Assembly: GCF_000143415.4 (NCBI RefSeq)
Contig: NW_003314297.1
Location: 1,217,430 to 1,281,429 of the forward strand
Length of the DNA: 64,000 nucleotides
Reading direction: 5' to 3'
Source: Selaginella moellendorffii
Lineage: Eukaryota; Plantae; Lycopodiophyta
Shown in pieces: positions 1-64,000 of this stretch (position 1 is the first letter of the stretch; each line of letters begins with the position of its first letter). The position numbers were made by a program, and so were the translations under genes. The notes beneath the pieces are model-generated. The model worked only from the letters and a program-made list of their open reading frames with translations, had not been told where the DNA came from and did no database searches.

Positions 1-522
1 GATCACCCAACATCTTGGCATAGAAAAATGAGGACGAAAAATAAAAGAGCCGAGGAGAAAAAAACACTCAAAAGAAGAAAGAGACTTGTAAATACCATCG
101 ATTGGTTCTTTGACGAAATCCTTGTAGGAGCCACCGATCTTCTGTTTTAGAGCTGCGTACTGCAAAAGTCAAGAAGAGAGAGATGAGAAATTTGGACAAG
201 TTGGATGTTTTTTCTCAAAGACGTGGTACTTGCTCTCGGGACATTTTCTCGCCTGACTTTGTAGCCTGATGAGCCTCGTCGATCAAATCAGCGTCCCTCT
301 CCGACCTTGCCTGAGAGAAATCCAGCGCGTCGGTGATGCTAGTCAGAAATGATGTCTTCTCCTGCTTCTGTTCACTCCCCTAGCCGGGAGGAGTTTCATC
401 CTTTCTATCCTGTGCCAGAAGAACTATACTGACTTTTTTGTGGGGGCTGTGATTAACTGCTGCTGCTTGATGGATCTGCCAAGAAAACTCGCCTTTGTTG
501 CTGCAACCGAAGCTGCCGCCAT
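1..522 (-). CDS. Uncharacterised, probably plastid-targeted plant protein (3' end runs off the window)
   Basis: ATG at 522 (MAAASVAATKASFLG, transit-peptide-like). A 54-bp GT-AG intron (433-380) removes an in-frame TAG. Later exons read ...FLTSITDALDFSQARSERDADLIDEAHQATKSGEKMSREQ / YAALKRKIGGSYKDF. Confidence 0.7.
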
Positions 523-893
523 TAGCAACAAGAAAAAACGAAAAAAGAAGATGACCAACTTTGAAAGGATCGGACTGGGACACGCGTTCTCTTTCCCGCC
601 CCCAGCATTTACATGGTCTTGGAATTTTGGGTCAATGCAGGACCATACCATATTCTTCACATAAACTGTTTTTTCTTTAGTCCTTATTTGGAATGGGCCA
701 TGGCCAAGCTTCCTCTGGAGTTCTCAAGAGTTGTTGGCAATGGACATTGCATAGCTTCAGACTATAACCAAGGAAACATTGTCGGCCTCCTTGGAATTTT
801 CCAAAAGCTTTTACAACAAAGAATTTTACTATTAATGCACATTAACACTTAAATAAAATGTTTTAAAGAAAAGTCAAGAAATACAATATATAT

Positions 894-1355
894 TGTGAGG
901 TCTAATTGTACAGTTATGATGCCACATACTAATCTAGTGTAATATAATTTTGATAGCTATTTGATTGATTTCTATTCAAATCACTCACTCTTGCATATAA
1001 GCTAGAATTTTTGGGCTAATTGATATATACATTTCTATATTCCATCCATGCACTTACATTGGTGGAGGTGAGGGGCAATTTTGATTGTTCTTGAGAAGTG
1101 CTTAGATTTAGGATTTTGGTTTTAATTTAACTTTTATATCATCTAGATCTCTCTTTCCTTATAGTTTTTTCAAATTTTTCTCTTTTGTTTTTCCCTTTTC
1201 ATTCATTTTTATGGCAGAGTAACAACTTCCTCCTCTTTTCTTTGGAGTAGTAGTTGGTGCAATTTCTTGATGCTATCTGGTTGCAGTTAAATAATTGGAC
1301 TCAGTTGATGGTAGCATTCATGACGCATGATGCAATTCTTCTTGCTCTTCCTTAT
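894..1355. repeat. Left arm of a diverged ~450-bp inverted repeat (partner 23283-23683)
   Basis: For example, 1055-1115 acattggtggaggtgaggggcaatttt..gattgttcttgagaagtgctt matches the reverse complement of 23525-23580. Similarity is collinear throughout, roughly 70-80% by eye. Confidence 0.85.
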
Positions 1356-3830
1356 GTTCGGCTAAAGTTCTTTCATAAAAGTTCTAGAGATGATGTGTAC
1401 TATTAGTTCAATCACTTTACGATGATTATTATATATTATTCTTGGGATGATAGTGTAAGTAACTAAATTTTTTATTTTATTTTAGTCATTTAATTACACC
1501 TTTTATCACTTGGAGGAGTCTCATTCACAACCTCTATATGTTTTATTCTTGACTTAAGGATATATTAACCCTGTGAGTGGCATCTATACCACTCAGGCTT
1601 TACACTTGGTCCAAGTGTTCTACTTATCCAATCCCAAGTATCATTAACATATCAGCTTGTTACATCAAGGCCATGTCCATTAACCTTTGTCTCATTAGTA
1701 ATCTAAAACCATTTATACCATAACTTAATTTTTCAAAGATTAAGCCATTTGTTCATAAATGGTTCATAAGACCACATTTTAACATCCTTAGGATGCTTAG
1801 AGATATAAGGAACACCATTTCCCAATATTCTTTCTTCAGTCCCCACCAAATCCCTCTTCATTTATAGTTTTGCTTGGTAAAATTGCCATTGGGTTAGGGC
1901 CCAAAAGCCCGACCATTAAGTCCCATTGATCTCTAAAACTTCTTCACTACGTGACTATGCCTTTAGTCACTATACAAGAGGATTATTCTTCTTCCTTTCC
2001 ACAGTTTAGGACTTTAAGACAACCTTTTGAAACACCACGACCCTATACAAGCGTCTTAGGTACTCCCCACTTTCCACCTTTAGATGCCTTAACTATGTGG
2101 CTAGAGCGAGGTTCTAATGAACTATACCAGATATCTAAGTAAGTAGTGCTACCCATACTTGGATTAGGAGCATTAACCATTCCATCTCTTGCGGGAGCTA
2201 AAGTTAGCTCTTGAACACTTCACCAAACTATTTTGCATGTTTGTCTGTATTCACTTTAGTATTTGACTCCTTAATAGTTATATCATCACCCAACACATGG
2301 GTATAGCTTTCTTGGATCATACTAGCCTTTCTTGGCTAAATTGGTTCCACTAAAGTTCAACCCCCACACTTTCCCTATTATACTTTTGGAACCCTTTATA
2401 ACCTCCCTTTTGTAGCGCATGTGATTATGAGATGAGATTTGGATATATTGTCACCGTGGATCCTTGGAACCTTGGGGGATAAATGGGGATAAAATAGCCA
2501 CTAAGGGCTCTCTCATAAAGAAATTGCCCCTTTTCCAGTTGGCTTAAGGGGAGAGAGATAAGATGCGCTACAGTTGGTATCGGAGCAAATGGCACGGGTT
2601 CAATTCCCATCGATTAGTGGCTACTTAAAATATAATATACCCTTGAGCAAGGTATATTTCTACCCCTAAATTTGAAAATCGTATGTATTAGGCATCCATA
2701 TGTACGTCCTTCCTCTTGAGGAGTATCCCAGACGAAAGTATCCACCGTGGGATTGCAATACGGGTGGATGACTAGTTGCCTCATATGGAATAGTTGGTCT
2801 ACACAATGGAAGGATTAGTAGATTAATGTAAGCGACTAATTTTTCCATTCTACTTTAGTCACTTAACCACACCTCCGACCACTTGGAGGAGTCTCATTCA
2901 CAACCTCCATAAGTCCAACTCAGGACTTGGGGCTTGCTAGCCCCGAGAATGGCATCCATGCCACTCAACCTTAGCACTTGGTCCAAGTGCTCCACGTGTC
3001 CGATCCCATGATCGACACCCCAAGGTACCACCGACGTATCGGCCCGTTATGCTAAGGCCATGCCCAATTACCTTGGTCACACTGGTGGTCCAACACCACC
3101 TGCATTCCAATCCCGTCTCTCAAAGACGGGGTCATTCGTCCATGAGGGATCATCCCAGATCCACTCCTTAACATCCTTAGGATGCCTACAGATATGGGGA
3201 ATAGCCTTCCCCAATATCTCTGTTCCGGTCCCCACCAAGTCCCTTTCTGTCCTTGGCTGTGTTCGCCAACACTGCCACTGGATCAAGGCCCACCGGCTCG
3301 ACCACTAAGTCCCACTATCCTCAAGGACTTCCTCACTGTGTGACTGTGTCCTTGGTCACCCCACCAGAGGGCTACCCCTCTTCCTTTCCACAGTCTGGGA
3401 CTTTGGGACACCATTTCGGAACACCGTGGCCTTACGCGAGCCACCTGGGTACTCTCCCCACCTTTCGCCTTTAGGTGCTCTAGCCATGGGCTTAGAGCGA
3501 GGTTCCGTTGAGCCACGCCTGGTATCCAAGTAGGTAGTGCCACCCACACTTGGACTGGGAGCATCGGCCAGTCGATCTCCCAGGGGAACTAGAGCCGGCT
3601 CTTGAACACTTCACCAAGCTACCCCGCTTGTCGGTCTGTGTTCACTCTAGTCTTGGACTTCCCAGTGGGCAGCTCATCACCCAACACTGGGTCCGGCCTT
3701 CCTGGGCCAAACTGGCCTTTCCTGGCCAAACTGGCTCCACTGCAGTCCTCCCCCTACTATACTTTTGGAGCTCACCAAACCCCCCAGGGTCTGGGAGACA
3801 AACGCTTTGGGCTTTCACCCTCTCAGGCTC

Positions 3831-3959
3831 CGGACTTGGACTCGGACTCGAACTCGGACTCGGACTCGGATTCGGACTCAGACTCGGGCTCGGGCTCGGT
3901 CTCGACCTCAGCCTCGGTCTCGGTCTCGGCCTCAGCCTCGGTCTCGGTCTCGGTCCCGA

Positions 3960-3997
<38 letters not shown>

Positions 3998-4424
3998 CCA
4001 GTCTCGGTCTCGACTTCGGACTCCATCTCGGACTCCATCTCGGACTCCATCTCGGGTCCATCTCGGGTCCATCTCGGACTCCATCTCGGGTCCATCTCGG
4101 GTCCATCTCGGACTCCATTTCGGGTCCATCTCGGGTCCATCTCGGGTCCATCTCGGGTCCATCTCGGACTCCATCTCGGGTCCATCTCGGACTCCACTTC
4201 GGACTCCAACTCGGGTCCATCTCGGGTCCACCTCGGACTCCACTTCGGACTCCATCTCGGACTCCATCTCGGGTCCATCTCAGACTCCACTTCGGACTCC
4301 AACTCGGGTCCATCTCGGACTCCACTTCGGACTCCAACTCGGGTCCATCTCGGACTCCACTTCGGACTCCAACTCGGGTCCATCTCGGACTCCACTTCGG
4401 ACTCCAACTCGAGTCCATCTCGGA
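3831..4424. repeat. Compound GGACTC/GGTCTC hexamer, 12-bp and 36-bp higher-order array inside the 3' LTR
   Basis: (ggactc)n, then (ggtctc)n, then (ccatctcggact / ccatctcgggt)n, then the 36-bp unit gggtccatctcggactccacttcggactccaactc(g). Confidence 0.95.
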
Positions 4425-7400
4425 CACTCCCACGTGTCATGTGTTGGTCCTTTTGGGTCCCTTTTTGGAGCCTCGCCTTTTGCTCGCTTCGTGCTCGTTC
4501 CTCGAGCACTTCGTTGGGAGTTCCACTCCCGCTCTTGACTTTTCAAGTCGGAGCTTTTGGTCCAAACGTGTTACGCTCGTTTGGCTCTCGCTTCGGCCAC
4601 TACCATGTGGCGCCCTTCCGGCTCCACTTTGGGGCCTAGGGATTTTGTGTCTCACAACTCCACCACCCATAGACGAAGTTCGATGTCCTCATCGAACGGT
4701 GAACCATTTTATAAAGTAACACCCGCATGTGTTACCATTTCCATCCTTGGCGCGTAGCCAATATTTGTCAATGGTGTGACATTGAAGGCTCACCATGCCT
4801 TCTCCATATTCGTCAATGGTTGGACATTGAAGGCTCACCATGCCTTTTGCATATCCTCTAAGGAGGGTAGTCTCTCCAACTTAGAGACTGATTGGACCAC
4901 ATATAGTGGTTCTCTCCTTTTATTGGTTTAGTTCTCGCTAAACCTCTTAGAGACCCTTCTCTAAGTCAATCCCACTACTCCTTCTCGAGTAGTCTCAATT
5001 TCCATCGATATAACCTTTGCACTTTGGAACTTTGAATTTTGACTTCTTGGAGTCAATTTCCTAGGTGTCTCCGACACCTTGCCTTGCACCTTTTGTGCAA
5101 CTCCACTTCCCATCCTAGGAAGTTCTCTACTCGAGGGCACCATCATCCTCTCTTCTATTTCGTGCCAAAGTTCCAGTTATCATACTTTGTGCTAGGGCTG
5201 TTCATGGCCCTATCATTTGGCTACCTTACCGCTCCCTCCCTTGGAGCTTCTACTTTCGCCAAATCGGAGCATTTCGGAATTCATCCTTGGAAACACACTT
5301 CCTTTTCCGGAATTTGTTAGCGTCCAACACATTAGTGTTCCTCGCCTAACTTTGTCACTTGGATTCCTTCCAAGGGATTCCACGGCCCTATCTTGGCCAC
5401 TCATCTTTTGCTCCTATCCGTTGATTGTTGCACCAAGCGACATCGAATCTCTACCTCCCTCCTTGAGGTATTCTTGTGATTCCATAGCAAAGGCTCTGCT
5501 TTGCCAAGACTAGGGTGTTCGCCCCTAGTAAGTCTCTTTAGCATCTTCTGCTGTGGGCTCTATCCACGGCCCAACTTTGTGACCCTCCCATGGGTCTCTT
5601 TAGAGACTACTTTCCTTGGACACAGTATGCCACCGCAATGACATAGCTCATTTCCCTAGGGTGCTTTTCCCACTTGGTCACCTTGACCAAGCCACACCAT
5701 CATCAATAGTTCAAATCAACACTTTGAACTAGGAACCTTATTCCTTAACCCAAACAAGGACCTTGTCCTTATTTAGCCACAAGATCACCTAGTGATCTCA
5801 CCTCGGCACCTTAACAGGTTTGCCAATAGGTACTAGGTCTTCCAGACCTTTAATTTGTTAACTACGACCCCGGGGGCATCCCCCACACTTGGCGGTGCGC
5901 CCAAGCCAGCCCTTCCGGCCAAGGGTCCATAGCAACTGAGATTAGGTGTCCCCATCTCACTCACCACGTCCTTGGTGCCACTCGCACCAAAGCGTTCAAG
6001 TTAGATATGCCGAGCTTTCACACTAAGCAATCTAACCGTGCATCACGACTCCGAGGCATCCCTCGCTTGACGGTGTGCCCAAACCAGTCTCCCCACTGAG
6101 AGTCCATGACCACCGAAATATGAGTGTCCTCATATTCCAAACCATCACCACGCCCTAGTGATTTGGGACTCGAACCCAAGCACTAGAGGGTCGGGACTCG
6201 AACCCAACCTCCGTATATGCATCTACGGACGGCATCACACAAGATGCCTGGCGTGACTCCCCACGCCGGTGCACCAACTTATTTTTAAAGCGCGCTACAG
6301 ATCACAGTTTAGGAACCTAGTTCCTCCACACTGCCAAGTCCTCTCACTTGACATGTCTGCGATCATGCATGGACTCCTCCATGCTCGGCCCCATGGCCCA
6401 CCCTTTTTGAAGTTATCACCTTCAACTAGGGTATTTGTTCCCCCGACGTGCCAATCTCGCTTGGCAAGTCCTCCGACCACTGTAACATGGTTCCTGCATA
6501 AGCGTGAAAGTCCTTGACCATCGACTTTCGTTCAAAGCCCTCTCTTTGAACACTCGGGAACTACTTCCCTAACCTTGATAGCCTTGCCTCATGGCAAGCT
6601 TCAAGACCACGCTTCTGCTGCGCCACTCTGATTTCGCGCGTTCCATGAACCATTTACACTTGGCCTTTCTAAGTACTAAGCTACCTAGAATCGTCTTTGG
6701 GAACCTTGAAGGAACTCTGTCCCTCAGCTTGCTAAGGCCTCCCTTTTTGCAAGCCTTCCAAATGCCACATAGTCTAACATGGACAATTCCATATTTTAGA
6801 CTCTCCATGGCATCACGGTTGCTAGCGGCAACACCCTCGAGCCCCCACTTGATTCTCCACTCCCAGCTGGCATAACCAACCTTGGTTATGCCCTTTGATT
6901 CCTATGGTTCGGTTCTATCCCCTTACTTCTTGCTTTTTGGCTTCACACCTTTCCTTTGGTCATTCTCCTCCAGACCAGGAGGATAGCTTTGCACTTTCTA
7001 TCATGCTTTAGCAAGTATTCTTAGGGATGAACCTACCCAATAGCCTAGGGAGTGGTTCCTCAATCCGGGTATGCTCACCTTATAATCCCACACACTGGGA
7101 TTACATTGTTGCTTATGGGCCTTTACATGCCCATCACTAGCCTTGCCAAAATTCCATTTTGGCTTTGTCCAACTCGGGTAGACAGTCCTCCCCTGTCTCC
7201 GCAACCTTGGACATTTGGATAGCACCTTCTATCCATCATTCGCTAGGGACTTAGTCCCTTGGGCTTTATCCATTGCCCTCGCGACATCAAACACCACCTT
7301 CTGGTGTTCTAGAGTGTTCGGGTGTCCCAATGATGGCTTTCTTGACAATGAGTATTTCCTTTTATGACATTGACTTACTATATCGCAACACAAGCAACTT

Positions 7401-7860
7401 ATCCCCCGTAAGGGTATATCCAACTTCCCTATGCTATTAAGAAGTCTTGGGTAGCTACCTTCTACCCGTGTAACCAGTTACTTTGCACCTCTTGCTTAGT
7501 TGCCTTGTAGTTGTCAAGTCCTACAACTCATTGCTGGTGCTTCCACACCTCCATCATTATCTGGGTCACCACACTCCAACTGCATGCTCTGCAGCTTAGG
7601 CTATGCGATTCCCATTTCCATTGGGATTCCTTTGGCAAGGGGTTCTCATGAACCCACCAACATAGCCTCAAGGTATCACACCTTGGCACATTTGGTGTCT
7701 CCACACCATCGGCTCCACGAGCCTACCTCTATGACATTTCCCCTTCGTGTCTAAGTCTTTGCCAAGACCAACACCGCTCTTTCTCATGCCAACCATCCGT
7801 TAGCACTGCACCATAGAGGTCACACACAACTTTATGTCAAAGTTGTTTTCTTCTGGGAAC

Positions 7861-9628
7861 TGTGAGACACAAAATCCCTAGGCCCCAAAGTGGAGCAGGA
7901 AGGGCGCCACATAGTAGTGGCTGAAGCGAGAGCCAAACGAGCGTAACACGTTTGGACCAAAAGCTCCGACTTGAAAAGTCAAGAGCGGGAGTGGAACTCC
8001 CAACGAAGTGCTCGAGGAACGAGCACGAAGCGAGCAAAAGGCAAGGCTCCAAAAAGGGACCCAAAAGGGCCAACACATGACACGTGGGAGTGTCCGAGAT
8101 GGACTCGAGTTGGAGTCCGAAGTGGAGTCCGAGATGGACCCGAGTTGGAGTCCGAAATGGAGTCCGAGATGGACCCGAGTTGGAGTCCGAAGTGGAGTCC
8201 GAGATGGACCCGAGTTGGAGTCCGAAATGGAGTCCGAGATGGACCCGAGTTGGAGTCCGAAGTGGAGTCCGAGATGGAGTCCGAGAAGGAGTCCGAAGTG
8301 GAGTCCGAGGTGGACCCGAGATGGAGTCCGAGATGGAGTCCGAGGTGGACCCGAGATGGACCCGAAATGGAGTCCGAGATGGAGTCCGAGATGGACCCGA
8401 GATGGAGTCCGAGATGGAGTCCGAGGTGGACCCGAGATGGACCCGAAATGGAGTCCGAAGTCGAGACCGAGACCGGGATCGAGACCGAGACCGAGACCGA
8501 GACCGAGATCGGGACCGAGACCGAGACCGAGGCCGAGGCCGAGACCAAGCCCGAGCCCGAGTCCGAGTCCGAGTCCGAGTCCGAGTCCGAGTCCGAGTCC
8601 GAGTCCGAGTCCGAGTCCGAGTCCGGAGCCTGAGAGGGTGAAAGCCCAAAGCGTTCGTCTTCCAGACCCTGGGGGGTTTGGTGAGCTCCAAAAGTATAGT
8701 AGGGGGAGGACTGCAGTGGAGCCAGTTTGGCCAGGAAAGGCCAGTTTGGCCCAGGAAGGCCGGACCCAGTGTTGGGTGATGAGCTGCCCACTGGGAAGTC
8801 CAAGACTAGAGTGAACACAGACCGACAAGCAGGGTAGCTTGGTGAAGTGTTCAAGAGCCGGCTCTAGTTCCCCCGGGAGATCGACTGGCCGATGCTCCCA
8901 GTCCAAGTGTGGGTGGCACTACCTACTTGGATACCTGGTGTGGCTCAACGGAACCCGCTCTAAGCCCATGGCTAGAGCACCCAAGGGCAGAAGGCGAGGA
9001 GAGTACCCAGGTGGCTCGCGTAAGGCCACGGTGTTCCGAAATGTTGTCCCAAAGGCCCAGACTGTGGAAAGGAAGAGGAGCAGTCCTCTGGGGTAGTGAC
9101 CAAGGACACAGTCATGTGGTGGGGAAGTCCCAGAGGACCGTGGGACTTAGTGGTCGGGCCTGTGGGTCTCGATCTAGTGGCAGTGTTGGCAAACACGGCC
9201 AGGGGCAGAAAGGGACTTAGTGGGGACTGACAGAGGGATATTGGGGAAGGCTATTCCCCTTGTCGGTGGGCATCCTAAGGATGCTAAGGAGTGGATCTGA
9301 GATGACCACTCACGGATGGTTTGCCTAGTCTTGGAGAGCCAAGACGGTGATGCAAGTGGTATTGGACTACCAGTGTGGCAAAGGTGATTGGGCATGGCCT
9401 TAGCGTAACGGGCTGCTATGTCGGTGGTACCTTTGAGTGTCGGTCATGGGATCGGACACGTGGAGCACTTGGACCAAGTGCAAATGTTGAGTGGCATGGA
9501 TGCCATTCTCGGGGATAGCAAGTCCCAAGTCCTGGATTGGACTTATGGAGGTTGTGAATGAGACTCCTCCAAGTGGTCAGAGGTGTGGTTAAGTGACTAA
9601 AGTAGAATGGAAAATTTAGTCACTTACA
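7861..9628 (+). mobile_element. Solo LTR of the same LARD family, inserted in the opposite orientation inside the young element
   Basis: Begins tgtgagacac and ends cacttaca. TSD GGAAC (7856-7860 / 9629-9633). Carries the array at ~8092-8626. Confidence 0.95.
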
Positions 9629-11498
9629 GGAACACCTTTCCCATAACTTTAGCATGGCACATTTTGCCATCAATGAGATACCCTCTGTTCTCATCCTTGG
9701 ATCCTATGATCCCCCCCCATCCTTTGTGGGGTACAACACACCTCAGTCCAAATGCTTCCATCAGTCCTTTTAGGACCATTCCTTGACTCTACTTGAGTCA
9801 TCTAGCAGTTTTGGACTTGGTTAATCCACAGACCCGTAAGGTCTTACTTGTGAGGCACTAGCTCACTGAAATACACTTCTTGCATTCCTGTCCTACTCAA
9901 AAGGACTATTTTCACAAGTGTTACTCCGACACTTGATTTTGTTCTCTGGGGGCAACCTTTGCCCCTTAGGACTACTTGTCCATGTGATGAGAACACCAAC
10001 TCATCCACTTAATACACCCCCAACTCCTGGGGTTGTTCCAGCATTTATTAGAGTAGCCCCGGCTACCTTTTCAAGGACTTGAGTCCTCTTCCGTATTTGA
10101 CCTCCCACGGTCATTACTTCTGGTCTCACATTCATGAGCACCAACCTCAACTATATGAGGAAAATCTTTTGACTCCTTTATTGCTTTGGAGTCTTTATTT
10201 TTCCCGTGATCCCAACTGTAGTTGTTTACCACAACTACATTAGCCAGTTTGCTAAGTCAAATGCTCATCTAGATCACATCCTCAACTCTTTGAGGAAAAC
10301 CATATACTGTTCCCAAGATCCCAAAGTCGTTCCATTATTGGCCCTTTTCTATCCACCACCTCGTCTACAAGTTCACACATGAACTGTAATGGAGAGCCAT
10401 GTCTTCCCGACTTGCTACTCCTCAAGGATAGGCCCACTCCTCGGACCTTCCGATGCCAACACTAGTGGTGATATACTTGAGCACCAATAAAAGTCGGACT
10501 AAGGAACAGCTCCGATACCAAATTGTAAGCGACTAATTTTTCCATTCTACTTTAGTCACTTAACCACACCTCCGACCACTTGGAGGAGTCTCATTCACAA
10601 CCTCCATAAGTCCAACTCAGGACTTGGGGCTTGCTAGCCCTGAGAATGGCATCCATGCCACTCAACCTTAGCACTTGGTCCAAGTGCTCCACGTGTCCGA
10701 TCCCATGATCGACACCCCAAGGTACCACCGACGTATCGGCCCGTTACGCTAAGGCCATGCCCAATTACCTTGGTCACACTGGTGGTCCAACACCACCTGC
10801 ATTCCAATCCCGTCTCTCAAAGACGGGGTCATTCGTCCATGAGGGATCATCCCAGATCCACTCCTTAACATCCTTAGGATGCCTACAGACATGGGGAATA
10901 GCCTTCCCCAATATCTCTGTTCCGGTCCCCACCAAGTCCCTTTCTGTCCTTGGCTGTGTTCGCCAACACTGCCACTGGATCAAGGCCCACCGGCTCGACC
11001 ACTAAGTCCCACTATCCTCAAGGACTTCCTCACTGTGTGACTGTGTCCTTGGTCACCCCACCAGAGGGCTACCCCTCTTCCTTTCCATAGTCTGGGACTT
11101 TGGGACACCATTTCGGAACACCGTGGCCTTACGCGAGCCACCTGGGTACTCTCCCCACCTTTCGCCTTTAGGTGCTCTAGCCATGGGCTTAGAGCGAGGT
11201 TCCGTTGAGCCACGCCTGGTATCCAAGTAGGTAGTGCCACCCACACTTGGACTGGGAGCATCGGCCAGTCGATCTCCCAGGGGAACTAGAGCCGGCTCTT
11301 GAACACTTCACCAAGCTACCCCGCTTGTCGGTCTGTGTTCACTCTAGTCTTGGACTTCCCAGTGGGCAGCTCATCACCCAACACTGGGTCCGGCCTTCCT
11401 GGGCCAAACTGGCCTTTCCTGGCCAAACTGGCTCCACTGCAGTCCTCCCCCTACTATACTTTTGGAGCTCACTTTGGCCTTTCACCCTTTCAGACTCC

Positions 11499-11614
11499 GG
11501 ACTCGGACTCGGACTCGGACTCGGACTCGGACTTGGACTCGGACTCGGATTCGGACTCGGACTCGGGCTCGGGCTCGGTCTCGGCCTCGGCCTCGGTCTC
11601 GGTCTCGGTCCCGA

Positions 11615-11646
<32 letters not shown>

Positions 11647-12148
11647 CCGGTCTCGGTCTCGACTTCGGACTCCATCTCGGACTCCATCTCGGACTCCATC
11701 TCGGACTCCATCTCGGCGTCCATCTCGGACTCCATCTCGGACTCCATCTCGGACTCCATCTCGGACTCCATCTCGGGTCCATCTCGGGTCCATCTCGGAC
11801 TCCATCTCGGGTCCATCTCGGACTCCATCTCGGACTCCATTTCGGGTCCATCTTGGGTCCACCTCGGACTCCATCTCGGACTCCATCTCGGACTCCATCT
11901 CGGGTCCATCTCGGACTCCACTTCGGACTCCAACTCGGGTCCATCTCGGGTCCACCTCGGACTCCACTTCGGACTCCATCTCGGACTCCATCTCGGGTCC
12001 ATCTCAGACTCCACTTCGGACTCCAACTCGGGTCCATCTCGGACTCCACTTCGGACTCCAACTCGGGTCCATCTCGGACTCCACTTCGGACTCCAACTCG
12101 GGTCCATCTCAGACTCCACTTCGGACTCCAACTCGAGTCCATCTCGGA
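11499..12148. repeat. Same compound tandem array inside the 5' LTR, with different unit counts
   Basis: Same units as 3831-4424, with a longer run of ccatctcggact. Confidence 0.95.
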
Positions 12149-14805
12149 CACTCCCACGTGTCATGTGTTGGTCCTTTTGGGTCCCTTTTTGGAGCCTCGC
12201 CTTTTGCTCGCTTCGTGCTCGTTCCTCGAGCACTTCGTTGGGAGTTCCACTCCCGCTCTTGACTTTTCAAGTCGGAGCTTTTGGTCCAAATGTATTACGC
12301 TCGTTTGGCTCTCGCTTCGGCCACTACCATGTGGCGCCCTTCCGGCTCCACTTTGGGGCCTAGGGATTTTGTGTCTCACAATTAAGTGCGGAAATGGAGG
12401 TATTGGTTCTCCTTGGCGCATGTGATCATGGGATGAGATTTGGATATACTGTCACTGTGGATCCTTGGAACCTTGGGGGATAAATGGGAATAAAATAGCC
12501 ACTAAGGGCTCTCTCATCAAGCAATTACCCATTTTCCAGTTGACTTAAGTGGAGAGAGATAAGGTGTGTTACACCTTCCCCCCCTTCCTTTGGGCTTTCA
12601 CAATGGAAGGATTGGTAGATTGAGTATGGAAATGGAGGTATTAGTTCTCCTTGGCGCATGTGATCATGGGATGAGATTTGGATATACTGTCACCGTGGAT
12701 CCTTGGAACCTTGGGGGATAAATGGGGATAAAATAACCACTAAGGGCTCTCTCATCAAGCAATTGCCCCTTTTCCAGTTGGCTTAAGTGGAGAGAAATAA
12801 GGTGTATTACACCTTCCCCCCCTTCTTTTGGGCTTTCACCCCTGAATCTCAATTTTTGTCTCAATCTCCATCTTGGATTTGATCTTGGTCTCTATCTTGG
12901 ACTCTTTCTCAGACTTCATCTCAAACTCCTTTTTGGACTCCATCTCAGACTCCATCTTAGACTCCATCTCAGACTCCATCTCAGACTCCTTCTCAAACTC
13001 CATCTCAAACTCCTTCTTATACTCTATCTCAAACTCCATCTCAGATTTAGTTCCAACACTTTCATATGTCATGGCACTTGCTATGTGTCAATCCTTCTTG
13101 TATCTATTTTTAGAGACCCATTCATCAATCGCTTTGTGCTCATTCCTTGAGCACTTCATTTAGAGTTCCATTCTTGTTTTTAATTTTTGAGTCAGAGCTT
13201 TTAATTCAAATGTGTTACACTTGTTGAATTTTCACTTCAACAACTGCCATGTGACACACTTGTGACTTCACTTTGGGGTTTAGGGATTTGTGCCTCATAA
13301 CTCCACCACCCATAAACAAAGTTTGATGTCCTTATCGAACAATAACCCACTTTATAAAGTAACCCTATCATAAATTATCATTTTTATCCATAGTACCAAG
13401 CCCATATTCATCAATGGTTCGACACTAAAGGCTCACCATGCCTTGCCCATCCTCTAAAGAGCATAGTCTTTCCAATTTAGAGTCTCATAAGATTATATAT
13501 AATGGTCTTTTCTATTTATTCATTTAATTTTCATTAAACATGTTAGAGACACCTTCTCTATCTCAATCTTACTACCCATTCTAGAGTAATTTTAGCCTTT
13601 AGCAATAGAGTCATTATACTTCAGAATTTTAATATTGACTTCTCAAGTTAATTTCTTAGGTGTTTCCAACACTTTGATTGCCCATGTTGTGCAAACTCCA
13701 CTTCCCTATCTTAGGAAGTTCTTTACTAAAAGGCATCATTATCCTCTCTCTTATTTCATACCACCCTAGACATTAAATTTCACATATTCTTAATTTGTAC
13801 TAAAGTTATCCATAGTTTTATCATTTGGCTATCTTGCTATTCCATTTCTTGAAACTTTCACCTTCACCAAATTGGAGCATTTAGAAATCCCATATTTGAA
13901 AACTTATTTTCTTTCCCACAATCCATTAACATTCACCACCTAATGATTCCTTACTTAATTTATACTTTGGATTCCTTTTAGTAACTACTAAAGCTTATAT
14001 TTGGCAACCACTAGTCTTTTGTTTTTATCTTTTAATTATTACACCAAGTAATATAAAATCACTACCTCCATTTTTGAGGTATCCTTTTGGTTCTATAGCA
14101 AAAGCTTTGCTTTGCCAAGTTTAGAAAAGATCCCCCCTAGTAAGTTTCTTTAGCATTTTCTATTCTAGGCTATATCCTTGACTTAATCTTGTGACCCTCA
14201 TTTGGGTCCTTCTTTAGAGACTATCTTTTTAAAATTCATAATACCATTGTATTATCATAATTTATTTCACCTAGGTGCCTTTCCCATTTGGTCACCTTAA
14301 CTAAGTTACATTATTATTAACAGTTCAAATCAACACTTTGAATTAGAAAACTTATTTTTAACTTAACAAAAAGTTTATCTTTGTTTAGCCATAGGATCAC
14401 TTAGTGATCTTATGTTCATATATTAACATGTCTACCAATAGGTACTAGGTCTGCCAAACCTTTAAATTGTTGACCATGACTCTGAAGGCATCCCCCACAC
14501 TTGGTAGTGTGTCCAAGTTAGCCATTTTGGCCAAGGGTCCATAGCAATTAATATTGGGTGTCCCTATCTCATTCACCATGTCTTTGATGCCACTTGTGTT
14601 CAAGTTAAATATATTAAGCTTTTACACTAAACACTATAACCATGCATCATAACTTTGGGGCATCCTTTACTTGGCATTGTGCCCAAGCCAACCTCTTTAG
14701 CAAGAGTCTATGATTGTCAAAAAATAAGTGTCTTTATATTTCAAACCATCACCATGCCCTAATAAATTGGGACTCAAACCCAAGCATTAGAAAGTTAGAA
14801 CTCAA

Positions 14806-15988
14806 TATAGTGAACATGAATTTGGAGATGAATTCCAAGCTTATTGTACTACAAAACAAGGTATATTCTTAATTCTACAAGCACTAACTCCCCATATCTA
14901 GCACTTGCATGTAAAACAGTGTCAGATGGTATCTGGCACAATTTTGGCATACTAATGGCTTAACGCGAGGAGGAGGGTACTTTACCAACTAAAACAATAT
15001 GGAGCTTGGGTTTAGACTTAAATTGAATGCAGAACAAGGACCTAGTGGAAGCCAAACTAATGTCTCAGGAGGGTTGGATATACATTCCAACCACTATCCA
15101 TACTATACATTTAGAACCCCTATAGCGAGGGTGTTTGGTGGACACAATAAGCATATAATGATATTTAAGGATTAGTCTCAATATCATAGTGTTTCCAATG
15201 CTAGCAAGTGTAAGCCAATAACATAAGTTTCTCATCACTATATCAAGTATGTTTGATTTTAATAACAACTTGGAATTTCCTTCTTTAATGCCCTTTTGGT
15301 CTAAGTGCACATGTGCTAGCTAGTTTCTCAACTAACTTGGGCAGAGACCATAAAAGGAACCAACAATACCAACCTTTTGTCATCATGATAGTAAAGAGAG
15401 AGTGTTTGTAAGGACTGGCTGACAAATATCTTTCGATACCCAAAGTCATATTCGTAACACTCTCCCCCCCTTAGAGAAGATCAACGTCCTCATCAATGTA
15501 TACCCTAGTTTAACAAACTGCCAAGAAAATAACTTTAAAAGTTAATGGATAGCACATTATATGGGAAACACACTAACTTAAATAAATGATAGAACTACCT
15601 CTTATTTACATCCAAAGATGTTAAAACTCAAACACCTTTTGGCTATCACTAATAAGGAAATGACTAATAGAATGAGCCACCCTTGCTGCTCTTAAGTACC
15701 ACTCAGCTTACAATGAAATGATACATCCCTGCCTACAGGGACATAGGGAAAGAGCCAAAAGCCCAACTTCTCTAAGCAAGAAATCAACACTGTCGAGAAG
15801 ATTTAGATAATTATTATAAACTAACAGATAAAGTTGTTTATATAACCACACCCCTTTTCAAAAATGAGTCAATGAAAGAGAGGTGGGGATTTGTGATCAA
15901 TCTATAATAATTATCCCCATGGTTATGGATTGTACCTATGCATTGAAGTGCCAAAGTCAACCTGCTAAAATTGACTCAAGAATTAACA
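14806..15988 (-). mobile_element. Inverted 3' end (3' UTR, PPT, LTR) of the chromovirus family
   Basis: Reverse complement of ~21807-23259. PPT gggggggagag precedes TGTTACG at 15459 on the minus strand. The LTR has an internal deletion relative to the right-hand copy. Confidence 0.85.
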
Positions 15989-16190
15989 AGACTTATGTGG
16001 AGCAACTATGCCAAGGTTGGTTTTGAGTTACTAAGGTGATGGGCAAAGCTCAAGATAGGTATCAACGTGATAAAAATCAATATTATCAGGATGTATCCTA
16101 TCAAATGGGAGATCAAGTGTGGCTATCTTCCCAAAACTTGAATGTCAAGGGGTCTTTGTCTTAGAAATTGTTACCAAGGTATATCAAGCC
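15989..16190 (+). mobile_element. Duplicated integrase-region fragment
   Basis: agacttatgtggagcaactatgccaaggttgg... matches 20588-20790 in the same orientation. Confidence 0.85.
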
Positions 16191-16440
16191 TAACAACAAG
16201 GACTAACACTTCATACATTGGTTTTGGTACTAAATTCAGGTGTGTTACATTTGGTATTAGAGGAATTGTTTCAGTGATTTCTATCCAACTTTTGTTAGAA
16301 TTTCTGACTCAAGTTGCATACGCAGAGACTTTTTTAGTAGATCTGAAGCGGCCTGTGTAGGATTAACTAGATTGCACCATTCAGTAAGAACATTTTATAC
16401 ATGTTCAGTTACTGATAGATGCATGCATGCAGCTAATGGG

Positions 16441-19400
16441 ATGGTGAAAAGAAACCGTGCTGCTGACGCTGAAACCTCTAGACGGGTGAATCAAAAGGAG
16501 GAAACTCCTGCTAGAGATGTTTCGGAAGAGGATGAGGCTGAGTCAAAAGAGGAAGAGTTAAATGCTGCAGCACTACAACATATGGCTCCGGAAGTCGAGA
16601 TCAAGAATTTGCGAAAGGAAGTTCACAAATTGAAGAAGAGGAATAAGAGGAGGAAAAAAGAAGCTGAGGCAGTTAAACCAGTTAAGCCTAGGCAACCAGA
16701 CTCCTCTTCAAGTTTTGAGGATGATGAAGTTCTAGAACTACCCCCGATTGCACGAGTTTCAAAGTTCAAGCCTCCAAAACCACCCAATTTCAGAGGCATG
16801 CGGGACTATCAGGTTTTGGAAGACTGGGTCTACAATATGGAAAACTATTTCATAGCGGTAGACGTAGATGATCATACAAAAGTTGTGTGCGCGCAATCCT
16901 TTCTCACCGATCATGCCAAAACTTGGTGGTGCCAAGTGTGTGCTGAAAAAGGGCAGACTAGAAGTTGGACCAAGATGTGGTCTCGTATCCATAAGAAATA
17001 CTTGCCGGATGATTTTGGTTTGAGACTTCGTGTGGAGCTACGGCAGTTAAAGTAGCGAGGGGACCTTATGCATTATATTAATGCGTTTGCTCATAAATGC
17101 ATTATAATTATAAATATGAGTGACGAAGATGCTCAGAGTTATTTTCTAGAGGGTTTAAGTTCACTTTCTCGTAATGAGATTTTGAAGTTTAAGCCGAAGA
17201 CATATCTGGAGTGTACACAGCAAGTTGCCTTTAGTCACTCACTCATGGAACAATATCAATAGCTGTATACTGGTATCTCGAACAAGAAAAAGAATTCTGA
17301 GAATAAACAAGGTGATTAAAAATAGAGAGTGGAAAGAAGGTTCCGCCTTGAAAGCTCACAAACAACGGTTAACAAAGGTGGTGGTGGTTGGAGACCACTA
17401 GCAACTTCTTTTAGTCCTAGGCCCTTTGTTCCTCCTGGTGGGTACAAGTAGTAGCAACTTGCAAAACTTGCTTTTAGTGGAACGGGTAGTGTGGGTCATT
17501 GTTTCCATTGTGGAGAGTTAGGACATAGGTCTTTGGAATGTCTCAACAAGCATAAGACAAGGTTTTGTGTTAATATTATGAAGGAAGATGGTGGTGGTGA
17601 AGCTGAAAGGGTTAACGAGTTGGTCAATGCAGACTATGAGGAAAAGGAGGTGAGTTACTTTCGTTGCTTTCCTCAAGCTTTTCTCGCAATCAATACAAAC
17701 ACTGATCTGTTGATGTATTTGGTAGGCTTTGTCCGCGGACACCAAATCCGAGTGATGATTGACATAGGAGCTACACACAGCATGATATCTAAAGACTTAG
17801 CTAAGTTGTTAAGATTGAATCCTGAGCAAATGTCACTTCCGGTTTGTAAAAGGTGGGCAAGTAGCCAGAAAATTTGTGAGTGATGTTCCAATAAAAATGT
17901 CCAAGTGGAAAAAAAGAGTGGACTTGGTAGTGTTGAAGATACCAAATTTTCAAATAGTGTTTGGTATGGATTTCTTCAACAAATATATTAAAGGGATTTA
18001 TGATACTGGACAAAGCTATATCACATTTAAGTTAGAAGGATGTCCTGATATGTCCTTCCAGTTGCAAAAGATCTCCTAAAAGGATTGGGATGTTAAGTCA
18101 CCAACACTCTCAACTTTTATCATTTGAACCCAAAAGGTTTGATATCCCTTCTCAGCTGCTTTTTGAGCGGCTCTCACAATCAAGAACTCAATTTGAATTG
18201 GTGATGGGGTTGATCCTATACCAAAGAAGATATTGGAGTTTTTGGCACAGAATCAGGATATCTTCCCAAATGATTTGCCACTAGGGCTACCTCCTAGCCA
18301 TGAAGTTGATCATCGAATTAAGGTTATTCTAGGTTCTAAACCACCTACAAAAGCTCTGTATCGGTTGAACATCAAGGAGATGGCTGAACTCACGAAGCAA
18401 CTCATGGAGCTTCTTGACAAAGGTCATATTCAACTAAGTAAGTCACCTCATAGAGCATCAATCCTTTTTGTTATGAAAAAGGATAGAACCATGAGGATGT
18501 GTATCGATTATCGGGCACTCAACAAGATCACGGTCAAAAACAACTATCCTTTACCTTGCATTGATGACTTATTTGACCAACTCTTAAAGGTTAAGTATTT
18601 TATGCGACTTAATTTGTGGTTTGGGTATCATTAGATACGGGTGGTGGATCAGGATGTGGAGAAGATAACCTTAAGACTCGGTACGGATCTTATGAGTTCT
18701 TTGTCATACCATTTGGGTTATGCAATGCTCTGGCAACGTTCAGCACTATGATGGATAGAATATTTAGAGATTATTTAGACATATTTGTGTTTCTATATAT
18801 TGACGATATTCTAGTCTTCAGTGAAATGTTGGAGGATCATTTAAAACACTTGGAGCTGGTGTTCCAGAAATTGCATGAACACAAATTGTATGCTAAGAAA
18901 AGTAAATTTGCTTTTGGATAATTGCACGTGAACTTTCTTAGACATATAATTGGTGGTGGCATAATTGAGGTGAATCCAAAGAAGGTTGAAATGGTGAAGT
19001 CTTAGGAAGTTCCGACCACTGTATTAGATGTTTGTTCCTTTCTCGGTTTGCGGGATACTATCCCAAGTTTGTCTGCAATTTTGCAAGAATTGGTCTTCCG
19101 TTGACTGAGTTAACGAAGAGTAGTATATCGTTTCATTGGACACCAGCTTGTGAGCGTGCTTTTGTACGGTTGAAGGAGATCTTGACTATGGTTTCTATTC
19201 TCAGAATCCCGGATCTTGATAAACCCTTTGAAGTGCATTGTGATGCATCTAACTACGCTATAGGTGCCATGTTACAGCAAGATTGTGACAAAGCGGTTGG
19301 CATTACACTAAGGTGACATGATTGTCCCATTGTGTTCTATTCCAAGAAATTGGATGAAACCCAACGAAGATGGCCAACGCATGAGAAAGAGATGTTTGTT

Positions 19401-21132
19401 ATAGTATTGGCATTGGAACACTGAAGACACTATTTGGGTGAACATACCAAAGTTTATACAGATAGTAACACACTAAGCTACTTTGCTATGCAGCTTAAGC
19501 TTATGCCGAAGCAAGCCCGTTAGCAAGAGAAGTTCGCTAGATTTAATATTGAAATCATCTATAAACTTGGTGAAGACAATATTGTTCGGATGCCTTGAGT
19601 CGTCAGGCTCAATTCCGGGCAATATCAGCAATTAATGTGGACTGATTAGAGGATGTTCGAGCTTCGTATGGAAGTGATCCATTCACAAAGGCAATCTTGC
19701 ACCATGCAGAGTTGTCGAAGTAGAACCCTGATAGCAAAGCAGTGAAAGTTGCTAGTTGAACCAATGTGAAGCTTCACTTCTTAGTTCGGGATGGGCTTAT
19801 ATTCTATAAGCAAGAAAGATTGTATCTTCCCTTTAAGGATTTGCAATAGTTTTTTTTGCAGGAACATCATGAGCAATCTTAGCAATGGGACATGGTGGAA
19901 AGTGAAAGACTCTAGCTTCATTGAAAAGGGGATTTTTTTGGTCTGGTATAGAAGGTGATGTAGTGGATGTCTGTTTGTGCCTTATATGCCAGCAATGTAA
20001 GTGCAGAACTGAGAAGCAGGCTAGAAAGTTGCAGTGCATTCCAGCACCAGCATAGCCATTTCAGAGTGTGACACTTGATTTCGTCACTCACTTGCCGAAG
20101 TCTAAGGGTTATGTTACTTTGATGGTGGTTATGGATTAGTTGTCCAAGCTTGCACACTTCATTCCAATTGTGGGAATAGTAAATGCAAAACAAGTAGCAA
20201 ATTTTTTTTTCCATGAAATAGTGCAGGTTTGTGGTCTTCCCGAAGAGATAATCTCGGATAGAGATTTGAGATTTACAAAAAAGTTTTGGGGCACACTATT
20301 CTAGTTGTTCGGAACCAAGTTGAAGTTAAGTACGGCTTATCATCCTTAAACTAATGGGCAGACTGAATGTGTGAATGCTCAAGTTGAGTATTATCTGCGG
20401 TACTATGTCGTGGCATACCAACACAATTGGGTTGAGCATTTGGACATAGCAGAAATTTGTTATAACAACACATTTCACAACGCTATTGGCTGTTCTCCAT
20501 GGGAGATGCTGCAAGGGAATGCTCACAGGGTGCCTCAACAGATTGTTGTACCGAAACCAATGTCTAAAGTGTTGGTCCCGGCTATTGAGACTTATGCGGA
20601 GCAGCTATGCCAAGGTTGGTTTAGAGCTACTGAGGCAATGGGCAAAGCTCAAGATAGGTATCAATGTGATAAGGATCAACATTGTCGGGATGTATCCTAT
20701 CAAGTGGAATATCAGGTGTGGCTATCTTCCTAGAACTTAAACATTAAGGGATCTTTACCTTGGAAGTTGTTACTGAGATATATTGGACCCTATTGGGTGT
20801 TGAAACAATTTGGTGATGTATCCTATCAGTTGGATATTCCCTAAGCGATGTCCAAACTTCATGATATGTTTCATGTCAGTTTACTAACCCCATATCATGA
20901 GGATCCTGGCCGCTCTTGGACTGTCCGGCCGGCTCCAAATGTTATTAATGGTGAACCAGAGTATGAGGTTGAGGCTATTCTTTTGTTTCGTAAGGCACGT
21001 GGTGGTTGAACCAAAGAATATTTAGTTAAGTGGAAAGGTTACCTATCTTGTGAATCAACTTGGGAGCCTCTTAGGAATCTTACACATACTCGTGAGCTTG
21101 TCATTAAGTATGAGAATCATAATAAAGAATAG
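16441..21132 (+). pseudogene. Disrupted gag-pol (Gag, CCHC knuckle, protease, RT, RNase H, integrase, chromodomain)
   Basis: Gag AKTWW, knuckle CFHCGELGHRSLEC, protease [24 protein letters not shown]...YIDDILV, RNase H CDASNYAIGA, integrase remnants and chromodomain EYEVEAIL...YLVKWKGY...TWEP. Many stops and frameshifts. Confidence 0.93.
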
Positions 21133-21175
21133 TTTTGTAAATCTTGTAATAAATCTTGCAAATCAATAAAGTAAT

Positions 21176-21768
21176 TGTAAGCTCCTGAGTTTGGACTTCC
21201 CGGGAGGTCACCCAGCCCAGTACTATTCAAGCCCAAGGACGCTTAACTCCAACTATCCCAAGACCCTTAACCGATTGGAAAAGGGGGTGCACTCTTGTTC
21301 ATGGGCCCTTTCCCTCTATATTTGAACCCCATGGATCGTCTCTCGAGTCGTTCCCTTTGGTTGCTTACAATCCACCACGCTTCCCTGCAAGTTCACGCCC
21401 TCGTGAACGGAAGCTGAGAGCCGCAGCTCTCCCGAGAGCCTCGCTCTCTTGACACCCTACCCCTCGGGTCGAGCCCAGCGGGAGCAAACTGGACCAGCCA
21501 GATGTCAATCAACATGTGGTGTGATTCCCTTAGCCAACCAACAGAGTCGGACCCAAGACCCCTCTGATACCAAATGTAAGCTCCTGAGTTTGGACTTCCC
21601 GGGAGGTCACCCAGCCCAGTACTATTCAAGCCCAAGGACGCTTAACTCCAACTATCCCAAGACCCTTAACCGATTGGAAAAGGGGGTGCACTCTTGTTCA
21701 TGGGCCCTTTCCCTCTATATTTGAACCCCATGGATCGTCTCTCGAGTCGTTCCCTTTGGTTGCTTACA
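21176..21768 (-). mobile_element. Cassandra TRIM (5S rRNA-derived segment in LTRs), apparently identical LTRs
   Basis: 194-bp LTRs at 21176-21369 and 21575-21768 (TGTAAG...CTTACA). PBS tggtatcagag, PPT gcagggaagcgtggtgga, TSD GTAAT. 5S core gttaagcgtccttggg...agtactgggctgggtgacctcccgggaagtcc. Confidence 0.97.
21193..21248 (-). promoter_or_regulatory. 5S rRNA internal control region (A box / IE / C box) in the Cassandra LTR (second copy 21592-21647)
   Basis: Matches the plant 5S consensus AGTTAAGCGTGCTTGGGCGAGAGTAGTACTAGGATGGGTGACCTCCTGGGAAGTCC over ~56 bp. Confidence 0.9.
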
Positions 21769-23282
21769 GTAATATCTTTTTATAAATGAAAGTTTTGCTT
21801 CTCTCGTTCGTTAGTACTTAGGTCAGTTTTGGCAAGTTGACTTTGGCACTTTGGTGCATGGGTCCAATCCATAACCATGGGGATAACTATTATAGACTGA
21901 TCACAAGTCCCTGCCTCTCTCTCAATGACTCATTTTTGAAAAAAGGTATGGTTGTGTAAACAACTTAATCTGCTAGTTTATAATAGTTGTCTAAATCTTC
22001 CTGACGGGGTTGATTTCTTGCTCAGGGGAAGCTAAGCCTCTGGCCTTCTCCCTATATCCCTGCGGGAAATGATGTATCATTCCTTTTTGTAAACCGAGTG
22101 GCACTCAGAGCATGGCTAACTCCATTAGTCATTTCTTTGTTGGTGACGGCCGGAGGGTGTTTAAGTGTTAACATCTTTGGATGTAGAGGAGAGGTAGTTC
22201 CATAACTCATTTAAGTTGGTGTGTTTCCCACATAATGTGTTTTCCATTAACTTTTGGAGTTGTTTCCTTGACGGTTTGCTAAAGTTGGGTATGCATTGAC
22301 GAGGACGTCGATCTTCCCCAAGGGGGGAAGAGTGTCGTGAATGTGACTTCGGGTATCAAAAAATACTTGTCGGCCAATCCTTATAGACACTCTCTCCTTA
22401 CTGCCACGACAGCAGGAGGTTGGTACTACTAATTCCCTTTATGGTCTCCACCTAAGCTAGTTGATAAATTGGTTAGCACATGTGCAACTTAGACCAGAAG
22501 GGCACTAAAGAAGGAAATCCTAAGTTGTCATTATGTCAAGCATACTTGACACAATGACGAGAAACTCATGTTGTTGGCTTGCACTTGCTAGTGTTGGAAA
22601 CCCTAGCAATATTAAGATTAGTCCCCCAATATTCATTAAATGATAGTTTACTGTGTTTGCTAAACACCCTCACTATCATGCCCTTTGTGTTAATCTCATG
22701 TCTTAAATGGTATTTATGGAAAGTGTCCAGATTCGCTTATTTGGCACATTTATAGAATGTAAAGATTATCCTAAACAAAATGGTGTTTGTCCTATATCCA
22801 TATTCGCAATCTAAGAACATTCCATATTTAGTAAATCTTGAGTTTGTTCTAAAGACTAACTCTTGGTACTAAGGGAGGCTTGGGGTGAAAGCCCAAAGCG
22901 TGTGTTCCTCAAGGAGGGTGGGGGGGAGGAATTATAAAAGGTTTCAAGTGTATAGTAGGGATAGTGGTTAGAATGCATGTCTAACCATTTGAAACATTAA
23001 TTTGGCTTTCACTGAGCTATATTGCTCCTTGTTTTGCATCTGGTTTGGGTTTAAGCCCAAGCTCCACACTGCTTTAGTCAGTGGGGTACCTTCCTCCTCG
23101 CATTAGGCCACCGGTATGCCAAATTGTATCAGACACCATCTGACACTATTTTGTCTGTAGGTGCTGGATATGGAGAATTGGTGCTTATGGGATTATACTA
23201 AACCCTCGTTTCATAGCACAACGAGCTTGGAGTTCTACTCTAAATTCAAGTGCGTTATAGGCCAGACTTGAGAATTGACAAC

Positions 23283-23683
23283 AAGAGCAGAAAGAATTGT
23301 ACCACACACTATAAATGCCACTATCAATTAAATTTAATTGTTCAATTGCAATTGCATAGCATCAAACAATTGCATCAATTGTTACTTTAAAATCAAAGGA
23401 GGAGGAAGTTACTACTTTGCCATGAAAATAAATGAAAAAGAAAAAAATAAAATAAAAGAAACCGAAAAAAGCAATAAGGAAAGGGAGATTTAGATTTTGT
23501 AAAAACTAAATCTAAAATATAGTCCCAAATTCAAGCACTTCTTAGGGACAATCAAAATTACCCCTCATTTCCACTAATGTGAGTGTATGGAATATAAAAA
23601 TGAAATACAGAAATATACATATTAATTAACCAAAAAATTCTAATTTATATATAATATATAACATCATAACCGTACACCTCACA
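23283..23683. repeat. Right arm of the inverted repeat (partner 894-1355)
   Basis: Reverse-complement similarity to 894-1355. Ends ...cctcaca versus tgtgagg at 894. Confidence 0.85.
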
Positions 23684-23758
23684 ATTTGATATAAAATATT
23701 ACATAAAAAAAATGTTTTCTACATAATTGATGATAGTCATTTTGACCCTTTTGGTTTG

Positions 23759-24636
23759 TCAAGAGTGCCTCACTCCCAACGTTCTCTTTCGCCCTTGGAA
23801 CGCCACCAGGGCATTCTTGTACTCCTCCTCTCCAAAATCCGGCCAGAGCTGCTTCTCAAACACGAGCTCTGAGTAGGCGAGATGCCACAGCATGAAATTG
23901 CTCAGCCGCTGCTCGCCGCTGGTGCGAACAAGCAGCTCCGGCGCGCCAACATCCTCGCACCGCTCGCCTAGCATCAATCTCCTTGACAGGTTGATCTGAT
24001 CGATGTCCTGCACAGCCAGATTCCCCTGCTGCACCTCGCGTGCCAGCGCCTGGCACGCCTGGACCAGATCACTGTGCCCGCCATAGCCAATCGCCATGAC
24101 GAATTTCATCCCCGTGTTGCCGCTGGTGATGCATTGCGCTTCCGAGATCTTGACCTGGAGGGTGCGCGGGAGCCTTGCAGTGTCGCCAATGCAGTGGAAT
24201 TGGATCCCATCCCTGACCAGAAATCCACACGAGTCAATCCAATTCATTCGGACCAGCAACGCTATAGAAACGCCACTCACAGCAGCATGGTGGCAGGATC
24301 ATCGAGGCTGAGAACTCTCTCAAATTGCTGCATCCACTGATCCACCTCCTCCCTGGGCCGCAAGAAATTCTCGGTGGAGAAGGCGAAGAGCGTGAGCGCC
24401 TTGATCCCCCAGTCGCTGGACAACCTCACGATCTCCCGGGCGTTGGAGTAGCACGCCTCCGCCGCGGCTCGCAGCTGGAACTCCTTGGCGATCCCTCGCG
24501 CCTTTGCCCACCGCGAGTTTCCGTCCATGATCATCGCAACGTGGTTGGGGAGCCGCAAAGGATCCACCCCCGCGGGCAAACGCGTCGTCGTCGTCGTCGC
24601 AAGGCGGGAAGGGCAGGGAGCGGCAATGCTGGCCAT
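23759..24636 (-). CDS. cis-prenyltransferase (UPPS/DHDDS family), 2 exons
   Basis: HVAMIMDGNSRWA, FAFSTENFLRP, LLVRTSGEQRLSNFMLW. GT-AG intron ~24280-24214. Confidence 0.92.
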
Positions 24637-25103
24637 GAAAGAAGAGTTAGATTCGAGAAAGACTGTGTGATTCGCTCCAGAGGGACAGGACTACACGTAT
24701 AAATACTCGCAGAAACAAGTTGTTTGCGCCAAGCAAACAGGGAACACCCGGCAAACTAAAACACGTAATACACGATTCCCACGCCGCAATAGAAACACTT
24801 GTATCGCAGAAAAAAACTGTTCGATATGTCGACTACTATAAAAAACCGCAAATTACTTTTCTCATGTGAAACGAACTGATGCTTACCAGAAGAAGGGAAG
24901 CTCGTTTCAAGCATTGGAATTCACCATCGGGAATTCCTCGTCGTCGTCGTCCGACTTGTAAAACCTCTCGTCTCTCTTCGGCGTCTATAATCGCCTTTCG
25001 CTGCTTCTAAGATTTCTGCCCACCACAGCCTGTTTGTTCGTGATAAATCCAAGAAGTTTTGTTCCTTTGGGTGTTTTTTCTTACGCTTACTACTAAAGCT
25101 TGC

Positions 25104-26408
25104 TTATTCATCCAGTGGGAACAATACGCTCTCAGCCACAGTGTCGACTTGCTTACCCTTGATTCTCACCCACGTCTCGGTGACCTTGTCCACCCTGTTG
25201 TCGTCGGCCAGTGTCACCACCGTGAACGCCCTCTCGGAGCTCTTGCTTCGCTCCCGCGGTACCACTGCGCCGTTCACGTACACGGTTCCATTGCTTCCAA
25301 CCGCGGTCATTTTTCGCTCGCCTCCGCACAGCAACTCCTTGTGCATGTGGCCGAACACCACCAGTGGTATCTCGCATTTGCCTTCGCACGACTTGAGTGC
25401 TTCTTCCAGATCTATAAACACAAAATCCAGAGAAAAAACAAGTCATTCGCTAGCAATTGAGTGTAACACGATGGAGCTTCATACCGGGATCGCCGTGGTC
25501 GCCAGCGCCGGGGTCGAAATCTCGTCCGCAGATATCGCCGGGACTTGATCCCAGCCCTGCCAGAAGAAAGCTTGTGGAGAAGAAAACAGAGAAATGAAGG
25601 CTACCAGTGGGTCCATTATGGCCGAGCACAATGATCGCATGCTCTTTTGGAGCACCGAGAGCAAGCTCCGATATCTTTGTTGCGCTTTCCTCAAGACTAT
25701 GGACACCGTACCTGCATTCAGAAAGAAAGAAAGAAAGAAAAAGAAGTAAAGATGAATCCTTACTTAGGCACCAAAAGAAATGAAAAGAATGGATTGGCAA
25801 GCCTTACATCTCCTTGCAGTATGGAAAGCCGAAGAACGCTTTGCGAGGACCTCCCATGGAGAAAGGCCGCGAGCCAACGACTGAGATTTTCAGCCCAGGA
25901 AATTCCAGGCGCTTGAATCCGACATGGCTCTCCCCGAGGCTGCAAAGCAAAGACTTTAGAGACTTGAAAGGAGAAGAAAAAGAAAACCATCACTTACAGT
26001 CTGTGCTGTTGGAGCACTGCGCTGGAAGTTTTAGAGGCATATCTTCCACTGTACCAGCAGTCATGGTTTCCCAAGATCACAGCCTTTGGCATGTCCAACT
26101 TCGACACCTCCTCCACCAATTCCACGTCCTCATTTCCAAAATCTCCTGCTTAGTCGGAAGGATTGAGTGATCTCCCCAAGAAGCATAATTTCTACCGGTG
26201 AAGAGGACGAGATCCGGCTAAAAAGAAAGTGTCAGAGCCGGAAAATCAAAACCCCGAGACTCACATTGATGTGCCGCAATGCTTGCTCGTCCACGCTCGA
26301 ATTCCAGCTCCCATGCTAAGCGATCGATCCATCGGAAAAGAATAAAGATATTTCGATCGAGCTGCTTACCACGTCGCCGACGACCGCGATGACGCGCCCT
26401 CCCCCCAT
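25104..26408 (-). CDS. Calcineurin-like metallophosphoesterase (TIGR04168-like), multi-exon
   Basis: Motifs VVGDV-H, GDFG, ILGNHD, GHNGP, FGHMH across exons. Confidence 0.88.
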
Positions 26409-26475
26409 CCCTAAAACCCTAGAACACGCCAACATTGCAAGACGAATCAAAAGAATAACAGAAATACCGTACTTT

Positions 26476-26567
26476 ACACGTGTGAGATTCTTACGCGCAA
26501 GAAATATTCCACAGAACGTGTACACGTGTCAAGCTGAGACATTGACACGCGTCAAACTTCCACGTCA
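26476..26567. promoter_or_regulatory. Cluster of ACGT / G-box / ABRE-like motifs upstream of the metallophosphoesterase
   Basis: acacgtgt, aacgtg, acacgtgtc, acacgcgtc and ccacgtca within ~90 bp. Confidence 0.5.
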
Positions 26568-26629
26568 CACTGCCAAGTGGACGAGCCAAGGAATATTCCT
26601 CCCTCCTCTACCTGGAGCTAAAGAAACTA

Positions 26630-28246
26630 CTACCAGAGGCTATGGCTGCTCCCGAGATTTTGGTCCTTGAAGCCGTCGTGCTGCGCAAACATCTCGCCGG
26701 CGTCACTAGCCATGGGCGCGGGCGTCGCGTCGCACGGCGGTATGAAGCACTCGGCCGAGAGCCCCGCCACATTGTAGGCCGCCTCGTCGATCCACCATGA
26801 CTCCTCCACCCGGCTGCGTGTGTGGCACATGGACTCCTCCCCGAATCGAAACACGCTCACCACCGTGCTGCCGGCGTGCGGTACCACCGGTGCCCCCTCC
26901 TCCACCGCGCGGTACTCCCCCAGCCGCGTCTCCACCGTCACCTCCCAGTAGGACACCGCGCCGCGCGCGGCCTGGATCCTCGTCAGCTGCGAGTCTTCCA
27001 TCCTCACCAGCAATCCTGAGCGTTGGCTGAAGTAGCCGAACGCCACGTGGCGTATCACCTCCTCCTCCACCTCGGGGTCCGCAGGGTCGGCCCCGGCCCC
27101 GTGACGCGCGGCGGAGGCGTCTGCCGGAGGTACCGCGCGGTACCCTGCGGTAAGTGCGTACGAGTCCGCCGCCAGCTTGAGCACGAAGCAGTCCTCGCCG
27201 TCCGTGCGCTTCTCGCCCACGCACCGCGCGTTGAGGAACATGGAGGCGAGCGTCTTGTGGTCGAGGCCGTGCAGCGCGCGGCGCAGCGGCCGGATTGGCC
27301 CGCGGACCGACTGCGATCCCGCCATGGGGCTCTGCTTCCACACCGTCTTGGCGTCGCAGCCGGCGCGGACCTTGGTACCGCCCACCGACAGCTCCACGTA
27401 CCATCTGTCCGGGAACATCTGCCAGAGGACGAAGCTGCCGGACTCGCAGAGCTCCCTCCCGGGCCGGATGATGCTGCTGGCGGTGGTGGAAGCGGCGGTG
27501 GCGATACCGCTGGTGGTGGTGGTGGTGGTGGTGGGCATTTGCGCGCCGCCGGCGGTGGACTCGAATTCCGTGAGCACCATCTTTAGCCTCCCCGAGGCGT
27601 ACGAGTTGTGGATGGACGTGTGGAGCTTTGCTCCCCCCGTGGCGGCAATGTACTGCTGGACGATGTACTGGGCGCTGCTCGTTTCCTGGCAAAAAGATCG
27701 AGCATTGGATGAGAGATCGAACCTCGAGAGGTCAAATCCAAGAACACACGAGCGCAAGAACCAAAGATCGAGCGAATTCACCGAGAATCCACTCCTAAGA
27801 AAAGACCAATTTCCGCGGCAAACAGAGCACTCGATCAAAGCAATTCCAGCGCAAGAAAAGAGGAACCCACTTGGAATTCCGCGACACGATCGGACCCTCG
27901 AGCTCGGATCGCTCAAAGAATCGCGAGAGAGAATGGATTCAGAACTTACAATTGGGCTGTCTTTGGGGCTGACGGTGGGAGGAATCTTTCCAACCGGGAA
28001 AGGGCCGAGAGAAATTCCCAGCGTCGCCAGCAGCTGCCTGGCTCTGAAGCGCTTGCTGCATTGAGCGATTCCGCCGCTGCCGCGGAGGCCGAGGTGTTGC
28101 AAGTGATTTTCCAGCTGTTCTTTCACCCATCCCTTGACGCCGTTGCTGTTCTTGGCCGCGAATTTGTCCGGGAATTCGAGCAGTGGCGGCAGCGCCTCGC
28201 CCAGCATTGCCACGGTCGGCGACTCGGAGCGTTTCCTAAACACCAT
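26630..28246 (-). CDS. DUF620 family protein, 264-bp intron 27949-27686
   Basis: KDSPI|ETSSAQYIVQQYIAATGG, GSFVLWQMFPDRWYVEL, RPLRRALHGLD, GYFSQRSGLLVRMEDSQL, FIPP. Confidence 0.92.
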   Translation of the reverse strand: MVFRKRSESPTVAMLGEALPPLLEFPDKFAAKNSNGVKGWVKEQLENHLQHLGLRGSGGIAQCSKRFRARQLLATLGISLGPFPVGKIPPTVSPKDSPIVSSESILSRDSLSDPSSRVRSCRGIPSGFLFSCAGIALIECSVCRGNWSFLRSGFSVNSLDLWFLRSCVLGFDLSRFDLSSNARSFCQETSSAQYIVQQYIAATGGAKLHTSIHNSYASGRLKMVLTEFESTAGGAQMPTTTTTTTSGIATAASTTASSIIRPGRELCESGSFVLWQMFPDRWYVELSVGGTKVRAGCDAKTVWKQSPMAGSQSVRGPIRPLRRALHGLDHKTLASMFLNARCVGEKRTDGEDCFVLKLAADSYALTAGYRAVPPADASAARHGAGADPADPEVEEEVIRHVAFGYFSQRSGLLVRMEDSQLTRIQAARGAVSYWEVTVETRLGEYRAVEEGAPVVPHAGSTVVSVFRFGEESMCHTRSRVEESWWIDEAAYNVAGLSAECFIPPCDATPAPMASDAGEMFAQHDGFKDQNLGSSHSLW

Positions 28247-30200
28247 TTCCTTCCCCCTCGATCGGTTCCTAGCTGAGATACTCCCGCGTCGCCATCTTTG
28301 CCTTGATCAATCCCTCCCCGAAAGAAACGCTTGATCCTTTCAAGAGGCGAGGGTTCTCTCGATCTTGCGCGTGAATCAAGCAAAGCAAAGAACAACAGTA
28401 GTGGTCTCCACAAGCCAAGAAGCTACTCTTTCTTGCTCGAAACTTTTCCAGAAACTCTCAGCAAGCATGGAGAAGCAACTTAGATCCGAAATCGATGGAA
28501 GGGCGAAGCGAGCAAGCTTTCGTTCTCTTTCTTTTGATACCACCGACAGCTCCAGACGCAGCACACACACAGACACACGATCTCCGTCTCTGGAAATCTC
28601 TAAACCCTATTCACTTCCACCTTTAAAATACCACCTTTTACTTTCCTGCTTTCCCATTTAACTATTTTCGCAAAGGTGGCGTACCATTTCTTTTGGCAAA
28701 AGTTGGCGGTTTCCAATGCGGCGGTGGGTGGCTGATTGCCATTCATACAATTCTGACTATAGGGGACCTTCCGTACAATGGAATGAAAAACCTTGGAAGA
28801 AATGACCAGCATATGGCTAGGCTTGAAAATATTTGCCAGGACAAAATGGCTCTCGATTGCGATTGGAACTTTCGGTTTGAATGCGTCAATACACTGTAAA
28901 CATTATAAAGTATTTCTTCACACGTGGTTTTGTTTTGTTGTTTTTTTTCTCAGGAAATCACGAGCTGGGCGGAAGGAGGCTTTCGGCTGCTGTCGAGATC
29001 ACAGTCGCGGCCAAAAACTAGGAAAAGAGAGCTTCTGTTAAAACTTCGCAGTTTACACCTTTGATTCGGCAGCTGCCGTGTGCGTGTGACGTCCAAACTT
29101 CCCTTTAATTACTGGAATAGAGACCCCGTCCCCTTGGAAAACATATGGCCCAGAAAACTGAAAACTCCACGCACCATGATGCCTCGTTCTCGTCCCCCAA
29201 AGACGTGCCTCGCAGCAACCCCGCACGTCATGCCCTAGAAACACCTTCGTCACCTTTCACATAACAATGCATATTCTAAGGTTTCCACCACCTTTTGGTA
29301 AGGCTTAGTCTCTTTCACTGTCGTATGCTTGCATGTGCACGACCACTAGCCCATGTAGAGTGTGTAAGACGCAGTGTCTGCATCACGACGAATATCCACC
29401 GAATTTTAGTTACATTTGTTTTTTTAATTCCATCCATCAAAACTAGCCACAGTATGGCGAATCATCTCCCCACGCTACGCCGATCATCCACAGTGGGGAT
29501 CTTTTTCTCTCCTCGGCCAAAATCTCGCTATGAAACCACCACGCCAGAGATCATGCCTGTGTGACGATGTGATTACTTTGGCACGTTGTAACACTCCATA
29601 GCATTTCCCTCATGCGCGCCTGTGGAAATCTTTCCTTTTCTTGCCGGCTCGTCTCACGCGAGAAAATCGCTTGAGCGCGATAAAACCCCAGATATCTGGA
29701 AAGGAAGCAAAGTCAAACAAGCCATAAAAACTCCGCCGGAGCTGTCCGTCACGTCCTAGTCTTGCAGTCAAAGAAGAGAGAGCGAGCGGCCACAGTGCAA
29801 CTCAAGAAAAAAGAGGAAAAAGCCGATAGCTTTGAGGAGAGATCCACTGGGAAAACAACACAAGCGCACATTTAAGCAAGAACTATAGAAAGAAATGTAA
29901 AGAAAGAACGAACCACGGACAGAGAGCGAAAGCTAGCTGGAAAGGAGAAAATTGTCCTTGGTTCGTTGTAGTTTAAGTGATGAAAAGAAGGAGATTGCCA
30001 GTGTCTGTCCCAAGCCAGCAAGAGAATTCCGCAACTTATAAACGTGAGGGGAAAGTACTTGGTATGTGTAAATAGGATGAAACATGTATTTGATCTGCGT
30101 ACAACAACAACACGGCTGCCTGTGTTAAAATACCAACGTACCTTTGGACTGATAGCCTGGTCGCTCAGAACAATCCAAAGCAGTCGTAATGGCATCGCCC

Positions 30201-32062
30201 TCAAAATCCCTTGGAGGCCTCAAGGTACTTTATTTCCCCATTTGAGTGTGGAAGAGGTGGGTCCAAACTTTCGAAGCCCAGTACTGCGTCCGTGAACGCC
30301 ATCTGCACGGGCGAAAAGTTTTAAGGGTGAAGAAACTTTAAGTTTGAGACTTTGCCATTCAATAATACCTCGAGGTCATGCTCCGCGAGCCTCAGCTTCT
30401 CCTTGCAGTTCCTCACATCCGCAAACGCTTGTTTCATCTGCGTAGAAAGAAAATAAAAAACACTAAACACTTGAGCTGATTTCTTACCTGTCTGAGGTAG
30501 TCAAGATGGCTGTTGAACATCGACGTAACATTTGCCAGAGACTGCTCCAGACCCTGCTTGCGAGACAAACATTGTGTTACTATCTCATCTTGCCTCCCTT
30601 GGTGAAATGTTTACCTTGTTCTTGTTCAGCATCTCTTCACTTGTTTTGTTCGCACGGTTGAGGTCGCTTTGCAAAGCCGCTACCTGACATAAACGAAAGA
30701 AAACGCACGGTTACAGCTGTTCAACACCGAGGATGCACGCCCACCTGTTCCCGCCGATCTCGTTGCAATTCAAGAGCTTTTGCAAGCTCCTCTTTCACCT
30801 GCTAGGAGTGCAAGAACTGAGTACGATGGACATGGATGAAAACACGGCTAACCTTGCTATTATCGCCGTTATGTTCCTTGGAGGTTTTTGTTTTCTCAGC
30901 TTTGGTACTGTCGTAGCTGAAAAGAGAAAAATAGAACTTCCGATTAAATTATTCTCTCCATTGAATTCAGCTTCTTACCGATCGTAGCTTGAGACTGGAG
31001 ACGGACTCACGGACCGGCTTGTATCTGAATCGAAAAAAGTTAGCTAACTTAAAATGCAGCCATCGAGAACAACCGTCTCGCGGAGACCGATATCTACGAT
31101 AATAAGGAGAGCGGTCACGACGTCTTCGCTTTGGAGAATAGCGCCTGCGATGACAATCGCCATTAGAGACTTTTCATAGAAAAGAAAAGAACAGAAAAAG
31201 AAAAAAAAAGAAAATCAATCTCACCCGTATCTGTCCCGCCTGTCTTCTCTATCCCTCCGGCTATCCCTGTCTCTGTACGAGTACGAGTCACGGCCACCCC
31301 GGTTCTTCACTTCGTTCACTCTGATGGACCGTCCAGCAACAACCTGAATCATGGAATATATACTTCACACAGAAACAAGAAAAATAAAATAAAATACGGA
31401 TACCTTTCCATTCATTCCGTAGATGGCACCATTAGCAGCCTCCGAAGTGGCAAAAGTGATAAATCCATAGCCCCGGGACTGCCCATCGTGGTCTTGAATA
31501 ATCTGGAAAAGAAAGACGCAAAGAAATAAACAGAAAAGAACTCGGCCAACTCACCAGAGGGACTTAGTAAATCAAGAACATAACAGATTCTGCTAACAAA
31601 AATGCCTAGAAGTGCCATGGATACACTCAAGGAAGGAAAGAAAACCCAGTACGAAAAGCCCAATATAAAAGCCTGAAACTTTCGAAGGACTTGGCAAGTT
31701 CGATCGAAAAGATATCTTATCCCGATGCGTTGCATAGAAATTCGAACAAAAAAACGGCGCCGGGAGAAAAAAATTCCAAAATAAGTGCCACAACTGCGTT
31801 CCATCCATAAACATATGAAGCGAGAAAAGAAAGAACCTCCAAATGCCGTGAAAAACAAGCTAAGAAGCAACGGAACAGGCAGGAGAAAAGAAAAGAAAAA
31901 CCAAAGAATGCAAGCGGAGAAAGAGAGAGGAGCTCGATCGAAAAAACCCACCTTGACTTTGTCGATTTCTCCAAACTCCTCGAACGTGGAGCGAATCAAG
32001 TCCTCCGTGACATCGTATGCCAAGCCGCCAACATAGACAGAGGTCTGATCGCTCACAGTCAT
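30201..32062 (-). CDS. RRM RNA-binding protein with RS/RD-rich region and C-terminal coiled coil, multi-exon
   Basis: RNP2 VYVGGL and RNP1 RGYGFITF, followed by Arg/Ser-rich exons. The last exon ends with TGA at 30201 (C-terminal exon structure less certain). Confidence 0.82.
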
Positions 32063-32327
32063 CGCTGCGAATGCACCTCGCTCTTGCAAGCGCCGATTAT
32101 CGACAGCAGGAGAACAATGCCGAGCTCCGGGAGCACCGAATCGTCCTATCGCCGGCAGTGCCTTACCTTGCTCGGCGCCATACCCAGAGAGAGCACTACA
32201 AACCCTAATCTTGGAGCTTTGGAAGCAAGTCTTCACTATAAAGAGAAAGATTATGGGATAACCGCACTGAAGTTTATACACAGCTGACCAAAAAAGAAGA
32301 AGAATGAGAAAAGCTTAGAAGAGGACT

Positions 32328-35178
32328 CTAGTTGGAGAGAATTTCAAGCTCCGCCCAAAGGAGTGGTGAGCATTTTGGTTGCGCCGCCTCGGGGGAGATG
32401 TTTAATCCTTTGGAGAGTATCGACGCCACCGTCTTCATTGTCGGCCTTTTGCTCGAGTCGGGATGAATGCACAGCCGGATCACCTCGCAGACAACCAGCA
32501 GCTGCTTTAGATCGAAGGATTTGAGCGACGAATCCACCATGTAGCCGAGAGTCTCAGGAGAACTCAAGAACTCTAGAGCCTGCAAGCAAGAGGTTAGAAG
32601 ATCTTCATAGCAAGGAAGCGAGAAACTAAAAAATGAAGAGAGAAAACTAAACTAAGATAGATCGAGAGGCTAGCCAGGAAAGAGAGAAACTAGAAAATGA
32701 GAAGAGAGAACTAGACTACTAGATCGAGAGGTTAGATCTTCATAGCAAGGAAGGAGAGAACTAGAAAATGACAAGAGAGAAAACGAGATTATGCTAGATC
32801 GAGAGAAAAGAAGAGAAAGAAAGAAATGATTTCAGAGAGAAAACTAGACTACGTTAGATCGAGAGAGAAAAAGGAGAAGAGAGAAAACTAACTATGCCAG
32901 ATCGAGAGAGAGAGAGAGAGAGAGAATTAAAGAGTTTTTTACCCATTCCATGAGAGAGCCCTCCTTCTCGGAGTAGGGTAGTCGTCCGGTCACTACCTCC
33001 AGCAGGAACATGCCAAAGCTTAAAACGTTGCTCTCGAAGTCTGGTGCGTGGCGGTCGGAGCCTTCGAAGTCATCGTATCCGATGCTGTTGCTAAAAGATT
33101 TCCTTCGGTCACTTTTGATCACAGCGAGCTTGGAGATTCCAAAGTCGGCCAGCTGCATCGAAAGAACGAATCACTACATGACAAGCGCAAAAGAGGAAAT
33201 AGAGACAATTCGTACCTTTGCAGCGTAGTCCTCCGTGAGATAAATTGCAAAAGAATCGAAGTTTGAGTGGCTAGCAGGCGGCACAAGTTCGTGGTGCATG
33301 TACTCCAGCCCGTATGCCGCTCCCATCACGATCCTCATTCGCGTCGTCCAATCCAGATGATCCGAGTCCACATCTGGATGTGTGTCGTTAGCTACTGAAA
33401 TAAACCAATAGAAAAACTTTGCTTACTGTGAAGATGTTCGGACAAAGTTCCGTTTGGAACATACTCAAACAAAAGCATCCGCGCGAAAGGTTCTTCCTCG
33501 GCACAGTATCCCAGCAAGTTCACCAAATGCGTGTGCTTCATACGCGCAAGTGCCTCGATCTGCAAGCAAACATGACGACATTAGTACAATATACAGTGAT
33601 GACGAGATGTCAGGTGCACCTTACGACGAAAAAATATTTCGGAGCTTGCTGTCCAGCTTGCTGCTGAGATTCTAATACTCGTGACGGCCACTTCTGTTCC
33701 GTTTGAAAGTGTTCCTTTGAAAACAACAGTATCCGGAGACGACCCAATTATGTTGCTGAAGTCTTCGCATGCTGCCTGGAGCTCTGCCCAAGTTAGAGAC
33801 GGGACATCTGTAAACAAAGAAAACGACGGTGTTAGATAGAAATCACACTGCAAACGCCACTAACCCGTTACAAAGACCTTCTGTAGATGTCCACTCATAC
33901 CAGCCTTCCATGGGCTGACCGCCACAGTTTTCCGTTTGTAGAGAAAAACGCCTACCATAAGAAAGACGAACACAACAGCTGAAAATACTGATAGTAGCAC
34001 GGCCAACGTTTGGAAGCCTTTGTGGTGATGACTATAATGACGAAGTTTGACGTGGTGATCGTGGGAGCTGTGAACACCGTTAACTCTCGTTGCGTTGTTC
34101 TTCAGCCTGCTTTGCAGAAAGCGATGAGGACGTTCTGCGATGCCATTATGCAAGTGTGACCATCAGCTGTGAAGCTCGTAAGTCTTACCACAAATGTGCT
34201 TGCTGATTAGACGTTCTGACAAATGTAGACAGTCCCCTACAGTAGCACTACGCACAACCACAATGATATTACAGACCAGGCCTTTGCTTACATGCTTACC
34301 TTGGAAAACATTCAGTAACAAAAGAATTCTCTGACACATCAAGCGTTTGAAGGCTTTTCAGGTTACAAAAAGCACGTCCTGGAATGAATCCGGTGAAGTG
34401 ATTATGGTCCAGGCGCAAATGCCTTAGCCTGACTAGCTTCCCAAATTGCGTCGGCAGACTTCCTTGAAAATGGTTGTTCCCAAGATTCCTTCAGATCAAA
34501 CCCCAAAATGAGCCAAGAACAAATAGTAAGAAGTGAAGATCACTTACAGCGTACGCAAGTTCACTAGATTGCCAACGTTTGGAGGAATAGTGCCAGATAG
34601 ATTATTTCCGCTCAAATCCAAGTGAAACAGTCTCTTCAGAACCCAGAGCTCCTTCGGAATTGATTCAGACAGCTCGTTTCCTCTCAAGTCACTAAAAACG
34701 AAACGTTATCTCAGTCATCGTCCAAATTAAAAGATCAAAATCTCACATTTTCTTCAGAAACTCTAGCCTTGATAGCTCGGGGGAGATTTTTCCTTGAAGC
34801 GACAAATTCACCAGTTCCCTGTTAGACGCACCACTTAGTCCTTGGAAACTCCAGCCTGTCGAGAACACTTACAATTTTATCACCCGGCCATCGGATGAGC
34901 AAGTCACGCCTCGCCACTGGCACAAAGAACCATGGTCCGCGCTCCATCCGCTTAGAGCACCCCGAGGATCGCTCGATATGCTCTGCCTGAAGGCCGACAG
35001 AGCCGATGCTGCGGCAAGACGCGATCATCGACACCGTTGAATCAAAAAATCCACAAACAAACGTACCCTCATTCGCGCTCGTGAGGCAAAATCCACCGTA
35101 TAAGCTGGACACCAGGACAAAGACAAGGGTGCTCAGCATAATCCACGCTCCATCCCAGATCCTCATGACCCTAACCAT
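32328..35178 (-). CDS. LRR receptor-like (probable pseudo)kinase, MRH1/MDIS-like
   Basis: Signal peptide, LRR exons, TM segment, VPSLTWAELQAACEDFSNIIG, YMHHELVPP, no HRD catalytic Asp, and SPLLWAELEILS C-terminus. Confidence 0.88.
32600..32922. repeat. Degenerate GA-rich tandem repeat inflating an intron of the LRR-RLK
   Basis: Recurring agagaaaacta(g/a)acta...tagatcgagag units ending in a (GA)n tract. Confidence 0.7.
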
Positions 35179-35885
35179 GATTTCCTGCGGTAATCGGCAT
35201 CCCTGGAACCTGCATTCCCTAGATTATCGGCCGGAAACGCCAAGGCTGCGAGATTTCCAGGCGCGCAGGCGCCAGGAATGAAGCATCGACCGATCCAGAG
35301 AAAGCCAAGAGAGCCCGCCCCTGCAGCAAAATCCACGCGAGCGCTCTTCAAAGCGCCAGAGGGAAGAGGAGACGCTGCCGCTGCCGCATTGCCCCAGAGC
35401 GCGCAGAGCAAGCCATAAAGAAATGAGAGCTCCGAGACGCCATAGCTGCGCTTTCCAGGGCTCCGTCAGAAAGAGGGGAAAGCCTTTCCCTCTCAAAATC
35501 TTCGCAGCTTCACTGGAAGAGAGACGCGATCGCGGCCGCACATCTCGCCGCGAGCAATCGACGCCTCAGATGCGGGGGGTAATCTATCATTGGACGAAAA
35601 TCGTGCCACGTCATGGGGGCAAATGCGTGGTCCGAAAACCATAATGTGTACGACGGGTACGGCAGTTGGGCCATGGTCGTGTCAAGACAGGGACGCGGTG
35701 CTCGTCGAATTTGTTTGGTCACTTCAAAGCCAAAAGTTGGCGGAGGAATTCCAATCTTGACCTAGAAAAGGGCTTTCCTTTGAATAGTTACATAGTTTTT
35801 GTTGGTGAGCTTGCAAAGCAGCTACCTACATTGCGTATTCAAGGGGTGAAACGCCAGATCCACCGTCAATCCGCGTAATGACCAA

Positions 35886-37767
35886 TCAATCCGTGCCGTC
35901 CCCGGCGGGACTCGTCCACTTTTCACTGAATTGCCATAGCCGCTGGGCCAACTTCATGTCGTTTGCGTACGAAACGCACTCGGCCTTGTTGCAATCCACG
36001 AAATACTTTCCGGAGACTCCACTCACCCCCGGATGAGTGGCAACGTAGCACGTAGTCGCGGCCCCCTTCAGCAAGCATAATGCCAATCGTTATTAAAGCA
36101 ATCCAACCAAAAAGTAAAACGCACTAAGCAACTTGCCTGTGAGGGGGATTTGCTGAATTCGAATTGCTTGGAGAATATGCTCGAGATAATGTCTGTGTTA
36201 GTTCAAGGCGTACGGAATCGTGAGACATGATCATTTTTGTGATCTTACATGAGATGTACTCGGGGGCTATCCGTACGATGTTGGTGTGGATGACTCCTGG
36301 ATGGACTGCATTTGCTGTGACGTTAGCGCCGCGCTCCTAAACACGCGACTAAATAATCAAAGATTAGACATAACCACGGCTTTGGATACCTTGAGCCGCC
36401 TCGCCAGCTCTTTTGCATGCAAGATGTTGGCGAGCTTGGAGATTCCATAGCCAAGAGGGTACGTTGTAGAAAAGCTGGCAAAGATCATAGTGAATCCCTC
36501 ATTGAGAACTATCGCATAGAAAAACTACCTTGCTGGATCGTTTAGCTTATCAAACTCGATGCCATCCCTGGCAATCCTATAGCACTGCGAAGCCACATTA
36601 ACGATCCGACCCTCCATCCTCGAGTCCCGCGATGTTTCGACCATCTTGTCCAGCAACAGCTTTGTGAGCAAGAAATGCCCTGGAAAAGACAAGACAGAGG
36701 AATCAGCACCGGGAATAATTCCGTATATAACATGCATCGTGGTCCTTCCAAGCGCCAGCTAGATACTGCAGGTGTGTATTTATACATATCTATCCATCTC
36801 TATCTTTGTTTACCCTCCCCCGCGGTAAATGCCGGTTTTCCACTGGCGGTGGTATTGACTTTTTTTACCGTGCGGTGAAAGCCTCACACACCTAGGTATC
36901 AGCCCAGGCCCACGGGTCTTTTGGTCGGAGTGCGCGCGTACTAAATTGTTTGCCTGCTGGAGAAAAGGTGTGGGTGCATAGAATTCTTGTGAGGATCTCC
37001 TGCCGTACGCTCGTACGTACGCTCGGGGTGTCACCGTATGATCATGGTGAAACTTCGAAGAGGGAGTGTGTGTGTCATGCAAACTTAAAGAGAACTTTTG
37101 GGGTGTTTGAGAGGTGTTTACCCAAGTGATTTGTGGCAAATTGGAGTTCGATTCCATCCTCTGACCGCATGAACCTTGGAACCAGGGCTCCTGCATTGTT
37201 TCTTCTCGAGCGGATCCGGGATTATAAGTTGGTGTCAAGCAACAAGAAGATTTGTCAAAGGTGTTTGTGGAAAATCTTATAGTCTCACATGAGGATGTGG
37301 AGCGGGAGGTTGCGAGCGTGGAAATCCTCTGCGGCGCGGCGGACGGAGGCGAGCGAGCTCAAATCGAGCTCCAGGATCTCAATTCGCGCGTCGGGCTTAT
37401 TCTCCAGGATGGATTCCTTGACGCTCTGCGCGGCCTTGATGTTGCGCGCCGCGAGTATCACGCGGGCTCCGCGCATGGCCAGAGCTTTGGCTGTCTCCAA
37501 TCCAATTCCCGACGTAGCACCTGATAGAGATGGATGGAGCAAAGTATTATACAGACAGATCAATCAATCAACCAAAAAGAATTGGCCAGATATCATATCT
37601 TAGAAGTTGCGCGAGAGAAAACAATGGGAACATCTCTTAAGATCACCTGTGACAATGGCTGTCGTGGGCGAGAGATCCAAGCCTTGAGTTATGTCCTCGG
37701 CGCTCGTATGGAATCCATAGCCACTTTCGCCATTCCCGCGAAGAACTTGGCTAATGGCAGACCCCAT
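35886..37767 (-). CDS. TIC32-like short-chain dehydrogenase/reductase (copy 1)
   Basis: [38 protein letters not shown]. Confidence 0.92.
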
Positions 37768-38431
37768 TCTTTCTTACGCGAGGTCCTCCTCTTCCTTTCT
37801 ACCTTTCAATACCTCCCGATCGATCGATTAGCTTCTATTCCTCGCTTCGCTAGTCTGTAAACCAATTGATATCATCCACAGAGGCCACCAGGCAAGCATG
37901 GAAGAGAGCCAATCTTTGGCGAAACAATCGATATGCTACGAATACGACGCTGCTGGCACTGCAAACAGGCACAGAGGCGCACAGCATATATATATCGTGT
38001 GAGTGTGTGTAGTTTGATACGGCAGAGGATATCCAGGGGAATAGAGTACGGAACAACGTATGGAGATATCTCCACCGTTCTCTTTGGAATATAGTTTGGA
38101 GGACAATCTAGTCAGCCCCTAAAGGAACAAAGATGAGGGAGAAGAAGTACTCTAGCTTAAAAAAATTAGAAATAAAGAAATAAAGAAAAGAAAAAAAGAG
38201 AAAAAGTGAGGCTATGTTGATATTTTTTTAGCCTTCAATAGTAACAGCAGACATTCAAGAGTGGCCAACTTGTGTTTGTGCCGCCCTAAGTCTTATAGGA
38301 TGTCTTGGCCCTGACATGTACTCTATTCAAATGGAGATGCCAAAGCAACTGTTTGGAACAAAAAAGATACCTTTAAGACCTGCCCTAAATCTTGGAGTTA
38401 GGGTTCGTATGGACTCTGGGAATCCCTGGGA

Positions 38432-40638
38432 ATGGCGCGGCAGCTCGCGGGATTGATGAAGCGATCGAAAAGGAGGATTGGAATCAGTCGGAGCATGCTG
38501 CTGTGCTCGATCTTCGCGGCGGTGTATTTCTTGCTGGATTGGTGGATTCTTTCGAGCTCGGAGGTTCCCCTGTCGGCTGGAGTGACTGATTTCGAGTCGC
38601 AACCGCGATTTTTCAAGGTAGGCTTTTGTGTAGATCGATCTTCTCGTCCAATGCAATTCCTCTACGCTGGCAGGAGAAGAGAAGCAATGTAATGTACGAC
38701 CGTCTTCTTGCACTGGCGGCTCATTCTCTCGCAGAGGTAGAAGACTTTCCTCCCGGCGCTTACATTTTTACTTGCCTCGCAACTTTAGGCCGATTCCAGG
38801 AGTGAGCCTCACGATCTCTGGACAGAACCAGCTTCTGCGTGGAAACCCTGCGCTAATGTTCGTAGAGAAAACCACACTCGTAAGTTCCTCTCTTTCTCTC
38901 TTTCTCGCTTACTGTTTTCTTTTCCACAGACTAAACAATCGTGTATACAGTGCCGCCGGCACCCGAGAACAGCACGGGATACATTCTAATCAATGCGAAC
39001 GGTGGTCTAAATCAACAGCGTGTTGCAGTAGGCTTGGTTTCATTCTTCCAACGTCAACTCTCTAAACATCTTTTTTGTACTCAGATATGCAATGCGGTTG
39101 CCATCTCTCGTCTCTTAAATGCTACGCTGGTGCTTCCGAGCTTTATGCTGAGCAACGTCTGGCAGGATGAAAGGTAACTGGGAAATCCTTTCTGTTGTAG
39201 TGTCACCTCGCTGAGTGTTTTCCGTTTCTTGTTTCTTTCAGTCAGTTTGGAGACATTTATCAGGAGGAGTACTTCGTTAATTATCTGAGAGAAGACGTGT
39301 ACATAGTCAAGAGCCTACCGATCGAAATGCAGTCCCTGGATTTGCAAGCAATTGGCAGCTTTGTAAGCACTGCATTCTCTTTGTAAGTACATCTGCATCT
39401 CACAGGTTTATAGAGTTGTTGCATTATAGAGTTTCTTCCGGTTTGTGTTCATCTAACTTTGCCTCAACACAGTTATCGGAATTAGACGTGATGAAGGAGT
39501 CCAAGCCAGGTTTTTACATTCAGCGAGTCCTACCGATTCTACTGAGGAACCGAGTTGTTTATTTTTCCGGCTTCGGAAATAGATTATCATTCGATCCCAT
39601 TCCTTTTGAGATACAGGTAAGGCTTTCTTTGCTTCTCTCTCTCTCTCTCTCTCTCTCTGTGTTTCGTTTCAGTAGTTCACTCATTTTCTTGTGTCTAGAG
39701 GTTGAGGTGCAGATGCAACTTTCATGCTTTGAGATTTACGCGAGAAATACAAGCTGCTGGGGACTTGCTGGTACAGAGAATACATCAAAACTTTCCCGGA
39801 CAAGTTCCATCAGTGACGAGATATCTCGCATTGCATTTAAGGTTCGAGATTGACATGGTTGCCTACTCCATGTGTGACTTTGGTGGAGGAGAACCGGAAA
39901 AGCTCGAGCTTCAAGCCTACAGGGACGTTCACTTCCCAATGATGGCGAAGTATCATAATGAAACGTAAGACATATCATAACTCGGCCTTTCCTCTCTGTT
40001 CTAAGCGTCCATGGCAGGGAGCTAGCGAGTACTCTGAGAGAGCTGGGCCAGTGTCCCTTGTCTCCCGAGGAAGGAGCTTTAATTCTTGCCGCTCTCGGCT
40101 TCAAGCGAGGGACTCGTGTTTTTCTAGCAGGTGCTCAAATCTACGGTGGCCAATCCAGACTGACTCCATTGTCTACTTTATATCCGAACCTGGTGACGAA
40201 AGAAGATTTATTGTCCGAGAAGGAACTCTCGCCTTTTGCGAATCATTCATCACAGGTTCGTTTCTTTTGTACTTTTCTTTTCGGAGTGCTCCAGAGTTTT
40301 GTTGATCGTCGTGTTTGCTTCCACAGTTAGCCGCTCTAGATTTTATAGCCTGCACAGCAGCGGATGTGTTTGCAATGACGGACTCCGGGAGTCAATTGGC
40401 TTCTCTCGTGAGTGGCTATAGAATGTATTTTGGAGGTGGGAGACTGCCGATCATCCGGCCAAACAAGAAGCGCTTGGTGAGTCTTTTCGCGAAGAACTCG
40501 TCGATCCAGTGGGAAGAATTTCGGGAGAGAGTGAGGAAGACAATCCGAGAGAACAGAAAGGTCCACACGAGACCAACAGCGAGAAGCGTTTACAGGCACC
40601 CGCGCTGTGAAGATTGTATGTGCCAAGCGAAAGAGTAA
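38432..40638 (+). CDS. O-fucosyltransferase family protein (plant GT106-like)
   Basis: N-terminal TM, ANGGLNQQR, CNFHALRF, YLALHLRFEIDMVAYSMC, AALDFIAC. Confidence 0.93.
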
Positions 40639-40748
40639 AATTTTTAAACCCGAAGTATATTTTGGAATCAGGATATTCTTTGTTTGAATGGAGTATATGC
40701 TTCGCTTTTTAGCCGGGGATTGCTTGTTGTGTTCTAGGGTTCTTGGCG

Positions 40749-41438
40749 ATGGATTGCGAGACCTTCTCGTGTCCGCCGCCTCCGATTCGATGTCTGCCAG
40801 CGCCAGAATTCTACTTTCCGAAAATCTCGCCGCCGAAAGAAGAAGAAGCGTGGGGGGAGAAATGCATGAACATTCTCGACGGGAAAACGTCTCCTCCGCC
40901 TTCTCCTCCTCCATCTCCCCGCCTCCTCCTTCCTCCTCCTCCTCCTCCTCCTCCTTCTCCTCCTCATTCGGAGTACTCCGATCTCCCGAGGAGCATGGAT
41001 TTCGAGGGCAGCGAGTGTTTCCAGCCGTCGCCAGAGGCTTTCAGGAGGCTGGGACGCGATATTTCGATCAGGCGCGTCGAGGATTTCGATCAGGATGAGA
41101 AAGCCCCTTGCTATCGATGCATCGGGAGGCTGGCTGAGGCGAGGAGAATCCACGCGCGCGCTCCAGCGGTGGTGGCGCCGCCGAAGACAGCAGAGAAGTC
41201 GCCGATGATCGAGTCCTGCCCCAATGCGCGATCGATGTACCGCGAGGAAGCCTGGGGGATGGAGCGATGGCTCCACGTCCAGCGGTGGGCGGCAATGGCG
41301 ACCAAGGCTCAGCGGAATGTGTTCGAGCTGTCGAGTCTTCTTGGCGACGCGCTGGAGGCGATGGACATGTTCGTGGAGAAAGGCGCGCGCGCGGACGAGA
41401 GGTACCAGAGGCAGCGCTGCCGCTACTACGCGACCTGA
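40749..41438 (+). CDS. Intronless proline-rich protein of unknown function
   Basis: ~229-aa GC-rich ORF with a poly-Pro tract and helical C-terminus. No family recognised. Confidence 0.6.
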   Translation: MDCETFSCPPPPIRCLPAPEFYFPKISPPKEEEAWGEKCMNILDGKTSPPPSPPPSPRLLLPPPPPPPPSPPHSEYSDLPRSMDFEGSECFQPSPEAFRRLGRDISIRRVEDFDQDEKAPCYRCIGRLAEARRIHARAPAVVAPPKTAEKSPMIESCPNARSMYREEAWGMERWLHVQRWAAMATKAQRNVFELSSLLGDALEAMDMFVEKGARADERYQRQRCRYYAT

Positions 41439-41767
41439 CGAGCGAGAACGATCGATCGATCGAGTTGTTCTTTTCGGTGTACGTTCTGAATTGTATAGGG
41501 AAGCGATCTTAATGAAATTTAAGTTCTTTTGTTCCTTTCAGGCCTAGGGTTTATCCGGAGCCGATGGCGAGCGCCGATCTTCCGACGGTAATGTGGCCGC
41601 ATTTGGATTTCTTGGGAGATTCATCGCGCTTTCTTAGGGCGTTGGATGATCGCGCTGCCTAAGCCGGCAGATTTCTTTGGTAAGAATCGTGCATTAGCTC
41701 GATCTTAGGGTCGATTCATCTAGAAGCGTGTCAGTCAGTGGATTTCTCCGTGCAATACATTGGAGGA

Positions 41768-43562
41768 ATGGCTCTATCTTTAGCTGACGCTAGAGTTCCA
41801 GCTTGGGATGTGCGAGCCGGAGTCGCGCCCAGCAAGAAGAATGCGGCTGTCAAGCGAGAATTTAAGTCGAATTTCTTTCAGTCATCCGCTGTGGCGGTAA
41901 GATTTTTCTTCGTTTCTTCTGCCTCTCAGTGTAGAGTGGTGCAGAAAGTAGCAACGATTGCTCCAAGAAAACTTCGGCGGAGAGCACTAGTGATCAGTAA
42001 CAGTTCTTCGACGTCAGTCAAGCTATCAGCGAATGATCTCGAAGAAGCCAAATTGGCGGTGAAGGAGCTCGTCCAAAATACGCATAGCAATCCAATCCTG
42101 GTAAAGTTTCTTCGAGAAATTTCATTGTCACCTTCTTTGGTTTCGTTTGTAGATTCGCTTGGGGTGGCATGACGCAGGAACTTATAACAAAGATATCAAA
42201 GAGTGGCCAAAATGCGGTGGTGCAAATGGGAGTATACGATTTACGAAGGAGATGGGTCACGCTGCCAATGCCGGTACTGCCTTGTTCGTTTCAACTTACT
42301 TTTGAACTGGGTGAATGTATTGTCAGGCCTCCAAGGCGCACTGAAACTTCTGGATCCTATCAAAGATAAATTCCCTGCGATAAGCTATGCAGATTTGTTC
42401 CAACTTGCGAGCGTCACTGCGATAGAGGTAACCCCCGTTTATGAAACATGCTGTTATTCAAGTTATTGCAGCTAGCGGGAGGTCCTAAAATACCGATGCG
42501 ATACGGAAGAGTGGATACGACTACTCCAGAAGAATGTCCGGAAGAAGGAATGCTTCCTGGTTCGTAAAATTCTTTCTAACAACTGTGCGTTTTTACATTT
42601 AATCTTTTTCTTTAGATGCTGGAGCTCCAAGTCCTGCCGAACATCTTCGGAAGGTATTTTACAGAATGGGGTTTAACGACAAGGTACATAGATCATAGAT
42701 AGAGAACTTTAGTTGTTTACATGTTGAACAGGAAATTGTTGCTTTATCGGGTGCTCACACGCTCGGCAGGGCTCGGCCGAATAGAAGTGGATGGGGCAAA
42801 GATGAAACCAAATATACAGTAATGTAGCATCTACTACGTGTTCTTACTAAACAGTGAATCATTTTATGCAGAAAGATGGTCCAGGACTACCTGGCGGGCA
42901 GTCATGGACCGTACATTGGCTGAAGTTTGACAACTCCTATTTCAGGGTATGCCTTTACCTTGGTTCTGATCACAATAATCCTCTCGGAGGTGTAGGAAGT
43001 AAAAGAGAAACGAGATGCAGAATTACTTGTACTGCCAACGGATGCGGCTCTCTTTGAGGATCCCAGCTTTAAGGTGCGGAATGTGCTTCACAGTTCAGTT
43101 TCTACTTCATGAAAACGGTCTGAGTTTATAAAGTTGGAGGCAGGTGTATGCTGAAAAGTATGCAGAGGATCAAGAAACTTTCTTCAAAGACTACGCAGAA
43201 GCTCATGCCAAACTTAGTGAGCTAGGTGCTAAATTCGATCCACCCGAGGTAAATGATCTAGTTTTTGAGAAAACTTTACAATACTCTCACTGCAGGGCAT
43301 TACGCTTGAGGCTGCTCCTCAAAAGTTCGTTGCTGCCGAATACTCAACTCCGAAGGTGCCTTTTCTTACTTGGCTGTATGCACCGACCATCATCTGTTGT
43401 TTGCAGAAAGAGCTCTCTGATTCCATGAAGCAGAAAATCCGTGCTGAATACCTTGGGCTTGGTGGAAGTCCAGAGCAGCCTTTGAAGACAAACTACTTTC
43501 TGAACATTATAGTCATCATTGCGGTTCTTGCTATTCTGACGTGGCTATTCGGTGGGTTTTAG
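41768..43562 (+). CDS. tAPX: Thylakoid-bound ascorbate peroxidase
   Basis: [43 protein letters not shown], and a C-terminal membrane anchor [14 protein letters not shown]...[17 protein letters not shown]. Confidence 0.93.
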
Positions 43563-43594
43563 TAAGTACGCAGTATCGAGGCATTCCCGTTCGG

Positions 43595-44953
43595 TCAGTT
43601 TTTATTTCTAGCTTCAATAAAACTCTCACTAAAGTTCCAGAGCTCTTTTGCAAGTGCCATGTCGTTTGCAAGTGGACTGCAGGTAGCTTCGTTGCAATCC
43701 TCGAAATATCGCCCTGAGATTCCGTTAACCCTGGAATGAGTTGCAACATAGCAAGTCGTAGCTGCTCCCTGTGATCACGAAAAGAACGATATGAGCAGAC
43801 TGGGAAAAGAAGATTTCGGTCATACTTGGGGTACGGGCCTCATAAGTAAGGAGCAGATAGATATATACGACTCTGAACAGCAGTCTGGTTTGATTAGTTT
43901 CTCTTGTGGTGCTAATTCAAGGAAGCTTACGTATTGCAGGCCGAAGATTGCGAAAGATTTGGGTGTGGACTACGCCGGGATGTAGTGCGTTTGCGGTAAT
44001 GTTGGCTCTCCTTTCCTAAGCAATCTTGATAAGAAACGTAGTGAGGGGCATTTAGTGCGTTTATTACCTTGAGCTGCCTTGAGAGTTCTTTTACGTGTAG
44101 AATGTTTGCGAGCTTTGAACCAGCATAAAGAGTTGGGTGCCAATTTGACATCCTGGCAAACCAACAAGATCAAGACATTTGGTCGGCTTCTGATGCTTTT
44201 ACCTGTTTTCAGTGTTTAGTTTTTGAAAGTCTGTGCTGTCTGTTAAAATCGCATGTGCTTTTGAAGAAATATTCACGATTCTTCCTTCAATCCTGGTCTC
44301 TTCAGATGTCCGGATCATCGTGTCCAGGAGCAGCTTTGTCAGCAGGAAATGGCCTGGGTGAATGCGTGCTAGTTAGTTTTTTTGATACGTTTGTATTCTA
44401 TCTGACCGAGATGGTTTATTGCGAACTGTAACTCCATCTTTTCTTCAGATAGCTGCAGGCCTCGGCAGATTACCCCGGCATTATTTCTTCACAGTGCAAG
44501 CATGTCACAACAAGAAGAGAAGGCGTACGATGAAAGCTTACATGAGAATATTTAGTGGAGCGTTCAGAGATTTGAACTCGTCGACAAAGGTGCGTATAGA
44601 AGCGAACGAGCCGAGATCCAGCTCTCCGGTGCTTACTTTCGCATCCGGAAGTTCACTGATAATTGCTGACTTTGCTTGTTCGGCAGCCTTCAAAGTTCTC
44701 GCCGGAATAACGACGTGAGCTCCTCGCATCGCCAGCACTCTCGCCGTTTCCAAGCCAATTCCAGATGTAGCACCTCAAGGGAAGGCAAGCATCCATTAAA
44801 CATTTTCATATTTCGTGCTGCATTCTAACCTGTGACGATGGCAGTGCGGCTGGACAGATCAATGCCCTCGGTCACGTCTTGTGCTGTTGAGCGAGATCCA
44901 AATCCACTCTCTCCTTTGGTACCCCACAGGTATGCCCAATCCACGGGAGGCAT
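43595..44953 (-). CDS. TIC32-like short-chain dehydrogenase/reductase (copy 2)
   Basis: [43 protein letters not shown]. Same exon layout as copy 1. Confidence 0.92.
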
Positions 44954-45316
44954 AGCAAGACGATGGGCCTCACTCGAAGGGAAGGCTCACTTTTAAAGCT
45001 CTCATGGTTTCTCACTTGGCCGCGTCTTAATCTTGCACAGAGGGAAGCTCTGGAAGAAACAGACACGAAAACATTAGCTGGGCCTGTCACGGGGTTCCCT
45101 GGTTGGGTCACGAGATTGTCTCTTTGGGTACGTGCTGTGCTATCTTAATGTTGTGCGCAGCCTTCTCTGGCTCATCTCTTGACGCAGAGATAGCATGGTC
45201 GGCAAACTATGGAAAACTCTCATACTATGGAAAAGGTATTCTTATAAAGTCTAAAAGGCTAGGCTTCCTTTTCCCACGTGTATAAAGCGTGCGAGACTTA
45301 ACCCTGTGAATTAGCT

Positions 45317-45769
45317 ATGGATGCGAGGACGGCTTTTAAGGACGCTCTTACAAAGGACGCGTTGGATTTCCCTGGGAAGCTCGAGGAGGTCGACTATTTG
45401 GACGTGTGGTTTTACTACCCGTCCTGGGATGAAGTGTTGCAGTACACGGCCCCCCGCGACATGATAGTGGTGAGGGCGCACTATGCGCAGGGGTTCTTCA
45501 AGCTGGTGATCCGGGCGCCGTATGGAATGGGCATGGTTGCGACGCTGATCAAAGCCAAGATCAGGGAAGTGGCGGTGGTCGAAAAGTCGTGTTACGTGCA
45601 CGAGAAAGTGGACGAGGTCCCTAGCTTCGCTCTGTTTGCCAACAAGTATAAAGCTCAGGGCTATGAAAAGGTGACCCAAATCTGGGGCACTCAGGAGAAG
45701 GTGACGAAAATCAGGGACGACGACACACACGAGGATGATTATGTGTTGATCGATGATTTTGTGTTTTAG
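45317..45769 (+). CDS. Orphan ~150-aa ORF of unknown function
   Basis: ATG-initiated, coding-like composition, tataaa at ~45281. The 3' end could be spliced. Confidence 0.6.
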   Translation: MDARTAFKDALTKDALDFPGKLEEVDYLDVWFYYPSWDEVLQYTAPRDMIVVRAHYAQGFFKLVIRAPYGMGMVATLIKAKIREVAVVEKSCYVHEKVDEVPSFALFANKYKAQGYEKVTQIWGTQEKVTKIRDDDTHEDDYVLIDDFVF

Positions 45770-47861
45770 TATAAGTCGAGAAATTAAACTACGAGTTGGT
45801 GCAGTTGGACCAGGGGATGACGCACTAGAGGCAATTGACAAGTGGGTAGATCAATGTTGTAGATCACGGCATTGACGATGTATGTCACAGAAGGCCCTAG
45901 TAAGAGGAGTACTGCACCCCTGGTGCACTGAGAAGCCAAAGCGAACCCTGATGGTGCAATAGACGTGGAAGCAGCAGAAATTGAAGTTTGGAGGATAGGA
46001 CTTTGAAGCAAAGAATGGAAACCAAGGCGCTTGACGAAGAAGAGAGGAGAATAGAAACCATAATATTGAGAAGTTCTCTGACAGTATTAAAACGTAAACA
46101 AGAAAATTTATTGATTTAAATCAAATTATTAATTATAAATTATCTATAACCATGAATAGGCATTTGGTAGTTCTTAACATATCAAAGATAAATAAGTGTA
46201 AAGCTAGTAGAAATTATTCAAATACATAGTTGAATACACTAATTCCATAAATATATGAAAGGTCCATACTTTTGAATGTTTTTTCTTACAAAATAAGATT
46301 AACAAGTAGCAGCCGTCAATAGAACTACAACTGAAGCTTTTACATAACAATAAAGACATAAACATGTTTTTGTGTGAGTAACAAAGACTGGCTTAAAACG
46401 GAATCACGTTTTGTATTTCGTAAGTTGTTCTTTTTAGTTGCTTACATATTGATCCCTTTGTACAAAGTGTTTCAGTTGCTGCACATGCGTAATTTCTAAA
46501 AGATCAACTTATTAACCATCATACCAAACTTCATAAATTTCTAGTTCAACTTGTTACAACACTCAAAACAATCCCTTCTATTGAGCAAAGAATTGTTTAG
46601 ATAAACCACATGAAAATGAATTAATAATAAGTCATCCACTTTGTATTTTCCAAGTGGATAATGATGGGAATTGTAATATCATTATTGTCCCACTTTTATG
46701 TGGCCCAAGTGTTTAGCAAACTCTACTTGGACCAATGTTTAAATATTGATTTCAAAACCTAACATTAGCAACTCATAACAATCATAAAGGTAAACGCAAC
46801 TTTATTAGCAATATCGGATCATGACCATATAAAAGTTTATATGATGAAGTAACAATGAAACTCTATACCCCTATGATAAATGCATACTGAAGAGATGGCA
46901 AATAACAACTAACAAAATTATTAACTTTCGCATATTAAGTTAAGTAGTTAAAGGCAATAATAACATACTCATTATTAGCAGTCAACCTTAGAAAAAGCCC
47001 CATCAAATCAAATGCCACAAACTCAAATAGACAGAAACTATAATTAATTTTAATTGTCCTTCTGCAACATAAGAGGGAATATTACAAACTTCGCACCAAA
47101 CATAGTTACACATATACTAGATAACATAATATTTCGGGCTAATAGAAATATTTATGCAACTTCTCAATCACAAAATCATATTTGATATGCCTACTAAAAA
47201 TAAAAAAGGTCATATTAGGTATGGAGAAAGTGTGCAATAAAAACTGAAGACACCACCAATCATAAATAATCATTAGAACCCATCCCAATAAAATAAAGAA
47301 GGTTGTTCTCAACATGATATTGAAAATATAAATATTGAAATAGCAAGTCCTTAGCAAGTGATATAAAATTTTTAAACCCATTATCAAGCCTTTGAATTTA
47401 TAATTTTCAACTTTTTAAGTTTCACAAACTTCATCAAGAAAAAGTAAATCTTGCTCTACACCTTGTAAATATTAAACATTAAAGTATAACAATTGTTGAC
47501 AGCACAGAATCTTTATTTAGAAAATCCACTAATGCTAGAATAATAGGTTTATTGGGAATAGAAGAAGAGAGTGAAGAAGGAAAAGGAGTTTGAAAAATGG
47601 TGTTTACATCAATTATAAAACTCTTTAGCAAATGAACAACCTTAAATTTATATATTTAAGACTTTAAGGTCCACTTTAGAAATGATCATAAATAGTAAAG
47701 TGTAGTAAAATTTATATATCTTATGCTTTAGGGTCACTAAATAATATGATCAAAGTTCTTTTACTTTAATAATGAAGTAATCACAACATGATTATATTTT
47801 AATAATGTTTGAGAACTATGCAAATAAATTGATGTATGCAATAGGATGATATTGATCAAGC

Positions 47862-48456
47862 TGTAAGCAACCAAAAGGAACGACTCGAGAGACGATCCGT
47901 TGGGGTTCAAATATAGAGGGAAAGGGCCCATGAACAAGAGTGCACCCCCTTTTCCAATTGGTTAAGGGTCTTGGGATATTTGGGGTTAAGCGTCCTTGGG
48001 TGTGAATAGTACTGGGTTGGGTGACCTCCCGAGAAGTCCAAACTCAGAAGCTTACATTTGGTATCAGAGCGGTCTCGGGTCCGACTCTGTTGGTTGGCTA
48101 GGGGAATCGCACCACATGTTGATTGACATCTGGCTGGTCCAGTTTGCTCCCGCTGGGCTCGACCCGAGGGGTAGGGTGTCAAGAGAGCAGGGCTCTCGGG
48201 AGAGCTGCGGCTCTCAGCTTCCGTTCACGAGGGCGTGAACTTGCAGGGAAGCGTGGTGGATTGTAAGCAACCAAAGGGAACGACTCGAGAGACGATCCGT
48301 TGGGGTTCAAATATAGAGGGAAAGGGCCCATGAACAAGAGTGCACCCCCTTTTCCAATTGGTTAAGGGTCTTGGGATATTTGGGGTTAAGCGTCCTTGGG
48401 TGTGAATAGTACTGGGTTGGGTGACCTCTCGGGAAGACCAAACTCAGGAGCTTACA
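47862..48456 (+). mobile_element. Cassandra TRIM, second copy
   Basis: 195-bp LTRs at 47862-48056 and 48262-48456 (5 differences counted). PBS tggtatcagagc, PPT, TSD CAAGC. 5S core at ~47985-48039. Confidence 0.97.
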
Positions 48457-48559
48457 CAAGCACACTCGTGCTTTTTTGCATCAAAACACCCCCAAAATTT
48501 ATATTAAAAGCATTCATGTGCAAAATAAAATGTCAAATGTAGTTTTAGGGTAAATGCAA

Positions 48560-48950
48560 ACTTTAAAACTTTTCACAATTAATTCAACACTTTATAAACA
48601 TTATGGATATGTTCCTTCCACATCTCCTTCAAGTGGATCAAGACATCATCGATGAAATTAATAGTCATTTTTAATATATTGTAAAGAACCTTATCCATCA
48701 TCCACTGAAAAATTGTTGAATCATTGTTCAATCCAAATGATATCATCAAGAACTTATACAAACTAAATGGTGTATGAAAAGCAATTTTGGAAATTTTTTC
48801 ATTAGCCATTAGCACTCGCTAATATTCAAAAGCAAAATTTAATTTAATGAATTAACAACTTCTCCCTATATGATCTAGCACATTAGCAATGTGAGGAAAA
48901 TAGTACATACTTAGGATAATCACCTCATTTAATAAATGATACCCATCAGA
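48560..48950 (-). pseudogene. Highly decayed Ty3/gypsy reverse transcriptase fragment
   Basis: KIAFHTPFSLYKFLMISFGLNN...FQWMMDKVL...FIDDVLIH. Confidence 0.8.
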
Positions 48951-50149
48951 TTTTGTTACAAGATAAGTTTCACATACTCAAAGACTCCAAAACTTATGCA
49001 AAATCATCAAGTGCCAATTAATTCCTACAATTAGCCAAGAATCTTTATGACCCCTATTATAAAGTGATCTAGCTAAATAAAGAAGTCAAGAAGAGCAAGA
49101 TGACTATTGTTCAAGATTAATGCATAATGGTTTTGGATATTCTAATAGTATAATATAAGTTAATGTTGACACGGAAAAAGAGGACATTTCATTAGGGGCA
49201 TTTTAAAGCAATATAGAAGAACTAATGCCATGGATGAGCTAAAAAAAGACCATACCAAATAAGTATTTTAGTGTCCACTAAGTCAAAAATTAGTTTATCA
49301 TAACATATTTGGCCCAATTATATTTCATATGCAAACAATCCCCACACCTTAAATGCAACTTTCTCGGAATTTAAAGAAGAATTGAGTATTGCAACTTAAT
49401 CCTTTTATTTACAAATCTAAGTTAAATGGTTTAATGCTTCACTACTATCCATCCTACGACTCACCACATATAAGACCACTATAACCAAATATACATTAAA
49501 ATATGAATTTTTGATTGCATGTTATGAGAATAAGCAATGAGATCATACCTTGTTGTAAATTATCTTTTCAAGAAGAGAAAGTGCTTTATGTATTTGATTC
49601 TTTATTCCTGATAACATGTTTTTTAGTCTCAACATGACTAAACCTCAAACTTGTATTCACACTGCTTTCAATTTAATCCAAGAAAAGTTTATAAGAGAGC
49701 ACAACAATGACTATTTAAACCAATAAACTAATCCTTATAGTCTTAATTGATCCACTCATAATCATGCATAGGAAGGATCCACTAATGCCGTGTTAAATAG
49801 CTATAGACTAGTCTATTTTCCACTCATAGCAAACCCAAAGGAGATTTACTTTTACCCATGGTATATAGTAACAATATATGATAACCACCAATAAGCTAAC
49901 ATTAATTTTGTCAACTCAAAATATAACTTTAAGTTGTTAATGTGTCTCACTCACAAGCTTAACATAAACTTATGTAAATATTACATCTTAAATCCATTCT
50001 ATAAGCCCAAGTAAAAGCTATAATATAGTATGAAAAGGTAACTAAATTCTATACCTAAAGGATGCATATGAAGCCATAACAACTAAATATGTACCCTTTT
50101 GAATTATCATTTCAATACTACATATGTTGAACCAACACTATTATGTTCA

Positions 50150-50530
50150 AGATAATCTTTACATTCCGTAAATATGCCAAATTAGCAAATCTAGACATTT
50201 TCCATAAATAACAATTAAAACCAAATAAAACTAACACAAAAGGTATGATTGAGGGTGTTTGGTAAACATGATAAACTATCATTTGGCAATATTAAACTAA
50301 TCTCAATACATGGGGGGTTTTTTGTCATTAGTCAGTGCAAGATACAACAAAATGAGAACTCCTTACCAAGCTAAATATGCTTAGTTAATAGCACGTAGGA
50401 ATTCCATCCTTATACTTGTTTAGTTTAAATACACTCAAAATGGTCAATTAACTCTATTAACATAAAAGGGATTGATAAAGGATCCAACAATATTAACCTT
50501 CTACCGTCGTGGTAATAAAGAAAGAATAGT
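50150..50530 (-). mobile_element. Old LTR fragment of the chromovirus family
   Basis: gataatctttacattccgtaaatatgccaaa...gagggtgtttggtaaaca matches the reverse complement of ~22390-22770 and matches 15125-15400. Confidence 0.7.
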
Positions 50531-51093
50531 TAACATGTAACTTTCAATACTCACAACCACCATTCAAAAAAAATCCATGAATAACCAATAACCATGGTTT
50601 TATGTTCAAGAGGAACCATTATTGAATAAATAGGCTTTTCTTTAAAACCTTCAATACAACCTTCAACCAAAGCAGGAAAGGAGAAAATGATTATCTAAGC
50701 CCCAAGCAATGTGTGTATACCCCTTGGCTAAACTCTTTTACTTGCTCTAACTCAAACTTGACATCTAATTTGCAATTTCAAGATGTGAATATATAATTGA
50801 TTGTATTACCCTGTATTGTGCAAGCTGGCAAGGATTTGGGTTGTGAGGATATTATGAAGTGTTTTGTAGTTTAAAAAGTATTTGCTACAAGCTTAATACT
50901 TTGCTATACAAAAGAATAAGTGTGTGGATTTAGATGTTATCCTAGAATCCAACAAGAGATTATTGATGATATGTGGATCAAAAACTTATGCTTACGTAGA
51001 TTTATAAAGGGTGGCTTTCCTGCTTTATTAGTTTATTACAATCAGAGTAAAACAAGAAAGGAGAATATATTCGTTTTAGGGTTTAAGCCAACG

Positions 51094-53669
51094 ATGGCGC
51101 CGCGCCGGCAGTACCAGGCGAGGAACTCGCCGGCGATGGAGTGGAAGGCGAGGGATCCGGCGACGGATTCTGGCAGGTATTGGAAGTCGGGGTTGGTGTT
51201 TGTAGCGTATTTGCCGCAGGATGAGGCGAATCCCTCGCAAGCGCTAGAGATTATCGATTTTCTCAACGCAGAGCTCAGCCGGCTCTTGAGAATGAAGGCG
51301 CGGGAGTTTTGGGAAGAAGGTATGGATTTTTTGCTGCATTTTGTGACTGACGCTTTGTTGTTTTTTATTTCCTTGCTTTAGTTACTGCGAATGAGTCTTT
51401 GCATGAGTTTCTAGAAAGCTACTTGCTTTATCGAAGGCGATGGTACGATCTTCACCCGACTGGCGGAGTGGTGCCTGGAGAAGACGATCTGAGCCGACGA
51501 GTTTTTATGGTGCTTCTCCGGATGTAAGCTCAAATGTCATCTTCTTCTTTCACTCTCGATTGGATCAACCAGGTGCTCTGACGAAGATCCTGGTTTGTCC
51601 AGGATTAGTGCAGGTATGTATGTGCTTTCTTCTGCCTTTGGTCGATACAAGCGTTTGTAGTTTTTGATAGCTAAGTTTCGTGTGGAGGACAAGTTTAATG
51701 TGGCAAAGCTCTTGAATGTTTGCGCGATCTACGGACACGACAATCCGGAGTTGACGCGCAGATTGGTACTGTAAATCTGGACTCTGAGTTTCACATTGTG
51801 TGTTCTGAAAGTGAATTTTGTTTGAAGGTTAGTACCGTATTCAAGTTCCAGCCTTCCTATTTGCAGACCCTTTCTGACGTTGCTCGTCAAGTCCTTGCTA
51901 CGATCGATGGAGTTAATAAGCGCACTCTCGAGGTATGTTGTGCATGCTTGATGTGATTGGCTGACTCGTATTCTCTAGAGCATTGGACATTCAACCAACA
52001 AAACCAACTCAGAATTCAAGGACGAGCTTATGGAGGTTTGAGTGGTTTGCCATTGGTCCTCTTTTGTCCACTCACACTGATTGTAACAGGCTGTGGTCTT
52101 ATTGCACGATACAGTGATGACACTAAACGCTTTTGTTGAGATTTATTCTCCTGCAGCGGGTTTTTTCTTGTCGGCAGAGCCTGCGTAAGCCGAGGTTTCA
52201 CTCTTTCTGTTTGCTAATAGTTATTTTTATGTGCAGTAGAGACAAGAGTCTAATGTTCTCTTTATCGTGTGTCTACAACTCGCTGCTGCCGTCAGTAAGG
52301 AAACAATCTATTGGAGAAGAGCTTTCTCGATATCTGGACACACTCCAACGGGAGCTTGTGCATTTTGCCTGGAGCCTTCTTTTCAATTCCTTCTTTGGAG
52401 ATACAACGACTCGGATGGATTCCAAAGCCAATGGAGAGGTCTTTGTGGACGCGCTGATTGGTCTTTCATTCGGCGGCGACGGAGCTAGTTTAATACATTC
52501 CCTATCCAACATGTTTGACTTGTCTGGGAACGTTCACAGGCTTCTTCAAGAAGGTACGTGCTTAGTTTATGCATTGTCTTTCCTGACCCGTTGCTTCTCT
52601 TTCTTATCAAGGCTCAATTGTTCTCGATGATGGCCAATATGCCCAGTTACTTGCTTTGCTACCTGATATGCCTTCGACAAATTTTGTTGAAGACAGAAAG
52701 CCACCAGTCAGTGTTTCTCACGAAAAGGATGAAGAGGACGCTATTCGTCAGTCACATATCAGTCAGATCAAAGACTTGCTCCCTGACTACGATGACGTGT
52801 TCCTTTCAGCATGCCTTGAGGTATACGACAACAATCCCGAGATCGTTATTCAGCATATTTTGGAAGGCACTATTCACCCCGACCTGACCTCCACACCGAA
52901 AAAAGGTAAAGGGAAGCTCGTCGACTCAAAGAAAGAAGATAGAAGCAACGTCGATGCGAAAGGGAAAGGGAAAGCTGTCGAAAACCAAGCAAGCAAAGCA
53001 CACGGGCGGTTCGTAAGAAAGAGCCAAAACAGGGACGACGATGCAGCCACCATTCTTGACGAACGAGATGCCGGCACGTCCAGTCAGACGGCAAAGCTAG
53101 CAATGCAGCTGATGTATGAAGACGAGTATGACGATTCTTTTGACGACCTTGATACGAACGTGGCGGAGGCGGGTCTCGAGACAGACAGCCTGGTGAATCT
53201 GTTTTCCCGCACAAAACTTTCTTCAGACTCTTTGGAGGACGGACAAAAAGCCAAGTCTTTCTCTGCGAGCCAGAAACAAGAACCGTCTGGAAGACCGCAA
53301 CGAAAGCAGGAAGCGTCACGATTCTTTGTCAAAGACGGGAAGCACTACAACTACAAAGTCGCTGGCGCCGTGGCAGTCTCGAGTCTGGAAGAAGCGGAGG
53401 CCTTGAAAAAGCAGGAGGAGGGACTCATCTACGGGCTTGGTCGGGGTGGTAACGTTCCCGCAAATTCTGATGGTGAAGATGACAAGGAAGAAGATGACGG
53501 AGGAGAAGATGACAAGGAGACAGCGAAGGGTACCTCTGTTGCAACGCAACATCGTGCTCACGACGAAAGGGGAAAGCCACCATACAGGCCGCAGTTTGCG
53601 ACAAAAAAGAACCACAACAAAAAGGACTTGTCCTTGAAGAAGCACATGTCTGGACTGAGAGGGAGTTAA
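51094..53669 (+). CDS. ASCC2: CUE-domain protein, activating signal cointegrator 1 complex subunit 2-like
   Basis: FVAYLPQDE, CUE domain ISQIKDLLPDY...QHILEG, YEDEYDDSFDD, FVKDGKHYNYKV, IYGLGRGGN. Confidence 0.88.
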
Positions 53670-53920
53670 GGTATCGTCTCATTTTCAAGTCAACTGTTTC
53701 GATTATCTTCGATCTTCTCCAGCTCGAAAAACGTAAGATGATTCTGTTCTCTTTCAAATTGAATGGTTGGTGACCGTTGTGTTTGTTGTGCAGGCTTCTA
53801 TGAAATGTAACTTTTTGTCTAGAATAAAGCTGCTAATAGAAGGTGCCAAGCTCAAACTCACAGAAGGCTCATTCTTTTTATAGGATTACCTGAACTGCAG
53901 AGTTTTCTTGGGAACTTGCG

Positions 53921-55093
53921 ATGGCTGCCTCCAGCAAGCCTCGAGTTCTCATCATCGGGTGCACTGGCTACATCGGGAGGTTCATTACAAACGCCAGCAT
54001 TCGTCTCGGCTATCCGACTTATCTGCTTGTCCGCCCAGAGGTTGCAAGTGATGTGTACAAGGCTGCCATGGTAATTGGCTTCAAGAGCGCCGGAGCAACA
54101 CTCGTCGAGGCAAGTCGATTCTCATATCTCCCTTTTGTATTTTGAAAGCGTTTTGTTTTCTCCAGGGATCTGTGACTGACGAAAAGAAGCTCGTGGAGGC
54201 TTTAAAGCTGGTCGATATTGTCATTTGCAGCATAGCAGAAAAGAATTTGAATGACCAAGTGAAGCTCATTCAAGCTATCAAGCAAGTTGGGACAATCAAG
54301 GTGACAATTTCTCCAGCCGTTTTACTTTTTCTTCCCGATTTTACCGCGACTTGTTGCAGAGGTTCTTACCTTCGGAGTTTGGAATGGATCCCGGGCTCAT
54401 GGATCACGCAATCGCTCCGGGGAACAAAGTTTTCATGGACAAGATGAAAATTCGGAGGGCCATCGAAGCGGCACAAATCCCACACACGTACGTCTCCGCG
54501 AATTGCTTCGCTGGTTACTTCCTCTCTGGCATCGCACAGTTCGGCCGCTTCTTTCCTCCTCGAGACACAGCAGTCGTCTACGGTGAGGGAAATGCGAAAG
54601 GTACTACACACCACATGAGACGCGACGTAGATTTTTCTCCTTGTTTTCTTCCTCAGTGATTTGGGTGGACGAGAACGACGTCGGGACTTTTGTGCTCAAA
54701 GCCGCCGAGGATCCGCGGACTCTAAACACGTCTGTGTACATCCGGCCACCGAAGAACATACTCTCCTTGAACGAAGTCCTCCAGCTGTGGGAGAAGAAGA
54801 TCGGCAAAACGCTCGAGAAGCAAACCTTGCTTGAAGAGGAGTTCATGAGCATGATAAGCAACGGTAAGAGAGAAGCAATTCCAATACAAAATTCTTCTTT
54901 CATTTCCTCAACGCTGTGTATACATGCAGAGAAGGCTTCTTTGCCGGAGAGAGCGGCCCTTGCACACTTCTATCAGATATTTTACCGAGGGGACCTGATG
55001 TTTGAGATAGGCCCGGACGGGCGAGACACGGGAGAGCTCTATCCCGACGTAAGCTACACGACTGTGGACGCCTACCTTGATCGTTACTTGTGA
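53921..55093 (+). CDS. Pinoresinol-lariciresinol reductase-like (PIP/NmrA family)
   Basis: GCTGYIG, RFLPSEFGMDP, KMKIRRAIE, YVSANCFAGYF, LYPDVSYTTVDAYL. Confidence 0.9.
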
Positions 55094-55139
55094 ACGTACA
55101 TGCTTTAGAATACTTCCTTGGTTGACTTATTTGTAGCGC

Positions 55140-56080
55140 CTACTTTTTCAGCTCCAGCAACTCTACGCTCATGTCAAATGTAGCTTTTGGCTGCAAAGAA
55201 AGTCAGTGTCTTCTAGAGATCTCGAGAAAAGCTTACAGGAATTTCGTTCATCCCTCTATCTCCATAGCCGACATCAGGGGTGACGATCACAGTTCTCTGC
55301 CAGTGAGGCGAAGATGAGCAAAGAAAAATAAACAAATTTTCTCCACCTTGCCTCCGACACGCATGCCTTCGACGACTGTGTAGAGCGCGGGAGGCGGCTT
55401 TGGCGAGGCCTGGGCCGAGAAGAGGCCATTGGCATTGTCTACAAACTCTCGCTTTCGTTCTCTGCCGGGAACAGATCCTACGATAAGCTCGTAAGGCTGG
55501 AAAGAGAAAAACGAAAGGTTAAAAGACCAGCTTTTTTTCTGTTCGATCTTGGTTCACCTGAGCTATAATTCGATTCCCACCCAGGAGTTTTGCTTCTCGA
55601 CTAGAGACGGCGTCTATTCCACGGTACAAGCAATCAAAGTGAACCTGCCAAGTCTTATCTTTGATCCCCGGTAATCTATCAAGCTTGAGAACGTACTACT
55701 ACAGTCTCGCCTTTGACAGCAACAGGACCGTTGCCTTCGAGAACGTCGTAATACTTTAGACCGTCAGCTGTGCGGTCGAAGTTCGCTCTCTAGCATAAGC
55801 AGAAGGAAAGAAGGAACAATGGGTGCCTACCAGCGGTTTTGTAGTCTTCGATGGGAATCACCTTTTTGTTCCTTCCCCGAGCAAACGCTACCTCAATCCT
55901 CGGTGCCAGAGTCGCGATGCAAATCGCAATGCTGATTCTCCGCCTGCAAAACGATAGCGAGCTCTTATCTCCAGCTGCTGACCTTACTGCTGGCGATTTT
56001 TGTGCGGAGAAATGCTGCTGGCTGCGTTGCCCAAGTGCCCATTCCAGGACAGCCGCCATTTGTAGAGGAGCTCGGGACAT
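55140..56080 (-). CDS. FKBP18: Chloroplast FKBP-type peptidyl-prolyl isomerase (FKBP18-like)
   Basis: Twin-Arg-like signal, DGLKYYDV, VHFDCLYRGI, NANGLFSAQASPKPPPALY, GMRVGGK. Start could be 56059. Confidence 0.85.
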
Positions 56081-56685
56081 AGCCAGACTCGAAGAAATTC
56101 CCTGTTTGGTGCAATTTAAATTAAAATTGTTTCATTGGCACGGAGCAGGCACGTACATGCTTTGCATTATCAAGGCCCTGCTAAAAGATCCTAATGCCAT
56201 GACCAGATCTACAGTTTTTCTCCTCCTCCAGTCGACAATTCTTTAGTGAACTCGACAATAGCACAGTTTCTCCTCCACCGAGTGAAGGACTACACGCCGG
56301 AGACAGGTGAGGCAGTCCTAGAATTCTCTTGTCGTATGAAAAACTCTTTCTCTAAACTGACTTTTTGCCTTTCGAGAGTAGCATGATATTGCATTTTCAT
56401 GGTGAAGCCACAATAAAGAGAATCAAGCTTTGCTCTTTCAAGATCATGATCATCTTCTTCCTCCAGTTGTAAAAAGCTTGCAAGAAGTTAAAAACACAAA
56501 TGGATACTTGAAATGCAGAAAACAGGGACAGAACATAAGAAAACAGTCGAATGAAAGTAGCTTCCATTTGCGTTCACGTTGTGAGTGAGGGATGCAAAAC
56601 AAAAAAGAAAAAAGAAAAGAAAAAATCAGAAAGAAAATACAAGAAACGCCGCTCCTTTCTCTCCTTTTACCAATGAAGAAAAAGT

Positions 56686-59600
56686 CTAGACACGTTGGAA
56701 GACGTAGAGGTAGCCCATGTCCTTGGGAGGATCACCCGAGAGCGCCACTTTTCCGTCGTTGAAAATCACCCATCGCCCTTCCTTCAGAATATGGGCAACG
56801 TAGTGGCCACACAGTGTTGAAGATCCCATATGGCTCACAAAGCCCATTAGCTTGTACTCTGCCAAATCCACCATGACATAAGCTAGAGCCAGGAATACCA
56901 TACCACAAAAACTTACTTCCAGAGCCATCCGGTAAGTCGTGTGGAACCGAGGATGAGGGAGTGCTCGAACCTCCTACATCGAGCTCCATCGCATTGGCAT
57001 CGTCAGAATTACTGAAGATCCACTCTGCTGCATCCTCCGTGCGACCGCCCTGCTTTCACAGATATTGTTTCATTACTATCCTGGACTGAGGAAGAGAAAC
57101 GGACGTTACCGTCGCTCTGAGAGCTTTCCGAGCAAGATCGGCAGAAAAGCCCAACGCAACCAGGGACTGCACAGCGTTCTCGTCCACGTTGGCGTTGGAT
57201 GAGCTGTGGCTGTAAGGCACGTCGATATCTGCCAGTAAAAGCAGTAAAATCACCAGAATTGTATTTCAAGTTTAATTACCAGGATCGTCCATGTGAGACA
57301 ACAGCCACTCCATTGCCGGTTCTGCTCCGTGGTTGGACGTAAAAATCGCGGCCTTCTCGCAGCGAACGCGAGGAAAGCCCATGTCCATCAGTTGCGAGAC
57401 TATAGCCTCGTCAGCTACAGGTCCCTCGGCTTCATCATCTGTACAAGATAATTAGAAAATAGAGCCAAAGTTAAGAGCTTCGAAAACCTGCTTCAGGAAG
57501 CAACTCCTCGCCGGGTTGGAGTCCCTTGCCACGCATATGACTGATATCGATGGTGTCCGGAACGTCCAGGAAGACATCTTCAGAACGAAAAGAAGAATAA
57601 AAAGGATTGGAAAAAAGTTAAATAGAAATATACCAAGTTTTTTAGGAACCCATGAAGCATCCAACTGGAATTTACGCATGTGAAGAAGAAGGTATGTTGG
57701 AAACGTCGCCAAACTTGTCATTCTGCAAAACGGACAGCATCTGAACAACAAACTATGTCTATTTGCGTTCCTTACTTGAGAGCTGTAGTTCTTGCGTTTA
57801 CGGCAGTACTGTAGAACTCCACCTCGTCAGGGGCAGCAAATCTATCCAAGCATGCTGACAAGGGAATTCTTGGTCGTACAACCTCTCTGAAAATTTATGT
57901 GAGAGAGGAATCGGCACGAAACAGAAAAATATCTTACATTTTTTCTCCAGAATTCCCACCCTCCGACGTGATCTTTTCATATGCTGCAACCTCATCTGCA
58001 AAATAAATTTAGCTCTCGATTAAAAGCAAACAGAATAAACGAAACCTCTGTTAGTTGCAGCATCCAAAGGAAGTGTAAGCGACAATGCATTGTCCACGCG
58101 TTTTGTATACTTCACCTTCCCCGAGGAACAGCAAACAATTCGCTCCTCAACCAGAAACTTGAAACAACGGGACGGGTCTTCGTTTGGGTTTGCAACATTT
58201 CCACGCTCAACTTGCTCCAAAAAATATTGGAAGAATTCAAATGCATCCTGCACTTGCCGTATTAAATCCTCAAAAACTCATATATGTAAATCAATGTACC
58301 TGCTGTCTAGAACTCGCAAACTCAGGGTGACCAGCGCCAATTAATGATTTGAACATTCGTGGCGGTATCCCCTTCTGAAACTGAACATCTAAATAGTGAG
58401 GAAAACAAGCAGTACAACAAAAAGACAAACCTGGTTAGCCACCTCCTTATCAGTGCCCTGAACCTGTGCGCAAAGAGTTACAAATTTTTATGAGGACGAA
58501 TGGCCAATACCTCGGGTTGTTCTGAATATTTGCCAGATAGCAAACCATGGCCTAGTTTGGACCTTTCAGAAGAACATTCTTAGTTTATTGCGCAAAGCTT
58601 CCTTTACTTACAGCTGCGTGTTCAAATCCTGAGTTGGATCTGCGGGAGCTAGCTGGAACGCGTCGTCCAGCTTGAGATTACCGTAGTATCTAAATCCAAA
58701 ATCTTTAGCTAAACTAAATGCGAAAAAGACTTACCGCAGCTGAAAATCCCGAGTTGCAAAGATGATCTGTAAAACTGATGCCAAGTAGCAGCTGCCACTG
58801 GGATCAGCGAGGACACACAAACAAACGTCAAAGTTCCATACCTGTTTCCTAAGTTCACAAGCCCCGTGAACCCTGGCCCAAATAACGGCTCTAGCTCCTT
58901 TCCCTTCTCTTGAATGCGATTCCAATCGAAATTTACGTTTTGATCCAACTCTCTTTCAGCCGTAGTCATTTCCGTCTGGTAGTAGCATGAAAAGAACTTA
59001 GCCAAAGAAGAAAAAGAACGGTAGACATAAAGACCTTCTTTAGTGCTGCAAAGTTTATGCCGAAGTGTGCCAAGTGTTGTGCAAGCAAGGGATCGGTCAC
59101 AGTATCGTCCTCGGCATATGAGAAAACGTCTACGTTGCAAAGACAAAAGGTCAGCCTGAAAAAGAAAAAAGAAAAAGAAAGAGGACGGACTTAATTTTTA
59201 CCTGCAGTTTCCAAGTCTGCTGTTATGGTACCAAGCTTCACGGCTAGAGGATACTTCACATTGGCATAATGCTCCAAGGCGTGGTTGTTGCCTCCCGTGC
59301 CATCAAAGTTCCGTCGCCCGCAGAGAATGGATCCGTCAGTGAGGTTGAGCCAAAGATTCTCTTGCTTATCACATCTCTGGCACTTCCATCCGCTTGGAGG
59401 AACGCGTACACCGTTGTTTAGCTGCTGCAAGCTCTGTGCGTAGATGCTCAGTTGCTTCTTATCAGCAGTCCAAGCAGAGACTTGCTCCTTCCGCTCGGCA
59501 CCCACAGATTGGACGACGGCGTCCACGCACAATCTGACCTGACAAACCAAAAGTTCTCAAGCAGCCAAACCAAGAACTTTAAGTTCGCATGCACACCTTC

Positions 59601-60076
59601 TCTGGAAGCTCGGCACTGGATAGCGGTAGAGTTTGGTAATCCGGAAGTATCACGATGCTCAAAGTCTCGTCATACTCCGGCTCCTTAGTTTCAAAGCCAC
59701 CCTCGACTCCTGATAGCAAAAGTAGAAGCACAGTAAGAGAAGAAAAACCGAAAGGATCTTCATACCTATCGCGAGAAGCGTGGGTTTCTTGTGAGGGCGA
59801 TCATCCTCCTCGTCGGATTCTTTCAGCGTGTGCTTGATATGGAGATAGACCGAACTCCCGGTTTTCTTGAAATTCCACATTGCTTGCTCGCGACCGAACG
59901 CCAGAAACGATGTGAGATCCACGAACAGGCCTCCATCGGATTTCTGGAGAAAGAGCTTATAATCCAGGCTACGAGCAGCCGGCGATGATTCTTACCGGCG
60001 TGTCGAACGTGAGGCAGCACTCCTCCTTGTAGATCCGCGTCGAGGCCTGCGGCATCCCAACGTTGGAGAGCGCCAT
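56686..60076 (-). CDS. UBP14: Ubiquitin-specific protease 14 (USP5 / isopeptidase T-like)
   Basis: ZnF-UBP LWLNLTDGSILCGR, Cys box GLVNLGNSCY, QQDA, two UBA domains, His box GHYVAH. Confidence 0.95.
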
Positions 60077-60207
60077 GGATGAAAAGCCCTAAAATCCTGG
60101 AAGAGTCAAGAACCCTAAATTAGAGTAGCGCGGACGACGCGATCGAGTGGATCTCTTCCTAAATGCGCGATCAATCGATCGATCGGCCGGAGCTGCGGAT
60201 CTAGAAA

Positions 60208-61546
60208 ATGCAAAGCGCGCAGGATGGAGGTGGGATTCGATTGTCGCCGTGGATCCGGGAGAGCGCGACGATGTTTGCGCTCGCGGGATCCAGCAATATG
60301 TGTGGATCGGCAGTGACGAATCCTGTCAACGTTGTCAAGGTGCGAATGCAGCTGGATGGAGCGTTGTCCGCGACTCGGGTAAGAAGATTTCGCTTAGAAT
60401 TTTCTAGTAGAAGAGATTAAAACGCTAGAACTAGTGATAACTTACGTTGTGTTCTTCCGCTAGGAAAGACACTACCAGGGACTCCTGAAAGGAATCGTGC
60501 GTGTGTCCAAGGAAGAAGGCATCTCGGGGCTATGGCGAGGCACTGGAGCGGCTCTTTTGAGAGAAGCCTCGTATTCCAGCATTCGAATGGGACTCTATGA
60601 GCCACTCAAGAGGGTAATCTCTTTCTTCTTCGGTTTTTCTTTCTAAAGTTCCGTTGTTACGTTTCCTCTCCCAACTCTTCCTCACTTTATTTTTTTCTTT
60701 CTCACTCCCCACTTTTTTGGTGTGTTTTTTCTTTTCTTTGTAATACTACTAGATGCTTGGAGCTGATAATCCATCACACACGCCTTTGTGGATAAAAATC
60801 ACTGCCGGATCTCTTGCAGGTGTAATTGGTAGCGCTGTCGCAAATCCTACCGATGTTGTTATGGTTCGTATGCAAGCTCCGACTTCATCTCAAGGTACTA
60901 ATATAAGAACACGAAACGTTTCTCTACTAGAGCTCAAACTTATATGTAATAGTTTTAGAGCTCAAACTTATAAACTTTGCTATCGTTTCAGGTGGATGGC
61001 ACTACAAAGGCCCTCTCCATGCCTTTTCATCGATTGCCAGGACCGAAGGCATCCAAGGACTGTACAGAGGCGTGGTTCCGACAATGCAACGAGCCGCGAT
61101 CTTAAACGCCGTCCAAGTCCCGGCTTACGATCACACCAAGCACACGCTGCTCAACGCAGGCATTGTCCGGGAAGGTATAGTCTGCCATTTGATCTCGTCA
61201 ATGGTGGCGGGACTAGCAACAGCCATAGCCATCTCTCCAGTCGATCTCATAAGAACAAGGTGGAGTTTTTCTTTCTTTATTTCCTCGTTTTAAGTTTCTA
61301 TCAATCTAAGGGCTAAGAGATTACTTACTTTGTGACAGGATCATGCAGCAGGCTGTGGATTCGAAGGGCGACGGCGTGTTCTACTCGTCCTCTTTGGATT
61401 GCTTGTGGAAGACTGTGAAAGTGGAAGGCTTTCGCGGGCTATACAAAGGCTTCGTTCCGGTGTGGATGCGAATAGGACCCCACACCGTTATCACCTTCTT
61501 TTGCTTTGAGCAATTGAGAAGAGTTCTTGGAATCAAACCATTGTGA
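60208..61546 (+). CDS. Mitochondrial carrier (SLC25; UCP/ucpB-like)
   Basis: Three Px[DE]xx[KR]xR-type repeats; EGISGLWRG, EGIQGLYRG, EGFRGLYKGF...RIGPHT. Confidence 0.92.
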
Positions 61547-61571
61547 ATTGATCAAAGGTATGAAATGCTTT

Positions 61572-62968
61572 TCATTCATTCTTGTATGGTCGCTTCCTCT
61601 TGCTGAAGATTCTCCACTGCCGGCGATAAGTCTCGAAGCTCTCTGGAGAATCCGTGAAAACTCCATCCACTTCCAGCGTGTTTACAAACATGTCATACTC
61701 GCGATAAGGATCTTGGTGGTAATCAAACGGGAGGAGGAGGTTGCGCTCGTGATTAAACGTCCAGGGATGAACTTCGAGGCCTCTAGCGTGAGCTTTGTCA
61801 ACCAGGTCGGTCATTGGTAAGAGTTTATTGTTGGAGTCCACGGGGGCGATAGCTTCTTTAGCTGGTCCGATTCCAACAACGATCTTACTAATGTAATCCA
61901 GGTAGTCATCGGAGATTATCTCTTCATACGTCTGGAAAAATGTAGAAATTGTAAGTTTTACGGCAGTAGAAATGTAAGTTTAAAAAAAAACACTTACCTG
62001 TTTAGTATCGGAGGTGATTGAATCTGGAGCGATCAATAAGATTTTCGGGGAGCTTGTTTTGTTGTGAAGATATATCAGAGAGCTCGGATCAAAAGATTGG
62101 ATAAATACTGGCTTGTCAAGCCACTCCTTTGTGAGATACTTTGCATTGTAGTCATATTTTTTCAAGATGTTAAGAAAAACATCCTCAAATTTTCTTCCCT
62201 CGGACCATTTAACCTGGAAGAAAATAAAATAATAAATAGAAAACCTTTAATCAAGAGAGGACTTACGTGGTGATTGATAAACGTTGGGCTTTTAATTTCC
62301 ACGTAGATTCCAACCCTCTCCGACTTCGGTGAAGCCAAGGCAATAGCTATGAATTCCTCGAAAGTTGGTATTTGAAGTTTACCTGGAGCAGCATTTCATG
62401 CGATCAACAAATCTTATACTTTGCAAACTTTGCAAACTACCATTGTAAGATTGGTCGCGATTAGGATATCGTTGGATCAAGCGCAGCGACTTTAATTCCT
62501 CCAGAGTGAAGTCCACTACACAAAAACACATCGATCACACAAGTTTGTAGAGATTACACACTCACCTGCGAAGTATCCAGTGACATTAACACCATCAACG
62601 ACATACGTTTGCTTTCGACTCGCAAACTCGGGGTGATCATGCACGTCGGTAACGCTGTCCAAAATCAAGTCATGGAAGCAAATCAGCTTGCCATCCTTAG
62701 TTGCTGTTATATCAGCCTCAATAAAATCGGCCCCCTCTTCAATGGCACGCTAAATCAAACACCAACTTAGAACAATCAAAGCTGCAAAAGAGTAGAACAC
62801 AATTACCTTGTATGCAAGCACGGATTCTTCCGGAAACTCCCCGCTAGAACCTCGGTGAGCGATGTTATATGGTTCATTCGTTTGAAAAGGGAATTGAAAA
62901 ACACGGCAATCAGAACCCGCGAGTAGTAGTAACAGCAATAGAGAAACGTAAAACATCGTAGAACCCAT
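61572..62968 (-). CDS. Glycerophosphodiester phosphodiesterase (GDPD5/6-like, signal peptide)
   Basis: IAHRGSSGEFPEES, GADFIEAD, YVEIK, FIQSF, VHPWTF, VDGVFTD. Confidence 0.92.
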
Positions 62969-63104
62969 GACGCTCTAGAATCGTTCTCTAAGGTTTTGGC
63001 CTCTTATAAAATCCCAGTCTCCAAATTCGGTTTGCCCTAATATGGGCACTCTGTTTTTAGGGTTGACAAGATGTTTAGGGCTAGGCAAGGGCAAAGGTGT
63101 CGGT

Positions 63105-63151
63105 GACACGTAGAGCAAACGCGTGCATACGCGGCGAGCATTACACGTGGC
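63105..63151. promoter_or_regulatory. ABRE plus CE3-like module in the GDPD/GRAM intergenic region
   Basis: gacacgta, acgcgtg (63119-63125) and ACACGTGGC (63143-63151). Confidence 0.55.
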
Positions 63152-63259
63152 TTTCGCTCTTTATTACAATATAGTTTTGCCCTTGGCATTGCGATTGATC
63201 GATTTCATTTGAAGTGGTGCTTTTTAGGCGAGAACAAACGCGAGAGGAAGAGAGAAGCT

Positions 63260-64000
63260 ATGGCGACTCAGCAGCAGCAACAGCAACCTCCCAGCTACGA
63301 TCAAGCTCAATCGCGCGGCGGCAGCGATCCGTATGTGTCGTATCCACAGGTCTATCCCGGCGGTGGCGAGAAAGCGAAGCAATCCACGCAGTGGGAGGAG
63401 GCGCCGGTGATGGGCACTCCAGCGAACCCTAGCGCTCATCCGGGTAATCAGCAAGCAGCCATGTCCCAGCGCCCCGAATTGAAGGAAGGGAAGGGATTTG
63501 ACGAGCCCGGAGTGGCGGGAAGCTATGTCTCGCCACAGGTCGGCGGAGGAGGAGGAGATCCCAATAGAGCCGGTGGCGGTGCTGGAAGTCCCTACGTCCA
63601 GACAGCATCCATCCCATCCACTCCAGGAAAGAGTAAGCGATCTCTCATAGTTTGATCTCTTCCTTTTTTGTTGGATCGATCGAGCCTTGTGATCGCAGGT
63701 CCCATGGAGTCTATCCTCGAGATCTTGAACAAATGGGGAAAGAAGGCCGAGGGCATGGCCGAGAACGTATGGAATCACTGTAAGTTCTTCCACAAGAGTC
63801 TAAAGTTCACAGTGATGTCTCTAGTGGATTTTCCTTCTAGTGGATCTTCCATGAACTTCATAGCTTACTTGCCAGTGAAGAAGCTCACAATTTTTAATCT
63901 TTTGCAACAGTGAAGGCCGGTCCTTCAATGACGGATACCGCGTGGGGGAAGCTCAGCCATGGCACCAAGGTCTTCACGGAAGGGGGATACGAGAACGTCT
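63260..64000 (+). CDS. GRAM-domain GEM-like protein (3' end runs off the window)
   Basis: PYV motifs, NKWGKKAEGMAENVWNH, KAGPSMTDTAWGKLSHGTKVFTEGGYE. Confidence 0.9.

Follow-up and report, generated by a model that had tools for sequence, protein, structure and literature searches.

LARDs, or large retrotransposon derivatives, a term that goes with Kalendar et al. 2004 and the classification of Wicker et al. 2007, were reportedly first described in Triticeae. The element described here shares with them long LTRs, a PBS and a PPT, a non-coding interior of several kilobases that is kept between members, and a presumed mobilisation in trans. It differs in its host, a lycophyte, and in its LTRs, which measure 1.8 kb as against about 4.5 kb in the Triticeae LARDs, and to our knowledge no sequence relation between the two is to be expected. 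Its LTRs also carry a variable tandem array. The LTRs of the tobacco elements Tnt1 and Tto1 bear in U3 a few copies of boxes of 13–31 bp, which vary between subfamilies and have a demonstrated role in the stress response. The likeness lies in the tandem repetition of short motifs in a plant LTR; the tobacco elements have few repeat copies with a shown stress role, whereas the Selaginella array, described here from its sequence, has ~70 units. The presence of stress-responsive signals in the Tto1 LTRs has been reported (PMC3485330).

Hypervariable tandem repeats, with monomer and length varying between copies, were described in Tat/Ogre elements of Ty3/gypsy by Macas et al. 2009, as cited in two later papers (PMC7004042, PMC6317226); such arrays probably originate in the course of replication and are able to give rise to satellites. 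The resemblance is that of short variable tandem arrays inside an LTR retrotransposon, and the difference is one of placement and autonomy: the Tat/Ogre elements are autonomous and bear their arrays in the 3' untranslated region, whereas the Selaginella array lies inside the LTR of a non-autonomous one. The latter placement follows from the presence of the array in a solo LTR as well. Rather than lying between pol and the 3' LTR, the array is present in the solo LTR as well as in the two LTRs of the element, which lacks pol. In ERV9/LTR12, the U3 repeats number 5–17 copies of several subtypes and bind NF-Y and GATA factors (PMC11853044). In the Selaginella LTRs a variable number of short tandem repeats would likewise stand in U3, upstream of a putative promoter; the ERV9/LTR12 units, however, are ~41 bp long with proven transcription-factor sites, while those of Selaginella are 6–12 bp. 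The locus thus represents no new class of element: seed plants and retroviruses already provide well-documented cases of variable tandem repeats in LTRs, in U3 and in nearby regions, and enhancer or satellite-seed roles of such repeats are likewise an established possibility there.

The window analysed, 64,000 nucleotides in all, belongs to Selaginella moellendorffii scaffold GL377601.1 (record GCA_000143415.2, a Sanger whole-genome assembly). The host was identified through the DUF620 gene beside the element, which gave a 100% match, and through the scaffold record; the contig comes from a plant, and a human origin was rejected. Positions 2827–12380 are a single, young and structurally complete LTR retrotransposon insertion whose sense strand is the minus strand. 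A perfect 5-bp TSD, ATTAA, frames it (2822–2826 and 12381–12385), and a paralogous empty site is found in the same window, as the flanks without the element and one TSD align gapless to a repeat unit at ~12589–12688. The two LTRs, both on the minus strand, are direct repeats with TG..CA termini: LTR A (2827–4656, 1830 bp) is the 3' LTR in sense orientation and LTR C (10524–12380, 1857 bp) the 5' LTR. Three nucleotides after the latter comes the PBS TGGTATCGGAGC (10509–10520, minus strand), which matches the canonical plant initiator-tRNA-Met PBS TGGTATCAGAGC at 11 of 12 positions, the plant consensus serving as the reference; position 48059 of the window carries the canonical form itself. The PPT, G-rich and reading TGGGTGGTGGAGT in sense (4657–4669, minus strand), adjoins the 3' LTR, and its motif is kept in an old relative at ~13299–13314. 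With PBS and PPT both on the minus strand, the element reads right to left; the opposite orientation was ruled out, there being no TGG start after LTR A and no purine-rich region before LTR C. Direct LTRs with TG..CA ends, a TSD within 4–6 bp, PBS and PPT, the structural hallmarks of an LTR retrotransposon, are thus all present.

A preliminary description of the locus had given a complete element of 9.55 kb with perfect TSD, PBS and PPT. These signals hold, but the length includes a nested solo LTR of 1.77 kb, and the element without it measures 7.78 kb. The nested copy, LTR B (7861–9628, plus strand, 1768 bp), belongs to the family of A and C, is inverted relative to both, and has its own TSD, GGAAC (7856–7860 and 9629–9633). 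It was rejected as an LTR of a second full element, since it is flanked by neither PBS nor PPT and has a perfect TSD. As 1.77 kb of the apparent interior belongs to this copy, the true internal domain comes to ~4.1 kb. The whole is in turn embedded in a nested group of older relatives. One of them, D, has its LTR in two parts on the minus strand, a left part at 1454–2351, ~71% identical to LTR A, and a right part at 12840–13299, which holds a decayed 12-mer array (12866–13045) and is followed by the internal domain of D (13300–14791). Rfam and tRNA scans of window positions 1–24000 found nothing within the element, and literature searches yielded no account of this family in Selaginella. We consider it probable that the locus is a non-autonomous LTR retrotransposon of the LARD type, 7.78 kb long, with a 1.77-kb solo LTR that arrived later or was carried along, and with a slippage-prone array for which no function need be assumed.

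Outside the array, LTRs A and C differ at 6 of 1184 bp (0.51%, or 99.5% identity), all of them transitions, and no indel separates them outside the middle section. Exactly four of these sites fall in the first 949 bp (2944, 3050, 3193 and 3391), in agreement with the four C/T changes previously counted in the first ~940 bp; two further transitions lie in the last 235 bp. When LTR B, which is ~7% diverged from A and C outside the array, is taken as the outgroup, every one of the six flank changes is derived as C-to-T or G-to-A. Point mutation since insertion would then have been solely of the C-to-T type, as expected of a methylated element, and the same decay may have removed every CpG from the array of old copy D, where the CpG observed/expected ratio is 0. 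LTR C also lacks, beside the array, 30 bp found in A (3776–3805) and in B, a loss already reported in the preliminary description, and three substitutions cluster within ~35 bp of this deletion, a grouping that might stem from a single complex event or from a poorly resolved consensus.

The array itself is compound, taking up ~600–650 bp in each of LTRs A and C (sense positions ~234–830 of the 1830-bp LTR) and consisting of two blocks, one of hexamers and one of 12/11-mers. In A, 32 units of the NCTCGG type (3827–4019) adjoin 35 units of the 12/11-mer (4020–4423), the latter block ending in a higher-order repeat with four consecutive copies and one more upstream. Of the hierarchy proposed earlier, from hexamer to 12-mer to 36-mer, the first two levels are borne out, while the third is a repeat of 35 bp (12+12+11) instead of 36. 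In C (~11494–12147), the hexamer block extends over ~11494–11668 and the 12/11-mer block, of 41 units, over 11669–12147; in B the array lies at 8094–8629. Such a structure could have grown through successive duplications: from the hexamer NCTCGG would have come a 12-mer of two hexamer-like halves, followed by an 11-mer variant and then by the 35-bp unit. Within the window, the 12-mer is confined to the four LTR copies, with no expanded satellite and none of the long head-to-tail arrays, standing free of the element, by which satellite DNA is recognised. A scan of viral contigs with a 24-mer of the array returned no match, and a metagenome scan with a 20-mer common to the four LTR copies gave a single match, otherwise unlike the window and set aside as chance.

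Arrays A and C differ in both unit number and order, as had been claimed, by at least four unit-indel events and two unit replacements, and each of the copies A, B, C and old D presents an array state of its own, which makes four. The rearranged zone covers 3776–4161 in A and 11473–11885 in C, and over their final 260 bp the two arrays align collinearly, differing by one CpG-to-CpA change. The distance between arrays A and C, whose flanks are 0.5% apart, is about equal to that between C and B, whose flanks are 7% apart, so that array change is not clock-like. On the LARD-type reading, array length and order would change through slipped-strand or template-switch errors and unequal exchange, either while reverse transcriptase copies U3 repeatedly in each cycle or later in the chromosome, and the differences would be explicable without any function. 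Their source may be post-insertion turnover, slippage in reverse transcription or, for part of them, misassembly.

Misassembly is the strongest rival, although we think it unlikely: the differences between arrays A and C, and perhaps the 30-bp gap too, would be artefacts of assembly in an element that is itself real and whose arrays may be identical. Three arrays 87–99% alike stand within 10 kb of a Sanger assembly from a heterozygous plant, where reads or haplotypes were possibly mixed, and the rearranged zone, with no less than 495 bp to the nearest unique anchor in one direction and 949 bp in the other, is the part farthest from unique sequence. The bunching of substitutions beside the LTR C deletion points the same way, as does an A–C array distance no smaller than that of C–B with A–C flanks 14 times closer. 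Against this, the sequence is free of Ns, and every array shows internal regularity; B, with its distinct flanks and hence more safely assembled, has an array state of its own; and the six flank changes, all methylation-type and polarised by B, argue for real paralogous LTRs over mixed reads.

The preliminary description had further placed a CpG-rich array upstream of the position of a TATA equivalent, and this is supported: read in sense, the array falls within the 5' portion of the LTR, presumably U3, upstream of a TATA-like motif, TATAGTA (3755–3761, minus strand, sense position ~896), a consensus match that stands ~60 bp downstream of the hexamer block. A G-box, CACGTG (4431–4436), borders the array directly, upstream of it in the sense direction, and is kept in A, B and C, so that the array is bracketed by the two motifs. 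The observed/expected CpG ratio is 1.10–1.17 in the three young arrays and 0.45 in the rest of the LTR. That the array acts as an enhancer, a methylation platform or a satellite seed, as suggested earlier, is a speculative idea drawn from this CpG density and position. A selected U3 module, which would bind proteins, attract methylation or work as a tunable enhancer and whose unit number would set transcription or silencing, is improbable in our judgement. The bracketing motifs and the CpG excess speak for it, a 12-mer array persists at the matching LTR position in D at ~29% divergence, and the U3 tandem repeats of ERV9/LTR12 offer a known analogue (PMC11853044). Recent amplification of CpG-bearing units, however, can by itself give a high CpG ratio, inspection of the units by eye recognised no known plant cis-element, and in the old copy nothing points to conservation after insertion. 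Less probable still is a more elaborate proposal, in which selection has retained the array as a CpG-dense U3 module whose unit number tunes transcription or methylation and whose position has stayed the same through ~29% LTR divergence, and in which the inverted solo LTR would form with the 3' LTR a transcript hairpin of ~1.8 kb, yielding small RNAs that would silence every member of the family, much as Mu killer does in maize.

The interior consists of a PPT-proximal part (4670–7855, minus strand) and a PBS-proximal part (9634–10508, minus strand), and no coding signal was found in either. The ORF listing contains no sense-strand frame of 80 aa or more in 4670–7855, in keeping with the earlier statement that no intact internal ORF exists, whereas the gag or knuckle remnants suspected near 9950–10350 were found neither there nor elsewhere in the internal region. 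A motif scan for knuckle, protease, reverse transcriptase and integrase signatures was negative in every frame of the interior, and nothing relevant came from an NCBIfam scan of ten of its sense-strand pieces or from PDB searches with six pieces on both strands, the best E-values in these family and PDB searches being 0.3–0.5, to unrelated proteins. One search of the longest sense-strand stop-free piece against 1.84 billion proteins gave no true relative; its lone large-library match (E = 1e-4) was dismissed as itself a translated tandem repeat. The PPT-proximal part and the interior of D (13300–14791) have 1.48 kb in common at 75% identity, a measure of conservation that comes from two family members, and over this length substitutions are spread evenly across the three phases (129/118/124), with no codon periodicity, while 20 of 21 indels are not multiples of three. 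At 7.78 kb, the element exceeds the TRIM range and retains a long internal domain between members; as a non-autonomous LTR element of over 4 kb, with no gag or pol signal found in its ~4.1-kb interior, it fits the working definition of a LARD, as the preliminary description had suggested. These features support the view that the element was probably already non-coding when it inserted. That it is instead a decayed autonomous copy whose gag-pol was lost by mutation after insertion, as the first impression of gag-like remnants might suggest, is highly implausible, given LTRs so nearly identical that far too little time has passed to lose a reading frame of 4–5 kb, an interior of merely ~4.1 kb with no gag or pol motif and no relatives, and a divergence from the old relative that lacks codon periodicity.

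The element was presumably mobilised in trans, copied by the proteins of an autonomous partner that would have acted through the initiator-tRNA-Met PBS, the PPT and the LTR ends. If real, the locus provides a case in which an LTR-borne repeat outpaces point mutation, with at least six structural events against seven substitutions in one LTR pair, and its old copy illustrates how methylation-type decay can wipe out such an array; it would also extend what is known of lycophyte mobile DNA, which has been little studied, by a family of the LARD type.

Open reading frames do run across the arrays, solely because the repeat units contain no stop codons. When the non-repeat beginning of the long ORF through LTR A was used in a word search of a protein collection, no relatives appeared. 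Two LTR ORFs that start with ATG, and likewise the read-through DUF620 ORF, had no exact match on record.

The young element spans 2827-12380 and is bounded by two direct long terminal repeats, LTR A (2827-4656, 1830 bp) and LTR C (10524-12380, 1857 bp), both delimited by repeat finding and by BLAST of the window against itself. On the plus strand both LTRs begin and end with TGTAAG...CTCACA, and the target-site duplication ATTAA lies on either flank of the element (2822-2826 and 12381-12385). With the element and one ATTAA deleted in silico, the rejoined flanks aligned gap-free, junction included, to a paralogous repeat unit at ~12589-12688; acting as an in-window empty site, this unit shows that the element arrived as a single clean insertion. 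Its sense strand is minus: a primer-binding site (PBS), TGGTATCGGAGC, is found on that strand at 10509-10520, 3 nt past LTR C, and a polypurine tract (PPT), TGGGTGGTGGAGT, stands directly before LTR A, with neither signal present on the plus strand of the element. C is therefore the 5' LTR and A the 3' LTR. A single base separates TGGTATCGGAGC from the usual plant initiator-tRNA-Met PBS, itself found next to another element at 48059, and the PPT motif TGGGTGGTGGAGT is retained in an old relative.

Inside the 'internal' region lies LTR B (7861-9628), a third copy of the family, inverted with respect to A and C, lacking PBS and PPT and flanked on either side by GGAAC, and hence a nested solo LTR. 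With B excluded, the element measures 7.78 kb and its internal domain ~4.1 kb. Since B runs opposite to both A and C, a read-through transcript would contain a hairpin of ~1.77 kb (87-90% complementarity) that could give rise to small RNAs against the family. The divergence of B from A and C is uneven, at ~8% in a 949-bp part of the LTR (window 2827-3775) and just 2-3% in the 235-bp part adjoining the PPT and G-box (window 4422-4656), which suggests that the 5' end of U3 is under stronger constraint or, alternatively, that the history is recombinant.

No sense-strand ORF of at least 80 aa was listed in the internal domain, where stop-free sense pieces reach at most 110 aa, and the CX2CX4HX4C knuckle, protease, YxDD and integrase zinc-finger motifs were absent from all six of its frames. 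Ten sense-strand pieces had no match in NCBIfam, and six pieces from both strands had no relevant match in the PDB; the 110-aa piece returned one marginal match among 1.84 billion proteins, the matched protein being a translated tandem repeat. The PPT-proximal 1.48 kb of the interior shares 75% identity with the interior of the old relative (13300-14791), with substitutions spread evenly by phase (129/118/124, p = 0.78) and 20 of the 21 indels not multiples of three. The 99.5% identity of the LTRs means that no gag-pol can have been lost since insertion; by the time it was copied, the element was non-coding. It qualifies as a LARD, by working definition a non-autonomous LTR element of more than 4 kb without gag/pol, and we infer an autonomous partner that supplied its proteins.

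Each young LTR carries an array of two blocks, at sense positions ~234-830 of the LTR. The hexamer block is built of ACTCGG, GCTCGG, CCTCGG and TCTCGG runs, in all ~30 units of NCTCGG type, and the second block comprises 31-41 units, each 12 or 11 bp long, the 12-mers consisting of two hexamer-like halves (ACTCCA + TCTCGG) and being followed by an 11-mer variant (GTCCA + TCTCGG). Three units (12+12+11) make up a 35-bp higher-order repeat, present in A and C as four consecutive copies and one more. The levels of the hexamer to 12-mer to 36-mer hierarchy proposed in the preliminary description thus stand, with the top period corrected from 36 to 35 bp. The LTR of the old relative (LTR D, 1454-2351 and 12840-13299), which shares ~71% identity with A, carries at the matching position a 12-mer array that is short and degenerate. 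The three young arrays have CpG observed/expected ratios of 1.10-1.17 and the array of D has a ratio of 0, against 0.45 in the remainder of LTR A and 0.3-0.5 in the interior; CpG is retained in 87-94% of the units in A, B and C and in none in D. By motif match only, a conserved G-box lies just upstream of the array (LTR sense positions 221-226) and a TATA-like motif at position 896. Small tandem duplications occur elsewhere in the element too: a 19-bp unit repeated 2.2 times in all three young LTRs (3695-3735, 8721-8761 and 11392-11432), and a 45-bp unit repeated 2.1 times at 4761-4854, within the interior and close to its PPT end.

Of 1184 sites outside the rearranged zone, six differ between A and C, and the collinear 260 bp that end their arrays contain one further difference; across both stretches the substitutions are transitions only. 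Polarised against B as the outgroup, the six flank changes are all derived C-to-T or G-to-A (three at CpG, one at CAG), a pattern as would be expected from deamination of methylated cytosine. Under assumed plant rates of 0.7-1.3e-8 per site per year, the insertion would date to roughly 0.2-0.4 million years ago.

In the rearranged zone (A 3776-4161, C 11473-11885) the two LTRs differ by at least four unit-indel events and two unit replacements. C has a 30-bp deletion adjoined by three clustered substitutions, the same 30 bp being retained in A and B, and the array of B represents a third state distinct from both. Slippage, template switching and unequal exchange within the repeat would suffice for the differences between A and C; since U3 is copied several times in each cycle of reverse transcription, the two could have differed already at integration, or could equally have diverged afterwards through replication slippage or through exchange with B or with further copies. 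The A and C arrays, with flanks 0.5% apart, are about as distant from each other as the C and B arrays, whose flanks are 7% apart, so array change is not clock-like, a behaviour that fits bursts of change at replication, constraint on array form or misassembly. Misassembly must be taken seriously, for no other part lies farther from unique sequence than the rearranged zone, and the assembly rests on Sanger whole-genome sequencing.

Hypervariable tandem repeats are established in the 3'UTRs of plant Tat/Ogre LTR retrotransposons, with a role as satellite seeds (PMC7004042; PMC6317226), and in ERV9/LTR12 variable tandem repeats in U3 are established as enhancers (PMC11853044). The present element differs in its lycophyte host, its non-autonomy, the placement of the array within the LTR and its very short units. 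No paper describing this Selaginella family was found in searches confined to the literature.

A ~153-bp unit with TG..CA ends, perhaps a TRIM-like insertion, has three copies inside LTR D (2420-2586, 12421-12573 and 12659-12811), and the young element lies between the first and second of them, so that the nest has at least four levels. After the first copy comes, at 2575-2586, a PBS variant identical to the TGGTATCGGAGC of the young element, and the other two sit in a 238-bp tandem duplication (12390-12839). D itself is truncated, retaining one LTR and ~1.5 kb of interior only. An older repeat occurs in two inverted copies (1030-1349 plus 14817-15987 versus 23602-21810), the left one interrupted by the entire nest, whose outer limits are thus ~1350 and 14810. 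Beyond it lies a degenerate Ty3/gypsy element (15989-20783), not related to the family of the young element, with 196-bp bounding repeats (15989-16184 and 20588-20783, 84% alike) and a plus-strand gag ORF (16372-17055) weakly matching Arc capsid structures (E = 0.0075).

Cassandra-type TRIMs carry 5S-derived sequence in their LTRs. Two small elements with ~197-bp LTRs look like members of this group: one at 21173-21768 (LTRs 21173-21369 and 21572-21768, 99.5% alike), each LTR of which gives a sub-threshold 5S rRNA match (Rfam RF00001, 30 bits; gathering score 38), and one at 47862-48456 (LTRs 47862-48056 and 48262-48456), with the canonical PBS TGGTATCAGAGC at 48059. Beside the nest, the gene calls of the record place host genes at 23759-38000, namely a cis-prenyltransferase, a metallophosphoesterase, a DUF620 gene, an RRM protein, an LRR receptor kinase and a short-chain dehydrogenase. 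The DUF620 gene (26633-28246, minus strand) matches S. moellendorffii LOC9653278 with 100% identity throughout the matched region, and the record of LOC9653278 places the window on scaffold GL377601.1 of GCA_000143415.2.
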